Assembly (NCBI GenBank): GCA_964452165.1
Contig: CAYVKP010000004.1
Coordinates: forward strand, 5,333-69,332
DNA from: an uncultured Gammaproteobacteria bacterium
GTDB taxonomy: Bacteria; Patescibacteriota; Microgenomatia; Levybacterales; GWA1-39-11
Direction of reading: 5' to 3'
Length of the DNA: 64,000 nucleotides
The position numbers and the translations under genes are program-made. Positions 1 to 64,000 of the stretch are shown piece after piece; within the stretch, counting starts at the first letter, position 1, and the number at the start of each line of letters is the position of its first letter. The notes under the pieces are model-generated. The model searched no databases and was not told the DNA's origin. It saw nothing but the letters and a program-made list of their open reading frames with translations.

Positions 1-56
1 AAATGACAAGGGTGAAGACGAATTTGAAGAAATTGAGGTTTAGGAAATTGATTTTT

Positions 57-66
57 GTTGTATAAT
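57..66 (+). promoter_or_regulatory. Extended -10 promoter-like box (TTGTATAAT) 11 nt upstream of the ATG at 78; implies a near-leaderless transcript
   Basis: Sequence tttttgTTGTATAATcccc read directly; no -35 assessed. Confidence 0.35.
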
Positions 67-77
67 CCCCATTTACT

Positions 78-818
78 ATGTCAGAGAGGCTTATTCCAAG
101 AGTTCTTGGAAATACGATTACAAGATTTAGAGATGCAGCTGGTCTTAATAGATATCGAGAAATATATACAGAAGAAGACTCGAGTCATCCCCTCCCGCTT
201 AAACAAAACTATAAAAATGGCAAACTTATTGGAATGACGGTTACTGCGTATCCTTGGAGCGAGGATAAGAGACTTTTTACCGATTTTACTCCTTCCTTCG
301 CTGAAGGCCCATGTAGCGTTGTTGGGGGTGGAGCCTATAAAACGGCCATTGCGGATCAGGGTGGAAGAAGCGATAAGGTTATTCTTCTTTATAACTGGCA
401 CGTATATGAAAGGCGCGAGGAGGCAGTTGCGGCAGCGAATAAAATAGGAGCGGTTCTTGATATGGCAAGTCAAGTCGCGCCAGGATACGTCTTGCCGTTC
501 GAGATGAAAGTTGACGAAATAGAAAACGGGTTTATGGTTTGCGAGATCCAACAAAGAGCTGAACCATTATCTATCGATCTTTTCGATCCCAAAACTGCTG
601 AAAAACTTGAAAGAGAAGCCGAAGAAACTAACTTCGATGGAACTCAAAGGCTTTATGACAGATTATTTAACGCTGGAATATCCCAAGCTCAAAACCACTT
701 AACGAGGTCGCGCGACGACTACTCATTTACAGAAATCTGCTGGGATCTTATAACCAACCACTTGGTTTCCCTAGATGTAGTTGATGACGTAGAAACAGGA
801 TTCGAACAGGTTCAATAG
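78..818 (+). CDS. Hypothetical protein (246 aa)
   Basis: Long ORF in an AT-rich context with a promoter-like box upstream; no recognisable motif. Confidence 0.5.
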   Translation: MSERLIPRVLGNTITRFRDAAGLNRYREIYTEEDSSHPLPLKQNYKNGKLIGMTVTAYPWSEDKRLFTDFTPSFAEGPCSVVGGGAYKTAIADQGGRSDKVILLYNWHVYERREEAVAAANKIGAVLDMASQVAPGYVLPFEMKVDEIENGFMVCEIQQRAEPLSIDLFDPKTAEKLEREAEETNFDGTQRLYDRLFNAGISQAQNHLTRSRDDYSFTEICWDLITNHLVSLDVVDDVETGFEQVQ

Positions 819-825
819 TCAAAGT

Positions 826-834
826 TGGTATAAT
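826..834 (+). promoter_or_regulatory. Extended -10 box TGgTATAAT 6 nt upstream of the fmt ATG (leaderless-type start)
   Basis: aaagtTGGTATAATatcctaATG read directly. Confidence 0.35.
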
Positions 835-840
835 ATCCTA

Positions 841-1677
841 ATGAAAGAGAAAATTGTCTTTTTTGGTGCCGGACCTTATGTTATCCCCGTAATTGAAGCG
901 TTAAGTAAAAATTTCGAACTCGTGATGGTTGTGACCAGCGAACCCCAGGGACCAACCATTTCATATTGTCAATCAAATAAGATTAATTATGTTTTTGTAA
1001 AGAATTCCTCCGAAATTTTAAAACATGAAGCAGAATTCAAAGACATTTCAGTTGCGGCACTTGCTTACTTTGGGATAATAGTCTCGGGTGAAGTTTTAAA
1101 ACTGTTTCCACTTGGAATAATTAACATTCACCCTTCCCTCTTACCTGCTTACCGAGGCCCAACTCCCGGCCAAGCTGCGCTTTTGAATGGAGATAAAACA
1201 ACCGGAGTATCAATTATGAAAATCGATTCTAAGGTGGACCATGGACCAACACTCTCACAAGTCGAGGAAAAAATTGAACCTCAGGATGACTCCGAAACTC
1301 TATATGCCCGACTTTTCAAAATTGGAGCCAATCTTCTTGTTAAAACAATACCAAAATATATTTCAGGCGAACTCAAACCAAAGGAACAAGATCATTCAAG
1401 AGCAACCTATACTGAGCGCGATCTTAAACGCGAATCAGGTTTAATAAAATTGGATGAGTCACCAAATATCGAACGACTCGACAGAATGATCAGGGCGTAT
1501 TATCCTTGGCCCGGCGTTTGGTTTAAAGCAAAATTGAACGGTTCCGAACGGATTGTAAAATTATTACCCAATCAAAAAATTCAAGTGGAGGGTAAAAGCG
1601 TTATGAGTTTAAAAGATTTTGGCAACGGATATCCTGAAGGCAAAGAAATTTTAGACAAACTCCATCTTAATGACTGA
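841..1677 (+). CDS. fmt: Methionyl-tRNA formyltransferase
   Basis: N-terminal Rossmann-like KIVFFGAG, then the formyltransferase signature INIHPSLLPAYRGPTPGQAALLNGDKTTGVSIMKID (the HPSLLP..RG motif). Confidence 0.8.
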   Translation: MKEKIVFFGAGPYVIPVIEALSKNFELVMVVTSEPQGPTISYCQSNKINYVFVKNSSEILKHEAEFKDISVAALAYFGIIVSGEVLKLFPLGIINIHPSLLPAYRGPTPGQAALLNGDKTTGVSIMKIDSKVDHGPTLSQVEEKIEPQDDSETLYARLFKIGANLLVKTIPKYISGELKPKEQDHSRATYTERDLKRESGLIKLDESPNIERLDRMIRAYYPWPGVWFKAKLNGSERIVKLLPNQKIQVEGKSVMSLKDFGNGYPEGKEILDKLHLND

Positions 1678-2704
1678 AAGAAATTACGCAATTGATTTTA
1701 TTCGTCTTGCTTCCATTATTGGAGTTGTTGTAATTCATACATCAACTTACTACATTGATAGAACTCCCCCGTTTTCATTTAATTTTTATATTCTACACGC
1801 AGTTAACCAAGTTTTTAGATTTGCAGTTCCTGCGTTTTTTGGGATATCAGGATTTTTACTCGCCCTAAAATATTCAAATATAGAATCTCCTCTCAAGTTT
1901 TACAAAAAAAGATTTTCAAGAATTCTGGTTCCTTATTTAATATGGACTCTTTTCTATTTTTTGATAATTTTCCCAAATCCCATAAAGTTGGTCTTATCCA
2001 GAATATTTCTAAATGATCTAATAACGGGAGACGCTTCTTACCAACTTTATTTTATTCCTGCAATAATTGTTTTGTATCTTCTCTTTCCTCTCATCGTTTA
2101 TTTCAAAAAGATATTCTTAACTAAATGGTTTATTGTTTTTTTGGGAGTTATAGAAATAATAATTCTATCCTATGTCTATTTCTACGAACCGAAAATATCA
2201 ATTATATCTCCTTTACCTCTTGGTTTTTACAATTTACTCCCATTTGTTCTAGGGATATACTCTGCCACCAGAATAAAAGATTTTAAAAGATTTGTCATCA
2301 ATAATAAAATTATGTTCTGGATGGTATCGATAACTTCAGTCCTTGTAATTTATTTTGAATCAATTTTCATGTTCCACAAGACAGGTAAGCCAATGTATTT
2401 AAGAGATCAATGGAGACCTAGTGTTTACGCTTATGGACCTGCTACTGCGGGCATTATTTATTACAAGTACCAAGACCGTTGGAATAAGGTCGTATCTTAC
2501 CTATCAGGTTTTACTTTTGGAGTTTTTTTTGTTCATGCGGCAATTCTCCACAACCTCTTGATTATATTTTACAAATACAAACTGTATGGTTTGACTTCTT
2601 TTGTGGTTAGCCTGACAATAACAATAGCTCTTTCTTTCTTATTTTGTATAGTACTGTCTAGAGTAAAACTTGTAAATAATATTTTGGGGTTAAGAGGCAC
2701 TTAA
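1670..2704 (+). CDS. Acyltransferase family 3 (OafA-like) polytopic membrane protein
   Basis: N-terminus IDFIRLASIIGVVVIHT followed by about 10 predicted TM helices, typical of acyltransferase_3. Confidence 0.55.
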   Translation: MTERNYAIDFIRLASIIGVVVIHTSTYYIDRTPPFSFNFYILHAVNQVFRFAVPAFFGISGFLLALKYSNIESPLKFYKKRFSRILVPYLIWTLFYFLIIFPNPIKLVLSRIFLNDLITGDASYQLYFIPAIIVLYLLFPLIVYFKKIFLTKWFIVFLGVIEIIILSYVYFYEPKISIISPLPLGFYNLLPFVLGIYSATRIKDFKRFVINNKIMFWMVSITSVLVIYFESIFMFHKTGKPMYLRDQWRPSVYAYGPATAGIIYYKYQDRWNKVVSYLSGFTFGVFFVHAAILHNLLIIFYKYKLYGLTSFVVSLTITIALSFLFCIVLSRVKLVNNILGLRGT

Positions 2705-2926
2705 AGCGGCGACCACAGGAGCTTCTTTTGAAGCCTTAACTTTTTTAACTTTCTTAAGAGTTTTGATGCAATTTGCGCATAATTTTACGCTAATTTTTCT
2801 TCCATCAACTTCAATCCTTTTTTTTTGAATGTTGGGACGAAAAGCATGGTTGCTTCTATTTTTTGCATGGGAAACGCGGTGTCCCCAAGAAATCCCCTTT
2901 CCACAATTATCACACTTGAATGCCAT
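2690..2926 (-). CDS. rpmB: 50S ribosomal protein L28
   Basis: 78-aa basic protein; C-x2-C ... VSHAKNRSNHAFRPNIQ matches the L28 pattern; sits downstream of rplJ-rplL. Confidence 0.7.
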   Translation of the reverse strand: MAFKCDNCGKGISWGHRVSHAKNRSNHAFRPNIQKKRIEVDGRKISVKLCANCIKTLKKVKKVKASKEAPVVAALSAS

Positions 2927-2975
2927 AGGTAGTCATTATACTAATTTTGAACTCAAAATTCAATCTTCTCATATA

Positions 2976-3011
2976 AAAAGATCCTCCCGGAATTTCCAAA
3001 GAGGATCTTTT
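2976..3011 (-). terminator. Rho-independent terminator/attenuator hairpin between rplL and rpmB (11-bp perfect stem AAAAGATCCTC/GAGGATCTTTT)
   Basis: Inverted repeat read directly; on the minus strand the stem is followed by TTTTTATAT. Confidence 0.5.
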
Positions 3012-3034
3012 CACTAAACAAATGAAAACGAACT

Positions 3035-3427
3035 CTATTTGAGTTCTACTGTTGCGCCTGCGGCGGTAAGTTTTTCTTTTGCTTCATCTGCTGTTTTTTT
3101 ATTGACTGCTGTCAATACTTCTTTTGGAGCTGCATCAACCAAATCTTTTGCTTCTTTAAGTCCCAATGTAGGAGCCAATTCTCTAAGTGTTTTTATAACT
3201 CCGAGCTTGTTTGCTCCGCTTGCTTGAATCCATACATTAAATACTGTTTGCTCTTCTGCCGGTTCTCCAGCATCTGCTGTCCCGCCTTGCGGAGCTTGCA
3301 TAGCCGCCACTGGTGCTGCTGCTGTCACTCCGAACTTCTCCTCAAGAGCTTTGACTAATTCGGATAAATCCAAAACAGACATTTCTTCGATAGCTTTTAA
3401 TAAATCTTCTTTTGACATCTTTGCCAT
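3035..3427 (-). CDS. rplL: 50S ribosomal protein L7/L12
   Basis: [34 protein letters not shown], an Ala/Pro hinge, and the C-terminal domain ...[16 protein letters not shown]. Confidence 0.9.
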
Positions 3428-3428
3428 A

Positions 3429-4001
3429 TTAATTAGTCACCCCCTCACCTGTTTGCGAAGCGACCGGTGCAGGTGTTGCAATCGGTGCTGCCGCTTTTTT
3501 CTCCTCAATTGCTTTGAGCAATTGAGCGAGTTTCACGATGTTGGCGTTTAAGCCATAAACAAAATTTGAGATAGGTGCATTAAGCGTACCGAGTAATTTT
3601 GCGATCAAGACCTCTTTTGCCGGAAGTTTTGAAAGATCTCCTATCACAGATTCTTCAATAATTGAACCTTCAAAAACTCCGAACTTAATTTTTGGGAGTC
3701 CGTACTTTTTTACAAATGCGGTTAAAATTTTTGCCGTTTTAATTGGGTCAGCATATGAAAATAGTGTTGCGTATGGACCCTGAAGTCGCGCTTTTGCATC
3801 AATGCTTTTTTCCTGCAATGCCAAATTCATGAGAGTATTTTTGATAACTGCAATTTCTGAGTCATTGTCTTGAAGCTCACGACGTGCCTCCTCAAGCTGT
3901 TTGTGTGTAAGGCCTGCGTAGTCAACGAAAAACATGGCGGTAGCTTTTTCTACCTTCTGTTTTGCTAGATCTAAATTTTGTATGTTTTTCTGTGATGGCA
4001 T
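3429..4001 (-). CDS. rplJ: 50S ribosomal protein L10
   Basis: Immediately upstream of rplL; the N-terminus ...[25 protein letters not shown] is L10-like. Confidence 0.85.
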
Positions 4002-4157
4002 AAAAAAACGCTCCTTTTCGAGCGCAAATGCGAACCCTTATGTTCGCTTGCCTCGGTAGGTCTTATTTGTTAGTTCACATTGAGTGAAACAAACGTGCCT
4101 ACTGTCTTAGGAATAAAGTATTCTAACAAAACACCGAAGTTAAATCAACAAGCAAGA
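4002..4157 (-). promoter_or_regulatory. Structured 5' leader upstream of rplJ (candidate L10-leader autoregulatory element)
   Basis: 156-nt non-coding stretch with hairpins (cgagcgcaaatgcgaaccc...gttcgcttgcctcg) directly 5' of rplJ. The assignment is by position; no covariance model was run. Confidence 0.3.
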
Positions 4158-5702
4158 CTAAAAGATTTTTCCAAGAACCGGAAGTTTCTTATCAAATCCC
4201 GTAAAACGCTCAACATCTGCCCTTGAAATATTCATTAGATCGTCTTCTCTCTCGCCCTCGGGGCAAAATTGCTTATATAAAATAGGGAGAAGGATAGTCA
4301 TAAATTCTCCAATTGTTATTGACTTGGTAGCCTGAATTATGCGCCTCCAATTCTCAGGGTCTTGATAAAGATACATGTCCATGCCACTTGCTGAGACTCT
4401 TTCTCCCCCGGCCTCAACAAAAGCCAGATGGGGCCTAAAGAATACAAAATCATCGGTTACAACATCTTGAGATTCCTCATGAGACTGCGTATCACCGAGT
4501 TCCTCGGTCATCTTCATATAGGCTTCTTTCATATCTGTTAGATATGTCGTTTGACTCGCTCCTCCACCCAAAAGGAGACCGTAGTAGAAGGAGAGAACAA
4601 TGAAGGTTAAAAGAAGACTTGGAATTAGCTCTTTGTTACGAATCGCAGATTCAATTGCCTCAGGTGTCAGAGAAACCGAATATGATCCGTCTCTCGTGAT
4701 TAATTTGTCTCCATCTCTCCCAAGTTGCATTCTGTATCCCTCCTTATTTAATCCCCAGAACAAAAAAGTCCCTGTCTGTTTTTCAGATTTAAAAGCACCA
4801 ATTATTCCATCAAAATATTTCTCTATCAAGGCATGATAATTTTTATCAAAAATAAGCCGACTGATTGGAGTATCTGCGTGAATGTGATAATCGAGCAAAA
4901 GCTCTAGGAGCACCTTCTCTTGCGACAACATAATATAGTTTGGAATTTGGTCACTTGAGAACGACGGGAAAAGCTTCTTCCACAAATGGTAGTTGGTTAC
5001 TGTAAGCTGATCTACGTAATCAGATTCTGCAAATGCATGAGGATTCATATAAACATCTTCTATAAGTGACTTCATTTTCGAAACATTCACCTCAGACTCC
5101 CCTTCTTTTGCAAAAGTATCGATTCTTTTTCTCATCTCCTCTATGTCATCGAATGTATAGGCGGGTGCATACAAAACCATTCGTGGGTCAACACTTCTGC
5201 CAAAAAATGGAAGCTGCTCATCTTCAAGTTTTTCTCCTCTGTATGCATTGAATTGAAATCCTCTTGAGAACGACAAATCGTTATTAAACGATACACCAGA
5301 GCAAGCGAGAATAATTAAATTTCTGAAGCGAGGATCAGCGTTGTTAAACAATGGAACAGAGCTATGAAGACCGGCATTAAGCATATGAGCGGTACCGATT
5401 GGTGCGGTGTGCTCGGCTGTTGAAACGCTATCGTTTCGCTTTAACTGTTTCTCAACCTCATCTGCAAGCGCCGTGCCAAGCAGCCTTGTCACCTCTTTTT
5501 TAATAACTGCGATGATCTCTTTCTTGCGTTCCTGAAAATGCTTGCCGGGGTTTGTCCTATTTTTTTGCTTGACATATGAATAGTAAGACATCTGGCCATA
5601 TCTATCCTTGATTTTTCGAATCTGGGGACGATTCTCCATTATCTTTTCTTCCATGCGATTGAGCATGTCCAAATTAACAGCAGGGGAAGGATTTTGATTC
5701 AT
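4158..5702 (-). CDS. Hypothetical protein (514 aa), orphan
   Basis: Long uninterrupted ORF; no motif recognised. Confidence 0.5.
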   Translation of the reverse strand: MNQNPSPAVNLDMLNRMEEKIMENRPQIRKIKDRYGQMSYYSYVKQKNRTNPGKHFQERKKEIIAVIKKEVTRLLGTALADEVEKQLKRNDSVSTAEHTAPIGTAHMLNAGLHSSVPLFNNADPRFRNLIILACSGVSFNNDLSFSRGFQFNAYRGEKLEDEQLPFFGRSVDPRMVLYAPAYTFDDIEEMRKRIDTFAKEGESEVNVSKMKSLIEDVYMNPHAFAESDYVDQLTVTNYHLWKKLFPSFSSDQIPNYIMLSQEKVLLELLLDYHIHADTPISRLIFDKNYHALIEKYFDGIIGAFKSEKQTGTFLFWGLNKEGYRMQLGRDGDKLITRDGSYSVSLTPEAIESAIRNKELIPSLLLTFIVLSFYYGLLLGGGASQTTYLTDMKEAYMKMTEELGDTQSHEESQDVVTDDFVFFRPHLAFVEAGGERVSASGMDMYLYQDPENWRRIIQATKSITIGEFMTILLPILYKQFCPEGEREDDLMNISRADVERFTGFDKKLPVLGKIF

Positions 5703-5830
5703 ATTTTGTTTTGAGGCCGCTATACTCGCCTTGGAAAGAAGTTGATTTTTCTATGCGATAACGCTTTCGTAGTAAGACAATTATACAGCTTTTAAGGCTA
5801 AAAGTCCATATTGACAACCGGCGTAGTTCT

Positions 5831-5838
5831 TGTATAAT
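5831..5838 (+). promoter_or_regulatory. -10 box TGTATAAT 17 nt upstream of the tRNA-like gene
   Basis: tcTTGTATAATtcatcttcgtagttaat precedes GGAGGGG. Confidence 0.35.
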
Positions 5839-5855
5839 TCATCTTCGTAGTTAAT

Positions 5856-5948
5856 GGAGGGGTCGCATAGCCGGCCCATTGCACCCAACCGTTTTCGGGC
5901 AAGTGTTCCGCTTGACGGAATCCGTACGTTCGAATCGTACCCCCTCCG
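5856..5948 (+). ncRNA. tRNA-like gene (93 nt) with canonical acceptor, D- and T-arms but an aberrant anticodon domain (variant tRNA or tRNA pseudogene)
   Basis: Acceptor GGAGGGG/CCCCTCC (7 bp) with discriminator G. U8. D-stem GCA/TGC with A14 and G18G19 in the loop. T-arm GTACG-TTCGAAT-CGTAC. The 41 nt between the D- and T-arms cannot form a 5-bp stem with a 7-nt loop in the standard register (see findings). Confidence 0.45.
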
Positions 5949-6003
5949 CACGTTTTTACCCTTCACCTTGCCTAAAAATCCCTGACACTGTATTATTAAT
6001 TCT

Positions 6004-7110
6004 ATGCGTATCGCAATTGCCGCCAGTCTACTCAAGGCAATCACCTCTGGGAGCACGGGAGGCACTGAAGCCTTCGCCCATCTTCTTGCCGAAGGCCTAG
6101 TGAAACAGGGAGTTGATACTACGCTTTTTGCAACGTCCGACAGCAAGACAAGCGCAAAACTCGTATCGGTCTGTAGTTCCACCCAAACCACTGATGTATA
6201 TGAGGGAAATGTCGAAATAAGAATGCCCTATCAACTTTTGCAAAGCGCGGAAATCATAAAGCGCGAAAGCGAATTTGATATTATTCACAATAATTATTTT
6301 GGATTTTTTGCCATGACCGCATTCTCACAATTTACAAAGCTTCCCGTTGTCACTACTATGCATAATCATTTCTGGCAATATCCCAACCTAAAAAAGATTC
6401 TGACTGAGACTGTTGTTAAGGGAAAGGATATTGTAGTGTTTCCTTCTCGCGCTTCCCAAAATTACGACAAAGGCCTTTTTGACTCAGAAGTTATTCTTCA
6501 TGGAATAGACATCTCTCCTTTCCCTTTCAATGCAAAATCTGAGGATTATTTTTTATTTTTAAGTAGATTGGTACCTGGCAAGGGAATAAAAGACGCGATG
6601 GACGCAGCAACCGTTGGGAGATTCAAGCTTCTTGTTGCGGGAGGAAAAGCAATTCTACCTGATGACAAGGAATTTATTGAAAAGAATGTAGATCCTTATT
6701 TTTCAGAAAGCATAGTGTATGATGGGGTTCCGGATGATACTAAGCGTCTTGAGCTTTATCAAAACGCAAAAGCCTTAATTTTTCCAACTCGTCTTGAAGA
6801 ACAGTTTGGACTGGTTGCGGCAGAAGCAATGGCTTGCGGAACTCCTGTTATCGCGTACAACCATGGAGCCCTTGCTGAAGTTGTTGAGGATGGAAAAACC
6901 GGGTTTATTGTTGATCCCGATAACGAAGACCGCCCCGGAAAAGGGTCATGGATCATTAAAAAACAGGGCGTTGAGGGAATTGTTGAAGCAGTAAGTAGAA
7001 TTGGTGAGATCGATAGGAATACTTGTCGCAGACACGTCGAGGATAATTTTACGCAGGAAAGAATGATCAAAGACTATATTAAACTTTACGAACGGTTGTT
7101 AAATAAGTAG
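6004..7110 (+). CDS. Glycosyltransferase family 4 (GT1-type fold)
   Basis: C-terminal EQFGLVAAEAMACGTPVIAYNHGALAEVVEDGKTGFIV (E-x7-E motif of GT4). Confidence 0.75.
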   Translation: MRIAIAASLLKAITSGSTGGTEAFAHLLAEGLVKQGVDTTLFATSDSKTSAKLVSVCSSTQTTDVYEGNVEIRMPYQLLQSAEIIKRESEFDIIHNNYFGFFAMTAFSQFTKLPVVTTMHNHFWQYPNLKKILTETVVKGKDIVVFPSRASQNYDKGLFDSEVILHGIDISPFPFNAKSEDYFLFLSRLVPGKGIKDAMDAATVGRFKLLVAGGKAILPDDKEFIEKNVDPYFSESIVYDGVPDDTKRLELYQNAKALIFPTRLEEQFGLVAAEAMACGTPVIAYNHGALAEVVEDGKTGFIVDPDNEDRPGKGSWIIKKQGVEGIVEAVSRIGEIDRNTCRRHVEDNFTQERMIKDYIKLYERLLNK

Positions 7111-7116
7111 GTAAAA

Positions 7117-7518
7117 CTAGGCCAATTCTTCTGGCGCCCACTCACCTTTGTCTTTTTTCACGAAAACTCCAATTACTGGAACCTTGTTGCTTGTAAATTC
7201 TTTTATGAATTCTACGGCTCTCTGAATATCTTTTTTGTGAGTCGCATCATCCGTGGGATTACCAGCGCAATCCTGATGTCCGTCAACAATTATTCCTTTT
7301 GAACCATGCACGTTGATCGATAACAAAAGTTTTTCTTTGAGATCGTCAAAATATTCCGGATCCTGATTTTGAGCAATCATTTTCACAAAACCTGCATCGG
7401 AAATTTTATCCGGATATTTTGCTTTAAATTTTTCTTTTCCGAAGGTGGTTGTTGCTTCCTGAACGCGTCCGTCCATACAACCAATTACTGTAAAAAAAGA
7501 TTCATCTGCTTGCGACAC
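7117..7518 (-). CDS. Short beta-carbonic-anhydrase-like protein (133 aa)
   Basis: TVIGCMDGRV (Cys-x-Asp-x-Arg) and DGHQDCAGN (His-x2-Cys-x-Gly) mirror the two zinc-ligand motifs of beta-class CAs; the length is shorter than canonical. Confidence 0.4.
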   Translation of the reverse strand: MSQADESFFTVIGCMDGRVQEATTTFGKEKFKAKYPDKISDAGFVKMIAQNQDPEYFDDLKEKLLLSINVHGSKGIIVDGHQDCAGNPTDDATHKKDIQRAVEFIKEFTSNKVPVIGVFVKKDKGEWAPEELA

Positions 7519-7551
7519 AAGAACCTATTATATAAGTGCTAGTAACAACTT

Positions 7552-8649
7552 TCAATATTTTATGGTAAATTTTCCATTCGAACTGCTAATAATTCCCGCA
7601 AGTTCCATTCCGGATAATATTACTGAGAGTTGAGAGATTGGAATCTTTGTCTCGCGAATAAGTTCGTCTATTGTTTTTTCTTCACCTTCAAGAGCATCGA
7701 GCACTTTTCGTTCCTCTTTTGTAAGTTTTAAACTTTTAATTTTATCGATTTGTTCGGAATTTGATATTTGAGATTTGAGATTTAACGAGTTCAAAATGTC
7801 TTGAGCATTTTGAACGAGTACGGCTCCTTGCTTTAATAATTTCAATGCACCACGGGATTGTTGGGAGGTAATTGGACCCGGGACGGCAAAAACTGTTTTT
7901 CCTTGACTTATTGCATGCTCTGCCGTGATTAGCGAACCACTCTCTTCTGCTGCTTCCGTGATTAAGACTGCCATTGAGATGCCAGCGACAATTCTATTTC
8001 TTGCCGGAAAAGTTCCGGGGTTAGCAGGCATTCCTAATGGATACTCGGAAACTACCAAACCGCGAGAATCCAGAATCTCCTCATAAAGTCTGTCATTTTC
8101 TCGCGGATAAGGACAGTCTACTCCGCAACCAAGAACTGCAATCGTCTCACCCTTGTTCTCCATTGTAGTCTTGTGGGCAATTGCATCTATGCCCATTGCC
8201 ATTCCTGAAACGATTATGAAACCTGATAGAACAAGTTCGCTTACTAAAGTTTCCGTAACCTGAAATCCGTAAGAAGTTGTCTTTCGCGCCCCAACTACTC
8301 CGATTAGCTTTTTCCCAAGCAACAACTCTTTGTTACCTTTAATATAAAGCCCAATTGGAGGACTATCGATTTGTGAAAGGCGAACCGGATAGTATTTATC
8401 GCCGAAGGGAATAAATTCTACTTTTGCTTTTTTGAGCCGTGCCAAGTAATCTTTAATGTCAAATGTCTTTCTGAATGATTCGAACTTTTCATAATATGCC
8501 TTCCCTACTCCCGCCTCTTTATATCTTTCCTGAGAACTTTCCTGCCATGCTTTTGCCGGTGATCCAAACAAACGAATCAAGTTCTGATAACTTTTTGGTC
8601 CAACACCAGTTGAGTTTGAAAATGCCAGCGCCGCAGCTCTATCATCCAT
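7552..8649 (-). CDS. dprA: DNA processing protein DprA (Smf)
   Basis: LIGVVGARKTTSYG ... SGMAMGIDAIAHKTT ... RNRIVAGISMAVLITEAAEESGSLITAEHA ... and a C-terminal winged-helix tail. Confidence 0.85.
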   Translation of the reverse strand: MDDRAAALAFSNSTGVGPKSYQNLIRLFGSPAKAWQESSQERYKEAGVGKAYYEKFESFRKTFDIKDYLARLKKAKVEFIPFGDKYYPVRLSQIDSPPIGLYIKGNKELLLGKKLIGVVGARKTTSYGFQVTETLVSELVLSGFIIVSGMAMGIDAIAHKTTMENKGETIAVLGCGVDCPYPRENDRLYEEILDSRGLVVSEYPLGMPANPGTFPARNRIVAGISMAVLITEAAEESGSLITAEHAISQGKTVFAVPGPITSQQSRGALKLLKQGAVLVQNAQDILNSLNLKSQISNSEQIDKIKSLKLTKEERKVLDALEGEEKTIDELIRETKIPISQLSVILSGMELAGIISSSNGKFTIKY

Positions 8650-8762
8650 GAAATAAGAATAACATAAGCAGTTTTCTCTTTCATTTTTCTTACCTCATAG
8701 TGCAAGTTGTCTTAAGCAAATCAGCCATAATTGTGGCAGATATAAGAAAGGAGGTGCAAAAT

Positions 8763-8972
8763 ATGGCAACAGAAATAGTACACGAACATGATCATACAGC
8801 AGGAGGAGATAGCTCAGGCGCAGTAGTAGGAATAATCCTACTGGCCATTCTCGTCTTATTCTTGGTTTATGCTTTTGGATCAGGTGCCTTCCGAGGTATT
8901 CTGGGTAATGGTGGGACCAACGTCCAGATTCCTGACAAGGTAAACGTCAACGTTCAAGGACCAGGTAAATAA
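8763..8972 (+). CDS. Small membrane protein (69 aa)
   Basis: AAGGAGG 8 nt upstream of the ATG at 8763; one TM helix (GIILLAILVLFLVYAF). Confidence 0.4.
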   Translation: MATEIVHEHDHTAGGDSSGAVVGIILLAILVLFLVYAFGSGAFRGILGNGGTNVQIPDKVNVNVQGPGK

Positions 8973-9400
8973 TATGTTTGAGGGGTATCAACCCCTGCAA
9001 GGAAAGCCTGTATCAAGGGTCTTAGTAATTGAATTAACGATCATATTCGCAGGAATGATGATGGCGCTTTACGTCTTTGGCTTTTCCTACGGATTCAAGG
9101 ATACCGGCGCTGCTCTTTCTTTTCCGGGGGTAGTAAATCACAAGTAATATTGCAGTCACATAATTTTTGTGGAATACTTGAGAGGTGAAGATTGACGAGC
9201 TGCTTAACAGGGTTACTGATTTCATCCTTAACTTTATGCCAGAAAAGTATAAGGAGCAGGTGAAAATTGTAGTGATCGCAATCGCAACCCTTGGAGTTCT
9301 TATTATTCTAGGAGCCTTCAGCTTCTCCATGCTCCACCAATTCTAACCTACTCCCGCTGACTTCATTGACAAGCTGAGCCCAACCTGAAATACTTTATGG

Positions 9401-10549
9401 ATGGTAAGGTTTAAAAAATCAAAAAATCTAAATCCTGTTCTGGGGTGTGTTTTGCTTTTGTTTGTTCTTGTACTCTTGTTCCTATTTCCAAAATTAAAGA
9501 GTGGATTTGTACACTCACCAAGCAGGAATGTTTCAGCTGAATACTCCAACCATAAATTCGCATACACTAAAAGCGGTAAAGTATTTATCTATGATCCGGC
9601 AACTTCCCAAAACACACTAGCGTTTAACAACATCTCCAATGCTTTAGATGTTCAATGGTCTCCTGATGGAAAACTTTTGACCGTAGCAAATGATGCGGTG
9701 TATTTTTACGATCCGCTTTCAAAAACCCAAAAAAGAATTCTTGATAATTTTAAAGGAACTTTATGGGGATGGAAGTCTTCGAAGGAATTTATAACTTTAC
9801 GTGAATTCAATAACAAAGGAGAAATACATGTAATAGGAACAGGTGATGGTCCTCCCGATATGAGTAAAGATAAATACACTGTTGTTTCTTTAGACGGAAA
9901 AACACAGGAGATATCGCTTCAGCAAGAAATTGGTATTGCCCAAAATAAAACAATATTCCCTGATGTACATCACTCATTTAAAGCTATAAAAACTCCCCTA
10001 CCTAGCAATCCAATTCATATCAATCTTTTGGATATAAAGCGCAATACCGAATACCACTTAGACGACACGGTTTCATATATAAAATTATCTCCAGATAACT
10101 CTAGCGTCATTACGCTTGATTCTAGTGGGATGGGTTCGGACGAAATCTGGAAGGTGTGTAAATTTGAAAATATTATTGGAGCAAACAATTGCGAAGAACT
10201 TCCCGCAAGACACCTTACTATCAGACCTAATTACAAATGGATAGACAACCATACCCTAGCGTTTATGAGCCAGGCAGAAAAAAAGGACGAATACACTTTT
10301 AATTCATATGACATACAAACCAAAACGCAAAAAGCCATTGGGAAGCCGTTACATACGGTTTTCCCCGACTCCATAGTTTTTGAAATTGCACCTGATGGAA
10401 AAAACATAGTGTATACCTACGTAGAAACTTATTCTCCCGATGGCCACGAACAGCAGTATTTTATAGCAAAAGTTTCAATTGCGGACGGTGAAGAAACTCT
10501 GCGTATCCCAAATGACCTGACAAGGGTTTCAGATGACTTACCACTTTAA
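9401..10549 (+). CDS. Secreted or anchored beta-propeller (TolB/PD40-like repeats) protein
   Basis: N-terminal TM or signal; repeated WSPDGKLL, LSPDNSSV, IAPDGKNIVYTY, YSPDGHEQ motifs. Confidence 0.5.
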   Translation: MVRFKKSKNLNPVLGCVLLLFVLVLLFLFPKLKSGFVHSPSRNVSAEYSNHKFAYTKSGKVFIYDPATSQNTLAFNNISNALDVQWSPDGKLLTVANDAVYFYDPLSKTQKRILDNFKGTLWGWKSSKEFITLREFNNKGEIHVIGTGDGPPDMSKDKYTVVSLDGKTQEISLQQEIGIAQNKTIFPDVHHSFKAIKTPLPSNPIHINLLDIKRNTEYHLDDTVSYIKLSPDNSSVITLDSSGMGSDEIWKVCKFENIIGANNCEELPARHLTIRPNYKWIDNHTLAFMSQAEKKDEYTFNSYDIQTKTQKAIGKPLHTVFPDSIVFEIAPDGKNIVYTYVETYSPDGHEQQYFIAKVSIADGEETLRIPNDLTRVSDDLPL

Positions 10550-10551
10550 AT

Positions 10552-11709
10552 ATGGAAGAAAATAATCAAAGACCATCGTTAGTTCAAAATCCTTCGATAG
10601 AACAATCTCCTCCTCCTTCTCCTCACACCGAAAAACCAAAACTTAAACTCCCGATTTTGATTGCGGGTGTGGTTGTGGTCTCTATTTTGAGTGTTTACTC
10701 GATAATGCTGCTAGGTAGTAAAAAAGCGGTTGCATGCCCCACTGATGCAAAAGTTTGTCCGGATGGAACTACGGTTGGAAGAATTGGCGCGCATTGCGAA
10801 TTCGGCAAGTGCCCAGTCCCATCAATTTCTCCAGTATCAGCTGATCCAACCGCCAACTGGAAAATCTATTCAAATACCTTGAGCAATTTTTCTCTAAAAT
10901 ACCCAAGGGATTGGGGAGTAGGATATGAATCGGAAGACCTTGTCATGTTACGAAGAGCCGGGGCGCCATTTGTAGAATCACCAATTCAGCTGTGGATTTA
11001 TAAAAATACGGAAGGGCTTGATTTGCTAACGTATCTCAAAACAAAAATATTTCCTGGCCCGCTACCCGTTACTTCCACCGCAGACAAACTTACAAATATC
11101 AAGGTCGGCAGTATGGATGCAGTAAGGGCAGATGGTATTGTGGGCGGAAAAGGTGGGTTTGGTCCCGGAACATTTTTTGGTAATAATAAGGTAGTCGTGG
11201 GAATAGTCCTTGAAGATGCTGCGGGAAATCCGGCAATATTAAACCAAATTATCTCAACCTTTAAATTCACAAATAATAATCAGTTTGGTCCAAGTCCTAC
11301 CGTCACTACAAACACAAAAATCTATTCAAGTCAGTATATGACATTTCGATATCCTCAGCCTTGGAATCCCACTCCTTCACAATCCCTTGGAGGAGCCACT
11401 GCGGAAGCATTAAATCTTGGTATTCCCGGAAACAATGGCGATAATTCGATTGGTTTTTATTCTCCGGATTATTCTACGATACAAATTAATGACGCCGTTT
11501 CCCAAAAACCTATAACTATTGGTGGGAGAAGCGGAATGAAGTATATTCGTAAATCTACACTAAGCAATTCACTGATATATTCGTATGACTATATGACAAC
11601 AGGATATCAAAACACGGGGTCTTTTTCCCTTCACGTAAGCGTCCCCGCTTTAGATACAACTCTTGAAACACAATTAGATAATCTGGTTGCTACAATCGTG
11701 TTTAAATGA
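10552..11709 (+). CDS. MEENNQ/ILSTFKFT family surface protein, paralog 1 (two modules; 4-Cys block)
   Basis: Start MEENNQ, Pro-rich segment, TM helix, the block ACPTDAKVCPDGTTVGRIGAHCEFGKCP, modules PTANWKIYSN..FSLKYPRDW ... QIISTFKFTNN and ...IYSSQYMTFRYPQPW.... Confidence 0.6.
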   Translation: MEENNQRPSLVQNPSIEQSPPPSPHTEKPKLKLPILIAGVVVVSILSVYSIMLLGSKKAVACPTDAKVCPDGTTVGRIGAHCEFGKCPVPSISPVSADPTANWKIYSNTLSNFSLKYPRDWGVGYESEDLVMLRRAGAPFVESPIQLWIYKNTEGLDLLTYLKTKIFPGPLPVTSTADKLTNIKVGSMDAVRADGIVGGKGGFGPGTFFGNNKVVVGIVLEDAAGNPAILNQIISTFKFTNNNQFGPSPTVTTNTKIYSSQYMTFRYPQPWNPTPSQSLGGATAEALNLGIPGNNGDNSIGFYSPDYSTIQINDAVSQKPITIGGRSGMKYIRKSTLSNSLIYSYDYMTTGYQNTGSFSLHVSVPALDTTLETQLDNLVATIVFK

Positions 11710-11712
11710 ACC

Positions 11713-12888
11713 ATGGAAGAAAATAATCAAAACCAAAGCCAGCCGAATCAAGTAACTCCTCCACCTGTTCAGCCGACGGTCGAACAGAATGCTCCTGTCC
11801 CTCCGCCTCTCTCAAAAAAACCAAAACTTAAACTCCTGATTTCAATAGCCGTGGTTTTATTTTTTCTATTTGCTATTGGTAGCGCGTTGGCAGCTTATTT
11901 TTTTGTGCCTCGATGTCCAAACCCTCCAACTCAAAAGGATATATTCGGAGATGTTAGATCCCAGAATTCCATTTGTATTACATGGGGAGATACTACTAAA
12001 ACTGCCAAGAGAAATGGAACCTCTCAAAATCTACGGCCTCAGGTCTCTCACACTCCAACTCCCGATTCCACCGCCAATTGGAAAACATATACAAACGGTC
12101 AGTACGGGTTTTCAATAAAATACCCTGAAACATGGGAGGAAAAACCGGGGCCGTATTTGGATGGGTTTTATGCCCCACCTTCATCCGAATGTCTTCCGCC
12201 TCACGCCTGTGGAGGATCAACTATGGGTTTTAATATCGACGTACGGGATAACCTTTATAAATCCATTCAAGAACACATAAACAAATTCCCCGATATGTAT
12301 AGCCTTACACATTTTGTACCATATAATTCATTCGGCAACAAAGGGTGGATGATAGATAGAAATGGCTTAGGAGCAGGCGCAAATCAGCAAATATTAATTC
12401 CAATTGAGACATCAATAATCAGTGTAACGTGCTCTCTTTGCGATGACAAATTAACTGACCAAATCCTTTCAACCTTCAAAATAATCAATAAAGTATCTAA
12501 TATACAACAGGGGGAAGGCTTTTCTTTCGTACTTCCCTACGGATTTTCTGTCCATCAAAAATCTCCATCTGAAACGTCCTTTATTGGTAAAGGCTATACC
12601 AATCCCACAATTTTTTTAAAAAACCAATCAACCCCATTTATCAAACCTGTGGTTTCCGCAACTCCTGAAAAAGCGGGAGAAATAAGTGGGGTTGAAAAAT
12701 CTACAATAACTGTTGGCGGTAAGAATATAGAAAAATATATCGTCAGCTGCAACGCAGCAGATTGCTATTATGCAAAGGTGTATTTCAATGTTAACGGAAG
12801 ATATTATGAATTTCAAATGGATATTGCTGGAGGAGGCCTTATATTACGACTCGATGACATTATTCACTCTTTGAAATTTACAAATTAA
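11713..12888 (+). CDS. MEENNQ/ILSTFKFT family surface protein, paralog 2
   Basis: MEENNQ, Pro-rich, TM; STANWKTYTNGQYGFSIKYPETW ... QILSTFKIINK ... C-terminal LKFTN. Confidence 0.6.
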   Translation: MEENNQNQSQPNQVTPPPVQPTVEQNAPVPPPLSKKPKLKLLISIAVVLFFLFAIGSALAAYFFVPRCPNPPTQKDIFGDVRSQNSICITWGDTTKTAKRNGTSQNLRPQVSHTPTPDSTANWKTYTNGQYGFSIKYPETWEEKPGPYLDGFYAPPSSECLPPHACGGSTMGFNIDVRDNLYKSIQEHINKFPDMYSLTHFVPYNSFGNKGWMIDRNGLGAGANQQILIPIETSIISVTCSLCDDKLTDQILSTFKIINKVSNIQQGEGFSFVLPYGFSVHQKSPSETSFIGKGYTNPTIFLKNQSTPFIKPVVSATPEKAGEISGVEKSTITVGGKNIEKYIVSCNAADCYYAKVYFNVNGRYYEFQMDIAGGGLILRLDDIIHSLKFTN

Positions 12889-12890
12889 TT

Positions 12891-14108
12891 ATGGAAGAAA
12901 ATAATCAAACACCACCGATTCAAAGTCTACCAGCCGAACAAAACGTTCCAACTGCTTCACCTATTCAAAACGAAATACCGAAATCAAAATTTAGCATTAA
13001 AAAAACTGTGACAATTGTTTTTCTTTTTTTCGTAGGTATTATAATTCTATATATAGGTTTTAATCTGGTTTATTCGGCTTTGGGACTCAGGGGAGATAAT
13101 TACATTCCGCAGCTTAAACCTCTACCTACACAAACGGTATCTCCCACACCGGTCGACCTAACCGCCAACTGGGAAACATACTCTAATTCAGATCTGGGTG
13201 TCACATTTAACTATCCTAAAGGTTATGATATAAAAACAAACAAAGTTGAAGACCCAAAGGATGGTAGCGATGTTTTTTATGCAGGGTTTTTAATACCTAA
13301 AGATAATGCAAGCGTAGTAATAACTAGGGCAAGCCCAAATTTTTTAAGAGAAGTTCCATATAGTAAAACCTCTATCTCAGAGGAAGAATTTTATAACCCC
13401 GCAAATAACTTTTGGTTAAAAGGTAATATAGACAATGGAGCCGAGGGCACAATGTATGAAATACCGCAAATAATAAATGCTGGGGAAAATAAGTTTATAG
13501 TTCAAGCACGTAAGCCAATTAGGCCTTATCAGGGAGTAAAAGGAAATGAATTATACTATAACTATTACCATTGGCTAAGTAGTTCTGATGTTATTACGAT
13601 TGTGCTTTCAACAACTTCAGACAATCCAAAAAACGATGCCGCAAATCAAACTTTTCAACAAATCCTCTCAACCTTCAAATTTACAGAACAAAACCAGGCA
13701 GGCGACACTTCAACCTGGAAAACATTTACCAATAGCTATGCTCATTATTCGTTAAAATACCCTGCAAAAATGAAGCAAAGCTCAAACCAACGCGTAGATT
13801 CTTTTATTGCCGGCTACCAAACAGTCAGAGGCTTAGCAGGAGGACCAAATATGAATATTACATACTGGACAATTGAACAAGCAGCTTCTTTAGCTCTTCC
13901 AATTACCATTCCAACGCCTGGACCAAACAGAATAAAAATTGACGGTGATGATACAAATATATCATTTAGTCAGCTAGCAGGTATAACAATTGGTCCCTTT
14001 AAAAAGGGTGATTTTTATTACCAAATTGACTACTTTGATGATGGTGGTTTTACCTCTGTACCAACTGAACTTGACCAAATCCTCCCAACATTCAAATTCA
14101 CGAATTGA
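12891..14108 (+). CDS. MEENNQ/ILSTFKFT family surface protein, paralog 3 (two modules)
   Basis: MEENNQ, TM; LTANWETYSNSDLGVTFNYPKGY ... QQILSTFKFTEQ; TSTWKTFTNSYAHYSLKYP ... QILPTFKFTN. Confidence 0.6.
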   Translation: MEENNQTPPIQSLPAEQNVPTASPIQNEIPKSKFSIKKTVTIVFLFFVGIIILYIGFNLVYSALGLRGDNYIPQLKPLPTQTVSPTPVDLTANWETYSNSDLGVTFNYPKGYDIKTNKVEDPKDGSDVFYAGFLIPKDNASVVITRASPNFLREVPYSKTSISEEEFYNPANNFWLKGNIDNGAEGTMYEIPQIINAGENKFIVQARKPIRPYQGVKGNELYYNYYHWLSSSDVITIVLSTTSDNPKNDAANQTFQQILSTFKFTEQNQAGDTSTWKTFTNSYAHYSLKYPAKMKQSSNQRVDSFIAGYQTVRGLAGGPNMNITYWTIEQAASLALPITIPTPGPNRIKIDGDDTNISFSQLAGITIGPFKKGDFYYQIDYFDDGGFTSVPTELDQILPTFKFTN

Positions 14109-14110
14109 CT

Positions 14111-14872
14111 ATGGAAGAAAATAATCAAACAAAAAAAATAACTTCACAGGCCGAAGATTTGCATATGGAAGGAAATGCAGCTATTCCTGAAAAACCTAAG
14201 TCAAAATTTAAGCTCTCAATTATTATTGGTACCGTTTTGTTTTTAATACTACTCGTTACGACTTATACAACTTATGCATTCATGAAGGCACAAAAACAAA
14301 CTGCTTGCGCCACTGATGCAAAGGTCTGTCCTGATGGAGCGACCGTTGGAAGAATCGGCGCACATTGCGAATTCGGTAAGTGCCCCGTTCCCTCAATCTC
14401 CCCGACTCCCGCCCCCGTAGAAAATATAGATAATTTATTCTCAGTAACTCTACCTGATGGTTGGACAAAAACAATAGATTATGATCCATATGCTGGAAAG
14501 GACCATAATGTTTATTTTTTATCTCCCGATTTTAAACAGGGTGGACAAGATCAATCAACTGGAACACAAATATCTGTTCACGTAAAGGTGGGAACACCGA
14601 ATGAAGATTTAAAAACTGAAGCGAATAAGCTAGCTACATTTGATCCAAAAGGCTGCACGAGTACAGTGAAAGAGATAACTATCGGAGGCGTGAGAGGATA
14701 CGAAGGCATATGCGATAGAGTTGCGGGTAGATTTAATCCAGACTATAGCAGATACTATTTTTTTAAAAATGGTCAATATGTTTGGTCCATAATGACCTTT
14801 GCATACAAAGCTAATTCGGTATATTTTAATCAAATAGATCAAATCCTCTCAACCTTTAAATTCACGAAGTAA
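14111..14872 (+). CDS. MEENNQ/ILSTFKFT family surface protein, paralog 4 (4-Cys block)
   Basis: The real start is probably the ATG at 14111 (MEENNQ); the track start at 14105 is TTG. TM helix, the block ACATDAKVCPDGATVGRIGAHCEFGKCP, C-terminal QILSTFKFTK. Confidence 0.6.
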   Translation: MEENNQTKKITSQAEDLHMEGNAAIPEKPKSKFKLSIIIGTVLFLILLVTTYTTYAFMKAQKQTACATDAKVCPDGATVGRIGAHCEFGKCPVPSISPTPAPVENIDNLFSVTLPDGWTKTIDYDPYAGKDHNVYFLSPDFKQGGQDQSTGTQISVHVKVGTPNEDLKTEANKLATFDPKGCTSTVKEITIGGVRGYEGICDRVAGRFNPDYSRYYFFKNGQYVWSIMTFAYKANSVYFNQIDQILSTFKFTK

Positions 14873-14873
14873 T

Positions 14874-15905
14874 ATGGAAGAAAATAATTTAAGTCAGCCG
14901 AACCCTGCACCATCTGCTCAAAATCCTCCGGGGCAGAAAGATACCAACGACACAACCAATAAGGTTCTGAGAAGTATACTAGCGATTTGTTGCTTCGCGC
15001 TCGGCTCGCTTCAGTTGGTTATTCCTGCAGTTTTGGCGCTGTTGGTTTTACCTCAATTAATCAAACTTTATCACAACCTAAATCTTAGTATGCCCCCTTC
15101 AGCTTATATAGGTTATGTAATTTGCGCGGTTATCTTTATAGCCGGAATTGTAAATATTTACCTTGGAATAAAAGTGCTTAAGGGCTCGAGATATACCATA
15201 CAAGCGATTATATTTTTAATTGTTTCCTTTTTCTTGATGGGAGCACTTTCTGCCGGAGTTGTCCTTTCAGTTATAAATCCTATTTATAAATTGGTTGGGA
15301 ACATAGATAATTCAAGTGAAAATACCGCTATCTCCTCCACTCCAACACCTGACCCAACCACCAATTGGAAAACGTACTCTAACTCCGAATATAATTTCAG
15401 CTTTAAATATCCACCCATGTACGACTTGAGAATGGAAGGTAAAGCGCCTTATATATACAAAGACAGAGTACTTACAGACGCTGGAGGGTTTGCGGGAGGA
15501 AGTGTTCTAAAAAAGGGGGTGGTAATATTATTTGACGGTTATACAAACAAGGATATTTCGGAAAATGCATTAAAATCTGAATTCGGAACAGAAATATTGA
15601 TACGATCTAAAAGCTTAGGAGGGGAAAATGGTACGCTTGTCTCGATCCCTTCAAATCAATATGAACAAAGATTATTCATTCCTTATGGGAACAATAAAAC
15701 ACTTGCAATAACTCTTTCCTTTGGATTTGAAACTCCCAATGAAGAAAGAAAACTTTATGCAAAAGAGTTTGAACAAATTCTCTCGACCTTCAAATTCACC
15801 GATTCGAACCTGTCTCCTTCCCCAACTTGCACTCCTCGCCCTGCGTGTCTTGATGCTACTCCACGCTGTATGATACCGGAACTTGAAAGTTACTGTAAGA
15901 AATAA
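14874..15905 (+). CDS. MEENNQ/ILSTFKFT family surface protein, paralog 5 (polytopic N-terminus, Cys-rich C-terminal tail)
   Basis: MEENNLSQ, about 4 TM helices, PTTNWKTYSNSEYNFSFKYPPMY ... QILSTFKFTD, plus the tail SPTCTPRPACLDATPRCMIPELESYCKK. Confidence 0.6.
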   Translation: MEENNLSQPNPAPSAQNPPGQKDTNDTTNKVLRSILAICCFALGSLQLVIPAVLALLVLPQLIKLYHNLNLSMPPSAYIGYVICAVIFIAGIVNIYLGIKVLKGSRYTIQAIIFLIVSFFLMGALSAGVVLSVINPIYKLVGNIDNSSENTAISSTPTPDPTTNWKTYSNSEYNFSFKYPPMYDLRMEGKAPYIYKDRVLTDAGGFAGGSVLKKGVVILFDGYTNKDISENALKSEFGTEILIRSKSLGGENGTLVSIPSNQYEQRLFIPYGNNKTLAITLSFGFETPNEERKLYAKEFEQILSTFKFTDSNLSPSPTCTPRPACLDATPRCMIPELESYCKK

Positions 15906-16090
15906 CTATTTCTTCTCAAAACCTGCCGGCATGCAGGTAATCCAAGCCTTGAATATATCTCTCAATATACTCTTTATTGTCTAACGTCGTACGAATGTTG
16001 GATTGATAATGTTATAACATTTGTTATAACTTATGTAATTATGATTCTTAAGACTACGCAGTATTTAATAAGTATGATAGATCATACTAT

Positions 16091-17860
16091 TCACTTGTGT
16101 TCGAAGTAATCGGTTAATATTTTCTTGGCGATTGGGCCTGCAATACTTGACCCTTCTCCCCCATTCTCAACGAGAACGGTGACTGCAATTTCCGGTTTAT
16201 CAAATGGCGCGAATACCGTAATCCAAGCATCTGGATTTTTGTCTCCACCAACTTCAGCGGTTCCGGTTTTACATGCAACTTTGACCCGCGTCATCTGTGC
16301 AGAATCAGACGAGTCTTTAAAATAATCTTTATTGTCGATTGGTAAGTTTGTATTTTTTACTTTAAAACCGAAAAACGGCCAAGCAACTCCACCGGAATCA
16401 CAAGCATCTTCCATCCCTTGGCGTACCAAATTCATATTGGGGCTTTTTATAAAATCCTTCTTCAAGACTTTTCTCTGCCCCTGTAAAAGATGCGGCTGAT
16501 AGACGGTGCCACCATTTGCAAAAACGTCGGTAAACATATTTACCTGTAAGGGCGTTGTAAGTAAATACCCTTGCCCAATTCCGTAGTTGTAAGTATCTCC
16601 CAAATACCATTGCTCGCCAATTGTTTTCATTTTCCACTCAACGGTCGGTACAGTCCCCGTAGCCTCTCCCGGAAGATCGATATTGAATTTAGAACCAAGA
16701 CCAAAAGTTCTGGCCCAGGAAGAAACGTTATCAACCCCAGTTGCCTCGGCGGTTTTGTAGAAGAAAATATCGTTTGAGCGTTTGATTGCACCGACTATAT
16801 TAAGACTTCCTTCAGTCCTTCCGTATTGCAGGAAATACCAGTTACCAAAAGAGAATGTTCCGACTTTAAGAATTCCGGTGTCTTCAATTTGCGTGTCCGG
16901 TTTTATTGCGCCGTGTTCTAGAGCTGCTGTTGCTGCAATCAGTTTGAATGTTGAACCAGGAGGATAGACACCCGAGATTGCTCTATCTAAGAGCGGGCGG
17001 CGGTCAGAATCTGTCAAAATACTTTCTACTGTTTTGTAATCACCCTCAAGGTCTTGCGAGTCTTTTGCGGACGTCACAAAAACGTTAGGGTCAAAAGTTG
17101 GTTGTGAATACATTGCAAGAATTGATCCGTCCCTGGGGTCTGATACAACGACTGCTCCGTTTTGATTTTTCTCAAACGCATGAGATGCGGAGAGTTGAAT
17201 ATCCAGATCAAGCGTTGTCCGAAGACTTTGGCCCGTTATTGGCTCCTGTTGCCCTAGCTCTCGCGTATACTGCCCTCTTGAATCTACCTCAAATAACTTT
17301 TTCCCATTATTTCCGTGCAAAAGTTTTTCGTATTGCCGCTCAAGTCCAATTTGACCCACGGAATCATTGATGGAGTAGTCAGAAAATTCCGGCATGTTGA
17401 CTTGATCCGGAGAGATCTGACCTACATATCCCAGAACGTGAGCGAATGCGCTTTTGTAAAGATAGGTCCTTTGGGTTGCACTCACTACATCTTTTCCTTG
17501 AGAGATGAGAGACAGAGCTTGTTTCTCATCAATTTTTTTCAAATGTCCGTGATCGCTGACTTGAAAAGTTGCGCTGTTTGCTACTAAGGGTCTGCCACGT
17601 CTATCGTAGACTATTCCGCGTGGCGCCTGTACCACTTCAGTCCTGGTCCTATTATTGTCAGAAAGTCCTTTGTAATAAGAACCACGCAAGATCTGTACAT
17701 AAAAAAGTCTGACAAAGATAATTGACAGTAGAAGAATCAAAATAAAAAGAGGTAGCAGGTAGGCCGATCCCTGTGGCAATGAATAACCGAAATTTCTACC
17801 CCTACCCTTTCTATTTGTTGCGGAGACTGAGTCAAAAAAAGCGGGTCCGATTTTTACCAT
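16091..17860 (-). CDS. mrdA: Penicillin-binding protein 2 (peptidoglycan D,D-transpeptidase)
   Basis: S-x-x-K motif (PPGSTFKLIAATAALEHG), S-x-N and KTG (CKTGTAE) motifs; N-terminal TM; follows mreC-mreD. Confidence 0.85.
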   Translation of the reverse strand: MVKIGPAFFDSVSATNRKGRGRNFGYSLPQGSAYLLPLFILILLLSIIFVRLFYVQILRGSYYKGLSDNNRTRTEVVQAPRGIVYDRRGRPLVANSATFQVSDHGHLKKIDEKQALSLISQGKDVVSATQRTYLYKSAFAHVLGYVGQISPDQVNMPEFSDYSINDSVGQIGLERQYEKLLHGNNGKKLFEVDSRGQYTRELGQQEPITGQSLRTTLDLDIQLSASHAFEKNQNGAVVVSDPRDGSILAMYSQPTFDPNVFVTSAKDSQDLEGDYKTVESILTDSDRRPLLDRAISGVYPPGSTFKLIAATAALEHGAIKPDTQIEDTGILKVGTFSFGNWYFLQYGRTEGSLNIVGAIKRSNDIFFYKTAEATGVDNVSSWARTFGLGSKFNIDLPGEATGTVPTVEWKMKTIGEQWYLGDTYNYGIGQGYLLTTPLQVNMFTDVFANGGTVYQPHLLQGQRKVLKKDFIKSPNMNLVRQGMEDACDSGGVAWPFFGFKVKNTNLPIDNKDYFKDSSDSAQMTRVKVACKTGTAEVGGDKNPDAWITVFAPFDKPEIAVTVLVENGGEGSSIAGPIAKKILTDYFEHK

Positions 17861-18261
17861 AAAGGCTTCTTAAAAACGTAAGAAAATATTCCAGTAGCAA
17901 CCGCAAAGACCAAAATATAGATTACTAAGTTATCGTTGTAGGAAAAAGCTCTTGCAAAAGCGTAAGAAGCAAAGAATAAAACTAAAATAATTGGCCCTAT
18001 GCTTTTAAAATTTACCATCTTCTTTATGAATTCGATTGCGGCAAATGATCCCAGAATCACAACCGGAGTGATTCCGATCGGTGACACCTTGAGAGCATCA
18101 AGCAAGAGCCCAGCAAAAAAACATGCTATCACAACCACACCTTGCGGATAAAGAATATATGCAAGTAAAGAAAGAGCGAAGACAAGCGGAAATGGCAAAA
18201 TTGTTGTTTCAAGTATTAAAGCACCTAAAATCAGCGCAAAAATTAAATTCCTGGTGTTCAT
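17854..18261 (-). CDS. mreD: Rod shape-determining protein MreD (small polytopic membrane protein)
   Basis: 135 aa, 4-5 TM helices, located between mreC and the PBP2 gene; the call is based on position and topology. Confidence 0.5.
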   Translation of the reverse strand: MNTRNLIFALILGALILETTILPFPLVFALSLLAYILYPQGVVVIACFFAGLLLDALKVSPIGITPVVILGSFAAIEFIKKMVNFKSIGPIILVLFFASYAFARAFSYNDNLVIYILVFAVATGIFSYVFKKPLW

Positions 18262-19034
18262 TTTGAAGAAAGGATAACGAAAACTGTTGCAAGGTGGGCA
18301 AATGGAATACTGCTTTCAACTTTTGCGGTTTGGAAAGCGAGAGCATCATTTCTGTTAACTTTTGAGATTTTTCCGATCAGCAAATCCGCTGGGACTCCAA
18401 GACCATGCTCGTCAATTTGTCCTGCGGTCTTAACCCCTTCTCCTTCAATAATTTTGTCTTTTATAGCCACGTGGTCAAAAAGAATAAAATCATCTTGACC
18501 GTGAACAATGCCGGACGCATTATTTTCAACACTCACCGCGACCGTTGAAAAACCTGGTCCCGTTAGTAACTCCACCCGTGAATAAGCACTCTTAACGGAA
18601 GTTATCTTTCCAACCAAATTATCTCCGAAGATCACGGCCATTCCTTTTTTCACTCCGTCTTTTTCTCCCAGAGCAACTATAAGATACGAGGGCGATGGAC
18701 CGCTCCCCTGCGAACCGACAACCCGACCGGGTAGCAAATTGTAGCCTTGGGTTTGTGACGTCTCAAACTGACTACGCAATGCATCGTTGTCTTTTTTCAA
18801 ATTTTCATAGTTCACAAGCTTTTTCAGAATCCTTGAGTTATCATTTTTAAGTTTTTTTATCTCAGGACTATCTCCTCCCATTTTAGTTTTTATATCGTAA
18901 AGTGCGGATTTAGGCGGAGAGAATACGTTCTGGACGAGCGAGGAGATACCTTTAACCGGGGGGAAAGTGTTGTTTAGAAGAATCAAAAGGGCAATGACAA
19001 AAAAAACTGCGAGTACTAGATATGATTTTCGCAT
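18258..19034 (-). CDS. mreC: Rod shape-determining protein MreC
   Basis: N-terminal TM, coiled-coil (LKKDNDALRSQFE), C-terminal Gly-rich beta domain (VVGSQGSGPSPSYLIVALGEKDGVKKGMAVIFGDNLVGKITSV). Confidence 0.7.
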   Translation of the reverse strand: MRKSYLVLAVFFVIALLILLNNTFPPVKGISSLVQNVFSPPKSALYDIKTKMGGDSPEIKKLKNDNSRILKKLVNYENLKKDNDALRSQFETSQTQGYNLLPGRVVGSQGSGPSPSYLIVALGEKDGVKKGMAVIFGDNLVGKITSVKSAYSRVELLTGPGFSTVAVSVENNASGIVHGQDDFILFDHVAIKDKIIEGEGVKTAGQIDEHGLGVPADLLIGKISKVNRNDALAFQTAKVESSIPFAHLATVFVILSSK

Positions 19035-19134
19035 ATCCTCTATTCTACCCTTCGTTGTGACTCAGGGCAAGCCCCGAGCAGAAGCTTTTTCAAACTCAGT
19101 TTGAAATTGAAAAACCAATTGATATAATTCCTCC

Positions 19135-19797
19135 ATGACATTACCCAAAGACGTCCCGAATTCAGAAGCCGTCCCTTCTTGGCGAGAAACTTGGGCTGAG
19201 GCCAACTATCATGCAGCACTAGTAATCCCACGACTAGGAGGCCTACCGAACAGATTTGAGACAGGAGATTTTAGAGGTCAACATCACATAAAGAATGGTA
19301 TCTTTCTGTTCGATTTCCAACCCAAAATTGGCAAATATCCTTATTCCACTATATATCTTGATCACCCCATTGACGGATCCGGCTTTGATTTAGGACTCGT
19401 AAGCTTAAGAGTCCAAACAGACGAGACACACCGCTATGGTCTTAAATTTGGAACCTTGATTTATGCGGAGGAAAGAACTGACAAAAATGAGGACTATCCC
19501 CTCATCCGCTCTGTTTGGTCCGACGATGGCAAATGGAAGTCAACGGTCTTAAAATTATCAGAAACATCGGGAGGTGAATGGACGCCGGCAAGCCATTTAC
19601 CACAAATCCCGTGGGGAATGTCTAATATGAATTCGCTTCTTGAAATGGGCCTGACGGATCTTACTGATGTTGAACGTTACTTTGAACAAAATGTGCCAAG
19701 AACTATTGACTATGATGCAAAGGCAAGAGAAATACTTGATAGCTCTGGCTTACGGGAGTTTCAAACAGCGCTTCAAAGACCAGGTAATTACACCTAA
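19135..19797 (+). CDS. Hypothetical protein (220 aa)
   Basis: ORF only. Confidence 0.4.
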   Translation: MTLPKDVPNSEAVPSWRETWAEANYHAALVIPRLGGLPNRFETGDFRGQHHIKNGIFLFDFQPKIGKYPYSTIYLDHPIDGSGFDLGLVSLRVQTDETHRYGLKFGTLIYAEERTDKNEDYPLIRSVWSDDGKWKSTVLKLSETSGGEWTPASHLPQIPWGMSNMNSLLEMGLTDLTDVERYFEQNVPRTIDYDAKAREILDSSGLREFQTALQRPGNYT

Positions 19798-20672
19798 ATA
19801 CTTTTAGGTCGGGCGAACACTAGGGTACGTTTCCAGTCAGTACCCGGAGGCCAGCAAGTTTGCAGAATAAGGCGCTCTCCTTGCCCAAGTGCTGCATCAA
19901 CATAAGAAACATCTGATGCGTCAACAAGTTTTGTGTCATAAACTTCATAGTTATAGCGTTTGCCTTTGAAGAAAATATATACCTCATCTCCCAGTTTCAT
20001 ATCTTTTAGCAAATAAAACACGGCGTTGTAGCGGCCCACGTCCCAAAAGTTATCCGCAGAATGGGCAAACAAATAAGTAGTCCCATCTACTCCGGGATAT
20101 GCGGTCCCTTTTGCATGAGCAATACTGTGAATCAAAACACGGAGGTACTCTTCTTTGTTTGATGGATCAACGTTTGCTGTGATTGCCGATGCCGCGCCTA
20201 TTTTTGGAATTACTACAGAGAAGTCAATGTTTGGCGGAACCAAAACTTTTTCCTTATTATTTGAGACTATGTCGCCAAGACCCGGTCCTTGAGTCTTTAT
20301 CTGCTCGCCCTTATTGTATTGAGCGACTATTTTACCGAGTGCGGTGACCGAATTTGACTGTTGCACATCTTCTGCCAAGACGTATTTAACTCCTTTGATT
20401 TTACCAATCTGATAAGATGCCTCGTAGTAAGCAGAAGGACCAAAGGTTGCTCCGAATCCAAAGATTGTAAACAAAATCAGGAAGTTGCCGATTGTACGCA
20501 GAATCAGAATCCGCAGAACCGATCCTTTGCCGTGTGTCGAATGATGCGCCATGAATATATTATAGCCCATTTGGTTGATCTCGCGCCACGCTTGTTGGTA
20601 AAATAGATTTATGAGAACTGATTCAGAGCCCCAAAGAGGTGCTACGGGACAAGCCAATAATAAGGTTGACAA
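19794..20672 (-). CDS. Sortase-family transpeptidase
   Basis: N-terminal TM anchor; His segment (LFAHSADNF); catalytic TLxTC-like motif ERLILQTCWPPGTDWKRTLVFARP near the C-terminus. Confidence 0.6.
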   Translation of the reverse strand: MSTLLLACPVAPLWGSESVLINLFYQQAWREINQMGYNIFMAHHSTHGKGSVLRILILRTIGNFLILFTIFGFGATFGPSAYYEASYQIGKIKGVKYVLAEDVQQSNSVTALGKIVAQYNKGEQIKTQGPGLGDIVSNNKEKVLVPPNIDFSVVIPKIGAASAITANVDPSNKEEYLRVLIHSIAHAKGTAYPGVDGTTYLFAHSADNFWDVGRYNAVFYLLKDMKLGDEVYIFFKGKRYNYEVYDTKLVDASDVSYVDAALGQGERLILQTCWPPGTDWKRTLVFARPKSI

Positions 20673-21369
20673 AAACCGGGATCATATGAGGGATGATGCT
20701 TGGGGCGCATATGTAAAAACCAGGCAAAAACCTTTAGTTCATCCCCTGGTTGGCACGGGACTCGTAGCAGCGGGAGTTGTGGCGGCAGGAGCTGCGGCAG
20801 GAATTGCAATAAATACACTACGTGGAGGAAACGATAATCAACCAAAACCTGTTCTTGAATTTGTCCAACGCATGCCAGACGGAGATAGACTTCCGACAGA
20901 ACGTGCCACCGTTTTTTACACTGGAGAGATATTTGTGAATCCAGAACTCGTCAGTATTCGCGAAACTCCTAAGCTTGTAGAAAAAGCTAATCCCGGAGCA
21001 AAAAATAAAATATCGCTTTCTGATGATGACGAAATTGACGGTGTAAAAATGAAGGCAATCAGAGCTCGAGGTGGATTTAGGACTAGGAACGCAAAAATGG
21101 CGGAGGACGGAGACGACGTGGACGGTGATGGAAGAGGAAAAATGTGGATTGAGATCGAGGGCATTAGAGATGGTAAACCGTTCACCGGATATATAAGCAG
21201 AAGTCAGCAGACAGAAAAGGACAAGGCGGTTATTGTAGAAACCGTTGGAAGATTTGAACGAATAGTTAGGGCTAATGCTTCTAACGATCGTCGTGCGACA
21301 CTCTTACCCTCTGGTGGATTTAATGTAATGACTCCCCCTGCTACTTCTGATCTTTCTTTTGGGAAATAA
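20611..21369 (+). CDS. Hypothetical protein with Gly/Ala-rich TM segment
   Basis: ORF only; overlaps the sortase 5' end by about 60 nt. Confidence 0.35.
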   Translation: MRTDSEPQRGATGQANNKVDKNRDHMRDDAWGAYVKTRQKPLVHPLVGTGLVAAGVVAAGAAAGIAINTLRGGNDNQPKPVLEFVQRMPDGDRLPTERATVFYTGEIFVNPELVSIRETPKLVEKANPGAKNKISLSDDDEIDGVKMKAIRARGGFRTRNAKMAEDGDDVDGDGRGKMWIEIEGIRDGKPFTGYISRSQQTEKDKAVIVETVGRFERIVRANASNDRRATLLPSGGFNVMTPPATSDLSFGK

Positions 21370-21892
21370 TCATCAAGGCAATTATCAACGCGAATCCGGT
21401 TACTGCCATGAGAGGTATTGTTATGTAACCAAAATAACTTATTTGCTTGAACGCGCAGTTTGCCACCTCATCGCTACAAGGGAGGGGAATTGGTGACATC
21501 TGAAGAATATAATGATAAGTTCCGATTAACAAACCGACTATGCTGAGGGGCAAGATATATTTCTTGATTCCAAAATCATTTTTGACAGCAGCGATTCCCA
21601 AAAGCAACACTAACGGATACATGCAAATTCTCTGATACCAACATAATTTACATGGTACAAAGTGCGCAATCTCAGAGAAGAATAATGAACCAACCATTGC
21701 ACAAAGCGCTACCAAAAAGGCAAGACTCAAACTGTTGTCTGACAAAAATTTTGAAACTTTCTGAAGAGTTTTATTTTTTTTAATACTCTTTTTCATTATG
21801 AGAATAACCACGAGAAAAATGAGTGAAATCTGGCCCACCAAAACTAAATCTGCAAATATTCTAACTATGACAAGCGCTTCTTCCTTACCCAT
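21341..21892 (-). CDS. Disulfide bond formation protein B (DsbB/BdbC family)
   Basis: 4 TM helices; periplasmic loop with the pair HFVPCKLCWYQRICMYP (the C-x2-C...QR signature). Confidence 0.65.
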   Translation of the reverse strand: MGKEEALVIVRIFADLVLVGQISLIFLVVILIMKKSIKKNKTLQKVSKFLSDNSLSLAFLVALCAMVGSLFFSEIAHFVPCKLCWYQRICMYPLVLLLGIAAVKNDFGIKKYILPLSIVGLLIGTYHYILQMSPIPLPCSDEVANCAFKQISYFGYITIPLMAVTGFALIIALMIISQKKDQK

Positions 21893-21893
21893 A

Positions 21894-22613
21894 TTACAAA
21901 TTCGCTTGTATTAACTTCTTGAAGTCGCCGTAGGTTACGGGATTGTTTTCCACCTTTTTATTATTGAGGAAGAATGTGGGGGTTGACGCAACTCCAACAG
22001 AAATACCCTCACTTTGAGTCGCAGCAATTTTTGCCTCAGTCTCACTACTATCTATATCGCGATTGAATTGATCCATGGCAAGATTCATACTTTTTGCTGC
22101 GGCCACCATCTTGGCTTTAGCATCTGAGGCCGAAAGCGGCGCCCAACTGTCTTGGTTATCATAAAGCCAATCGTGCATTAGGTAAAATTTACCTTGATTG
22201 CCCGCTGCAACCGCAGCTTTCGCGGCAAGCATTGCGTTTGGATGAACGGAGGTTAGTGGAAAATTCTTGTAAATAAGTTTCAACTTTCCATCAAAATCCT
22301 TGAGGGCTTGACGAACAAAAGGTTCGTAAACTTTGCACGCCGGACATTGAAGATCTCCATACTCAACGAGAGTTGCCGATGCGCTTGACGCGCCGCGGAC
22401 AAAACCTGCAGAGCTGATTTTAACTGGCTTATTTTTGCTTTGCTTGATGGAGAAAATTAAGAAGCCAAAAAAGATGAGGAAGATGGCTACTCCTACTCCA
22501 AGTATTAACCATTTCGCAGTATCTGAGCCTGCGGTTGCTGCTCCCTGCGCAATTTTCTCAAGGCGTCTTGCTTCTTGTCTCTCGCGTTTTGTCATGGGAC
22601 GATTCTGATCCAT
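21894..22613 (-). CDS. DsbA-like thioredoxin-fold thiol:disulfide oxidoreductase
   Basis: N-terminal TM, thioredoxin active site YGDLQCPACKVYEP; adjacent to the DsbB-like gene. Confidence 0.7.
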   Translation of the reverse strand: MDQNRPMTKRERQEARRLEKIAQGAATAGSDTAKWLILGVGVAIFLIFFGFLIFSIKQSKNKPVKISSAGFVRGASSASATLVEYGDLQCPACKVYEPFVRQALKDFDGKLKLIYKNFPLTSVHPNAMLAAKAAVAAGNQGKFYLMHDWLYDNQDSWAPLSASDAKAKMVAAAKSMNLAMDQFNRDIDSSETEAKIAATQSEGISVGVASTPTFFLNNKKVENNPVTYGDFKKLIQANL

Positions 22614-22656
22614 GTGAAATATCTTAGGTTAAAACAATTAAATAGTCAATAATTTG

Positions 22657-22728
22657 TCGGGGTGGGGAGAATTGGACTCCCTGCCTCGCGAACCCGAATC
22701 GCGCGGTCTACCGATGACCTACACCCCG
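22657..22728 (-). tRNA. tRNA-Pro (anticodon CGG)
   Basis: Hand-folded from the reverse complement. C1:G72 pair with discriminator A73 (hallmark of bacterial tRNA-Pro). D-stem GGTC/GACC. Anticodon stem CGCGA/TCGCG, loop TTCGGGT (U33, CGG, G37). T-stem GGGAG/CTCCC with an atypical T-loop TCCAATT. Confidence 0.7.
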
Positions 22729-22750
22729 ATGTAACTTTTAACAATTGACC

Positions 22751-22789
22751 AATTAACAAAATTAACTAGAACCAAGTTAATTGTTAATT
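22751..22789. repeat. Inverted repeat of tandem AATTAAC heptamers (AATTAACAAAATTAAC ... GTTAATTGTTAATT) between the two tRNA genes
   Basis: Read directly; the context is very AT-rich with many TTAAC/CAATTG palindromes. Confidence 0.4.
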
Positions 22790-22816
22790 TGTTGTTTTCG
22801 TTAACTGTTAAATTTG

Positions 22817-22889
22817 CGTCCCCGAGTGGAGTCGAACCACCAGTCTCGCCCTTAGGACGGGCTTGCTCAATCCATTAAGCTACGGGGAC
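22817..22889 (-). tRNA. tRNA-Arg (anticodon CCU)
   Basis: Hand-folded. Acceptor GTCCCCG/CGGGGAC. D-stem GCTT/GAGC. Anticodon loop GTCCTAA (U33, CCT, A37). T-arm GGTGG-TTCGACT-CCACT. Discriminator G. Confidence 0.75.
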
Positions 22890-22971
22890 ATTAAGCTCAC
22901 AAAATTATATCATAGGAACAGTTTTATTGAGGATCCGGGGTTGACAGAAAGCTTTTTTTTCTGTTAATCTA

Positions 22972-23235
22972 TTGGCTATAATGGCACCTCGAAAAACTCC
23001 AAGAAAAATATCAGTAAAATCGCGTTCTACAAAGAAGGTTACATATAAGAGAGGCCCTACAAAAGTAGAAATTAAAAGAAGTTATAGAAGTCGAGTAATT
23101 TCATTCTTTATTGGAGTTGCAACTGTCGTGGCAATCGGGTTTATAATCTTCTCCTATGCGCAGAGCAATAATTACAAGCAGGTTCTAGGAGCAAGCACCA
23201 ATAATTTAAGAGTTACTCCAATCAGACTCAAATAA
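22972..23235 (+). CDS. Small basic protein with one TM helix (87 aa)
   Basis: ORF only. Confidence 0.35.
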   Translation: MAIMAPRKTPRKISVKSRSTKKVTYKRGPTKVEIKRSYRSRVISFFIGVATVVAIGFIIFSYAQSNNYKQVLGASTNNLRVTPIRLK

Positions 23236-23258
23236 TCCAAGGGGTTCGAACTGGAAAA

Positions 23259-23831
23259 CTAGAGGTCTTCGCCGTAGCGCTTATATGTGTGAATTTCTTC
23301 CGGAGTAAACCAAAGCATTTTTTCAACGTTTGCCTCCTCTATGGAGGCTGAAATGTGGACCAAATTCATAACACCTCTCTGCTCTATATTGGCGTATGCC
23401 GCCGAGTCAGTTGAAAAGTCTCCTCGAATTGTACCGGCAGGAGCAGTCACGGGCATTGTTGGGCCGGCCATATTCACAACATTTTCCACAGCATGGCGTC
23501 CTTCAATAACCATCGCAATAACTGGACCGGACTTAACATAATCAAACAACCATTTATTGACGAGCTTCCCAAGCTCGAGCGCGTCATCTGTCCCAAAATC
23601 TTTTTTGGCGTCTTTGCCGTATTTTGTATAAGTTGCAAGAGTTTTTTCTCCCCAACGTTTAAGAGTTGCTTCCTTATCGCTTTGGTAGTGTTTTAATAGA
23701 AGGTCTTCGGTTGCATGAACCATTTTCATCGCGACTATCTTGAGTCCCATTCGCTCAAAACGGTGAATGAGTTCGCCAACAATTCCGCGTTTGACGCCGT
23801 CCGGCTTTATCATTACAAATGTCTGTTCCAT
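23259..23831 (-). CDS. ndk: Nucleoside diphosphate kinase with C-terminal extension
   Basis: MEQTFVMIKPDGVKRGIVGELIHRFERMGLKIVAMK... and the NDK His-loop region; about 50 aa longer than canonical. Confidence 0.8.
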   Translation of the reverse strand: MEQTFVMIKPDGVKRGIVGELIHRFERMGLKIVAMKMVHATEDLLLKHYQSDKEATLKRWGEKTLATYTKYGKDAKKDFGTDDALELGKLVNKWLFDYVKSGPVIAMVIEGRHAVENVVNMAGPTMPVTAPAGTIRGDFSTDSAAYANIEQRGVMNLVHISASIEEANVEKMLWFTPEEIHTYKRYGEDL

Positions 23832-23901
23832 AACTTATTTATCTTAAAGGCAAATAGATTCAAAGTCAACAGCCGTTGGTTTGAATAAAATCTTGAAGTT
23901 T

Positions 23902-24393
23902 TTAGTTAAATTGAGCTGTTGATATAATTTCTTCAAGATGATTAACCCCTTCTCTTACAGCCCGTACACTAAGCATTCTCGTGGAATCTAGCTTAATAAT
24001 ATAATCGTTGTATATAGTCTTCAGAGCTGGCTTCCCATTTATTGTCATTATTTTGCCAGCACCATTAGGGTAATGCGTTTTAATTAATTCATCGAGTCCT
24101 CGGTCATCCATAGAGGCCTCTACCATAAGTACTTCGTTTCCTGCATAATCCCCGTAGGAATGGGCAGCCTTTGTTCCAACCAGGAAAAAGCTTATTCCAT
24201 TATCATCCGGGGCTTCAGCTGTTTTTTCATAATACCAGTTTTTGGGATATCGAAAACTAAAACCGTAGGTGCTATTTTTATATTCCTTTGTATCCCGCTG
24301 TATTTGTGTGTTTCTATGATAGTTCGGGGAAATAACAAAACCAACGATTGACAGAAACATAATAATTATGAGGGGAGCGATTTTTTTGAGCAT
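23902..24393 (-). CDS. Anchored extracytoplasmic protein, single-module member of the YxFSxKYP...ILSTxKF family
   Basis: N-terminal TM; KNSTYGFSFRYPKNWYYE ... C-terminal HLEEIISTAQFN resembles the module of the tandem array. Confidence 0.45.
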   Translation of the reverse strand: MLKKIAPLIIIMFLSIVGFVISPNYHRNTQIQRDTKEYKNSTYGFSFRYPKNWYYEKTAEAPDDNGISFFLVGTKAAHSYGDYAGNEVLMVEASMDDRGLDELIKTHYPNGAGKIMTINGKPALKTIYNDYIIKLDSTRMLSVRAVREGVNHLEEIISTAQFN

Positions 24394-24452
24394 TTTATTA
24401 ATATTTTAAGTATGCAATATCCAGCAAAATCAAGTCAACGAGTAAAAGGAGA

Positions 24453-25721
24453 CTAGACAAGGAGTTTTTTGAATGGAGCTTCTTTTTTAAAATCTCCGAT
24501 TATTGCAAGATTTAGAGGCTGGGAAAGAAATTCCTTTGCAACTTCCACAACATCTTCAAGAGTAACAGCATCAAACTTTTTAATTACCTCTTCAGGATTC
24601 TCAAGTTTTTTCTCAAAAATCCAATCTGATCCGTAAAAAATTGCTACGGATCTAGTATCTTCAAGCTCCAAAACAAAATGCCCCTTCATATATTCTTTTG
24701 CCTTTTTTAATTCCTCTTCCTTTATCTCGCCTGGCTTTAGGACTTTTTGATATTCGTCTTTGACAACAGTTATTGCATCATTAATTCTCTTGGGGTCTGC
24801 CCCAACAAAAGTTGTAAGGTGACCGCAATCAAGATAATTCTCCGAAACCGTTCGAACGTAATAGGCCAATCCTCTTTTTTCGCGAACTTCATGGAAAAGA
24901 CGTGAGGACATTCCTCCACCCAAAATTGCCGAAAGTACGCTTAGCGGATATTTTTTCTTATCGTCTGTTACGCCAACAGTTCTTACTCCAAGACCAAAAT
25001 GCGCTTGGTCGGTCTTTTTGTATCTTATTTTAACTTGTGAATCCTTCTGTCCTTCAATTACCGATTTATAACCTTCAGTTGTAAATGTGGGGTGAGAACC
25101 GAAATATTTATTTATCATCGCGAGACATTTTTTTTCGTCCACTTTTCCTGCAACTACAACCACCATGTTTGATGCTGAATATAGTTTTTTCATGTAAGCG
25201 ACAAAGTCCTTTTTATTGACCGAACTTATTACTTCCTTACGCCCCGCAATATCCCAACCCATAGGTGTATCTCCATACAAAAGTGATTCGTAAATATCAC
25301 CAATTTTTCTTGGAGGCGTATCTTCGTAAAGATTTATCTCCTCAGTTATTACTCCCCGCTCCTTATCAATTTCTTTTTGATCAAGTAGTAGATTTGCAAG
25401 CATGTCGGAGAGAATATCAAGAGATAGTTCAACGCGGTGCGCTGCAGACTTTATGTAATACCCTGTGTATTCTTTTCCGGTGAAGGCGTTGGATTCTGCT
25501 CCGGCTCCATCAACCAAAGATGCTATTTCAAGCGCGGTCGGTCTTTTCTTGGTTCCCTTGAAGGCCATATGCTCAAGGAAATGGGAAATTCCGTTATTTG
25601 ATCTATCCTCATAACGAGACCCCGCGCCCACCATTACCATAGTTGTTGCAGACTCTACTTCATTGACTGGAATGATAACTACGTTGAGGCCGTTTTTGAG
25701 TGTTGAATGATGAAAACGCAT
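24453..25721 (-). CDS. M16 family zinc peptidase (pitrilysin/insulinase-like)
   Basis: Inverted zinc motif GISHFLEHMAFKGT (HxxEH), downstream E; size is about one M16 unit with two domains. Confidence 0.8.
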   Translation of the reverse strand: MRFHHSTLKNGLNVVIIPVNEVESATTMVMVGAGSRYEDRSNNGISHFLEHMAFKGTKKRPTALEIASLVDGAGAESNAFTGKEYTGYYIKSAAHRVELSLDILSDMLANLLLDQKEIDKERGVITEEINLYEDTPPRKIGDIYESLLYGDTPMGWDIAGRKEVISSVNKKDFVAYMKKLYSASNMVVVVAGKVDEKKCLAMINKYFGSHPTFTTEGYKSVIEGQKDSQVKIRYKKTDQAHFGLGVRTVGVTDDKKKYPLSVLSAILGGGMSSRLFHEVREKRGLAYYVRTVSENYLDCGHLTTFVGADPKRINDAITVVKDEYQKVLKPGEIKEEELKKAKEYMKGHFVLELEDTRSVAIFYGSDWIFEKKLENPEEVIKKFDAVTLEDVVEVAKEFLSQPLNLAIIGDFKKEAPFKKLLV

Positions 25722-25764
25722 AATTTAAAATCTACTTTTGAACCTGAGACAGGGGTTTATTATC

Positions 25765-27474
25765 TCACATTCGCGCGACCGTTTCAATTCCAAGAAGAGC
25801 AAGACCATTCTTAACTACCTGTCCGGTTGCCGCGGTTAGCATTAGACGAAAAGCGCGAACCTCACGGTCTTTGGTATTTAAAATCTGATGTTTTTGATAG
25901 AAAAGATTGAATTTTTGGGCCAGGTCAAACAAATAATTAGCAATTAAATTCGGCGAGTAGGTGCTGGCAGCATTTTCCACAATCTCAGGAAAATGAACTA
26001 ATGCGCTGGCGACTTCTTTTTCCTCCTGTTCAAAATCCAGATTGTTCGCGATTTTTCCTTCAATACCCTCCTCTTTGACTTTTCCAAGAATACTTTGGGT
26101 TCTAACATAAGTATAGAGAATATATGGCCCGGAGTTTCCGTCAAGGGAGATACTCTCATCAAAAGAAAACTGAATATCAGAAGTTCTTCCGAAGCGGAGC
26201 AAGGAATATTTAACGGCTGCGACCGCAACAGTTTCCGCAATAGACGAACTCAATTCGGGGAAGTTTTTTTTGATTTTCTCCCGCGCTTCATCAAGCAACC
26301 ACTCTCCTCTTACAATATTTCCAAGTCTTGATGACATCTTTCCATCTTTAAGCTGGACAAATCCGTAGGGTAAATGTTTTTCTCGGCCGACGAATTTTGG
26401 ATCAACCGTTTCGAGTGCTTTAAAAACTACATCAAAATATCCTGCTTGCTCGGGCCCTACAACATGCAATGCCAGGTCAAACTTAAACTCAGAATATTGA
26501 AGCGGTCCAAGTCCCATTTCTTTGCCTTCATAAGTCGGATTGCCCTCGCCTGTTACAAAAACTCTATTGTGAAGGCCATATTTTTCTCCCGGAAAAATGA
26601 TTGCTCCTTGGTCTTGCACAAAAATCCCATCCTCAACATGGGAAAGGACGATTTTTTTCCCATTCTCATAAACCTCACTTTCAAAAAAAAGTCTGTCAAA
26701 ATGCGTCCCGACTCTTTCGTAAACAGTTTCGAAATATTCAAGACTCCAGACCCGAGTCTTTTCCCAGAGAGGCAAAACCTCGGGATCCTTAGCATATATT
26801 TGTTTATTTATTTTGACAATTTCTTTTTTTGCCCCTTCGTCTTCTTCATATTTTTTTGATCCAGCAGCATATGCTTTCCCTAAAATAGCCGCTTTCTCAA
26901 GACTTGAAAGCTTGTCGCTCTTTTCGATATCAATCTTTAAGTCCTGCAATCCATAAATTGCTTTTGCTACATGCATTCCCACATCTCCTTGATAATTTAC
27001 TCGCGATACCTTTGCGCCTTGCGCTGACAGCAGACGAACAATTGACTCTCCTGTTGTAATATTTCTCAGGTGTCCTATGTGAAATTCCTTGTGAGTATTT
27101 GGATGAGCAAACTCAACCATTATTTTTTTACCCGAAAGCAAACTTCCCTCTCCAAACTTATTACCCGCCGAGATAACATTCGTAAGGTTTTCCTGAAGAG
27201 CTTGAGCTGATAAGAAAAAATTTAAAAATCCGGGTCCGGCTGTCTCAACCTTCTCTACGTTTTTGTCATTTAGTTTTTCGTACTCTCTTTTAATTTGTTC
27301 GGCAATATCTTGAGGCTTTTTGCCAATAACCGAACTCAAACGCATCGCCAAGTTCGTTGAATAGTCTCCGTTTTGACTTCTTTCAGGAATTGAAAGAACA
27401 ATTTCAACCTCCTTACTAGTAAGCTCGCGAACAATTTTCTTAAGATTTTTTAAAATACTTTCTTTTATTTCCAT
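25765..27474 (-). CDS. argS: Arginine--tRNA ligase
   Basis: HIGH-type motif PNTHKEFHIGHLRN, KMSK-like GKMSSRLGN, C-terminal DALR anticodon-binding domain ending ...ARM. The track start at 27525 adds 17 implausible residues; MEIKESIL at 27474 fits ArgRS N-termini. Confidence 0.88.
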   Translation of the reverse strand: MEIKESILKNLKKIVRELTSKEVEIVLSIPERSQNGDYSTNLAMRLSSVIGKKPQDIAEQIKREYEKLNDKNVEKVETAGPGFLNFFLSAQALQENLTNVISAGNKFGEGSLLSGKKIMVEFAHPNTHKEFHIGHLRNITTGESIVRLLSAQGAKVSRVNYQGDVGMHVAKAIYGLQDLKIDIEKSDKLSSLEKAAILGKAYAAGSKKYEEDEGAKKEIVKINKQIYAKDPEVLPLWEKTRVWSLEYFETVYERVGTHFDRLFFESEVYENGKKIVLSHVEDGIFVQDQGAIIFPGEKYGLHNRVFVTGEGNPTYEGKEMGLGPLQYSEFKFDLALHVVGPEQAGYFDVVFKALETVDPKFVGREKHLPYGFVQLKDGKMSSRLGNIVRGEWLLDEAREKIKKNFPELSSSIAETVAVAAVKYSLLRFGRTSDIQFSFDESISLDGNSGPYILYTYVRTQSILGKVKEEGIEGKIANNLDFEQEEKEVASALVHFPEIVENAASTYSPNLIANYLFDLAQKFNLFYQKHQILNTKDREVRAFRLMLTAATGQVVKNGLALLGIETVARM

Positions 27475-27934
27475 GCTCTTAATTTTAAAGCTAAAGGTGG
27501 CAATTGTAAATTGCCATATTGACAACAGTTTCAGGAAGTAATAAAAATGGGCTATGGCCGTTCAACTGCACGAGACCAGTATATCTTCGGAAGATCAGCA
27601 ACGTTTCCAGAGTGCATTATCACGCCCGCTTGAACGCTGGACTCCTGACAAAGCCTCCCAGGAAGCAGATACAATCCTAGCTAAGCTGAGCACAACATCC
27701 TCGGCGCCTGTGAGCAAAAGCACTGTTCAAGGAGTAATACTGGGAGCAATGGAGACTTCAGAAGTACACGACTTTCTAGGTATTCTCGCTGAGAGAAGTC
27801 TGAAGGGGGATTTATGGACTCAGCCCGAACCCAAACCCGCTGAGCAACAACCCACTCACCATCTTCCTCTAAAAAGAGGAGTTCTTTCAAGACTTCCAAG
27901 GCCTCGCTTTTTCGGCAGAAGATAGACCAAGAAA

Positions 27935-27955
27935 AAAGGTCTCGCTTGAGAGACC
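27935..27955. terminator. Bidirectional rho-independent terminator hairpin GGTCTC-gcttga-GAGACC flanked by A-run (5') and T-run (3')
   Basis: gaaaaaaGGTCTCgcttgaGAGACCttttcc read directly; serves the convergent minus-strand gene ending at 27984. Confidence 0.6.
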
Positions 27956-27983
27956 TTTTCCCCTGAAAATTGCCTAACCAACC

Positions 27984-28730
27984 TTATGGTGTTGGTGTTG
28001 GAGTTGACGTTGGTTTTGGACCAAAATCTTTAATCTCTTTTACTTCTGTAATTGTGTTCGCAACACGATCCCACAAACCTCTAATACGAACTCTATCTCC
28101 GGTCTTAAGGTCTGCAAACGCAATCGTCCCTCCGCTTATGTTTATAAATTTAGTCGAGGAGCTAACGGTTACGGTTTGATTACCCCTTCCAATTGTTGAC
28201 ATAACAAATGTGTTTGAGCCAAGAGAGGTAACCTGACCAAAGAAAACTCCGTTTCTTTTTTGAATAGAAACATCTCGGACCAACTTTGCATTAATTGCAG
28301 TTTTGTTATCGTCTGTCCAGGTCCCCCAAACATTAACCTTATCGTTAACAGTTATTTCTGATAAAGATGAGCCTCCCCAGAAACGTCTACGGAACTTTGT
28401 GTTGGAATCAGTGTTAACAGTATAGGTCTTACCGTCTTTTGAAATTGTAAAAGACGAACCGTTAACAGCAGTCACCTGACCGCCAGTAATGTTCGCAACA
28501 TTTTTAAAGAGGGGGATCAGGTTCTTAATGTCTTGTTTAAGATCGTGTCTGTCATCTTTTATGTCTTTTCTAACCGCTTGACGGATTCCCTTAAAACCTC
28601 CATGGAGATTTCCCGGCGTAACAGTCACTGATGGAGTCGCTGTAGGACTCTCATCTGCGTAAGCTGCCGCAGGACTTAAGAATGACAAAATCAAAATTGA
28701 AAGTAAAACACTTTTCTTAATTTTATTCAT
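27984..28730 (-). CDS. Secreted protein with C-terminal PTSTPTPTP tail
   Basis: Signal peptide MNKIKKSVLLSILILSFLSPAAAYA; last gene of the ECF sigma operon. Confidence 0.5.
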   Translation of the reverse strand: MNKIKKSVLLSILILSFLSPAAAYADESPTATPSVTVTPGNLHGGFKGIRQAVRKDIKDDRHDLKQDIKNLIPLFKNVANITGGQVTAVNGSSFTISKDGKTYTVNTDSNTKFRRRFWGGSSLSEITVNDKVNVWGTWTDDNKTAINAKLVRDVSIQKRNGVFFGQVTSLGSNTFVMSTIGRGNQTVTVSSSTKFINISGGTIAFADLKTGDRVRIRGLWDRVANTITEVKEIKDFGPKPTSTPTPTP

Positions 28731-28752
28731 TAAAAATCACCCCCATTCTTAT

Positions 28753-29202
28753 TTATTGTGACGGCTGATACGTCACGACTATATCTTTTTCTGCTGAGTT
28801 ACCACTTTTATCGTTTGCGAGAATTAGAATTTCATTTTCCCCTTCGTCAAGTGAGACTTGAAAATAAAAGTTGCCCTGATTGTCCGCTCTACCTATCTGA
28901 TCATTTGCAAAAACTTCTGCCCCGGCGGTAGTTTTACCCGAAACAGAAACTGTGGGACTCGCGACCGTAGAATTACTGGCGGGAGATGATACTGTGAGAG
29001 GAATTTGAGACGCGGCAGTCTCAGCCGCAACATTCTCAATGGATCCGGGCCGTGAGTCATTAGTCGTATTCGCAGATAGTGTAGGTGCTTGACCATTATT
29101 TAATAAAGACGAACTTGAGATATGATTCTTTCCTTTTATCAAAACGTAGCCAAAGCCTAAAGCGGCAACGATTACTATTATAAACAGGAGCTCTTTTTTC
29201 AT
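28753..29202 (-). CDS. Secreted/anchored hypothetical protein (149 aa)
   Basis: N-terminal TM or signal; Ser/Thr-rich linker; beta-rich C-terminal domain. Confidence 0.45.
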   Translation of the reverse strand: MKKELLFIIVIVAALGFGYVLIKGKNHISSSSLLNNGQAPTLSANTTNDSRPGSIENVAAETAASQIPLTVSSPASNSTVASPTVSVSGKTTAGAEVFANDQIGRADNQGNFYFQVSLDEGENEILILANDKSGNSAEKDIVVTYQPSQ

Positions 29203-29295
29203 GCCTATATTAATATATACGGGCCATCTACCTAAATTGTTTCATTTCGCTTCGCTCAGTACCACGTTCTTTGAATGTGGCACGCTAAGATTAGA

Positions 29296-29679
29296 CTACT
29301 TTTTCTTAAGTGCACGAAGTCTATTTTTAATTTTCCCAAAGTTGCGGAGAACCAAAATCAAAACTGTTGCGAAAATTAAGATCAAAATTAAAAGCTCAAA
29401 CCCCAAGAATTTAGGGAATTCGGTCGTGAAAGTGTCGAAGACTTCTCCAAGATACTGATTTATTATCGAGCGGTCCTCCCCAAAAATCTGGAGAAGGTCC
29501 AGGGTTCCCTGACGATACAACATTTCATAGATTCTGACGACAGCGTAAACAATGAGTGCTCCAACTCCGCCAACAAGAATTATATATCTTAAAACGGTTA
29601 AGCTTGTTCGCTCCTTTTCGAACTTGTAAACTCTTTTTAAAATCTTCTGTTCCAAATTTTTATTTTCCTTTTTATTCAT
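29296..29679 (-). CDS. Putative membrane-bound anti-sigma factor
   Basis: Directly downstream of the ECF sigma factor, small (127 aa), single TM helix; the call is positional inference. Confidence 0.4.
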   Translation of the reverse strand: MNKKENKNLEQKILKRVYKFEKERTSLTVLRYIILVGGVGALIVYAVVRIYEMLYRQGTLDLLQIFGEDRSIINQYLGEVFDTFTTEFPKFLGFELLILILIFATVLILVLRNFGKIKNRLRALKKK

Positions 29680-29685
29680 AATTCA

Positions 29686-30195
29686 TCATTCTTTATTCAT
29701 AATTCGATTCTTTACTTGATCTTTGGCTCGCCTTATTAAGGTCTTTACCGTATTTATGGGTTTTTTGATTTCTCTTGAAATATCGTCATAAGAAAACCCG
29801 TCTTCAAAATATAATTTTAACACGCGGGCATAATCCGGTTTCAAGCCAAGCAGCAAAAACTTAAAATCCAGAGAGCTATCTTTTTCTTCTGCAACAATCT
29901 CGTCTGTTAGTTCTAAGTGTTTTTTATTCTTGCGATAAAATTCTATAATCTCATTTTTGATAATTGTGAAGAAGTATGGATAAAATTTTTTCTTGGAGTC
30001 AAAACGGTCAAGAGCTTTATACACTTTGATGAATGCATTCTGGACAATATCCTCAGCGTCCTGGCGGTTTTGATTGACACGAACTAAAACATAGTAATAG
30101 ACGACCTTTGAATATTTGTCGACAAAGTGTTCGAAGTAGTTAATTTCACCGTTCTGAATTTTCCGAATAATTTGCTCTTCGGACAAATCTTCCAT
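29686..30195 (-). CDS. ECF-type RNA polymerase sigma-70 factor
   Basis: Region 2 (EDIVQNAFIKVYKALDRFDSKKKFYPYFFTIIKNEIIEFYRKNKK) and region 4 HTH (FSYDDISREIKKPINTVKTLIRRAKDQVKN). Confidence 0.8.
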   Translation of the reverse strand: MEDLSEEQIIRKIQNGEINYFEHFVDKYSKVVYYYVLVRVNQNRQDAEDIVQNAFIKVYKALDRFDSKKKFYPYFFTIIKNEIIEFYRKNKKHLELTDEIVAEEKDSSLDFKFLLLGLKPDYARVLKLYFEDGFSYDDISREIKKPINTVKTLIRRAKDQVKNRIMNKE

Positions 30196-30230
30196 GAGAA
30201 TTATTATAGACTAATAGATCAAATCTAAGC

Positions 30231-31112
30231 CTATTCGAGGTTAAGTTCTTTTAGAAACTGCTTAAATTCGCCATTCATGTCAGGATGGCGAAGGGCAAAT
30301 TCCACAACCGTCTTAATATACTCAAGTTTATTTCCGGTATCATAATATTTTGCATCTTTAATTTCGACGGCATATACCGGGACTCCCTGCTCACGCAATA
30401 AGTTTATTCCATCAGTTATCCATATCTCTCCGCCCCTACCAGGCTTCAAGCTTTTAAAGGCGGCAAAAGCTTCCGGTGGCAAAATATACGCCCCGTGAGT
30501 TGCCAGATTGCTTGGGGCATTTTCAGGCTCCGGCTTCTCAGTGATTGATTTTATTTTAAATACATTTCCATCAACTGGCTCGATATCCGCAATTCCGTAG
30601 CGCTTTAAATCCTCTTTTTTATCAATCCTAATCCCCGAAATTACAATTCCTCCATATTTTTCATGAACGTCTATCATTTGCTTGAGCCTTGGCGGGTCGG
30701 AATAAATAAATTCATCTCCCCAAATGACAGCAAAGGGTTCATCTTCAATGGCTGGCTCTGCGGCGAGAACTGGTGTTCCGTTTCCGTATGCCCCCTTTTG
30801 CCTTATATATATGAAGTTAGCCATCTTGGCCAGCTTTTCTATCTGATCCAAAAGCTCTTCCTTACCTCCGGCCTTGAGATTTTGAACTAAATCCTCGTTT
30901 GGAGTATCAAAGTGGTCTTCGATTGCACGTTTGTTGGCTCCGGTCACAACAATTATATCCTCTATCCCCGAGCTCACAACCTCCTCAACAACGTACTGAA
31001 TAACGGGTTTGTCTACTATCGGCAACATTTCTTTAGGCATTGCCTTTGTTTGGGGGAGAAAGCGGGTTCCAAAACCGGCGGCGGGGATTACAGCTTTACG
31101 AATTTTACTCAT
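30231..31112 (-). CDS. galU: UTP--glucose-1-phosphate uridylyltransferase
   Basis: KAVIPAAGFGTRFLPQTKAMPKEMLPIVDKPVIQYVVEE is near-identical in pattern to GalU N-termini. Confidence 0.85.
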   Translation of the reverse strand: MSKIRKAVIPAAGFGTRFLPQTKAMPKEMLPIVDKPVIQYVVEEVVSSGIEDIIVVTGANKRAIEDHFDTPNEDLVQNLKAGGKEELLDQIEKLAKMANFIYIRQKGAYGNGTPVLAAEPAIEDEPFAVIWGDEFIYSDPPRLKQMIDVHEKYGGIVISGIRIDKKEDLKRYGIADIEPVDGNVFKIKSITEKPEPENAPSNLATHGAYILPPEAFAAFKSLKPGRGGEIWITDGINLLREQGVPVYAVEIKDAKYYDTGNKLEYIKTVVEFALRHPDMNGEFKQFLKELNLE

Positions 31113-31226
31113 GCTCCATCATTTTAGAATCTATCGAACAAAAAGTCAAAAACAGTTTTTATTTGGGCGTCCTCACCCATAATAATGCAAACAAATCCAA
31201 AGCACTTTACATAGCCTCAGGAATTG

Positions 31227-31235
31227 TGGTAAAAT
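31227..31235 (+). promoter_or_regulatory. Extended -10 box TGgTAAAAT 9 nt upstream of the secE ATG
   Basis: gaatTGTGGTAAAATgtgatctctATG read directly. Confidence 0.35.
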
Positions 31236-31244
31236 GTGATCTCT

Positions 31245-31418
31245 ATGTTCAGGTTTCTTGGGGAAGTAAGGTCAGAACTTGAGAAAGTAAGTTTTCCAAC
31301 AACAAGCGAGGCGGGAAGATTAACAGCTGTGGTAATAATAATAAGTCTAGTAGTTGGAATCTATCTTGGAGGAGCTGACTTTTTGTTCACCAAACTTCTG
31401 GGACTCCTGATAAGCTAA
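31245..31418 (+). CDS. secE: Preprotein translocase subunit SecE
   Basis: 57-aa single-TM protein (MFRFLGEVRSELEKVSFPT...TAVVIIISLVVGIYLG) immediately upstream of nusG; ATG at 31245 preferred over the track GTG at 31236. Confidence 0.7.
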   Translation: MFRFLGEVRSELEKVSFPTTSEAGRLTAVVIIISLVVGIYLGGADFLFTKLLGLLIS

Positions 31419-31425
31419 TTAAATT

Positions 31426-31965
31426 ATGGATAATTCAGAAAATCGCGCACGTTGGTTTATTGTTCACACATATTCCGGCCACGAAAATAAGGTTGCTAAG
31501 ACTCTCATGCAGAGAGTTGATGCTATGGGATTTAAAGAAAGAATCCTGGACGTTTTAGTGCCTACAAAAGAAATTGTCAAAGTCCGCTCCGGTAAAAAAG
31601 AGACTGTTAAAGAGAAAATATTCGCTGGTTACATTTTTGTAAAAATGATTCTTGATGATGAAGCATGGCTCTTGGTACGCACAACTCCGGGAGTAACTTC
31701 TTTTGTCGGAACAATGAACAAGCCTACCCCGGTCCGCGACGAAGAGGTCGATGCAATCTTGAAGTTTGTGGAGATGAAAGCACCCGTTTTCAAATCAGCA
31801 TTTTCAGCAGGTGAAGCTGTTAAAATTAATGATGGTCCGTTCTCAGATTTTCTTGGTAGCATTGAATCAATTGATGAAGAGAAAGGAAAGGTCAAAGTTC
31901 TAGTCTCGATTTTCGGCCGTGAAACACCGGTAGAACTTGACTTCTTGCAGGTCTCAAAGATCTAA
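31426..31965 (+). CDS. nusG: Transcription termination/antitermination factor NusG
   Basis: RWFIVHTYSGHENKV NGN domain and C-terminal KOW (GEAVKINDGPFSDFLGSIESID); secE-nusG-rplK-rplA synteny. Confidence 0.85.
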   Translation: MDNSENRARWFIVHTYSGHENKVAKTLMQRVDAMGFKERILDVLVPTKEIVKVRSGKKETVKEKIFAGYIFVKMILDDEAWLLVRTTPGVTSFVGTMNKPTPVRDEEVDAILKFVEMKAPVFKSAFSAGEAVKINDGPFSDFLGSIESIDEEKGKVKVLVSIFGRETPVELDFLQVSKI

Positions 31966-32164
31966 GCAGCTTTTATGAACAGGTTTGCTGCTGCCCGTGG
32001 GGGGCCATTTGCAAGAAATCGGGAGAGACAGTTCTTCACTTTGCAACAAGAAGGACAGAGAAGGAAGTTTGTAAGACAGGTTCGGGGAGAAGAGAGAATA
32101 GAAGGAAATCAAAATTTCATAGCAACTGACAGGGAAGGAAACAGAGAGTTAGTAACGCATCATT

Positions 32165-32587
32165 ATGGCAAAGAAAGTTAAAATTATAATAAAACTAAAC
32201 GTTAAAGGCGGAGAAGCAACTCCTGCTCCTCCTGTTGGAACAGCCTTGGGACCGCATGGGCTTCCAATCATGGATTTTGTAAAAGCCTTCAATGACAAAA
32301 CCGCGGATCAGAAAGGTACGGTTTTGCCTGTTGTGATAACAGTATATGAAGATAGAACCTTCTCCTTCATTGTTAAAAAACCGCCAATTGCAGAACTTAT
32401 CAAAAAAGAACTTAAAATTCAAAAGGGAGCAGGAAAGCCTGGACGAGAAGTTGCAGGAAAGATTACAAATGAACAGGCAAAAAGAGTTGCCGAGATTAAA
32501 TTAGAAGATTTGAATACAAAAAACGTTGACCAGGCAGCGAAAATAGTAAAGGGCGTAGCCCGCTCAATGGGAATTCAAACAGAATAA
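32165..32587 (+). CDS. rplK: 50S ribosomal protein L11
   Basis: MAKKVKIIIKLNVKGGEATPAPPVGTALGPHG.... Confidence 0.9.
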   Translation: MAKKVKIIIKLNVKGGEATPAPPVGTALGPHGLPIMDFVKAFNDKTADQKGTVLPVVITVYEDRTFSFIVKKPPIAELIKKELKIQKGAGKPGREVAGKITNEQAKRVAEIKLEDLNTKNVDQAAKIVKGVARSMGIQTE

Positions 32588-32609
32588 TATGCATATATCT
32601 TTAATCAAA

Positions 32610-32690
32610 GGAAGGAGAGCAGGCGCGGTCCGATGAAATCGCGATGAGGCTTTGCCTCAAGCGCCGTTGAGAGGAAACATAGTTGCCTCT
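32610..32690 (+). promoter_or_regulatory. GC-rich structured intergenic element between rplK and rplA (candidate L1-binding autoregulatory leader)
   Basis: gcaggcgcggtccgatgaaatcgcgatgaggctttgcctcaagcgccgttgagaggaaacatagttgcctctc is locally >55% GC in an AT-rich genome, with several complementary segments. Confidence 0.3.
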
Positions 32691-32704
32691 CAAAGACAAA
32701 GTTT

Positions 32705-33550
32705 ATGGGAAAAGTTAAAGTAAAAGTCATTGGAGACGAACAGGCTGAGCTTGATGCTCTCGCAGAACAAAAGAAAAAGCGCGAGGAAAAGGCTGCCAAA
32801 AAAGCTAATGTTAAAGGTGTAAATCTTGGTGGTGGAGAAAGAATCAACACGGTCGGAGTCTCAGAGGAAGAAATCGCAAAAGAGCTGGAAACTTCTTCAG
32901 AAAAAACAAGCGAAGCACAGTCCGCTTCTGGCGGAAAAGAAAAAAAGGCAAGGAGAAAAGTAGAAGTGAGGGTTCGCTCAAAGAGACACACGTCAAATTC
33001 TTCAATGGTGAGTGCGCAGCCCTACAAAGTAAATGAAGGAATTGTGGTTTTGAAAAAGTTTAAGAAAAGTAATTTTGATGAAACAGTGGAGCTACACATC
33101 AACGTCAAAGAAAAGGGAGTTTCAGGTACCGTCACTCTACCCCATGGAACCGGTAAAAAACTTAGAATTAAAATTGCCGACGATGCGTTAATTGCTGAGG
33201 TTGAAAAGGGAAAGATTGATTTTGACATTCTAGTTGCAGAGCCTTCCATGATGCCCAAACTTGCTAAGGTTGCAAGGGTCTTAGGTCCACGAGGTCTTAT
33301 GCCAAATCCAAAAGCAGGAACAATTACCGACAAGCCACAAGTAGCCGTTGAAAAGCTTTCGGCAGGACAAACATCTTACAAAACTGAGTCCGGCGCAGCA
33401 GTAATTCATGCATCGGTTGGAAAACTCTCCTTTGAAGATAAAATGCTTTCGGAAAATATAAACGCACTACTCACGTCAATTGGAGAAACAAAAATCGATA
33501 AAGTTGTTCTCAAGTCCAGTATGTCTCCCGCTGTCCAAATCCAGCTTTAA
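32705..33550 (+). CDS. rplA: 50S ribosomal protein L1 (with about 95-aa Lys/Glu-rich N-terminal extension, or alternative start at 33005)
   Basis: Core from about aa 101 (MVSAQPYKVNEGIVVLKK...LPHGTGKK...GPRGLMPNPKAGTIT) aligns to L1; the preceding 100 aa are low-complexity K/E-rich. Confidence 0.85.
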   Translation: MGKVKVKVIGDEQAELDALAEQKKKREEKAAKKANVKGVNLGGGERINTVGVSEEEIAKELETSSEKTSEAQSASGGKEKKARRKVEVRVRSKRHTSNSSMVSAQPYKVNEGIVVLKKFKKSNFDETVELHINVKEKGVSGTVTLPHGTGKKLRIKIADDALIAEVEKGKIDFDILVAEPSMMPKLAKVARVLGPRGLMPNPKAGTITDKPQVAVEKLSAGQTSYKTESGAAVIHASVGKLSFEDKMLSENINALLTSIGETKIDKVVLKSSMSPAVQIQL

Positions 33551-33615
33551 TCTTCTCGACTTTAGTTCAAGCACCCAGCTCTGCAAGAAAAACTAAAATA
33601 GTCTAAAATATTTTT

Positions 33616-34716
33616 ATGGCCGAACTTACTGCTGAAGGAATTACCGTTGCCAAACCTAACCAGGTAATTGAAGTGACTCCATCTCAATGGCTTGATTTTG
33701 CACTCAAAAAACAAGAGGTTCAAGATAGATACCTGATGGCAGACATCGGAGTCAAAACTCTTAGTGGAGAAAAACTCCTGGAACCGGATGGACGCTATCA
33801 TTTGGACGGTGACAAGCTCGGAATATTTGCGCCTGAAAAGGAAGCGAGAGAACGAATGGGCGTATTTTTTGAAGATTTGGTAAACGCAGGGCTTAATTTA
33901 TCAGAAAGAATTCACTCTGATAATTATCTACTAGAACCGCACCCAAGATATGGTACCAATCCGATTGGAGAAGTCCTAATAGCAAAAGCCGGGAGCGATA
34001 TCGATAAAAAGACAGGACAGTTTTTACTTGACGGGCAACGTGCTCCAGCTCCTGATGCATATGCCAGGAAAGTGGCGGATTTAGCAAGGCTTGAGAAATA
34101 TATGGGGTTGTCTGAAGTCGTTTTTGGACTGACAAAACTGACGGATATTCCGGACGATACTCCTACCAGCATGAGACAGTTTCGCACCATGAGACACAAT
34201 TATGAACTTGTCCGCGGGCCATCAAATCCCAGGGTCGGAAAGAGTTTTGATGTGGTACGGGGCGGTCGTGATCCGGATCTGAGGTTTAGTTTCCTACCTA
34301 ATTATTACTCCGCGTACGAAGGCTATTCTCATCTTAACGGTGCAGATCCCCAAGAAGCGGAAGAAATTCTACATCAAATGACAAGAAAAAGAGATGGAGC
34401 GGCAGATGTTAGAACAATAGTTGATAACGCAAAAAAGACAGCAGCCAAACCTTCCATGAGGGTGAGCGCCATTCGAGATGGGAAAGTTACCGGCTCAATC
34501 GGAGGAGACTTTATTGTAAATCCTGACGGTACTTTTGGATTTAACCTGAAGGCTGACGGCTTTCCGGAGCATTCAGAGTTTATAATGCGTGGGAAAAGGC
34601 AGCCGGGAAGAATGCAGGCAAAGCGTACAGAAAGTCCTTTTGCTCCGGTCAGTAGACTCATTGATGATTTTTCCAAAATGAGCATTAAGCCCTCTTATCA
34701 GTTTGTGAGGCGCTAA
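33616..34716 (+). CDS. Hypothetical protein (366 aa), locally GC-elevated orphan
   Basis: Long ORF, about 48-50% GC versus about 38% for its neighbours; no motif recognised. Confidence 0.45.
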   Translation: MAELTAEGITVAKPNQVIEVTPSQWLDFALKKQEVQDRYLMADIGVKTLSGEKLLEPDGRYHLDGDKLGIFAPEKEARERMGVFFEDLVNAGLNLSERIHSDNYLLEPHPRYGTNPIGEVLIAKAGSDIDKKTGQFLLDGQRAPAPDAYARKVADLARLEKYMGLSEVVFGLTKLTDIPDDTPTSMRQFRTMRHNYELVRGPSNPRVGKSFDVVRGGRDPDLRFSFLPNYYSAYEGYSHLNGADPQEAEEILHQMTRKRDGAADVRTIVDNAKKTAAKPSMRVSAIRDGKVTGSIGGDFIVNPDGTFGFNLKADGFPEHSEFIMRGKRQPGRMQAKRTESPFAPVSRLIDDFSKMSIKPSYQFVRR

Positions 34717-35606
34717 ACTCCTTTTCTGTAGTCCGCTTTCGAAAGCCTGATCTTTTCTTGGTCCTCTTCAAAGAAATGGGCTTTAATGAAGGCCATGGTG
34801 TCGTGGGGGTCTTGAGTATTAATAAAAATTCCCGTCGCCATTTCAAAACCTCCGGGGATTTTGGCACGCGGCATAATTCTTAAATACCAATCGCGCCTTG
34901 GATAAATATAAAAATTGTACGGAAAATCATGGCCATGGCGTGCCTCGAATATAAAAACGAGACGGCGCAAAACGTATGCCAGATTTTCCATCTCCTCGTA
35001 CGTCACTTCGCCAAATAATTTACCTCTTTCTTCGGGAACTATCCAAACCTCATCAGGCCATTGTGAATAAGGCGGGCAGACTATCTGAAAATCCTTGACC
35101 TTCAAGTACTCTCCTTTGTAATCTAAAAACTCCTCGAGCGACGGGACAACGATAGGCACCTCGGGAGGCACAACCGCAAGCTGGGAATGAGAATGATTAA
35201 TGCTCTCCCCCGCATCATGTCCGGAATTACTGAATATGCAAACCGTTCCCTGCTTAATATGAGCGTTAAAACGGTTAACAAAAGCCTCGATTACAAGCTT
35301 TACCTGCTCCAAAGACAACTCTGAAATACTGTGCGCATGTTGGGGTGTGTGGACAATTACTTCATGGATCGGCGCGAAGGGATATTTATTTTTCATGACG
35401 CGAACCGACCACTTGTCATCACCAGGCTCTCCCCCAATCCTAAAAACATCGGGGTCGTGTTTTTCATTTCCCGGACAGAAGGGGCAAAAATGCTCCTCTT
35501 TTTTAGCGTGAATATCCGGCCTCTTGGCTCGTCTTGGCGCCAAAATTATCCAATTCTCAAGCGATGGAATATGCGCAAACTTAAAGTCTGTCTTATTATC
35601 GGGCAT
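34713..35606 (-). CDS. galT: Galactose-1-phosphate uridylyltransferase (HIT-family, GalT)
   Basis: Zinc/active-site motifs HFCPFCPGNE and HSHSQL (HxHxQ). Confidence 0.8.
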   Translation of the reverse strand: MPDNKTDFKFAHIPSLENWIILAPRRAKRPDIHAKKEEHFCPFCPGNEKHDPDVFRIGGEPGDDKWSVRVMKNKYPFAPIHEVIVHTPQHAHSISELSLEQVKLVIEAFVNRFNAHIKQGTVCIFSNSGHDAGESINHSHSQLAVVPPEVPIVVPSLEEFLDYKGEYLKVKDFQIVCPPYSQWPDEVWIVPEERGKLFGEVTYEEMENLAYVLRRLVFIFEARHGHDFPYNFYIYPRRDWYLRIMPRAKIPGGFEMATGIFINTQDPHDTMAFIKAHFFEEDQEKIRLSKADYRKGV

Positions 35607-35638
35607 TAACTATATTAAGAGGAATTCTCAGCCGAAAA

Positions 35639-37399
35639 TCAAGGAGAGGGAGGTTTTTGTCTGAGATCCGGATTTAATACGGGCACTTTTACGTTATCGT
35701 TTGTGTGAACAAGCTCAAGCTGAGAATCTGTGTTGGGGTATCGTCTGGGATTATTTATCTTTTCAAGTCCATCATAAATCATTTCCGGCGTTAGAGGACT
35801 AAGATGCTGTTTATTTTGAGGAGATGTCGCATCGTCAATAAAATTTTTAAATTCCTTGTCTCTACTTGAGATCAACTGTCTGTTCTCGGGGATTAAAACC
35901 ATACATGCAATACCTTCGTAAATCTTAGGCACATCGAGTTTCCCCTCTGGTGTTAAATAAAAACCTAACCCATTCACTTCGATTAGCGCACGAGATAGAC
36001 TCTCGTTTTCCTTGATAGTGTAATCCCTTGTCTCGTCACACTTGAGTCTTGGATCCATCTCAGGAGCTTTCGGCGTGGGTGTTGGACTCTCTTCGGAAAA
36101 TACCGGAACATTTTCATATATTGCCGGAGGCGACATGGGAGGAACACTGGCCACATCAATACCTCCGCCAAAAACTGCTGGTCCTGTTGCTGCTAGCGTT
36201 ATAAGCGGACCCAGGCCAATTCCTTTTTTGGCTACCTTTTCCACAATAATATTATTACTGTTAATTCCTTGCGTTATGTATTTATGAAGCCTCAGGGTTG
36301 CTGCATCAGAACCATTGCGAAGAAATATATCTAAAGGGTTTGCATCAAGACCAGCAGGCGTCACTTCTTGTACCCGATCTCTTTGAGTTATTGTAAGCTT
36401 AGTCTCATCCCCCTCAATAATTACAGCATCTTTAAACTTTGGATCATTTAATAAGTCTTCAGATTTGCCGTGTAAAATTGATGTCAGATCTTCTATTCCG
36501 CCGGGGTTTTTTGGATCAAGGCTTAAAATGCGTAAATTTTTATAACTTTGTGCTAATTCACTTGGGTTATGATCCAATGGCAAAACTACTGCCATATGTC
36601 TGCCGCGGTCGCCATGATTTAATACATCTTGCGAATGATCACCATCATACACCTTAACTCCATGTACTTGATCCGGAATTTTTCTATTCGCATCCGCACT
36701 CATTTCGGATACCATACCCCCTTCAACCGGCGTTTTATCCCATTTTTGCTGATCGGTTGAGCTTGGGCTCGAAGTTTTTAAAGTAGCTGGCTCTACATTT
36801 GTTTTATGCATAACAATTCTGTTGAGTGCGGGGTCGAAATCTAAAATATCAACTCCAACAACGTGATCTAGATTTACAGTGAATTTTTCGGATCTGAGTT
36901 GATCTCGTGTCAAGCGAGTACCTGGAGCATCTATAGGATCTGTTGCTCTCTTTACCACAAGCGTGTCTCCGTCTTGTCTCATCACAACCGTACTTTCGAG
37001 TTGGCCAGGAGGTAACTCGGGAATATTTCTGGAGTCGTCTAGATTAACAACACGATCCGGATCTTTATTCGGGTCAAGTCCCGTATGTTCCATAGCCAGG
37101 GCAAATGACATACCTTGCTCGCCGGCCTTAAGTTGAAACGGCACTGCACGATCTTCTCCGTTTTCTCCCTCATTAAAGGTCTCCATCTTGTGCGCATCGC
37201 CTTGATAAACTTTGACCCCATGAATCTCCGAGGGTTTTTGACCATATTTTTCGGAGATTGGATTTGGAAACTCCTGAATGAGAGGTTTGGGTTCAGGCGG
37301 CGGGACCATTTTTTCCGGAACACGAGGGGCAACCTGAGGTAATTCAGAAGGTTCAATTGCCATACATATACTGTATGAGAAATTGCTTCTCGTTGTCAA
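35639..37399 (-). CDS. Hypothetical protein (586 aa) with two internal HGVKVY-GD repeats
   Basis: IHGVKVYQGDAHKMETFNEGENGEDR... and VHGVKVYDGDHSQDVLNHGDRGRH... repeat units; Pro-rich N-terminus. Confidence 0.45.
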   Translation of the reverse strand: MTTRSNFSYSICMAIEPSELPQVAPRVPEKMVPPPEPKPLIQEFPNPISEKYGQKPSEIHGVKVYQGDAHKMETFNEGENGEDRAVPFQLKAGEQGMSFALAMEHTGLDPNKDPDRVVNLDDSRNIPELPPGQLESTVVMRQDGDTLVVKRATDPIDAPGTRLTRDQLRSEKFTVNLDHVVGVDILDFDPALNRIVMHKTNVEPATLKTSSPSSTDQQKWDKTPVEGGMVSEMSADANRKIPDQVHGVKVYDGDHSQDVLNHGDRGRHMAVVLPLDHNPSELAQSYKNLRILSLDPKNPGGIEDLTSILHGKSEDLLNDPKFKDAVIIEGDETKLTITQRDRVQEVTPAGLDANPLDIFLRNGSDAATLRLHKYITQGINSNNIIVEKVAKKGIGLGPLITLAATGPAVFGGGIDVASVPPMSPPAIYENVPVFSEESPTPTPKAPEMDPRLKCDETRDYTIKENESLSRALIEVNGLGFYLTPEGKLDVPKIYEGIACMVLIPENRQLISSRDKEFKNFIDDATSPQNKQHLSPLTPEMIYDGLEKINNPRRYPNTDSQLELVHTNDNVKVPVLNPDLRQKPPSP

Positions 37400-37405
37400 G
37401 CCAAA

Positions 37406-38050
37406 CTAATTTGCCGACTCTGTGACGAGGCGGGCACGAGTTTTAAAATTCCTTACCGACTCAAAAAGCACAAGAACAAAAAGAACAGCTTGAATACCAA
37501 TTAGATATATATGGCTATGATTCTTTATAAACAGATTCGGATTGATGAGTATTAGACAGAAAAATATAAAGCTTATAAATGCTGCAGCCGGCATTAAAAA
37601 TTTCATTTCAAAAATCTGCCGGCCTAAAATGTGATTAAATAATTTTCGTTTCTCGGGTGTCTTAAATCGATCCTTCCTAACTAAGATCATTTTATAATCT
37701 ACGTAATAAGAAACCACTACAACCATGAAGAAAACTGTGACGAGCCCAAACCAAATAAGCGGATTCGTAAGATGGGAAAAAGCCATAACTTCAATAAATG
37801 AAGCGAGAAAATAAAGAAAGCTATGCGCAAGGTCTATTGGCCAATCAATGAAGGAAATTGCGTGAATTATTGCGACAGCCCAAAAACTTAAAATAATGAT
37901 GAACGAACAAATAATATACGGGTAATATTCAAATCTTAAGGACGCAACAGGATCCGATGCTGCTGTTGCTAAGGCCGCCAAAGCTACTCCCTGAACAACG
38001 CTGATGAGCAGAAACTCTAAGCTGAGACTAAATTCATTAAGCTTTTCCAT
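37406..38050 (-). CDS. Polytopic membrane protein (214 aa)
   Basis: About 6 TM helices. Confidence 0.45.
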   Translation of the reverse strand: MEKLNEFSLSLEFLLISVVQGVALAALATAASDPVASLRFEYYPYIICSFIIILSFWAVAIIHAISFIDWPIDLAHSFLYFLASFIEVMAFSHLTNPLIWFGLVTVFFMVVVVSYYVDYKMILVRKDRFKTPEKRKLFNHILGRQIFEMKFLMPAAAFISFIFFCLILINPNLFIKNHSHIYLIGIQAVLFVLVLFESVRNFKTRARLVTESAN

Positions 38051-38074
38051 TTCTTTGGAATTTTACCACAAGCA

Positions 38075-38887
38075 CTAAGTTGTGTCTCCGTCTAAAAATT
38101 CGTAATAAGAAAGAACAAAAACCGAGCCTATCAAGATGTAGAAAAATAGTTCCTCAAAGGGTAACTCCACTCCTGATATTCTAAATACCAACAAGAATTT
38201 TCCTCCGTAAAATGTCCAACCACCGAGTTTTAGTGCTACCATCTCGTCAACAAAAGAAACCACAGCTATATATGATGCGACTTTTGCAAATCTTGAAACG
38301 TATTTTGGATAAGATTTAAAGAAAAGAATTGTTGGTATTAAAGCTAAAATTACTCCCGAAACTAGATAATAATAAGGAATTTGTAAAAGTGCGGGATTAA
38401 GAAAAAGTGCCGCGAAAAACACAGCGAACGCTACCCCATTTACTAAGAACCAATACATAAACCTCTTCCCAAGCAAGCTTTTATTCCCAGTTTTAAAGTG
38501 AATTTCATAAAAAATTAGTATCAGATATATCCATAAAAATGCCCATATCAGATCTTCCACCGGAACTGCATTAAAAATCCTGAAAGGAAAAATAGTATCG
38601 ATAACAAACCACGCATGATTTAAAAACCCAAGATAATCAACCAAAAGAGAAAGCATGGTTGAGCCTAAAAATGCTGCGAGCAAAAGCCGTGGAATAATTT
38701 GCTTATTGTTCAAATGATTCGTTAGATATACAGACGGGAGCCCGAATATTATTAGAGTTGTAATAAAAAGATTTGTTTTAAAAGTCAAACAAAAGTATCC
38801 ACTTACAGCGGCGAGTAAATACAGAGGCAGTTGCTTCATGAATAAATTGTAGCATTTTTTAATTATCAGAATAAGCGCTGTTGACAA
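38075..38887 (-). CDS. Polytopic membrane protein (270 aa)
   Basis: About 8 TM helices. Confidence 0.45.
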   Translation of the reverse strand: MSTALILIIKKCYNLFMKQLPLYLLAAVSGYFCLTFKTNLFITTLIIFGLPSVYLTNHLNNKQIIPRLLLAAFLGSTMLSLLVDYLGFLNHAWFVIDTIFPFRIFNAVPVEDLIWAFLWIYLILIFYEIHFKTGNKSLLGKRFMYWFLVNGVAFAVFFAALFLNPALLQIPYYYLVSGVILALIPTILFFKSYPKYVSRFAKVASYIAVVSFVDEMVALKLGGWTFYGGKFLLVFRISGVELPFEELFFYILIGSVFVLSYYEFLDGDTT

Positions 38888-38937
38888 TTATCATTTTCTG
38901 ATGTAGAATATATTGAAATATTTAAATATATTAATAT

Positions 38938-39213
38938 ATGGCAGATGGAGTTGTAAAAATATTAGACGCACTTTCAGACGAAATCCGTGTGGAAATTATT
39001 AGAGATCTTTTAAACGGCCACCATTCCGTGTGTCCTGAAGTTAAGAAAAAGTTGGGTAAATCCCAACCTACTCTATCCCACCATATTGGTAAACTCGTAG
39101 ACTCGGGCGTTTTAACAGAAACTAAAAAAGGAGTTAATTGCTATTACAAAGTAGATGCGAAATATCTGAAAGACATAGGAATTGATATCAAAAAGTTAAT
39201 AGCAAAAAATTAA
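38938..39213 (+). CDS. ArsR-family winged-helix transcriptional regulator
   Basis: HTH segment SQPTLSHHIGKLVDSGVL (cf. ArsR/SmtB SQS.VSHHL..L...G). Confidence 0.65.
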   Translation: MADGVVKILDALSDEIRVEIIRDLLNGHHSVCPEVKKKLGKSQPTLSHHIGKLVDSGVLTETKKGVNCYYKVDAKYLKDIGIDIKKLIAKN

Positions 39214-39215
39214 TC

Positions 39216-39833
39216 ATGGATAATTGGACAAAAATACCATCAAAAGAAGTAATCGAACAAACCGTTGCGGCATTAAAGGCGAACAACATCGAAGCTTTCG
39301 TTGTTGAAAATGCGGAGGAAGCAAAAAAGAAAGTACTTAGTATAATTCCTGAGGGTTCCGAAGTCTTCCCGCAAACTTCAAAAACACTCGACGCTATTGG
39401 TATTCCCGCAATTTTGAACGAATCAGGAAAATATGATTCTGTTAGAACAAGACTTAATTCTATGGATCGGACTACTCAGTCCCGCGAAATGAGAAAATTA
39501 GGGGCGGCACCCGACTTTGCCATTGGCTCCGTGCATGCACTTACGCAAGACGGCAATGCTATGATTGCCTCAAATACTGGGAGCCAACTGCCGGCATATG
39601 TTTATGGTGCAGGTGTTGTAATTTGGGTTGTAGGCGCACAGAAAATTGTAAAAAACAAAGAAGAAGGAAACAAAAGAATTTACGAACACGTTCTACCGCT
39701 TGAGGCAGAGCGTGCAAACAAAGCTTACAACATAACCACGGGAAGCTTCGTTTCAAAGCTCTTAATTGTAAATCGTGAAGTAAATCCTGAGAGGATTAAA
39801 ATAATAATCGTCAAAGAAGTCCTAGGCTTTTAA
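39216..39833 (+). CDS. LUD-domain (LutC/YkgG-like) protein
   Basis: About 200-aa alpha/beta protein directly co-transcribed with ArsR; weak resemblance to the lactate-utilisation LUD domain. Low confidence. Confidence 0.35.
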   Translation: MDNWTKIPSKEVIEQTVAALKANNIEAFVVENAEEAKKKVLSIIPEGSEVFPQTSKTLDAIGIPAILNESGKYDSVRTRLNSMDRTTQSREMRKLGAAPDFAIGSVHALTQDGNAMIASNTGSQLPAYVYGAGVVIWVVGAQKIVKNKEEGNKRIYEHVLPLEAERANKAYNITTGSFVSKLLIVNREVNPERIKIIIVKEVLGF

Positions 39834-40669
39834 TTTGCCCTCAATCCCTTCGTCTCTATCTGATCTGCCACCATTTCTGTACGTGCACGGCCAATCCATT
39901 TAGAATCTGTGACCGGATCAAAAAGATTCATTGACGGTAACCCTTTATCCGGGGTTTTTAAAATGACTCTTCTCATGACAACCGAATGGTTCCAGTCTTC
40001 CTTGCTTACTTTTCCATATTGTGGATCTACAAGTTTGACTGCCTCTTCTCTCATTATTTCCTTAACTTTTGAATAGTCACCGCTCATGGTGCTCCAAAGT
40101 ACACTTCTTAGATCTCCGATTAGTGGATCCCATTTGTTTGAAGCCGCCTCATACCCCATTTTACGCTGATCTGATTTTCTCTGATCCTCTCTTGCAGTCA
40201 AGAAAAGCAGTAATAATTCGACAGAAGCTTTCTGGGCACTATAAGGCTGGAGCTTTTTAATAGATCCCACTCCATTCATCAAAGTGGAAAACTCATCATT
40301 CACATTAGGCTGTAATCTAATGGCATCTGCACTATTTAGATGTGTGTCTCTTTGAATTACCCGGAGAGTTCTTACTTTCATTCTTCCTCTATTTTCCATT
40401 AAGACAGCTTGACTATTGTTTTCTGCTATAACTCCCGAATCATAATATACTTTTTGTTCGAGTAAGTTAGTTATCAGGGCTCCCCCAAAAAGTGCTGCTG
40501 CTGCCATAGGGTCACCGTTTGCAACTTCGTAGCCGGCTCCAATAGCTTCCACTGTCTTTAGTCCCCCTGCCATCATACCTTTCCATCCTAAAGGTTCCGC
40601 TCTTCTACCGGCCTCTACTCTTCTTGATATATTTTGAACACCCTGGCGGGCTCTTTCTATTGCGCTCAT
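39830..40669 (-). CDS. Hypothetical protein (279 aa)
   Basis: ORF only. Confidence 0.4.
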   Translation of the reverse strand: MSAIERARQGVQNISRRVEAGRRAEPLGWKGMMAGGLKTVEAIGAGYEVANGDPMAAAALFGGALITNLLEQKVYYDSGVIAENNSQAVLMENRGRMKVRTLRVIQRDTHLNSADAIRLQPNVNDEFSTLMNGVGSIKKLQPYSAQKASVELLLLFLTAREDQRKSDQRKMGYEAASNKWDPLIGDLRSVLWSTMSGDYSKVKEIMREEAVKLVDPQYGKVSKEDWNHSVVMRRVILKTPDKGLPSMNLFDPVTDSKWIGRARTEMVADQIETKGLRAN

Positions 40670-41499
40670 TCTTCTATCTCCACGCTTAGCTCGAGAAATA
40701 TTCGCTGTCCTGTTGCTACCTCAAGCTCTTTGCGACTCATACTTCCAATTATTTTGATTTTTGACCCTCCGGATCCAATTATCATTTTTCTGTATCTTTT
40801 ATCAGTTGTTATAATGCGTGCCTTAATGTAATACAAACCTTTCTCTCTGGGTTTGACATCATCAACCACCACTCGAATTTTATAAGGAAGTTCGTCTCGT
40901 AAAACAAGGAACGCTTTTTCACGAATATTTTCTGCAATATAAAGTCGCGAGTCCAAATTCATTGCCGGGGTCGGCATATCTTCCCGGATGACGGTCTTTT
41001 CTCCATCTTTAAGGTACTTCAAAATCTCTTCAATAAGGGTCGGAAGATGCTTGCCTTTTAATGCCGAGACCTCTACAGCAGCATCAAACTCGTCCTCAAG
41101 AAACTTATATTCCTCAAGGTAACTAGGCGTTTTTAGATCAACTTTATTGATCACTAAAATCTTTGGCTTATTAACTTTTCTAAGGATTCCAAGTATTCTA
41201 TTCTCCTCTATTCCGCGGCGCCTTGTGTGATCTACTATATATAATACGGCGTCTATGTCATGCTTGAGGGTTCGCTCAGCCTCAAGGTTTATGTCCTTAT
41301 TTATGGCTTTTGCAAATATTCCAGGCGTATCTACAAATATAATTTGAGCCTCGGGAGATTCGTAAACAGCCTGCATTGAAAACTGCGTTGTTTGAGGCTT
41401 AGGCGAGGTTATTGCCACCTTTTGACCCACCAGATTATTAATTAGTGTGGATTTTCCGGAATTTGGCCTCCCGACGAGCGCTACCGTGCCTACTTTCAT
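40666..41499 (-). CDS. era: GTPase Era
   Basis: G1 GRPNSGKSTL, G3 DTPGI, NKVD, C-terminal KH domain. The track start at 41673 adds 58 junk residues and would run over the tRNA-Trp gene; MKVGTVALVGRPN at 41499 is the real start. Confidence 0.85.
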   Translation of the reverse strand: MKVGTVALVGRPNSGKSTLINNLVGQKVAITSPKPQTTQFSMQAVYESPEAQIIFVDTPGIFAKAINKDINLEAERTLKHDIDAVLYIVDHTRRRGIEENRILGILRKVNKPKILVINKVDLKTPSYLEEYKFLEDEFDAAVEVSALKGKHLPTLIEEILKYLKDGEKTVIREDMPTPAMNLDSRLYIAENIREKAFLVLRDELPYKIRVVVDDVKPREKGLYYIKARIITTDKRYRKMIIGSGGSKIKIIGSMSRKELEVATGQRIFLELSVEIEE

Positions 41500-41637
41500 T
41501 GCCTTGATTATACCACTATAGGTGTAATGGGGCCAGCTTTTGAAGCTGTCGGAACACGTTGTCCGATTGAATCGAAAGCTCAATTCAAATATAATTGAAA
41601 CGTAAATGGGCCCGCCCTGAGGAGGCGTAGCCAGCGA

Positions 41638-41708
41638 AGGGGTGTAGTGAAATGGTATCACAGCAGTCTCCAAAACTGCTTTTCAGAGTTCGAATCTCTG
41701 CGCCCCTG
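41638..41708 (+). tRNA. tRNA-Trp (anticodon CCA)
   Basis: Hand-folded. Acceptor AGGGGTG/CGCCCCT (two G-U pairs). U8. D-arm GTGA-AATGGTA-TCAC. Anticodon arm GCAGT-CTCCAAA-ACTGC (U33, CCA, A37). 4-nt variable loop. T-arm CAGAG-TTCGAAT-CTCTG. Discriminator G. Confidence 0.8.
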
Positions 41709-41759
41709 CAAACGGGAATCGAACTTGATTTCCTCGTCGCTTTCTTGAATAATTAAAGC

Positions 41760-42257
41760 ATGGAAGTAGAACAAAATTTGGACCAAACGTCTAACATAGA
41801 CCCAATATCTAAAACTACTGTTCAAAATTCCACCGCACCGCGAACCTTCAAACCAATGTCTAAACTTGATCTTTTCTTGGCAACTCTTCTTTCACTGTTC
41901 TGGAGCTTAGTACCATACTCTTTTGTGAGTAAGTTTCCGATATTAGATTCGATTAATAGTTTTATTGCATGTGCAATTCTTCGTTGTGAAAATGATAGGT
42001 GCGGAGGGGAAATTCTTGGCTTTTTAGTATTTACTCCTAATATCATAGTTTATTTATTAATAACATTAGTAATTGCATTTGGCCTTTACAAGCTCTTTAT
42101 CCGAATTGACAGCAAGGCAATAAAAATTCTTTTACTTATTCTTGCTGGTCCAGTCGCTTTTGTTGCCATCAATGTGGTATTGCATTCGTTAGGGTTTGGA
42201 GTAGGAGATCTTCAAATACCAAGATTAAATCGTTTCTGCTCGGAGATTGAATTTTGA
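41760..42257 (+). CDS. Membrane protein (165 aa)
   Basis: 3-4 TM helices. Confidence 0.4.
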   Translation: MEVEQNLDQTSNIDPISKTTVQNSTAPRTFKPMSKLDLFLATLLSLFWSLVPYSFVSKFPILDSINSFIACAILRCENDRCGGEILGFLVFTPNIIVYLLITLVIAFGLYKLFIRIDSKAIKILLLILAGPVAFVAINVVLHSLGFGVGDLQIPRLNRFCSEIEF

Positions 42258-42341
42258 CACCCTAATGAAACTTGCTCGCTAGACTTGCACATAATAGGTT
42301 CCAACATAGTTGCTTAGTCCCTGCAGATAAGTTTTAGAAAT

Positions 42342-42632
42342 ATGAAGAGAGAACAATTCGCAAAGAAAATACACTGGGCTAAAATCATTTGGATAGTTAG
42401 TGTCATAAACCCCTTAATGATACTTCCTCAATTCATTCAAATTTGGCAAACTCATCAAACTGCAGGATTATCAATAGGTTTTCTTGTGATACTCGTTCTA
42501 ATCCAATATGGATTTGCTTTACACGGATTTTTTACAAGAGACCGTTTTATTATGGGGAGTAATGGTTTAGCAGGAACCATGAGTCTTTTAACACTGCTGT
42601 CTACGCTGTACTTCCGTAGTATGGGTTATTAA
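42342..42632 (+). CDS. SemiSWEET / PQ-loop family small transporter
   Basis: 96 aa, 3 TM helices, PQ motif in TM1 (NPLMILPQFIQIWQTHQ). Confidence 0.5.
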   Translation: MKREQFAKKIHWAKIIWIVSVINPLMILPQFIQIWQTHQTAGLSIGFLVILVLIQYGFALHGFFTRDRFIMGSNGLAGTMSLLTLLSTLYFRSMGY

Positions 42633-42760
42633 CAATATAAGTTCCGGGGTTGCTTGCGCTGTTTAAGGAATGGTTGAGTCGTGAATTTGAACCGGGCGAG
42701 ATAAATGGAATTTTTTGGACAGAACGTCGTGCACCATCTGCAACAATCCCTTCCAAATAC

Positions 42761-43285
42761 TTAAAAGCCGGCTCTTTTTCCTATGATGAGGCCGATTATA
42801 AGTCCGATTGCAATTCCCGGAACACCGAAAACTAGACTTGGCCTGCCTTGAACAGCGGGCGAACTCGCAATCTGCTGTGGTTGAACTAAGAAGCCCACTT
42901 CCCTCTCATCACCTTCAACCTGAGGAAATTCAAGTTCAATATCATAAATTTTCGCTGTCGGAAATTTATATTGAAATTCGACTGAACCGTTCTCATCGCT
43001 TTTTACTTTTTTGTCGATCAAAACTTTGTCATGGTCTTCGTTCTGATCTCCTGTTTCCTTAACTCGCAGTTCTCCTTCATAACCTACCAACTTCTCTCCG
43101 TTGTTTTTATCATTCAGCAGGAAAGTAATCGTGGTTGTTTGTCCGACAACCGGCAAAAGAGGATTCATATAAAAAGTCGCTGTAACATTACCAACGCTGT
43201 TCTGAACTCCACCATGAGCAAAAATTGAAGATGTCGAACAAATTAAGATCGCTACGGAGAAAACTAATATTAAAAAGTTCTTCAT
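42761..43285 (-). CDS. Secreted protein with C-terminal hydrophobic anchor
   Basis: Signal peptide; C-terminal GVPGIAIGLIIGLIIGKRAGF. Confidence 0.45.
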   Translation of the reverse strand: MKNFLILVFSVAILICSTSSIFAHGGVQNSVGNVTATFYMNPLLPVVGQTTTITFLLNDKNNGEKLVGYEGELRVKETGDQNEDHDKVLIDKKVKSDENGSVEFQYKFPTAKIYDIELEFPQVEGDEREVGFLVQPQQIASSPAVQGRPSLVFGVPGIAIGLIIGLIIGKRAGF

Positions 43286-43303
43286 TCCACCTAATATAAC
43301 AAA

Positions 43304-44284
43304 TTAACTCCCTGGGACAAAATAGTTATAAACCGCCTTTGAAATGTTGGCGATTCTTGCGTTTGCTAAAGCCGGAAAATCACTTTCCGACAAAACTACA
43401 ATAATATAGTCTCCATTCGTTGAATAAACGATTCCGGCATCATGAGTAAAATCTTCAAGCTCTCCTGTTTTGTGGGCAACAATTACGCCGTCCGGAAGAT
43501 ATTTAGGAAGTTTATCGTTAAGTTTTTGCTGTTTTAGGAGATCAAGCATTTTTGCCGTGTAGGTATCGTCGGCAAGGCTACCGTCATAAAGTTTTTCAAA
43601 AAATAAAGCTATATCTGAGGGTGTTGTTGTTGGAGCCCCGCCATTTGTGCCGACTTTCGATTCCGAGAAACCGTTTAGTGAAAGAAATGACGCGATACTT
43701 GAAAGCCCAATTTTATCAGTTAGAAGAAGTGCTGAATAGTTGTCCGAAATCGTAATCATATTATACAAAAGATCGCTTATTGCGCCCTCCTCTGTCCCAT
43801 CCGTTTTTTCAGCACCTTCCGGGTCAATATCAAATTCATCGTTCAGATCCACAACATCACGACTCAAAATCTGATCTTCAGAGAGCGCGCCTGACTTTAT
43901 CTTTGCATAGGTCTGCCCCATTACCCAAAGCTTATAAAGACTCCCGGACTCAAAAGGTGAGTGTCCGTTTTGAGCAAAACTCTCACCTGTTTTCAAATTC
44001 CTGACGACAACTCCATATGTCCCGTGAGTTCCGGCCAAAGCACTCTTGACCGCATCTGCCAACGAGGAACTACTTGAGGTTCGGCTCAAAATCGGGGTAG
44101 GAGTGGGTTCCGCGGTCGCGGTGGGAACTATAGTGACCGCCGAAATGATTCTGGGAGGATCTTTTTTAACTGGCGAGAAGAAGAACTTGGCTGCAAACAT
44201 AATAAAGGGTATGATGGCGAATAAAATAAGGATTGTAAATAGTTTATTTGAGGAACGTCTTCTGATCCTATCGAGCCTTGACAT
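43304..44284 (-). CDS. Class A beta-lactamase-like serine hydrolase (PBP-like fold)
   Basis: S-x-x-K (ESGSLYKLW), SDN (ISDNYSALLL) and KTG (VAHKTGEL) motifs in the canonical order; N-terminal TM. Confidence 0.6.
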   Translation of the reverse strand: MSRLDRIRRRSSNKLFTILILFAIIPFIMFAAKFFFSPVKKDPPRIISAVTIVPTATAEPTPTPILSRTSSSSSLADAVKSALAGTHGTYGVVVRNLKTGESFAQNGHSPFESGSLYKLWVMGQTYAKIKSGALSEDQILSRDVVDLNDEFDIDPEGAEKTDGTEEGAISDLLYNMITISDNYSALLLTDKIGLSSIASFLSLNGFSESKVGTNGGAPTTTPSDIALFFEKLYDGSLADDTYTAKMLDLLKQQKLNDKLPKYLPDGVIVAHKTGELEDFTHDAGIVYSTNGDYIIVVLSESDFPALANARIANISKAVYNYFVPGS

Positions 44285-44380
44285 AATTTATAAAATCCAA
44301 AAATATTATACGCTGTTATTTTCAAGATACCATATGAAAAATAGCTGAGTATTTGACTCTAAAATCATTATGTGTGATAA

Positions 44381-46033
44381 TTGCTTTTCACTATGAAAAA
44401 GACCCTTCTGGGATCACTTGTTTTCGTAGTAATCTACAACGTTTTCTTTTTCCCAACTCTTCCGGGTGCAGGAATTCCTATACTTTTTGGCTTATTCCAT
44501 TTATATCTTTTTTTAGTTCGTGGTAAAGATTCTAAGAATGTTAACTTCGGGGTTCTACTTTCTGTCTTAAGCGTACTTTTTGCCGCCGGATCAGCTTACA
44601 GGGCGAACATGGAAGTCCAGGCGATTGATTTTCTTGTCACTCTTTTCCTGACTTTCGCGGCCGCTTTCATGTACAAGAAAATCTCTTCTTTCTCGCTCGA
44701 TCTACCGTCCTTTATTCTGTCACCCTTAACAGTTTTTGGCCGCGGCCTTGTCTCAATCAATAACTTTTTCTCTCAAAACAAAACGAAGATTTCAACTGAA
44801 AAACACACGGATTTGTACAACGCAATTTTCAGAGGAGTCGTAATAACAGTGCCTATTCTATTCATTTTATTTATTCTTCTGACGGGAGCCGATCCAATTT
44901 TCAAAACTCTTGCCAGTAAGATTTCTTTTTCTATCAGCGACCAAGCAATATTCACAGTTATTGTTTTTGTGATGTGTTTTTTCTGGGGCTTGGCAACTAT
45001 AAAAGATAAGATCTTGCCCCACAGAGAAGAAAAAAAAGATAGCGAAAAATTGGCGATTGAAGCAATTATTGCAACCGGTGGGGCCGCCATTCTTTTCGGT
45101 ATTTTTCTTTTGATTCAGCTCCGCTATCTCTTCCTACACGTCCCCGAGACCGAACTTCATAATCTTGGAATCAACGTTGCGACATATTCTGAATACGTAA
45201 GACAGGGATTCTTTAATCTGCTTATTGCCTCGGCAATTTCTACTTCAATAATTGCCTATGTCCTACAACGACTGCAAACCAACATCAAGAACGGTGTCTA
45301 TCTTAGGATAAGCACCGCCGCGCTTGCTCTTGAAACACAACTTCTCCTTGTTTCAGCCGGAAAGAGATTGTATTTGTACGAACAATTCCATGGATTCACG
45401 AGGTCAAGAATTTATGGAATAGTCTTCCTTCTTTGGTTAAGCCTTTTGCTGATTGTTCTTCTGATCGCTGTAATTAAGAAAGCAAAACACGGGTATCTTT
45501 TCATAACAACTTTCATAATAACGCTTGTCGCGCTTGCTAGTTTTAACATTATTCCGATTGATAGACTAATTGCTGAGAAGTTTCCGCCCACAATAAATCA
45601 TGAGATTGATAATGTCTACATAAGCTTACTTTCTGAAGAGGCCGCATCCTCATGGCCGGGCATTGTTCGGGAGGCGCAGATCAGAGTAGAACAATTTGAT
45701 AATACCCAGAAACCTAGCGCTGAAGATTACAGGAGAGTTTACGACGCGCGAATGGTACTTTTTGATATCGGCAAAAAAGTATACTATCTAGATCGAAAAT
45801 ACACTCCCAGTGAAAAACAGTATATTAAGATGGATCCAAATAACCTCTGGCACATAAACCCTGTTCAGAAAAGGTGGCAAGCATTTAACAAGAGCGAATA
45901 CGACGCTTATCTTGTGGTTGAAAACAATCGTGAATTATTCGCAAAAATTGGAGGCTTACTCAAGCGAATTGATGACAAGATAACTGCATTATCTACCACT
46001 CCAACTCCAACCCCCTCTCCCATTCAGCAATAA
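44381..46033 (+). CDS. Large polytopic membrane protein (550 aa)
   Basis: At least 10 TM helices; C-terminal soluble domain ending TPTPTPSPIQQ. Confidence 0.5.
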   Translation: MLFTMKKTLLGSLVFVVIYNVFFFPTLPGAGIPILFGLFHLYLFLVRGKDSKNVNFGVLLSVLSVLFAAGSAYRANMEVQAIDFLVTLFLTFAAAFMYKKISSFSLDLPSFILSPLTVFGRGLVSINNFFSQNKTKISTEKHTDLYNAIFRGVVITVPILFILFILLTGADPIFKTLASKISFSISDQAIFTVIVFVMCFFWGLATIKDKILPHREEKKDSEKLAIEAIIATGGAAILFGIFLLIQLRYLFLHVPETELHNLGINVATYSEYVRQGFFNLLIASAISTSIIAYVLQRLQTNIKNGVYLRISTAALALETQLLLVSAGKRLYLYEQFHGFTRSRIYGIVFLLWLSLLLIVLLIAVIKKAKHGYLFITTFIITLVALASFNIIPIDRLIAEKFPPTINHEIDNVYISLLSEEAASSWPGIVREAQIRVEQFDNTQKPSAEDYRRVYDARMVLFDIGKKVYYLDRKYTPSEKQYIKMDPNNLWHINPVQKRWQAFNKSEYDAYLVVENNRELFAKIGGLLKRIDDKITALSTTPTPTPSPIQQ

Positions 46034-46172
46034 CTTTTTTGATTTTTGATTGATACGCTTTGATATCCTCCGGCCCACCTGCTATAATCGTACCCACTGC
46101 CCCTTTAAATCTTACACTTATGTGACGTTTATCTAACAAAGATAAGCAAATCGATATATAAGATCAAATCAA

Positions 46173-46772
46173 ATGAATACGTCTAAGTTTATTTTAGGTC
46201 TGCTCACGGTTTTTATATTCCTGCTTCTTGTCGTAGGCTTCTATTCGGTTATAAGCAAAAAGAGCTCGATAAAAACTGTCACGACAAAAGCCACAGAGAC
46301 AAGTATTGTACTCGGAGAATTTAAAACATACAAAGATCCTGCCGGATCCTTCACTCTTTCTTATCCTAAGGATTATGAAATTGAATATTTAGATGAAGGA
46401 CGACAAACCCAATTCAGTAAAATTGGCCGCGGTGCAAGAATCAATGACCCATACAACGGCGTCTCTATGGTGATTGAGCCCGTTGGACTAAGCGGCTTGA
46501 GTTTGGCGAACTGGACTGATGCGTACGTTGGAAACAGAATCAGTGATGGGACTTTTGAGATGATTGACCCTAAAAAGAAAGTTGAGATTAATGAAAATTA
46601 CGGATTCACTTTCACCATCAGAAATGAACAAATATCAAGAGTTTATGTCTTGCAGAAAAGTGAAAAATCGCAGTACGCCCTTGTTGTAACAGCCACAGTT
46701 TACGATCCTCTCAATTTTGGTTTCCAAAAACAGGTAGATCAAGTCCTCTCCTCGCTCGCCATTTTAAAATAA
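46173..46772 (+). CDS. Anchored extracytoplasmic protein, single-module member of the YxFSxKYP...ILSTxKF family
   Basis: N-terminal TM; FKTYKDPAGSFTLSYPKDYEIE ... C-terminal QVDQVLSSLAILK. Confidence 0.45.
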   Translation: MNTSKFILGLLTVFIFLLLVVGFYSVISKKSSIKTVTTKATETSIVLGEFKTYKDPAGSFTLSYPKDYEIEYLDEGRQTQFSKIGRGARINDPYNGVSMVIEPVGLSGLSLANWTDAYVGNRISDGTFEMIDPKKKVEINENYGFTFTIRNEQISRVYVLQKSEKSQYALVVTATVYDPLNFGFQKQVDQVLSSLAILK

Positions 46773-46775
46773 AGC

Positions 46776-47411
46776 TTAGTAGTGTACGTTGAGAATTACA
46801 TTAGAGTGCGGACCTGATACAAAAGGTATTGTCTGCAAGGCTTTTTCGCCATCTATTTTGAATGTCACAGTATCTCCGTTTTTTCCGCAACCCGCCCTGC
46901 TCTCCACCGGTTCAACTTCCATGTAGAAATTGGTAGTCAGCTCTGTTTTTGTTAAGGTCGTTGTTGAAGCGCATACCACATCTCCTATAAATGCTTCGAC
47001 TTTTGTTCCACCGGGTGCAATGTCTCCTGCTTTGATTTGCGCTGATCCGTTGAAGCTCATTGGAAGAGCTTTCGGCGTAGGAGTTATGGGTACTACGGTT
47101 GCTGCTGGCGTTGAGGTTGGAGTTGGCTCTGATGTGGGCGTGGGAGGAATAATGGTTGGAGTTGGCATGGGCGTTGGAGCGGAAACGGGTTTTTTTGTCA
47201 TTTTCATCATCGCAAATGTTCCAAGCCCCAAAAGCAGGACTAGAACTACGGCAACAAGTGCTATGAAAAGACTTTTGTTTGGAACATTAGGACGAGGAGG
47301 AGTAGGAATGGCCGGAATGGAATTACTGTCAGATGACGGTGCAGGGGGAGGTTGGACGGGAGGTACAACTGTTGCCTCCGGACTAATGGGTTGATCAGGA
47401 TTATTTTCCAT
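46776..47411 (-). CDS. Pro-rich anchored protein with C-terminal beta-sandwich-like domain
   Basis: Pro-rich N-terminus, TM, PTP repeats. Confidence 0.45.
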   Translation of the reverse strand: MENNPDQPISPEATVVPPVQPPPAPSSDSNSIPAIPTPPRPNVPNKSLFIALVAVVLVLLLGLGTFAMMKMTKKPVSAPTPMPTPTIIPPTPTSEPTPTSTPAATVVPITPTPKALPMSFNGSAQIKAGDIAPGGTKVEAFIGDVVCASTTTLTKTELTTNFYMEVEPVESRAGCGKNGDTVTFKIDGEKALQTIPFVSGPHSNVILNVHY

Positions 47412-47499
47412 GAGTAAAGTATTTCAGTATTCTTTCGGCTTGTCAACAAATCCAAGGGTTTTGGTTGACTCCTCAGAAAAAAATTGATTAGATAAGGGA

Positions 47500-48660
47500 A
47501 TGAGTGAACATGTTCCCGAAGGACTCCCAACCGTTGACTCCGTCGCTTTTGGAGACAGAGCTACTACCGCTCGCTTATCTGACCCATTAGAACCTGCAGG
47601 AAACGAAAAGCCCAGAAGCATAAAAGAGAAAAAGGCGGATCTTTTAAGAGAATTTAAATTACATGCAAGAGATAACGCAAGGCACGGTTCAACGAGTATC
47701 CTATTAAATGAAGATGATTTTGCGGTTAATGATGAAGACCCATCGCAAAATGAAGATATTCTGTGCACCGTTTCCCTTTACTCCAGAGAACCGACGGATA
47801 GGCCTCCAAGTGATACTTTTGCCAGAACCTATTATACGGACGTACCTAATAGAATTAGGGGCAGCCATAGTCCTCATGGTGAAGTTAATTACGCTGTCGC
47901 TGAGCTCAGAATAAAAAACGATAAAGAGTATTCTGTTGAGCAAACCATTAATCCGGGAGATGCAATATCTGATATTTCAACTGATGAAGGCGGAGGTGGT
48001 CTCGACGTTGAGAAAGACCAAATTACGTTAAGAAGTTCTATCCCACTCCCTGATAGGACTATCACGGAGGAAGATGGACAAGCCCCTTATGGGAAATGGG
48101 ACGGCTTTCAGGCTGATTATGACAGGGCCAGCGGGCAATTTAAGACCATTGCCTTGGATCCGTGGAGCAGTGGAGAGTTGCGTCTGGGACCAAATTTTGT
48201 TGAAGAACTTAGCCAAAGCTGCCCTAGGCTTCCTGACGGAACCTTTGTTTATGAAGGCATGGGCAATCGTAAATTTGAAATTAAAGATGAACCGGACCAT
48301 GTAAGAGTCTTAGCAACAAAAGCAAACTCGGGCGCTTTCATGATAATCCCAAAAATGATCGATTTGAAAGATGTTGAAGACAAACTTTTTCCGGACGCTG
48401 AACCCACCTCAAAAGCAGAAAGAATAGAAATGGGCAAGACACGGGCAAAGGGGGAAGATAATGTGGTCTACGAAAGAAGATCTCTTTTTAGAAATCCTGC
48501 TATTTCGCGAAGGGAATTCCCCATTGACCCGGCAACGGGAAAACCTAAAGATCTCGATTCCTGGCGCGGGACATCTATCATGAAGTTGGTGGGCGCTGTA
48601 ATTCGCCCTGAAAAACCCCAGCCAACAGCAACTATTCCCCGACCTCGCAGCAGATATTAA
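47500..48660 (+). CDS. Hypothetical acidic protein (386 aa)
   Basis: ORF only. Confidence 0.45.
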   Translation: MSEHVPEGLPTVDSVAFGDRATTARLSDPLEPAGNEKPRSIKEKKADLLREFKLHARDNARHGSTSILLNEDDFAVNDEDPSQNEDILCTVSLYSREPTDRPPSDTFARTYYTDVPNRIRGSHSPHGEVNYAVAELRIKNDKEYSVEQTINPGDAISDISTDEGGGGLDVEKDQITLRSSIPLPDRTITEEDGQAPYGKWDGFQADYDRASGQFKTIALDPWSSGELRLGPNFVEELSQSCPRLPDGTFVYEGMGNRKFEIKDEPDHVRVLATKANSGAFMIIPKMIDLKDVEDKLFPDAEPTSKAERIEMGKTRAKGEDNVVYERRSLFRNPAISRREFPIDPATGKPKDLDSWRGTSIMKLVGAVIRPEKPQPTATIPRPRSRY

Positions 48661-48672
48661 TCTTGGGAAACC

Positions 48673-49083
48673 CTAGCTCTTAAGCAGTTCCTCAATGGTA
48701 ACTATATTCTCATTTAAAAATACCTGGGTAGCTTCGGCGAGAGTGAGCGTTGAAAGCTCATTTAGAGTAAAAAAGTCAAGTCTTTGCCCTTGTCTTCTTT
48801 CCATAATGTTAACATCATTATCCGTTAACTCTACGTGATAAACGCATTTTTCCGCTGAGCCAGAAAAAGGCGAAGAAAGATCCTTAGTTGTCACATCAAG
48901 ACTTGTTGTGTATTTTATTTTTCTATAAATCGTATCGCTGTTTGATTCCTCGATGTTCTTATTTCCTCCTACTAAACACCATAAAGGTTTTTTAGTCGAG
49001 CCTGGATCCATTTCAGGACCTAAAAGTAGTAGCTTATTCTTATAGGTTAAAAGTGCAGAGCTAGAGGAAAAATCATTGGCCAC
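48673..49083 (-). CDS. Hypothetical protein (136 aa), degenerate Nudix-like box
   Basis: VGGNKNIEESNSDTIYRKIKY loosely resembles GG-x5-E-x7-R but lacks the EE pair. Confidence 0.35.
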   Translation of the reverse strand: MANDFSSSSALLTYKNKLLLLGPEMDPGSTKKPLWCLVGGNKNIEESNSDTIYRKIKYTTSLDVTTKDLSSPFSGSAEKCVYHVELTDNDVNIMERRQGQRLDFFTLNELSTLTLAEATQVFLNENIVTIEELLKS

Positions 49084-49117
49084 GAATAAATTATACCATA
49101 TCCACCAATCATTTCCC

Positions 49118-49126
49118 TGTTATAAT
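49118..49126 (+). promoter_or_regulatory. Extended -10 box TGtTATAAT 7 nt upstream of the obg ATG (leaderless-type)
   Basis: ccTGTTATAATataggatATG read directly. Confidence 0.35.
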
Positions 49127-49133
49127 ATAGGAT

Positions 49134-50105
49134 ATGTCATTGATCGACGATGTAACAATAAGAGTAAAAGCCGGAAAGGGAGGAGATGGCGGAAGGTCAT
49201 TTCACCAAAATTACGGCAGCGTTAAGAGCTCTGCAGACGGAGGAAGTGGTGGCCGCGGCGGAGATATTTATTTTGAGGGCACTTCTAATCTGAGTGACTT
49301 GAGTGAATTTAAGTTCAAAAAGGTGGTTGAGGCGCCGGACGGCGCGCGTGGAATGAATAAAAATCTCGATGGGAAAAGAGGAGAAAGCATAACGGTTTTG
49401 GTTCCGCTCGGAACAACTATCATAGACAACAAGACTCAGGAAACCGTTGAAATATTGGAATCGAACATGCCGGTTCTACTTGCTCGGGGAGGACAAGGAC
49501 AAACAGGAAATCACGACCGGACAGACAATCTAAACCGTTTTGAAGAAGCACGAGCTATCGCGCAAAACGGAGAAGAAAAAGAATTACACCTAATCCTTAA
49601 ATTAATTGCTGATGTTGGATTAATTGGACTTCCAAATGCCGGAAAAAGCTCGCTTCTAAAAACTTTGACTGCAGCAACTCCAAAAATAGGCAACTACCCT
49701 TTCACTACACTTGAACCCAATCTTGGAGTTATTCCCGGTGAAAAAATTGTAATCGCAGACATTCCGGGTCTTGTTGAGGGCGCATCGCGCGGAAAAGGTC
49801 TTGGAATCCAATTTTTAAAACATATTCAAAAAACCAAAATCCTTTTCCATTGCATTGACTCGCTCTCTGAAAATCCGCTGGAAACTTATATGACTGTGCG
49901 ACGCGAATTTGAAGAATATAACCCTGAGATTCTTGAGAAAGATGAGATAATTTTGCTTACAAAAATTGATCTAGCGCAAGACTCGCAAATAGCGAAACAA
50001 AAAATGGCACTCAAAAAAACCAAACGAAAAATTGTTACAGTCTCAATTTATGATGAGGAAAGCATCGGGCGCCTTCGTGATGTTATAATAAATTCCAGAA
50101 TATAA
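49134..50105 (+). CDS. obg: GTPase Obg/CgtA
   Basis: Obg N-terminal Gly-rich fold (KAGKGGDGGRS...GGSGGRGGDIYFEG) and G domain (ADVGLIGLPNAGKSSLL, DIPGL, TKID). Confidence 0.85.
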   Translation: MSLIDDVTIRVKAGKGGDGGRSFHQNYGSVKSSADGGSGGRGGDIYFEGTSNLSDLSEFKFKKVVEAPDGARGMNKNLDGKRGESITVLVPLGTTIIDNKTQETVEILESNMPVLLARGGQGQTGNHDRTDNLNRFEEARAIAQNGEEKELHLILKLIADVGLIGLPNAGKSSLLKTLTAATPKIGNYPFTTLEPNLGVIPGEKIVIADIPGLVEGASRGKGLGIQFLKHIQKTKILFHCIDSLSENPLETYMTVRREFEEYNPEILEKDEIILLTKIDLAQDSQIAKQKMALKKTKRKIVTVSIYDEESIGRLRDVIINSRI

Positions 50106-50212
50106 TCCTTGGAAAACCCCAACCGACAGTTACCATCTCTCACAACACACAAGGTATTGACACATCACAACCGGCTGCAGCCTAAATTCTTTTTGATATA
50201 ATTGTCAGCATA

Positions 50213-50878
50213 ATGAGAGATGCTGGAAGCTTTAACCCCGAACAAAAAGGAGCGATAGCTTCAGATATATATTCGACGTTACAACGTCAGAGAGGGTTCA
50301 CTTCCTTGACAGGTCCTGGATCTGGTGAGGTTATACGCGCAGACATGGGAAGAAGAATTAAAGTAGCCTGGCACAACGTTGACACTGAATATAGAGACTA
50401 TAACAGAATGTTATTGCATAAAAAGGGGTTCGAAGACCCGGACATAGATGCCGGGGTACTTCTCATGACGGAAGCACAGTTTAAGAATCCTAACTGGCCG
50501 GAAACAACTTTTATAACGCCGGAGCCACATGTAGCAACGTTTAATGTAAGTGGAACCGGAAAGATACTTAGACGAAATGGGGAGACCTTCGAACCTTCAA
50601 CACTTGAGACTCATCACCTTGATGCTCTCGCAAGACTTGCCACTCTTTCTGTTGTACCAAGACAAATCATTCAGACTTTTGGCTCGTATGAGAATTTTAC
50701 TGCTCTCTTGGGAGAGGTGGATATGGCGGGTATTGAATTTCCTGAAAAAAAACCGTACCGAGCTTTATATGATGGCGGTCTTTCCAAATTTGTCAAAGAA
50801 CTCGAGGTAAGTGAAGAAACGGAGACCGGGGAAAATAGACTCTCGCAGCTCTGGCAAACTCTTTCTCGCAGACAATGA
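50213..50878 (+). CDS. Hypothetical protein (221 aa)
   Basis: ORF only. Confidence 0.45.
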   Translation: MRDAGSFNPEQKGAIASDIYSTLQRQRGFTSLTGPGSGEVIRADMGRRIKVAWHNVDTEYRDYNRMLLHKKGFEDPDIDAGVLLMTEAQFKNPNWPETTFITPEPHVATFNVSGTGKILRRNGETFEPSTLETHHLDALARLATLSVVPRQIIQTFGSYENFTALLGEVDMAGIEFPEKKPYRALYDGGLSKFVKELEVSEETETGENRLSQLWQTLSRRQ

Positions 50879-51369
50879 AGAACAAAATCGGACTCGTTAT
50901 TGGGCGGTTTCAACCATTTCATCTGGGACATCTTTATCTGATCCAAAAAGCTCTTGAGAACGCTGAGAAAATTATTATTGCGGTAGGATCTTCAAATGTT
51001 CACGATTCCGATAACCCTCTTTCTTATGAAGCCCGAGTCGAGATTATTGAAAAAGTTATCGAAGAGGAAAAACTGTCGAACAAAGTTTTGAAAATTGTCC
51101 CCTCACCTGATGACCCAAGCGATAATGAGTGGCTTAAAAAATTAGTTGAACAAACAGGTAGATTCGATATTGAAATAGGCAACAACGACTGGACAAACAA
51201 TATCCTAGAGCAAGCCGGCTACAAAGTGCTCCGAATTCCCTATTTTGAACGTGACATTCACCAGGGAGTTTTAATTCGCCAAATCATAGAGCAAGACGGA
51301 CTCTGGCAAGAAAGAGTCCCAAAATATTTAGTCCCACAAATCAAGAAAGCATTTGAATCCGCGCAGTAG
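50875..51369 (+). CDS. nadM: Nicotinamide-nucleotide adenylyltransferase, archaeal NadM-type
   Basis: IGLVIGRFQPFHLGHLYLIQKALE (the RFQPFHxGH signature) and overall length about 165 aa. Confidence 0.7.
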   Translation: MKNKIGLVIGRFQPFHLGHLYLIQKALENAEKIIIAVGSSNVHDSDNPLSYEARVEIIEKVIEEEKLSNKVLKIVPSPDDPSDNEWLKKLVEQTGRFDIEIGNNDWTNNILEQAGYKVLRIPYFERDIHQGVLIRQIIEQDGLWQERVPKYLVPQIKKAFESAQ

Positions 51370-51387
51370 TAAGTTATAGAATTAACT

Positions 51388-52725
51388 ATGACCCTCACTT
51401 ACTTTGATTCCGTAGGAATCGTAATTTATCTTTTCATCGCGGCTTTTATTTACAAAAAGGCTTGGTTTTATTCTTTTTATTCATTCTTCAAGTTTATTTT
51501 AGTTTTCATTCTGACGCTTGTCGTAAGTCTTATGCTTGCTGCGCACACCCCAAAACTGCCGCTCACAAAACTTGAGCAGTCCCTAGTTATACAGTGGCTT
51601 CTATTCATAATTTTATGGAGAATTATTTCTTTCAAAACCATTTTTTTTGCCGTAACAGATGGGAAATTCAGCCTAAACAGATTTTTGTTCATGCATCATA
51701 TCGACCGATATATGAGCCTGGCGCCCTCCCTTGTCGCATCTTTTTTCATAACTTTTTCCCTGTTCACAGTGCTTGTTAGCGCAAGTACGGGAAACCTTGC
51801 TCTTCAACGACAAATTGAAACTTCTCAAATTGTTAAACCGCTTTCTTACAAAATTTATTTTGCAGCCGCATCAACCGGCGCAAATCTTTTTCAGGGCGTT
51901 GCATACAAACTTACACCGGTTTATGAGCCGACTAATCAGGTTGCTCCTGTTCCACAAAATTATGAGGCCGTTAATTCTTTCAAAGAAAAGGTTAACGAGC
52001 AAAGACAAGATATTGGTCTTACCCCGGTTGGAGATTTGGGAACTTTTATACCTACTAACGTTTATGTTTCCCCCAACGGAGCAGCTCCAGACAACGGAGC
52101 ACCCACGCCTGTCCAAGTTGACACTCAAATATTCGTCCCGGCGCAACTACCAAGTCCTACCCCAACTCCTTTCCCAACGCCAACGTTGGCGAGCCAACCC
52201 AACCAGCAATTTCCTATCTTTCCAATCGCAAATCCCTTCCAACAAGCTACTCAACCCCAACAGCCCACCCCAACATCTGCTCCTGCACCAACAGAAGAAC
52301 CCGCCCATTCCTTCACTATTCCCTTTGTTGCTCCCCAGGCAGATATCTCACAGGCCGAGCAGGACATTCTGAGATTAACGAATCAACAACGAGCGCAAAA
52401 TGGCTTAGGGCCACTTACAATTGATCCTGCAATTTCAGCAGTTGCACGCGCTCATAGCCGGGACATGTCAGTAAGAGGTTTTTTTGACCACATAAATCCT
52501 GACGGACTCTCCCCTTTTGACAGAATGAGAATTGGTGGAATTTCTTTCACAACTGCCGGCGAAAATATTGCGGGCGGTCCAACATCCGATATCATTATGA
52601 CTAACTGGATGAACTCTCCCGGACACCGTGCCAATATTTTGAGGAATACTTTTGGAAGAATCGGAATTGGAGTCGTTCAGGACTCAACCTACGGACTCAT
52701 GGCCACTCAGGACTTTGCAAATTGA
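51388..52725 (+). CDS. Membrane-anchored CAP/SCP (PR-1-like, YkwD-type) domain protein
   Basis: C-terminal HSRDMSVRGFFDHINPDG ... NIAGG ... WMNSPGHRANIL ... IGIGV; N-terminal TM helices and a Pro/Gln-rich linker. Confidence 0.65.
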   Translation: MTLTYFDSVGIVIYLFIAAFIYKKAWFYSFYSFFKFILVFILTLVVSLMLAAHTPKLPLTKLEQSLVIQWLLFIILWRIISFKTIFFAVTDGKFSLNRFLFMHHIDRYMSLAPSLVASFFITFSLFTVLVSASTGNLALQRQIETSQIVKPLSYKIYFAAASTGANLFQGVAYKLTPVYEPTNQVAPVPQNYEAVNSFKEKVNEQRQDIGLTPVGDLGTFIPTNVYVSPNGAAPDNGAPTPVQVDTQIFVPAQLPSPTPTPFPTPTLASQPNQQFPIFPIANPFQQATQPQQPTPTSAPAPTEEPAHSFTIPFVAPQADISQAEQDILRLTNQQRAQNGLGPLTIDPAISAVARAHSRDMSVRGFFDHINPDGLSPFDRMRIGGISFTTAGENIAGGPTSDIIMTNWMNSPGHRANILRNTFGRIGIGVVQDSTYGLMATQDFAN

Positions 52726-52796
52726 CATTTATTTGAACCTTCAAAATAGTTAATTGTCACATGTCAAAGGCGTTCTTCCTTGATATAATTTAATTA

Positions 52797-53255
52797 ATGA
52801 AGGTTCATAGGATTGTAATCGAACACATTCAACACGCCCACAAAATCAACAAACTTTCCCACCTTATAGTTCTCCTGAGTTTTCTTACAACTTTCGTTGT
52901 TACAAGGATAGTAGTTGGACTTCAAAATACAAATCTTCTCCCGACACCCCAGATTCAGCCTCATATTCACCACCTTGTCCCTGGAATTATTTTACTTTTG
53001 GTCGCAGGATACTTAGCAATTGCTTTCTGGGAAAATAAAAAATTTCATCTTTACATGTCGGCGCTTTTTGGAATTGGCTCGGCACTAACTCTTGACGAAT
53101 GTGCATTGTGGTTTTATCTCAGGGATGTTTATTGGGAAAAAGGGAGATTCGGTTTTGATGCTATAGTGATTGTGGCGACCTTGCTCTTTGTTACTTATGT
53201 CGTAGGCGAAGTTCACGCTTCAAAACGCCGGGCGGAAAAAAATGAAGTTTTCTAA
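52797..53255 (+). CDS. Membrane protein (152 aa)
   Basis: 4 TM helices. Confidence 0.45.
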   Translation: MKVHRIVIEHIQHAHKINKLSHLIVLLSFLTTFVVTRIVVGLQNTNLLPTPQIQPHIHHLVPGIILLLVAGYLAIAFWENKKFHLYMSALFGIGSALTLDECALWFYLRDVYWEKGRFGFDAIVIVATLLFVTYVVGEVHASKRRAEKNEVF

Positions 53256-53269
53256 TTGGCTTTTGCTTT

Positions 53270-54013
53270 TTGTTTGTTATAAAATGCCATATGGAAGAAA
53301 AAACCGGCGAAACAAAAGTCGAGACCGTTGAACACAAAACTGAACCCCCAATGAATAAAAAAGATCCTTTTTCGATTGTAGGGAAAGTTGCGGTCCTCTT
53401 GATAGTTGCTGCTCTTCTTGTTGGCGGCGGACTTTATCTTGGCAAAAGCATGAATAAAAATTCAAATTCGAACAATTCCGTAATGCCAAGCCCAACAGTA
53501 GAACAAGCAATGGAGGAATCGCCAACCGCCTCTCCCACCCCTTCAACAAGCTCGGGGCAGGCGCAAATGAAAACTGTTGTTGCCGGGCCTGCAAAAGGGA
53601 CAAGTTTTGGAGCTTACTCAATCGATATTCCAAGCGGTTGGACTGACAAACACGAAGTAACTGACATAACAGACAAGCTCACTATCACAAAAGGGGCGTA
53701 CGAGCTTTCAATTTACCAGGCGCCAATTGGAGGCGGAGGATGCCGCTACCCTGGACAATCTGATGCTCCAATGTCACAAAGATTTACGGAGTTTAAGGAA
53801 ATAGATGGAACAACTGGAAACATGATAAGAAGCTGGAACAAAACTGGAAATCCTGCGGGACAGATTGTCTACACGATTTGTCAGGGCGGAATCGGAGACA
53901 TATCCAGCTCCCCAACCTCATTTGGTGCTATCTCTGCAAAGTCTCCTGACCCGGCGGACGCGGCAACAATGAAAGATATTGATTCTATGATCTCCTCCAT
54001 CACCACAAAGTAG
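53270..54013 (+). CDS. Anchored extracytoplasmic protein (247 aa)
   Basis: TM, Ser/Pro linker, beta-rich C-terminal domain. Confidence 0.45.
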   Translation: MFVIKCHMEEKTGETKVETVEHKTEPPMNKKDPFSIVGKVAVLLIVAALLVGGGLYLGKSMNKNSNSNNSVMPSPTVEQAMEESPTASPTPSTSSGQAQMKTVVAGPAKGTSFGAYSIDIPSGWTDKHEVTDITDKLTITKGAYELSIYQAPIGGGGCRYPGQSDAPMSQRFTEFKEIDGTTGNMIRSWNKTGNPAGQIVYTICQGGIGDISSSPTSFGAISAKSPDPADAATMKDIDSMISSITTK

Positions 54014-54016
54014 AGC

Positions 54017-54253
54017 TTAAGACTGTCTTTTTTCGTGTCTTCTAATACCCATTGTTATATCTGCAAATATTATTCCACCCTTCTCCTTGAATATCTGCTC
54101 AACATTTTGTCTTCTCTGAGCTTGCAAATGAGCGAATGCTGCTTCTTTCTGGTTTAATTTTTCCTGAGTTATGATATTGAACGGGGTTTCGCTTGAAAGT
54201 CTAATGTCCGTTTTGGGATCGAGTTTTATAGCTTTTTGCTTCTCGGGTCTCAC
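54017..54253 (-). CDS. Small hypothetical protein (78 aa)
   Basis: AT-rich ORF; last host-like gene before the compositional shift. Confidence 0.3.
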   Translation of the reverse strand: MRPEKQKAIKLDPKTDIRLSSETPFNIITQEKLNQKEAAFAHLQAQRRQNVEQIFKEKGGIIFADITMGIRRHEKRQS

Positions 54254-54360
54254 GAGATCATTATATCATTAGGATCAAACTCGCCTGAATTACCCTAACT
54301 TATTATTATCATATACAGATTGGGGCAAGCTTATAGTTATTGCTACTCTACCCTCATTTT

Positions 54361-54526
54361 TGATATAATTTTCGTCTAGTTTCCCGGAGGTGACACAACC
54401 TCGGCATTTGCTTGCCGAAAAAGTGTCCTCTGAGACACTTTTTTCCTTCCAAGACGGAAGAGTCGACGAAGCAATTTGCAAGCTTTTGTTCGAAGCCAAG
54501 TCAAAAGAAGGTCGCACCTGAACAAT
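54361..54526 (+). promoter_or_regulatory. Regulatory cassette copy A: extended -10 (TGaTATAAT, 54361-54369), hairpin GTGTC-ctctga-GACAC plus T6 (54424-54445), conserved tail ...GGTCGCACCTGAACAA
   Basis: Read directly; homologous to copy B at 61849-62018. Confidence 0.55.
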
Positions 54527-54597
54527 CCGGGAATTAACATTTTTTAAAAAACTTTAAACAATTATTAGCTCGCACGATACTGAAAGGAGGCGGTCCC

Positions 54598-55107
54598 ATG
54601 ACGACAATTCTACTTCTGGTACTTGCGGGCATAGCAATCATCGTGATTGCTCGTTTCGCAGTATTACGCAAGAATAAATCCAAGCCTCAACCCATTGTCC
54701 ACGAGGTGGACGATCGTAACTGGGAGGAAGATATCGAAAACTTTATGGATACTGCTCTCAAAAGCAGCACGCTTGTTACGCATCTTCATGCTCAGTGGGA
54801 ATTCGCCCACAGACGGATGATAGCAGGGGGTGTATCCAAAAAGTTCGATCTCAAGCTCGGCGAAAAACCTGAGTGGATGACTTGGCCCGACATGCTCGTG
54901 GTCCAAGAAGGAGATCGATTTGACGTCAACGCATACTTCAAGCGCGCTAGGATCGGCGATGAATTAATCGTCGTTAACCGACGTGTCAGAATATTCGCGC
55001 TTCGCCGCCGTAAACAATACGGCTTTCGCGATGACGAGATAACTGTCCGCCGTCCCTACGCGGGAGATTTTCCTTACTTACTTGGTCCCTACAAGGCTAA
55101 GGATTAG
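54598..55107 (+). CDS. Island ORF 1: membrane-anchored hypothetical protein (169 aa)
   Basis: AGGAGG 7 nt upstream; N-terminal TM; GC-rich. Confidence 0.5.
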   Translation: MTTILLLVLAGIAIIVIARFAVLRKNKSKPQPIVHEVDDRNWEEDIENFMDTALKSSTLVTHLHAQWEFAHRRMIAGGVSKKFDLKLGEKPEWMTWPDMLVVQEGDRFDVNAYFKRARIGDELIVVNRRVRIFALRRRKQYGFRDDEITVRRPYAGDFPYLLGPYKAKD

Positions 55108-55140
55108 ACCGCGAAAGCGGATCCTCACGAAAGGAGGAAC

Positions 55141-55476
55141 ATGGCTTATAAGCCCAGATACGGATTGTCGCTAGAGGCTGAAGTTTGGGCATTTGCCATG
55201 CTTGTCATCCTCTCGATCGTGTTGCTCTGTGCGGTTATTTTCACTCTACTCGCCTATCAGAATCGCATCTCCGAAGAACGGGCCCTGCCTGTGCTTCGTC
55301 AGATCGCGAAAACCGAACGCGTGTATGTGACAAGCCACACCAACAACATACCGATCACCGGGCATCCGGGCGACGTTACATTCGAACTCACTGTAGACGG
55401 AAAGCAAGCTCGTGGCCACTGCACTAAGTACGACAAGGGCAGAAAGGTTACATGCACGCTTACCTACTACGAGTGA
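55141..55476 (+). CDS. Island ORF 2: membrane-anchored hypothetical protein (111 aa)
   Basis: AGGAGG RBS; one TM. Confidence 0.5.
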   Translation: MAYKPRYGLSLEAEVWAFAMLVILSIVLLCAVIFTLLAYQNRISEERALPVLRQIAKTERVYVTSHTNNIPITGHPGDVTFELTVDGKQARGHCTKYDKGRKVTCTLTYYE

Positions 55477-55512
55477 CTAGCAAGCGCATCAAGCGCGGGA
55501 GGAAACAGACAC

Positions 55513-55752
55513 ATGAATCGCATTTCCGATCCCGATAAGAAGTTTCCGGCACTCGCGGCCCAAAAGAAAAAGCCGCTGCTGGACGCCATCAAGGCCAACT
55601 TCACTCAGGATGAACTCGAGAGAGTTCTGAAAGACAGAAGCCGAACGATCGAAGTAACTATTCTGCTTGGAAACAAGCTTGGTAGTACCGCGACCGCAAC
55701 GGTGAGTCTTGACAGAGAAGACTTAGAGCGTAGAATAGCTCGAAAGTCATAG
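55513..55752 (+). CDS. Island ORF 3: hypothetical protein (79 aa)
   Basis: GGGAGGA RBS. Confidence 0.45.
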   Translation: MNRISDPDKKFPALAAQKKKPLLDAIKANFTQDELERVLKDRSRTIEVTILLGNKLGSTATATVSLDREDLERRIARKS

Positions 55753-55764
55753 CGCGGAGGAAAC

Positions 55765-56223
55765 ATGGAAACAAAGACGATTTCGTTCCAGCTGACCCAC
55801 GGCACGGCCGAGGTCTGCTACTACGTCAACGGCTACGGTGTTTACTTCACTGTGGTGACCAAGGGAGCTTCCCCTGTCATCCATGCGAAGAGCATCATCG
55901 AAGCCATCAAGGAGGACAACGTCGAGATTCAGCTCTGGCCCCGTCACTACACGTTCTACTGCCTGCAAACGCGGCGGTCGAACGAATATCGCGAGAAAGG
56001 CTATTTCTGTCTCGACGAGCTCTCCACGGAATATCACGGCGCGTTCCCGTTCCTAACGTGGAAACCAATCGCGATGTCCGAGGGAGAGAAACGCTTACGT
56101 AGCGAGGACACCATTCGTAAGGTGAGACCGCTTCGCAAGCACGTGAGAGAGGCATTCGCCAACTTCCTGGAGGAAGAAGAGAACGAGCCTCTACCCAAAC
56201 GGGATTGGCAACCACCGCACTAA
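55765..56223 (+). CDS. Island ORF 4: hypothetical protein (152 aa)
   Basis: GGAGGA RBS. Confidence 0.5.
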   Translation: METKTISFQLTHGTAEVCYYVNGYGVYFTVVTKGASPVIHAKSIIEAIKEDNVEIQLWPRHYTFYCLQTRRSNEYREKGYFCLDELSTEYHGAFPFLTWKPIAMSEGEKRLRSEDTIRKVRPLRKHVREAFANFLEEEENEPLPKRDWQPPH

Positions 56224-56247
56224 ACGCGGAAGAAAAGGAGCATCGCC

Positions 56248-56412
56248 ATGGAACCCCGCGAAAAAGAGAACAACCGACCGTTGCACAAGAAGATTTCGAT
56301 CTTCAACCTGATTTGTGCAATCGTGTCGATTACGCTCGCAGCATACCTGCTGATTCCGCGGATATTTTCTCGTCCCGAAAGCGACGAAGATAAACCTCCC
56401 GGTGGTAAATAA
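56248..56412 (+). CDS. Island micro-ORF: 54-aa single-TM peptide
   Basis: AAGGAG RBS; ISIFNLICAIVSITLAAYLLIP TM; below the 60-aa track cutoff. Confidence 0.35.
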   Translation: MEPREKENNRPLHKKISIFNLICAIVSITLAAYLLIPRIFSRPESDEDKPPGGK

Positions 56413-56480
56413 GCCCACCGAAATCAACCCATCAACTCTCGCTCGCAAGCGGGATACAAACACAACGAGGAGTAACAACG

Positions 56481-56837
56481 ATGAACTTCTTCGACCCCAG
56501 GGACAGCAGGACAGCACGATTCCGGGACTCGGAGGACGACGGTCAAAGCCCGCAGGCCCGACCTCGCACCCCGCGATCCGGAAACGCGATCAAGGAGCCG
56601 ACTCGCGCCGAAAAGATTCGGGCGATACTCGTGTTCTACACGAGAGGCGAACTCCAGACCATGTTCGAACGACTCCAAGCAAGAGGAAGTCGCACTAAAA
56701 GCGTCGAGATTGCGCTGGTACCATGGATTGGAACTGATCCGGGTGGCGGTGTGAACTCGCGGAAGGTCTCACTATCCCGAAAGGACTTGGAGCGAATCCT
56801 GAACGGCCAATGGATGGCAGGTTCAGTCCGAGGTTAG
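56481..56837 (+). CDS. Island ORF: basic hypothetical protein (118 aa)
   Basis: GAGGAG RBS. Confidence 0.45.
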   Translation: MNFFDPRDSRTARFRDSEDDGQSPQARPRTPRSGNAIKEPTRAEKIRAILVFYTRGELQTMFERLQARGSRTKSVEIALVPWIGTDPGGGVNSRKVSLSRKDLERILNGQWMAGSVRG

Positions 56838-56874
56838 GATACAAGACGGCTTTACCCCGCCGAAGGAGGCAATC

Positions 56875-57105
56875 ATGCCAGAAGACCGAGCAAAGGCTTG
56901 GATTCCAAGCGCAGAACTCGCTGGGGAAAACCTCGATGAGTATCTGAGCAAAGTCCCTAAAGGATCGGAAGTCCAATGCTGGAGCGCTGCTCAAATCACC
57001 CGAGTCTACACTTCTCGTCATTACAGGGTTCGCGACTTGCGAAGTCACATACCCGACAAGAAGGAGCTTGAGGAGCACGCCAAGCTGAAGGACAAAGCAT
57101 CATGA
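56875..57105 (+). CDS. Island ORF: hypothetical protein (76 aa)
   Basis: AAGGAGG RBS. Confidence 0.4.
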   Translation: MPEDRAKAWIPSAELAGENLDEYLSKVPKGSEVQCWSAAQITRVYTSRHYRVRDLRSHIPDKKELEEHAKLKDKAS

Positions 57106-57254
57106 AGACCGCAGGCCAAAAGGCGCTTACCGGTATCAAAATCCTGGTGGAAGTTGCGGTAGCAGTCTCGGCGGCACTAGTCGTCTTGGCTCTACTCGAT
57201 TCCATCATGGATGACGAGGCCGAAGAACGCCAAACCGGCACCTACGGAAAATAA
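57102..57254 (+). CDS. Island micro-ORF: 50-aa single-TM peptide (ATGA-coupled)
   Basis: Start overlaps the upstream stop (ATGA); ILVEVAVAVSAALVVLALL TM. Confidence 0.3.
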   Translation: MKTAGQKALTGIKILVEVAVAVSAALVVLALLDSIMDDEAEERQTGTYGK

Positions 57255-57291
57255 CCAGCGCTAGTGCGCTAGGAAAAGAAAGAGGACAACC

Positions 57292-57702
57292 ATGCACGTT
57301 GAAATCACGGCCACTGTCGCTCAGTGGTTCTACGACAATTATCGCGAAAAAGCGCTGTTCGACAACCTACGGGAAGCATGGCAACAAGCTGTCACTGACA
57401 AGCTGATTCATTCCAAAGACGAGTACGAGGTAGCAACCACCTTCCTACCCGCCAGCCTAAGCGCCGGTCGGCTTCTATCACTCAAGATAGACTGCTACGG
57501 AGTGTGGCCGTTCATGGCGGGCACCGGATTCATGGAGCACCTTGGAAGAGTTACCTCGGACGCGGTCCGAAGATACCATACGGGCTCCAACAGCCTGAAG
57601 ATGAGGGTGATAGTCGAGTCTCACCGTGAGGCAACAGTCGCACCCAACATCCCGCTCGAACTCGCTGAACCCGTCACACAGGGCAATCCTGAGAAAGGTT
57701 AA
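57292..57702 (+). CDS. Island ORF: hypothetical protein (136 aa), paralog of 58122..58538
   Basis: AAGAGGA RBS; MHVEITATV... is similar to MYVKITAEV.... Confidence 0.5.
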   Translation: MHVEITATVAQWFYDNYREKALFDNLREAWQQAVTDKLIHSKDEYEVATTFLPASLSAGRLLSLKIDCYGVWPFMAGTGFMEHLGRVTSDAVRRYHTGSNSLKMRVIVESHREATVAPNIPLELAEPVTQGNPEKG

Positions 57703-57754
57703 ATCGCGGTGCGCGGTTACCTAACGATCCCGCCTAGTTAGAAGGAGAATTCTC

Positions 57755-58108
57755 TTGGAGATCGATGTCTGCACCACTAAGTCCGGACGCTGCGTCCGCT
57801 ACCGCGCGTATTGGGCAAGCCGGGAATTCACGGACCTTTTCTTCCAGTGGGGAGAGGAGTTCCGGGATACCGACAGCGTCGACGTCAGCGAGGCCATCGA
57901 GGCAATCGTTGTGTCTGCGGGAATTGGGATTCATGATTACCAGTTCCTACAGGTCCTACCTGCCAGCGACCCCCGCCTAGCTCTGGTGGCATATATGGTG
58001 GTGGTCCAACAAGGGCCGCAAGGCATCATCGCTACGCGAACGAAGGAGGGACATTCAGTCCCTGCGATGGTCGTGAGCGAATTTCTGGCCAGCGTCGACG
58101 CGGCCTAA
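57755..58108 (+). CDS. Island ORF: hypothetical protein (117 aa, TTG start)
   Basis: AAGGAG 7 nt upstream of the TTG at 57755. Confidence 0.45.
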   Translation: MEIDVCTTKSGRCVRYRAYWASREFTDLFFQWGEEFRDTDSVDVSEAIEAIVVSAGIGIHDYQFLQVLPASDPRLALVAYMVVVQQGPQGIIATRTKEGHSVPAMVVSEFLASVDAA

Positions 58109-58121
58109 AGAAGGAGACAGA

Positions 58122-58538
58122 ATGTACGTCAAGATCACGGCTGAAGTGGACCGTAACTTCGTCAAGGCCCTGGGCGAAAACGACTTCATCCGGCTAAACG
58201 CAGGACTGATAACCAGCTGGAAAAGCGCCGTCGCAAAGGACTTCGGAATCCACACCGGAGACATCGACGCATCCATGTTCGAAGTCTACGCGTTCGGCGG
58301 ACAGCTCATGACGATCACGGTCCAACGAATCCTGTCTGTTGTCGGTGACGAAGACTTTGCAGACAGTCACGCCAAGCTGGCAGAAGTGCTTGAGAAGGAA
58401 ACCGCAGGGATCCTTCAACCGCACATGCCTGAGAGAAGAAACAGCACGGTCATGGTTATCATCGACCCGTTGCTCATTGCTCATGTCCACAAACTCGATG
58501 TCCGCAGCTGGTCCGCGGAGGGCGTCAGAGTCAACTAG
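58122..58538 (+). CDS. Island ORF: hypothetical protein (138 aa), paralog of 57292..57702
   Basis: AAGGAG RBS. Confidence 0.5.
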   Translation: MYVKITAEVDRNFVKALGENDFIRLNAGLITSWKSAVAKDFGIHTGDIDASMFEVYAFGGQLMTITVQRILSVVGDEDFADSHAKLAEVLEKETAGILQPHMPERRNSTVMVIIDPLLIAHVHKLDVRSWSAEGVRVN

Positions 58539-58574
58539 CCGGCCCCTTGGCCGAGAAACCGAAAGGTAACGAAC

Positions 58575-59444
58575 ATGGCAACAACTTACAAAGAGCCCGT
58601 TCGTGTGGGCATCAACGGTTTCGGCGACGTGGGGCGATGGGCCTTCCACGAAATCCGCGATCGATATGGCGAGCAGATCAAGGTCGTCGCCATTAACGAC
58701 GCCGACATAGAAACCGACCGGGAAGTAATCATGGCGGCACTTCTCGCGCGCTACCAGGGTGAACTCCCTTCCTGGCTCAACTACAACAGCCACGGCGGAC
58801 TGTCGGTTGACGGCGTCTACGTCTGGCTTTCAAGCTGGGACAAACCCGAGTTAATCCCTTGGGACAACTACGGAGTCCAGATCGTCGTTGACTGCACGGG
58901 CAAGTTCTCGAGCCGCGACAAGGCTTTCCGTCACTTGCACGGTGGTACCGTAGTCAAAAAAGTCATCTGCGTGATGCCGGCAGAAGACATGGACATGCTG
59001 GTCAGGGTGGGGACTGATCACATGCTTTACAAGCCGGAGAGCCAACACCTGATCGGCCAGGACATGGGCGGCATGAGCACCTCCCGTGAGTGCGGCGAAA
59101 ACCTCGCTCACCTGACGGCACTCGTGGCAAGAAAGGGATGGGAACCAATCCCTGTCATGTCGCGACCAAGCGATTACACCACGACATACCCAACGGTGTT
59201 GACGGGCTCTTTCGGGAGTGGGGAAGGCGGAAAACCCCCGATGGCGACTTGCCCAGTCGACGATGAACCCCTCGTCGCTACGCTGGAGTTCGACGGCTTC
59301 GAGTTCATATGCGTAGTCTGCGATGAGAAGTACGGCTTCTTCGCCCCCAAACCGGCGACGTGGACCCAAGAGCTACAGACTCGGTACGACGAGCTGCAGG
59401 AAAGATACCTGGCAGAACGAGAAAAAAGACAAGCCGGCTCGTAG
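58575..59444 (+). CDS. GAPDH-derived NAD-binding pseudo-enzyme with C-terminal Cys-rich (zinc-ribbon-like) tail
   Basis: VRVGINGFGDVGRWAFHEI...KVVAIND matches the GAPDH GINGFGRIGR...IVAIND. Collinear through DNYGVQIVVDCTGKFSSRDKAFRHLHGGTVVKKVICV (cf. DEVGVDVVAEATGLF..HITAGAKKVVMT). Active-site SCTTNC is replaced by STSREC, so the catalytic Cys is lost. C-terminal CPVDDEP...ICVVCDEKYGFF. Confidence 0.55.
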   Translation: MATTYKEPVRVGINGFGDVGRWAFHEIRDRYGEQIKVVAINDADIETDREVIMAALLARYQGELPSWLNYNSHGGLSVDGVYVWLSSWDKPELIPWDNYGVQIVVDCTGKFSSRDKAFRHLHGGTVVKKVICVMPAEDMDMLVRVGTDHMLYKPESQHLIGQDMGGMSTSRECGENLAHLTALVARKGWEPIPVMSRPSDYTTTYPTVLTGSFGSGEGGKPPMATCPVDDEPLVATLEFDGFEFICVVCDEKYGFFAPKPATWTQELQTRYDELQERYLAEREKRQAGS

Positions 59445-59481
59445 CAAGCTGCCCTGACTTACGTCGGAGAAGGATAAAGAG

Positions 59482-59757
59482 GTGGTATCCGAAGACTCTG
59501 GGGACAGTCGCAGCTTCACCATAAATGACGGACCTGATACGGAGGTGGAAAACAGGATCCGTGCAACACTTCTTGGGATTAGACAAAGAGGACTCAAGGG
59601 CTGCTGGCTCTTTATTCCTCCTCGTCTCGAGAAGTTGGCGCAAGACACGCGCAAAGATCTTGAGATGACGACGTGGGAGGCATCGTTCTCCTATCTACCG
59701 GGAACCAAGCGGGAGAAACCCGAGCAAGATCAACCAACGGAGGGAGGTGAAGAATGA
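59482..59757 (+). CDS. Island ORF: hypothetical protein (91 aa, GTG start)
   Basis: SD-like AGGATAAAGAGG upstream. Confidence 0.4.
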   Translation: MVSEDSGDSRSFTINDGPDTEVENRIRATLLGIRQRGLKGCWLFIPPRLEKLAQDTRKDLEMTTWEASFSYLPGTKREKPEQDQPTEGGEE

Positions 59758-60221
59758 GAACTAACACTAGCGCGATCCTGTTCACGGGAACGATCGACGC
59801 ATGCTGCGTATACCTGGCTTATTCGGGAATGAAAACCCCGTACCGGCCGGAGCCCTTCCTAACAGCAGCAGTAGTCAGCGCCCTGTTTGGTTACCTGACA
59901 GGCAAAATGCTCGTCGTGGAGCAACCCTCTAACGGAGACCACGCTGATTGGATGGGCCTAGCCGCTCTGGTCACGATGATCCTCTGCTGCTTGGGAGCCC
60001 TAGCATTGCTGCGATGGCAACCTTTCAGCGAGCTCAAGCTGACCATCATGGAGACCGTCTTTTGGTTTACGGGACTTGCCCTGTGGCCGATTGCGGGTTT
60101 CCTGATCACCGACGCCAAGGTTATCACCGACAACAACAGGAGGAAGACGGATGAAGCTACTGCTTACGGGAGCTGTGCTCGGCCTCATGACAGCCCTGTT
60201 CATCTCCATCGGCAAAACTGA
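59754..60221 (+). CDS. Island ORF: polytopic membrane protein (155 aa; C-terminal 35 aa dubious)
   Basis: ATGA-coupled start; GGAGG RBS; 4 TM helices; the tail overlaps the micro-ORF at 60151. Confidence 0.45.
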   Translation: MRTNTSAILFTGTIDACCVYLAYSGMKTPYRPEPFLTAAVVSALFGYLTGKMLVVEQPSNGDHADWMGLAALVTMILCCLGALALLRWQPFSELKLTIMETVFWFTGLALWPIAGFLITDAKVITDNNRRKTDEATAYGSCARPHDSPVHLHRQN

Positions 60222-60258
60222 GAGCAAGCAGCCCGTCAACGCTGCTATGACAATGTGA
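60151..60258 (+). CDS. Island micro-ORF: 35-aa TM peptide overlapping the previous gene's 3' end in another frame
   Basis: AGGAGG 7 nt upstream; MKLLLTGAVLGLMTALFISIG. Confidence 0.25.
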   Translation: MKLLLTGAVLGLMTALFISIGKTESKQPVNAAMTM

Positions 60259-60268
60259 GGAGAACGAC

Positions 60269-60997
60269 ATGAGCAACGATTGGCGTAGCCAAGCAAGGCG
60301 ACAACAAGGCCGTCCGCGCCGCGTAGAACCGGCTCAACCGGCAGACGCGCAAGCGCCTGAACAAACCGAAGGCCTGGCCTTCGAAGACACGACAGTGTTC
60401 GAGGAACACGACACTAAGCCAGACCAGACCGAAGGGCCTGTCTTGGCAAACGCACTCGAGTGCGACATCGTCGAAGCCGATGACAAGGTCCACGTCTTCG
60501 TAGAGGACGCGGAGACTGACACGTCCTACGACAGACTGGAGGAACTGATCGCAGGAATTCCTGACGAATCTGGCCACATCGTCGTGGTCTACAACAACGT
60601 CCAACGAGGCACAGCTCTCAACCTCGCCAGGCAGTTCGGTCGCAAATGGCCATTGGACGTGGACATTCGCCCACGACCACTCAAGGCAGTCGACCCATCT
60701 GACAATAAGGTCCACTACCTGGACTCTGGCGTCACAATAAGAGGCAACGCGTACGGCCCTCTGACTGACATCATCAGGACGATTCCGGATGAGGAAAGCC
60801 ACACGCTCTTCGTCAACAACATCGTACAGCGCGGTATCGCTGTCGCTGTTGCGATAGATCTCGGTCGTAAGCATGACCTAGACGTCCGAGTCCGCCCAAC
60901 GGAAGGCGAAACCTTGCGTGAAGCGGCAGAGCAAGCGGGTCTGACAGTCGGCGTCGAGATCGATTCGAAAGACGGTCTTACCAACCCGCTCAACTAG
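60269..60997 (+). CDS. Island ORF: acidic protein (242 aa) with tandem duplicated about 85-aa domain
   Basis: IPDESGHIVVVYNNVQRGTALNLARQFGRKWPLDVDIRPRP and IPDEESHTLFVNNIVQRGIAVAVAIDLGRKHDLDVRVRPTEG repeats; GAGGAG RBS. Confidence 0.5.
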   Translation: MSNDWRSQARRQQGRPRRVEPAQPADAQAPEQTEGLAFEDTTVFEEHDTKPDQTEGPVLANALECDIVEADDKVHVFVEDAETDTSYDRLEELIAGIPDESGHIVVVYNNVQRGTALNLARQFGRKWPLDVDIRPRPLKAVDPSDNKVHYLDSGVTIRGNAYGPLTDIIRTIPDEESHTLFVNNIVQRGIAVAVAIDLGRKHDLDVRVRPTEGETLREAAEQAGLTVGVEIDSKDGLTNPLN

Positions 60998-61054
60998 TAG
61001 AAATCTGAGAGGTCGAAGTTCGACACTCCAGTGAAGTTAACAAGGAGAACACGG

Positions 61055-61561
61055 ATGACAATTCAAGTTTCACCTGCGCAGCACGCTGCCGACGCCGTGA
61101 AGTTCTGGGCCACCCACATCCTGGGTATCATCAACGCCTCTGATGGTCGTCTCTACGGCGCCCGCGTGCTTGTGGTTCACAGCGATGAGCCCATCGAGAA
61201 GCGCGACGCTCCGGACAAGGAGAAGACCGCGGAAGGCCTGGAGAAACTCATCGTTCTCGAATGGACGCTGGGCGAGGAAGACGCCGACTTCAACAAGCAA
61301 GCTCGGAACAGGGCCCTTCGTTCTTACCAGAACGGCCGGCCAAGCCGAGAAGATACGGGACAAGGCCCAAACGATGCAGGACAAGGCCCCGGCGCCATTA
61401 TCACAGATGAATACGACATCGTCTCCGTCTGCGGTCTTGGCTTTACCGGCAACGAACCCGTCGCAACGCGCATCGGCGAGCGCATTTCTTATCTGAGGGC
61501 GCAAGCCGCTGGCAACACCAAAGTAGCTGGCAGCAGCGATAAGGAAGACGGCGCCAACTAA
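61055..61561 (+). CDS. Island ORF: hypothetical protein (168 aa)
   Basis: AAGGAG 8 nt upstream of the ATG at 61055; the track start at 61031 is an upstream GTG. Confidence 0.45.
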   Translation: MTIQVSPAQHAADAVKFWATHILGIINASDGRLYGARVLVVHSDEPIEKRDAPDKEKTAEGLEKLIVLEWTLGEEDADFNKQARNRALRSYQNGRPSREDTGQGPNDAGQGPGAIITDEYDIVSVCGLGFTGNEPVATRIGERISYLRAQAAGNTKVAGSSDKEDGAN

Positions 61562-61848
61562 TTCCCGGAGCAACACAACTGAATATCAGGTGCGGAAACA
61601 ACGCTAAGACGATCTGATCGATCGAAGCGTTCGCGGAAGAGATGCGAGATATGTATAGTGTAGGAGGCTCACGCCTTTCTACTTTAGTCAATTAATTTTG
61701 ACATATACCTCTACCTCCATCTCTTCCGCCCACACCATAAATTTGAAAATCTAAACTTAAATTTACAATTTTTAATTATTTCTTCTTATCAATCCAGAAT
61801 ATAATCTTCGTACTAAATTCTTACTCTTTTGCGACGTGGATTTCCTTT

Positions 61849-62018
61849 TGTTATAATCCAGATCAAGTAGTTCTCTGTGACGGCGCGAATCACGACTTTT
61901 GCTTGTCTTGATATAGTGCCCCACAACGGGACACTTTTTTCTTTGGAAGACGTGACGTCCAGAAGCAAACGCAAGCTTCAAAGACTACTCGCCTGAAGAA
62001 GAGATCGCACCTGAACAA
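61849..62018 (+). promoter_or_regulatory. Regulatory cassette copy B: -10 boxes (TGtTATAAT 61849-61857; TTGATATAGT 61907-61916), hairpin GTGCCCC-acaac-GGGACAC plus T6 (61916-61940), conserved tail ...GATCGCACCTGAACAA
   Basis: Read directly; sits in a roughly 500-nt AT-rich non-coding gap inside the GC-rich island. Confidence 0.55.
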
Positions 62019-62056
62019 AAGGAACTTATACAAATTCATGGAAGGACGGTACCCTC

Positions 62057-62347
62057 ATGGCACGAATAAAAACCGTTCTTGTTGCTGACAACGACATACC
62101 TGGTGACTACGTCATCTTCCCAATTCGTTGGGTCTACAAAATCGACCCCATGCGAGGACAGGAAGTTGACGCGGCCGTATTACTCGGTCTCACCAATTTG
62201 GTCAACGGTAACAAACGTAAGATGATCTATTCCACCAGGAAGAGAGACGCCCAACGAATGAAGAGGCGAATCGAAAGCCTAGCGAGAAAAATCCCACCTA
62301 GGAGAAAACGGAGAAGGAGGAAAGAAGAAACTCAACCCGCCAACTAA
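62057..62347 (+). CDS. Island ORF: hypothetical protein with Arg/Lys-rich tail (96 aa)
   Basis: First gene after cassette B; C-terminal PPRRKRRRRKEE. Confidence 0.45.
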   Translation: MARIKTVLVADNDIPGDYVIFPIRWVYKIDPMRGQEVDAAVLLGLTNLVNGNKRKMIYSTRKRDAQRMKRRIESLARKIPPRRKRRRRKEETQPAN

Positions 62348-62370
62348 ACCAACAGGAGGAGGACACGAGC

Positions 62371-62580
62371 GTGACGAACAGCGGTTACGAATATGACGAC
62401 GAGCGTCCTAGAGAGGATCCACCTCGCCAACCTTTTGGTGGCGCCGTGAGACCTAAGAATCGCAGACCGGTTGGTGATAGCCAATCCGGCATTTTGGCCG
62501 ACCCGGACTGCGAGGACTGCGACGGTTCAAGTGTCAACAAGTACACAGGCCAACGCTGTCACTGCACTCGCAACATCTAG
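62371..62580 (+). CDS. Island ORF: small Cys-rich protein (69 aa, GTG start)
   Basis: AGGAGGAGG RBS; DPDCEDCDGSSVNKYTGQRCHC. Confidence 0.35.
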   Translation: MTNSGYEYDDERPREDPPRQPFGGAVRPKNRRPVGDSQSGILADPDCEDCDGSSVNKYTGQRCHCTRNI

Positions 62581-62626
62581 TCCCGCTCGAAAGAGCTTTC
62601 AACCCAACATGGGAGGAGGTGATGAA

Positions 62627-62749
62627 ATGAACACAACGGCGAGTAAGTTCGTCCAGAGACACTGGATCAAGATCGCGATCTTCGCGTCCTTGGTTTGGAT
62701 GCTCTCGGGTATCGGTAAGTATTTCGACGGCTCACCGCCTTCGAACTAG
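62627..62749 (+). CDS. Island micro-ORF: 40-aa single-TM peptide
   Basis: GGGAGGAGG RBS; WIKIAIFASLVWMLSGIG TM. Confidence 0.3.
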   Translation: MNTTASKFVQRHWIKIAIFASLVWMLSGIGKYFDGSPPSN

Positions 62750-62798
62750 GGATTCCATCAACTAACTACTGGCACGATTCGATTCGGAGGGAAGATCC

Positions 62799-63065
62799 TT
62801 GAAGCAGCAGAGGCAGACAGAGCAGCGGTATCAAGGTACCACGCGAGACAGATCTCGCAGTCCACAACCGCAGCAACCTGCCCGAAGCGCTATCAGGATA
62901 CCCGACCACCATTTCAGCGAAGAGCTGGATAGAGCCCTGATTCAGGTGAAAAGGACAGGCGTTCCGCTTGTCGTAAAGACCTACGAGCAGGAAATGGAAG
63001 CCAGAAGGAGGGCTAGAGAGAGGTACGGAATCACCGGCACCATAGACGTTACCGTCAAGGGTTAA
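62799..63065 (+). CDS. Island ORF: hypothetical protein (88 aa, TTG start)
   Basis: GGAGGG 7 nt upstream. Confidence 0.4.
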   Translation: MKQQRQTEQRYQGTTRDRSRSPQPQQPARSAIRIPDHHFSEELDRALIQVKRTGVPLVVKTYEQEMEARRRARERYGITGTIDVTVKG

Positions 63066-63123
63066 TCCCCAACACGAGCGTCATCAACCCAACTACTGGG
63101 AGTTCACATGGAGGAACCACGAG

Positions 63124-63366
63124 TTGAAACAAGATACACGAGACCACGCCCCTGGTGAAGACTGGTACATTGGACCGGATCTTCTGGACTGGCCAAGACG
63201 CATAAAGAGCATTCTGGCTAAGGTCAGCATCAGGCTCGGCGAACATGTCTACGTGTCTCAAGAACCACACCAGCTAATGGACGTGGTCCTGGAGGAAGCC
63301 AAGTCCTTCCCCCACCTGATAGAACACGACCGAATCCATTCCGCTCCTGCCCAAGTCGCGGCATGA
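63124..63366 (+). CDS. Island ORF: hypothetical protein (80 aa, TTG start)
   Basis: GGAGGA upstream. Confidence 0.35.
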   Translation: MKQDTRDHAPGEDWYIGPDLLDWPRRIKSILAKVSIRLGEHVYVSQEPHQLMDVVLEEAKSFPHLIEHDRIHSAPAQVAA

Positions 63367-63418
63367 GCACCGTATCAACCATCAACCCAGACCCCTGGGA
63401 AAAGGAGTAGCCCCCGCC

Positions 63419-63736
63419 ATGACGCAAACAGTAGTAGAATTTCACGACGCCTTCAGCATGAAGGAGGTCAAGCTCCGGGGTTGTCCAAAAGGATGCAAGC
63501 ATCCCAAGGCCGGCACCATCGAGCCCGACACTGAGTTGACACCCAACAACTGTGAGTACATCCAGATGTACCACGATCACATCGACTGCGGTGCCAACTT
63601 CGTCGTGATGCCCACGGAGGGAGTCGAGCGAGTGAAGTCAGCCTTCCTGCCCGACGTCGAGTATCGACTCGTCCCACACCCTCTGCTGGCCCAAGCAAGC
63701 GATCAACTGCCGACGGCAACGAGTCCGCTGGCATGA
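63419..63736 (+). CDS. Island ORF: hypothetical protein (105 aa) with C-x3-C and C-x..C residues
   Basis: AAGGAG RBS. Confidence 0.4.
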   Translation: MTQTVVEFHDAFSMKEVKLRGCPKGCKHPKAGTIEPDTELTPNNCEYIQMYHDHIDCGANFVVMPTEGVERVKSAFLPDVEYRLVPHPLLAQASDQLPTATSPLA

Positions 63737-64000
63737 CCACGGCAACAACGTCTACCGCGCTGGTCGACGAGATCGTCAAACAACACGTCCGAGTGTACAT
63801 ACGGCGCCAAGCCAAGCGCAACACGCCGTGCGGTTACATTCTCGGAGAGCCGATGCGGACGATAGGACCTGTGACCCTTTACGTATGTGGTCGCTGTGCA
63901 CCGATTCTTCCGGTCGACGCCATTTTCGGCTTGATTGACGACCCGGACACCGCTCTGCCCGAGGATCTTGACCTCGAGTTTGAGTTAATGCCGGTACACC
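63734..64000 (+). CDS. Island ORF, 3'-truncated by the window end (ATGA-coupled)
   Basis: ATG overlaps the upstream TGA; the ORF is open to position 64000. Confidence 0.4.

What the first reader, a model, noticed from the sequence alone, without database searches (positions are those of the whole stretch)
58575..59444. Catalytically dead GAPDH-derived NAD-binding protein fused to a Cys-rich C-terminal tail, encoded inside the mobile-element-like island
The first about 150 residues are collinear with glyceraldehyde-3-phosphate dehydrogenase: GINGFGDVGR for GINGFGRIGR, VVAIND for IVAIND, and the whole Rossmann domain through the start of the catalytic domain. The catalytic Cys of SCTTNC is replaced (STSREC). 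The protein then diverges into a unique tail with CPVDDEP...ICVVCDEKYGFF. GAPDH-fold proteins moonlight in RNA binding and NAD sensing. A pseudo-enzyme version among early genes of a mobile element could act as an NAD(H) binder or sensor (NAD depletion is a common antiphage mechanism) or as a decoy.
Basis: partly seen in the sequence, partly recalled or inferred. Interest (0 to 1): 0.65.

Follow-up and report, generated by a model that had tools for sequence, protein, structure and literature searches.

The report
Catalytic-domain-less GAPDH fused to phage zinc-ribbon
This gene encodes a one-of-a-kind hybrid protein: the cofactor-binding half of the glycolytic enzyme GAPDH, with the catalytic half cut out, joined to a small zinc-binding module otherwise found in phages of high-GC bacteria. 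It cannot be an enzyme, and what it does is unknown.

Summary
The ORF (58575-59444, +, 289 aa) is real and identical in three independent per-run assemblies. Residues 9-161 are a GAPDH NAD-binding domain (Pfam 1.6e-16; profile E 1.9e-27). The similarity stops just before the SCTTNC active-site motif, and no catalytic domain is present. Residues 177-189 (LAHLTALVARKGW) match the extreme C-terminus of the closest GAPDHs. So the catalytic domain was excised domain-precisely, and the whole structural cofactor domain (N-terminal part plus C-terminal helix) was kept.

The tail is not unique. Residues 218-288 belong to an undescribed family with about 110 database hits at E <= 0.001. Members are 66-150 aa proteins with a zinc ribbon (C-x2-D/C ... 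C-x2-C) plus a helix, encoded in replication and early regions of actinophage-like contigs. The family is absent from Pfam, PHROGs and NCBIfam.

The fusion itself is a singleton among 1.84 billion representative proteins. It lies in a 55% GC block of SD-led ORFan genes joined to a 40% GC Patescibacteria (Levyibacteriota-like) chromosome, and that junction is reproduced in three assemblies.

"Catalytically dead" is firmly supported. "Intact NAD pocket" is only partly supported: GxGxxG and the beta2 Asp are kept, but R10, R77, S119 and N313 are lost. The function is untested. Interest is moderate.

The parts
58575..59444 (+). Complete ORF, 289 aa, including the stop codon
   Evidence: ORF list. 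The product P0001 is identical in Logan contigs L001-L003 from three sequencing runs.
58561..58566 (+). Shine-Dalgarno-like GAAAGG, 8 nt before the ATG
   Evidence: Read directly from the sequence. Nearly all island ORFs have GGAGG-type SDs at this distance.
58599..59057 (+). Residues 9-161: GAPDH NAD-binding (Rossmann) domain, with GxGxxG (G15-G17-G20) and the beta2 Asp (D42)
   Evidence: Pfam PF00044 1.6e-16; hhalign E 1.9e-27; TIGR01534 positions 1-150; 17/21 GAPDH-invariant positions kept.
59058..59102 (+). Residues 162-176 (QDMGGMSTSRECGEN): a short connector standing where the roughly 165-residue catalytic domain should be; it cannot be aligned reliably to GAPDH
Evidence: No profile alignment extends past residue 161. 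There is no Gp_dh_C hit.
59103..59141 (+). Residues 177-189 (LAHLTALVARKGW): remnant of the GAPDH C-terminal helix, ending at the natural GAPDH C-terminus
   Evidence: tblastn of P0002 res 326-337 gave 10/12 identical. This is the best local alignment of res 162-217 to the closest GAPDHs, with shuffle p <= 0.002, and it ends at their last residue. AF2 predicts a helix at 170-186.
59142..59225 (+). Residues 190-217: Pro/Thr/Gly-rich linker, with no homologue and low model confidence
   Evidence: No hit for this stretch in the exhaustive search. pLDDT is below 50.
59226..59438 (+). Residues 218-288: zinc-ribbon (C226, D229, C246, C249) plus a long C-terminal helix; a member of an undescribed phage small-protein family
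   Evidence: The search gave 115 hits at E <= 0.001 and 31 at E <= 1e-10 (these counts include the self-match, and the 115 also five spurious repeat proteins); family members share 45-57% identity. Column statistics: C226 81/82, C246 82/82, C249 81/82, position 229 D 50 / C 24. The AF2 model with the family alignment has pLDDT 91.8.
54262..54560 (+). Copy 1 of the duplicated AT-rich regulatory block at the left edge of the island, holding a promoter-like TTGCTA-18-TGnTATAAT (54340-54369); probable start of the transcription unit that contains the ORF
   Evidence: Repeat families D2/D7; alignment to 61743-62056; promoter scan.
61743..62056 (+). Copy 2 of the regulatory block (TTGCGA-17-TGnTATAAT at 61829-61857), heading the next gene set
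54262..64000 (+). Foreign island as far as the window shows it: GC 0.48-0.59 against 0.40-0.46 for the flanking host genes; all genes on the + strand, SD-led, with no family hits
   Evidence: Composition. No Pfam, PHROG or PADLOC hits for the 20 ORFs. The junction with host DNA is reproduced in L093-L095.

Best explanation
The ORF encodes a chimeric, non-enzymatic protein built from two unrelated modules. Module 1 (res 1-189) is a type I GAPDH from which the catalytic domain was removed domain-precisely. What remains is the complete structural cofactor-binding domain: the Rossmann part plus the C-terminal helix, which in GAPDH lies in a groove of that domain. This module ends at the natural GAPDH C-terminus. 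Module 2 (res 218-288) follows a roughly 28-residue linker. It is a zinc ribbon plus an amphipathic helix, from a family of small proteins encoded in replication/early regions of actinophage-like genomes. In that family the module is occasionally fused to other domains on either side, which suggests a portable binding or oligomerisation module. All of this is shown. The origin is inferred: a phage-borne gap gene lost its catalytic domain and then its stop codon, and so fused to a downstream zinc-ribbon gene. The mechanism is also inferred: the protein is made from the island's first transcription unit, and the zinc-ribbon/helix module anchors or dimerises a Rossmann scaffold. That scaffold still binds an adenine (di)nucleotide-type ligand (NAD(H), ADP-ribose or a derivative) through GxGxxG and the beta2 Asp. 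It would therefore act as a binder or sensor, not as a catalyst. My confidence in the architecture is about 0.9, and in the ligand-binding role about 0.3.
For: The GAPDH N-domain is significant by four methods and always stops at residue about 161. No Gp_dh_C hit was found, and the TIGR01534 score is 74 against a cutoff of 367. Residues 177-189 match the last 12-13 residues of the closest GAPDHs, 10/13 identical with shuffle p <= 0.002, and the match ends at their terminus. [quoted passage not shown] Of GAPDH-invariant N-domain positions, 17/21 are kept, and 22/35 near-invariant ones, at only about 39% overall identity. This is the pattern expected of a fold kept under constraint. The tail domain has 115 hits at E <= 0.001 (this count includes the self-match and five spurious repeat proteins), and the query keeps every hallmark residue of the family. 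Its model has pLDDT 91.8. The one family member with CxxC...CxxC hits Zn_ribbon_TFIIB. Family members sit in phage contigs next to PDDEXK nuclease, AAA_24, primase and PolA genes (L087); ParB (L085); integrase and methylase (L084); WhiB, DUF5131 and a 3'-5' exonuclease (L089); DnaB (L092); and TerL (L090). Extra domains are fused to the family module in P0022, P0024, P0034, P0053, P0057, P0089 and P0129. The ORF's GC3 (0.71) and its SD match those of its island neighbours. The ORF is identical in three per-run assemblies.
Against: Only one sequence exists. No orthologue of the fusion was found among 5.8 billion clusters or 1.84 billion representatives, so selection (dN/dS) cannot be measured. 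Several canonical NAD-contact side chains are changed, two of them to Asp (R10->D18, R77->D88), along with S119->V133. N313, the S-loop and C149/H176 are absent, so NAD binding may be weak or lost. The full-length model is mediocre: pLDDT 63 overall and below 50 for residues 188-263. It was also built on an alignment that mispaired the C-terminal half. The C-terminal-helix match is short (13 residues), and the GAPDHs that show it are related to each other, so they are not independent tests. There is no evidence of expression.
Confidence: 0.45

Rival explanations
1. The protein is an evolutionary by-product with no selected function. A captured gap gene decayed by deletion and happened to read through into a functional small zinc-ribbon gene. 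Only the tail matters, and the GAPDH part is passenger sequence on its way to loss.
For: The fusion is a singleton. Several NAD-contact residues are lost. The connector and linker have no homologues and are predicted to be disordered. The tail family works as stand-alone 66-150 aa proteins.
Against: The deletion removes exactly one structural domain and keeps both non-contiguous pieces of the other. Random decay would rarely do this. The ORF has 189 residues without a stop or frameshift. 17/21 invariant fold positions are kept despite about 60% overall divergence from every known GAPDH. GC3 is fully adjusted to the island, which implies long residence as an open frame.
Confidence: 0.3
2. It is a nucleic-acid-binding protein. 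The zinc ribbon and the Rossmann surface bind DNA or RNA (GAPDH's dinucleotide fold is reported to bind AU-rich RNA), and the protein acts in replication or gene regulation of the element.
For: Family members lie among replication, recombination and regulator genes. The tail resembles zinc ribbons of TFIIB and RNA polymerase subunits only weakly. RNA binding by the GAPDH NAD domain rests on my own knowledge of the literature and was not checked here.
Against: No significant structural or sequence match to any nucleic-acid-binding family: Foldseek E >= 0.14. The tail is acidic rather than basic around the ribbon (DDEPLVATLEFDGFEF), as read directly from the sequence.
Confidence: 0.1
3. It is a dominant-negative subunit or decoy that poisons or mimics the host cell's GAPDH.
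For: It derives from GAPDH and is catalytically dead.
Against: The catalytic domain and S-loop, which make most inter-subunit contacts in the GAPDH tetramer (established structural knowledge; the S-loop description is in PMC5385343), are absent. Identity to any GAPDH is 39% or less by BLAST.
Confidence: 0.04
4. It is a real gapA, or the fusion is an assembly or sequencing artefact.
For: None, beyond the strong N-terminal similarity to GAPDH.
Against: No catalytic domain is encoded in any frame nearby: tblastn of eight GAPDHs against the whole window found only the N-domain and the C-terminal helix piece. The 289-aa product is identical in three per-run assemblies, and the host/island junction is reproduced in three contigs.
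Confidence: 0.02

Closest known systems
Type I glyceraldehyde-3-phosphate dehydrogenase (GapA; Pfam Gp_dh_N + Gp_dh_C; NCBIfam TIGR01534). The nearest sequences are Dehalococcoidia-type GAPDHs (P0002-P0005), followed by Acidothermus and Streptomyces enzymes.
   Same: The Rossmann NAD-binding domain is collinear over res 9-161, at 37-39% identity by BLAST and 43% to the profile. GxGxxG, the beta2 Asp, the TG-F adenine-pocket residues and the end of the C-terminal helix are kept.
   Different: The whole catalytic domain is absent, including Cys149/His176, the phosphate sites and the S-loop. The whole-protein score is five-fold below the family cutoff. R10, R77 and S119 are substituted. A foreign C-terminal domain is attached.
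An undescribed phage small-protein family (consensus PMATCPxDGEPLVxTxEFxGxEFxCxxCGxxxGFLxPxP..TPEL.AR..EL), found in actinophage-like metagenomic contigs and IMG/VR UViGs
   Same: Residues 218-288 share 45-65% identity with members and keep all conserved positions, including the C / D-or-C / C / C ligand set and the helix stripe L267-R270-L274-Y278.
   Different: Members are mostly stand-alone proteins of 66-150 aa. Here the module is the C-terminal domain of a 289-aa protein, and the usual N-terminal DDxI..TA..LL segment is replaced by the linker. No family member has a GAPDH part.
TFIIB-type / generic zinc ribbons (Pfam PF13453 Zn_ribbon_TFIIB)
   Same: Two knuckles about 17 residues apart flank a beta-hairpin. 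The CxxC...CxxC member P0024 hits PF13453 at 1.3e-5, 24.9 bits against a cutoff of 22.
   Different: The query and most members do not reach any Pfam threshold. The second ligand is usually Asp. There is no significant structural neighbour in PDB or BFVD.
Phage-borne full-length GAPDH (phrog_21942)
   Same: The N-terminal 150 positions of the PHROG profile match, at 9.4e-18.
   Different: The PHROG profile is 344 positions long, i.e. a full enzyme, and only positions 2-149 are matched. The GenBank 'phage' records that match carry ordinary GAPDH genes and cover 57% or less of the query.

Membership tests
Type I GAPDH (EC 1.2.1.12; TIGR01534; Pfam Gp_dh_N + Gp_dh_C) | N-terminal NAD-binding Rossmann domain (PF00044) with GxGxxG and the beta2 Asp | tested here: met
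   PF00044 scores 60.8 bits against a cutoff of 31.7; hhalign E 1.9e-27. G15/G17/G20 and D42 are present.
Type I GAPDH (EC 1.2.1.12; TIGR01534; Pfam Gp_dh_N + Gp_dh_C) | Catalytic domain (PF02800, about 160 residues, eight-stranded sheet) | tested here: not met
   No PF02800 hit even at E <= 10. All alignments end at res 161. Only 128 residues follow, and 71 of them belong to another family.
Type I GAPDH (EC 1.2.1.12; TIGR01534; Pfam Gp_dh_N + Gp_dh_C) | Catalytic Cys149 in S-C-T-T-N-C, and His176 | tested here: not met
The motif region cannot be aligned. No His176 equivalent exists, because that strand is deleted.
Type I GAPDH (EC 1.2.1.12; TIGR01534; Pfam Gp_dh_N + Gp_dh_C) | Whole-protein score above the curated equivalog cutoff | tested here: not met
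   TIGR01534 scores 74.2 bits against a cutoff of 367.2.
Type I GAPDH (EC 1.2.1.12; TIGR01534; Pfam Gp_dh_N + Gp_dh_C) | C-terminal helix that packs into the N-domain groove | tested here: inconclusive
   There is a sequence remnant at res 177-189, 10/13 identical with p <= 0.002, and a predicted helix at 170-186. Its packing could not be inspected.
Type I GAPDH (EC 1.2.1.12; TIGR01534; Pfam Gp_dh_N + Gp_dh_C) | NAD+ binding and G3P oxidation activity | not testable with these tools
   This needs biochemistry. The sequence shows that R10, R77 and S119 are substituted and N313 is absent.
Unnamed phage zinc-ribbon/helix small-protein family (hits) | Ligand pattern C-x2-(D/C)-x16-C-x2-C | tested here: met
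   C226, D229, C246 and C249 are present. Family frequencies at these columns are 81/82, D 50 + C 24 of 82, 82/82 and 81/82.
Unnamed phage zinc-ribbon/helix small-protein family (hits) | Conserved core EPLV-T...E-F-C and G-F-x-x-P, followed by the helix T-x-E-L-x-A-R-x-x-E-L | tested here: met
   E231, P232, L233, V234, T236, E243, F244, G254, F255, P258, T264, E266, L267, R270, E273 and L274 are all present. Identity is 65.6% to the L084 gene by tblastn (61% by BLASTP) and 56-57% to others.
Unnamed phage zinc-ribbon/helix small-protein family (hits) | Stand-alone small protein (66-150 aa) | tested here: not met
   Here the module is the C-terminal domain of a 289-aa protein. Other fusions do exist in the family, for example P0034 (264 aa) and P0089 (247 aa).
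Unnamed phage zinc-ribbon/helix small-protein family (hits) | Encoded in a phage genome, in a replication or early region | tested here: inconclusive
   This holds for relatives. The island here has no recognisable phage gene in the part the window shows.
Unnamed phage zinc-ribbon/helix small-protein family (hits) | Zinc binding | not testable with these tools
   Inferred from the ligand pattern and from the Zn_ribbon_TFIIB hit of P0024.
Known anti-phage defence proteins (PADLOC-DB) | A match to any defence-system model | tested here: not met
   No hit at E <= 0.1 for the protein, four tail-family members or three island neighbours.

The most novel reading that the evidence does not exclude
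The protein is a new kind of phage-derived ligand trap or sensor. A GAPDH Rossmann domain, stripped of catalysis, binds NAD(H) or an NAD-derived signalling nucleotide (ADP-ribose, or cyclic ADPR isomers made by TIR-type defences). The zinc-ribbon/helix module oligomerises it or docks it onto a target. On this reading, the zinc-ribbon family would be a general adaptor that actinophage-like elements fuse to different effector domains. The example sits in a Patescibacteria genome and may have been acquired from a phage of the symbiont's high-GC host.
Probability: 0.1. Interest if true: 0.7.

Novelty: new variant of a known kind. Interest (0 to 1): 0.4.

Why it matters
If the protein is functional, it is a clean natural example of pseudo-enzyme formation by excision of a domain. 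Both non-contiguous pieces of the GAPDH cofactor domain are kept, the catalytic domain is replaced by about 15 residues, and the product is re-used as a module in a phage-type fusion. That would give an experimentally simple handle (a 189-residue stand-alone GAPDH NAD domain) on non-glycolytic "moonlighting" functions of this fold.

Independently of that, the work uncovers an undescribed zinc-ribbon/helix family. It has about 110 hits at E <= 0.001, sits in actinophage replication regions, and is absent from Pfam, PHROGs and NCBIfam. The work also documents a reproducible junction between a 40% GC Patescibacteria chromosome and a 55% GC block with phage-like gene organisation. This bears on gene flow between CPR episymbionts and the phages of their hosts.

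If the protein is only a relic, the finding is a curiosity.

Tried and rejected
1. Tail as a degenerate GAPDH C-terminus. MAFFT of the query with GAPDHs aligned DEPLVATLEFDG to TEEPVVSMDMKG and CDEKYGFF to WYDNEWGY, which suggested this reading. I rejected it after the exhaustive search showed that the tail belongs to an independent family at 45-57% identity.

2. MAFFT also aligned LAHLTALV to the helix after the catalytic Cys, with 2 identities. I rejected this in favour of the C-terminal helix, with 10/13 identities and p <= 0.002.

3. Chimeric co-assembly of CPR and high-GC DNA. I suspected this from the GC jump and the change in SD usage. It was not supported, because three per-run contigs span 52172-55843 at >= 99.97% identity.

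4. Paralogy of ORFs 57292-57702 and 58122-58538, guessed by eye. BLASTP found nothing at E <= 0.1.

5. Long Ig-repeat proteins P0065, P0090, P0114, P0115 and P0119 in the hit list. These are spurious repeat matches (FRCVVTDKYG-like).

6. Relatives of the fusion or of island neighbours. None were found in GTDB representative genomes, IMG/VR, GenBank phages or PLSDB plasmids.

7. Synteny downstream of Obg in 80 related genomes. Only L006 is partly syntenic, and the locus ends before the insertion point, so no empty site was recovered.

8. The window's last ORF is not on record, so the island could not be extended past position 64000.

10. An internal start at M223. The Met is a conserved residue preceded by conserved Pro in most family members, so an internal start is not needed to explain it.
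Full report
OBSERVATION. A GAAAGG Shine-Dalgarno lies 8 nt upstream. The product occurs unchanged in contigs assembled separately from three sequencing runs (SRR9179560, -62, -63). Those contigs match the window at 99.95-100% identity. The ORF, including the junction between its two halves, is therefore not an assembly error.

N-TERMINAL HALF.
- Pfam Gp_dh_N matches residues 9-113 at 1.6e-16, 60.8 bits against a cutoff of 31.7, and nothing else matches even at E <= 10.
- phmmer against PDB sequences returns only GAPDHs, the best at 4e-19, aligned over query residues 9-162.
- hhalign against a profile of 12 GAPDHs gives E 1.9e-27 and 43% identity over residues 9-161. It ends at HLIG, which corresponds to H-I-I-S just before SNASCTTNC.
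- NCBIfam TIGR01534 (type I GAPDH) aligns residues 10-160 to profile positions 1-150 of 330. It scores 74 bits against a cutoff of 367.
- Foldseek of the AlphaFold model finds GAPDH structures at about 2e-13 over about 155 columns.
- Among positions invariant in 14 GAPDHs, the query keeps 17 of 21, and 22 of 35 near-invariant ones. The kept positions include the GxGxxG glycines, N41 (beside the beta2 Asp D42, which is itself retained and near-invariant), and G109 and F111 of the T108-G109-x-F111 adenine-pocket motif.
- The lost positions include R->D at position 18 (R10 in B. stearothermophilus numbering) and A->M at 134. R77->D88 and S119->V133 are read from the hhalign alignment, where P0002's FAERDP pairs with the query's SSWDKP and IISAPA with ICVMPA.

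These positions are the classic NAD-contact residues (my knowledge of GAPDH structures and UniProt annotation, not tested here). The cofactor site is therefore only partly preserved.

WHAT FOLLOWS RESIDUE 161. MAFFT instead paired C173 with the catalytic Cys. Neither pairing is supported by any profile method, because all of them stop at residue 161.

A tblastn of eight GAPDHs against the whole window found only two pieces: the N-domain, and a 12-residue match of the GAPDH C-terminus to 59103-59138. I then aligned residues 162-217 locally against the C-terminal 200 residues of 14 GAPDHs, with 1000 shuffles each. For the closest GAPDHs the best match is always LAHLTALVARKG(W) against LADLTALVA(E/S)KG(F/M). 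The p-value is <= 0.002, and the match ends on the last residue of the GAPDH.

[quoted passage not shown] AlphaFold predicts a helix at residues 170-186.

The simplest reading is that the catalytic domain was excised and replaced by about 15 residues. That domain is about 165 residues long and carries Cys149, His176, both phosphate sites and the S-loop. Both non-contiguous parts of the structural cofactor domain were kept.

THE TAIL. It returned 115 proteins at E <= 0.001 and 31 at E <= 1e-10; these counts include the self-match, and the 115 also includes the five spurious hits noted below. All family hits match only residues about 216-288 of the protein, at 45-57% identity, and most are 66-150 aa long. 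Five very long Ig-repeat proteins in the list are spurious.

The family consensus is PMATCPxDGEPLVxTxEFxGxEFxCxxCGxxxGFLxPxP..TPEL.AR..EL. The three Cys are present in 81-82 of 82 sequences. The fourth ligand position is Asp in 50 and Cys in 24. This is the pattern of a zinc ribbon whose second ligand may be Asp. The one member checked with CxxC...CxxC hits Zn_ribbon_TFIIB at 1.3e-5.

The query keeps every conserved position. A model of the tail built on the family alignment has pLDDT 91.8 and consists of short strands followed by a 24-residue helix. Foldseek finds no significant neighbour in PDB or BFVD, only weak zinc-ribbon look-alikes.

The family is absent from Pfam, PHROGs and NCBIfam. 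It is also absent from GenBank phage and PLSDB records. So the tail is neither unique nor a GAPDH remnant.

WHERE THE TAIL FAMILY LIVES. Members are encoded on phage-like metagenomic contigs of 50-71% GC.
- L087 (52 kb) carries a PDDEXK nuclease, MerR, AAA_24, DUF669, a DUF3987 primase, PolA and a tail gene.
- L084 carries a transglycosylase, VRR-NUC, an integrase and a methylase.
- L085 has the gene directly after a ParB-like gene.
- Four IMG/VR UViGs also carry it. Their neighbours include WhiB, DUF5131, an Rv2179c-like exonuclease, DnaB and TerL.

These are actinophage-type replication or early regions. Seven of the members I inspected carry extra domains on one side or the other, so the module is portable.

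THE FUSION IS A SINGLETON. The word-indexed search of 5.8 billion clusters found only the protein itself and ordinary 334-347 aa GAPDHs at <= 39% identity. None of the tail-family hits has a GAPDH part. The nearest GAPDHs belong to a lineage whose named members are Dehalococcoidia, followed by Acidothermus and Streptomyces. At 39% identity the donor cannot be named.

CONTEXT. Positions 1 to about 54.0 kb have about 40% GC. They carry Obg, tRNAs and other housekeeping genes, and the Obg protein is 50-69% identical to Patescibacteria/Levyibacteriota MAG proteins.

From about 54.26 kb to the end of the window the GC is 0.48-0.59 and GC3 reaches 0.72. Every gene is on the + strand, and almost every one has a GGAGG-type SD. 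The host genes examined instead have TATAAT boxes 7-10 nt before the ATG and no SD. None of the 20 island ORFs other than the GAPDH-like ORF itself has a significant Pfam, PHROG or PADLOC hit, nor a relative in IMG/VR or GenBank phages.

The AT-rich block at 54262-54560 recurs at 61743-62056. Each copy holds an extended -10 promoter-like site: TTGCTA-18-TGnTATAAT at 54340-54369 and TTGCGA-17-TGnTATAAT at 61829-61857. The GAPDH-like gene probably belongs to the first of at least two transcription units.

I suspected a chimeric assembly. However, three per-run contigs span the host/island junction (52172-55357, 53608-55843 and 53450-55406) at >= 99.97% identity. No tRNA lies at the junction, and no integrase is visible in the window. 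The right end of the island lies beyond position 64000.

A recent paper shows that a prophage of an actinobacterial host binds to, and to a limited extent infects, its Patescibacteria episymbiont (PMC13578794). This offers one plausible route by which actinophage-like DNA could reach a CPR genome. That link is my inference, not a result.

HOW IT PROBABLY WORKS. Shown: the two-module architecture, the loss of catalysis, the conservation of the fold core of module 1, and the conservation of all hallmark residues of module 2.

Inferred origin: a phage-borne gap gene lost its catalytic domain, and then lost its stop codon. The GAPDH-derived part ends exactly at the natural C-terminus (W189), and a 28-residue linker of no known origin follows. 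The gene thereby fused to a downstream zinc-ribbon gene.

Inferred mechanism: the zinc-ribbon/helix module anchors or oligomerises a Rossmann scaffold that still binds an adenine (di)nucleotide through GxGxxG and the beta2 Asp.

The two Arg-to-Asp changes near the pyrophosphate site, and the loss of N313 and the S-loop, argue against tight, canonical NAD binding. I give the ligand-binding role about 0.3. The main rival, also at about 0.3, is that the N-module is a passenger relic. With a single sequence, selection cannot be measured.

COMPARISON AND NOVELTY. The protein fails membership of type I GAPDH on three tested defining features, and it is a divergent-architecture member of an unnamed phage zinc-ribbon family. 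It is best called a new variant of known kinds: a GAPDH-derived pseudo-enzyme fused to a phage zinc-ribbon module. The domain-precise excision and the unnamed family are the most interesting points. The singleton status and the lack of any functional evidence keep the score moderate.

Noticed in passing
window 54262-54560 and 61743-62056: The island contains two copies of an AT-rich block of about 300 nt. Each has an extended -10 promoter-like site, followed by a leader of about 200 nt with conserved motifs (GGACACTTTTTTC, GAAGCAA..GCAAGCTT, TCGCACCTGAACAA). This could be a shared operator or a leader RNA that controls two gene sets.
   Followed up: partly
window 49100-53300 versus 54598-63736: The host (Patescibacteria-like) genes examined have TATAAT boxes 7-10 nt upstream of the ATG and no Shine-Dalgarno, which is a leaderless-type arrangement. 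Nearly every island gene has a strong GGAGG SD. The two regions therefore use different translation-start signals on one contig.
   Followed up: partly
window 60269-60997 (+): This 242-aa ORFan contains an internal tandem duplication of about 67 residues (res 69-135 and 143-210; local score 121; 0 of 1000 shuffles reached it). It has only a sub-threshold NikA-like hit at its C-terminus.
   Followed up: partly
hits; loci L084, L085, L087-L092: A zinc-ribbon/helix small-protein family with about 110 database hits at E <= 0.001, located in actinophage replication and early regions, has no model in Pfam, PHROGs or NCBIfam. It also has no match in GenBank phage records. It occurs fused to several different unannotated domains.
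   Followed up: partly
window 55513-55752 and 56481-56837 (+): These two small island ORFs share weak similarity over about 58 residues (29% identity, E 0.001 within the island set). They may be diverged paralogues.
   Followed up: no
window 5856-5949 (+): ARAGORN reports a 94-nt 'tRNA-???' with a two-base anticodon. Rfam's tRNA model does not confirm it at the gathering threshold. It may be a false call or an unusual, intron-bearing tRNA.
   Followed up: no
window 54017-54253 (-): A 78-aa ORF with host-like GC (0.38) sits exactly between the last clear host gene and the island's regulatory block. The Logan gene calls also predict it. It has no family hit and no homologue in 80 related Patescibacteria loci.
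   Followed up: partly
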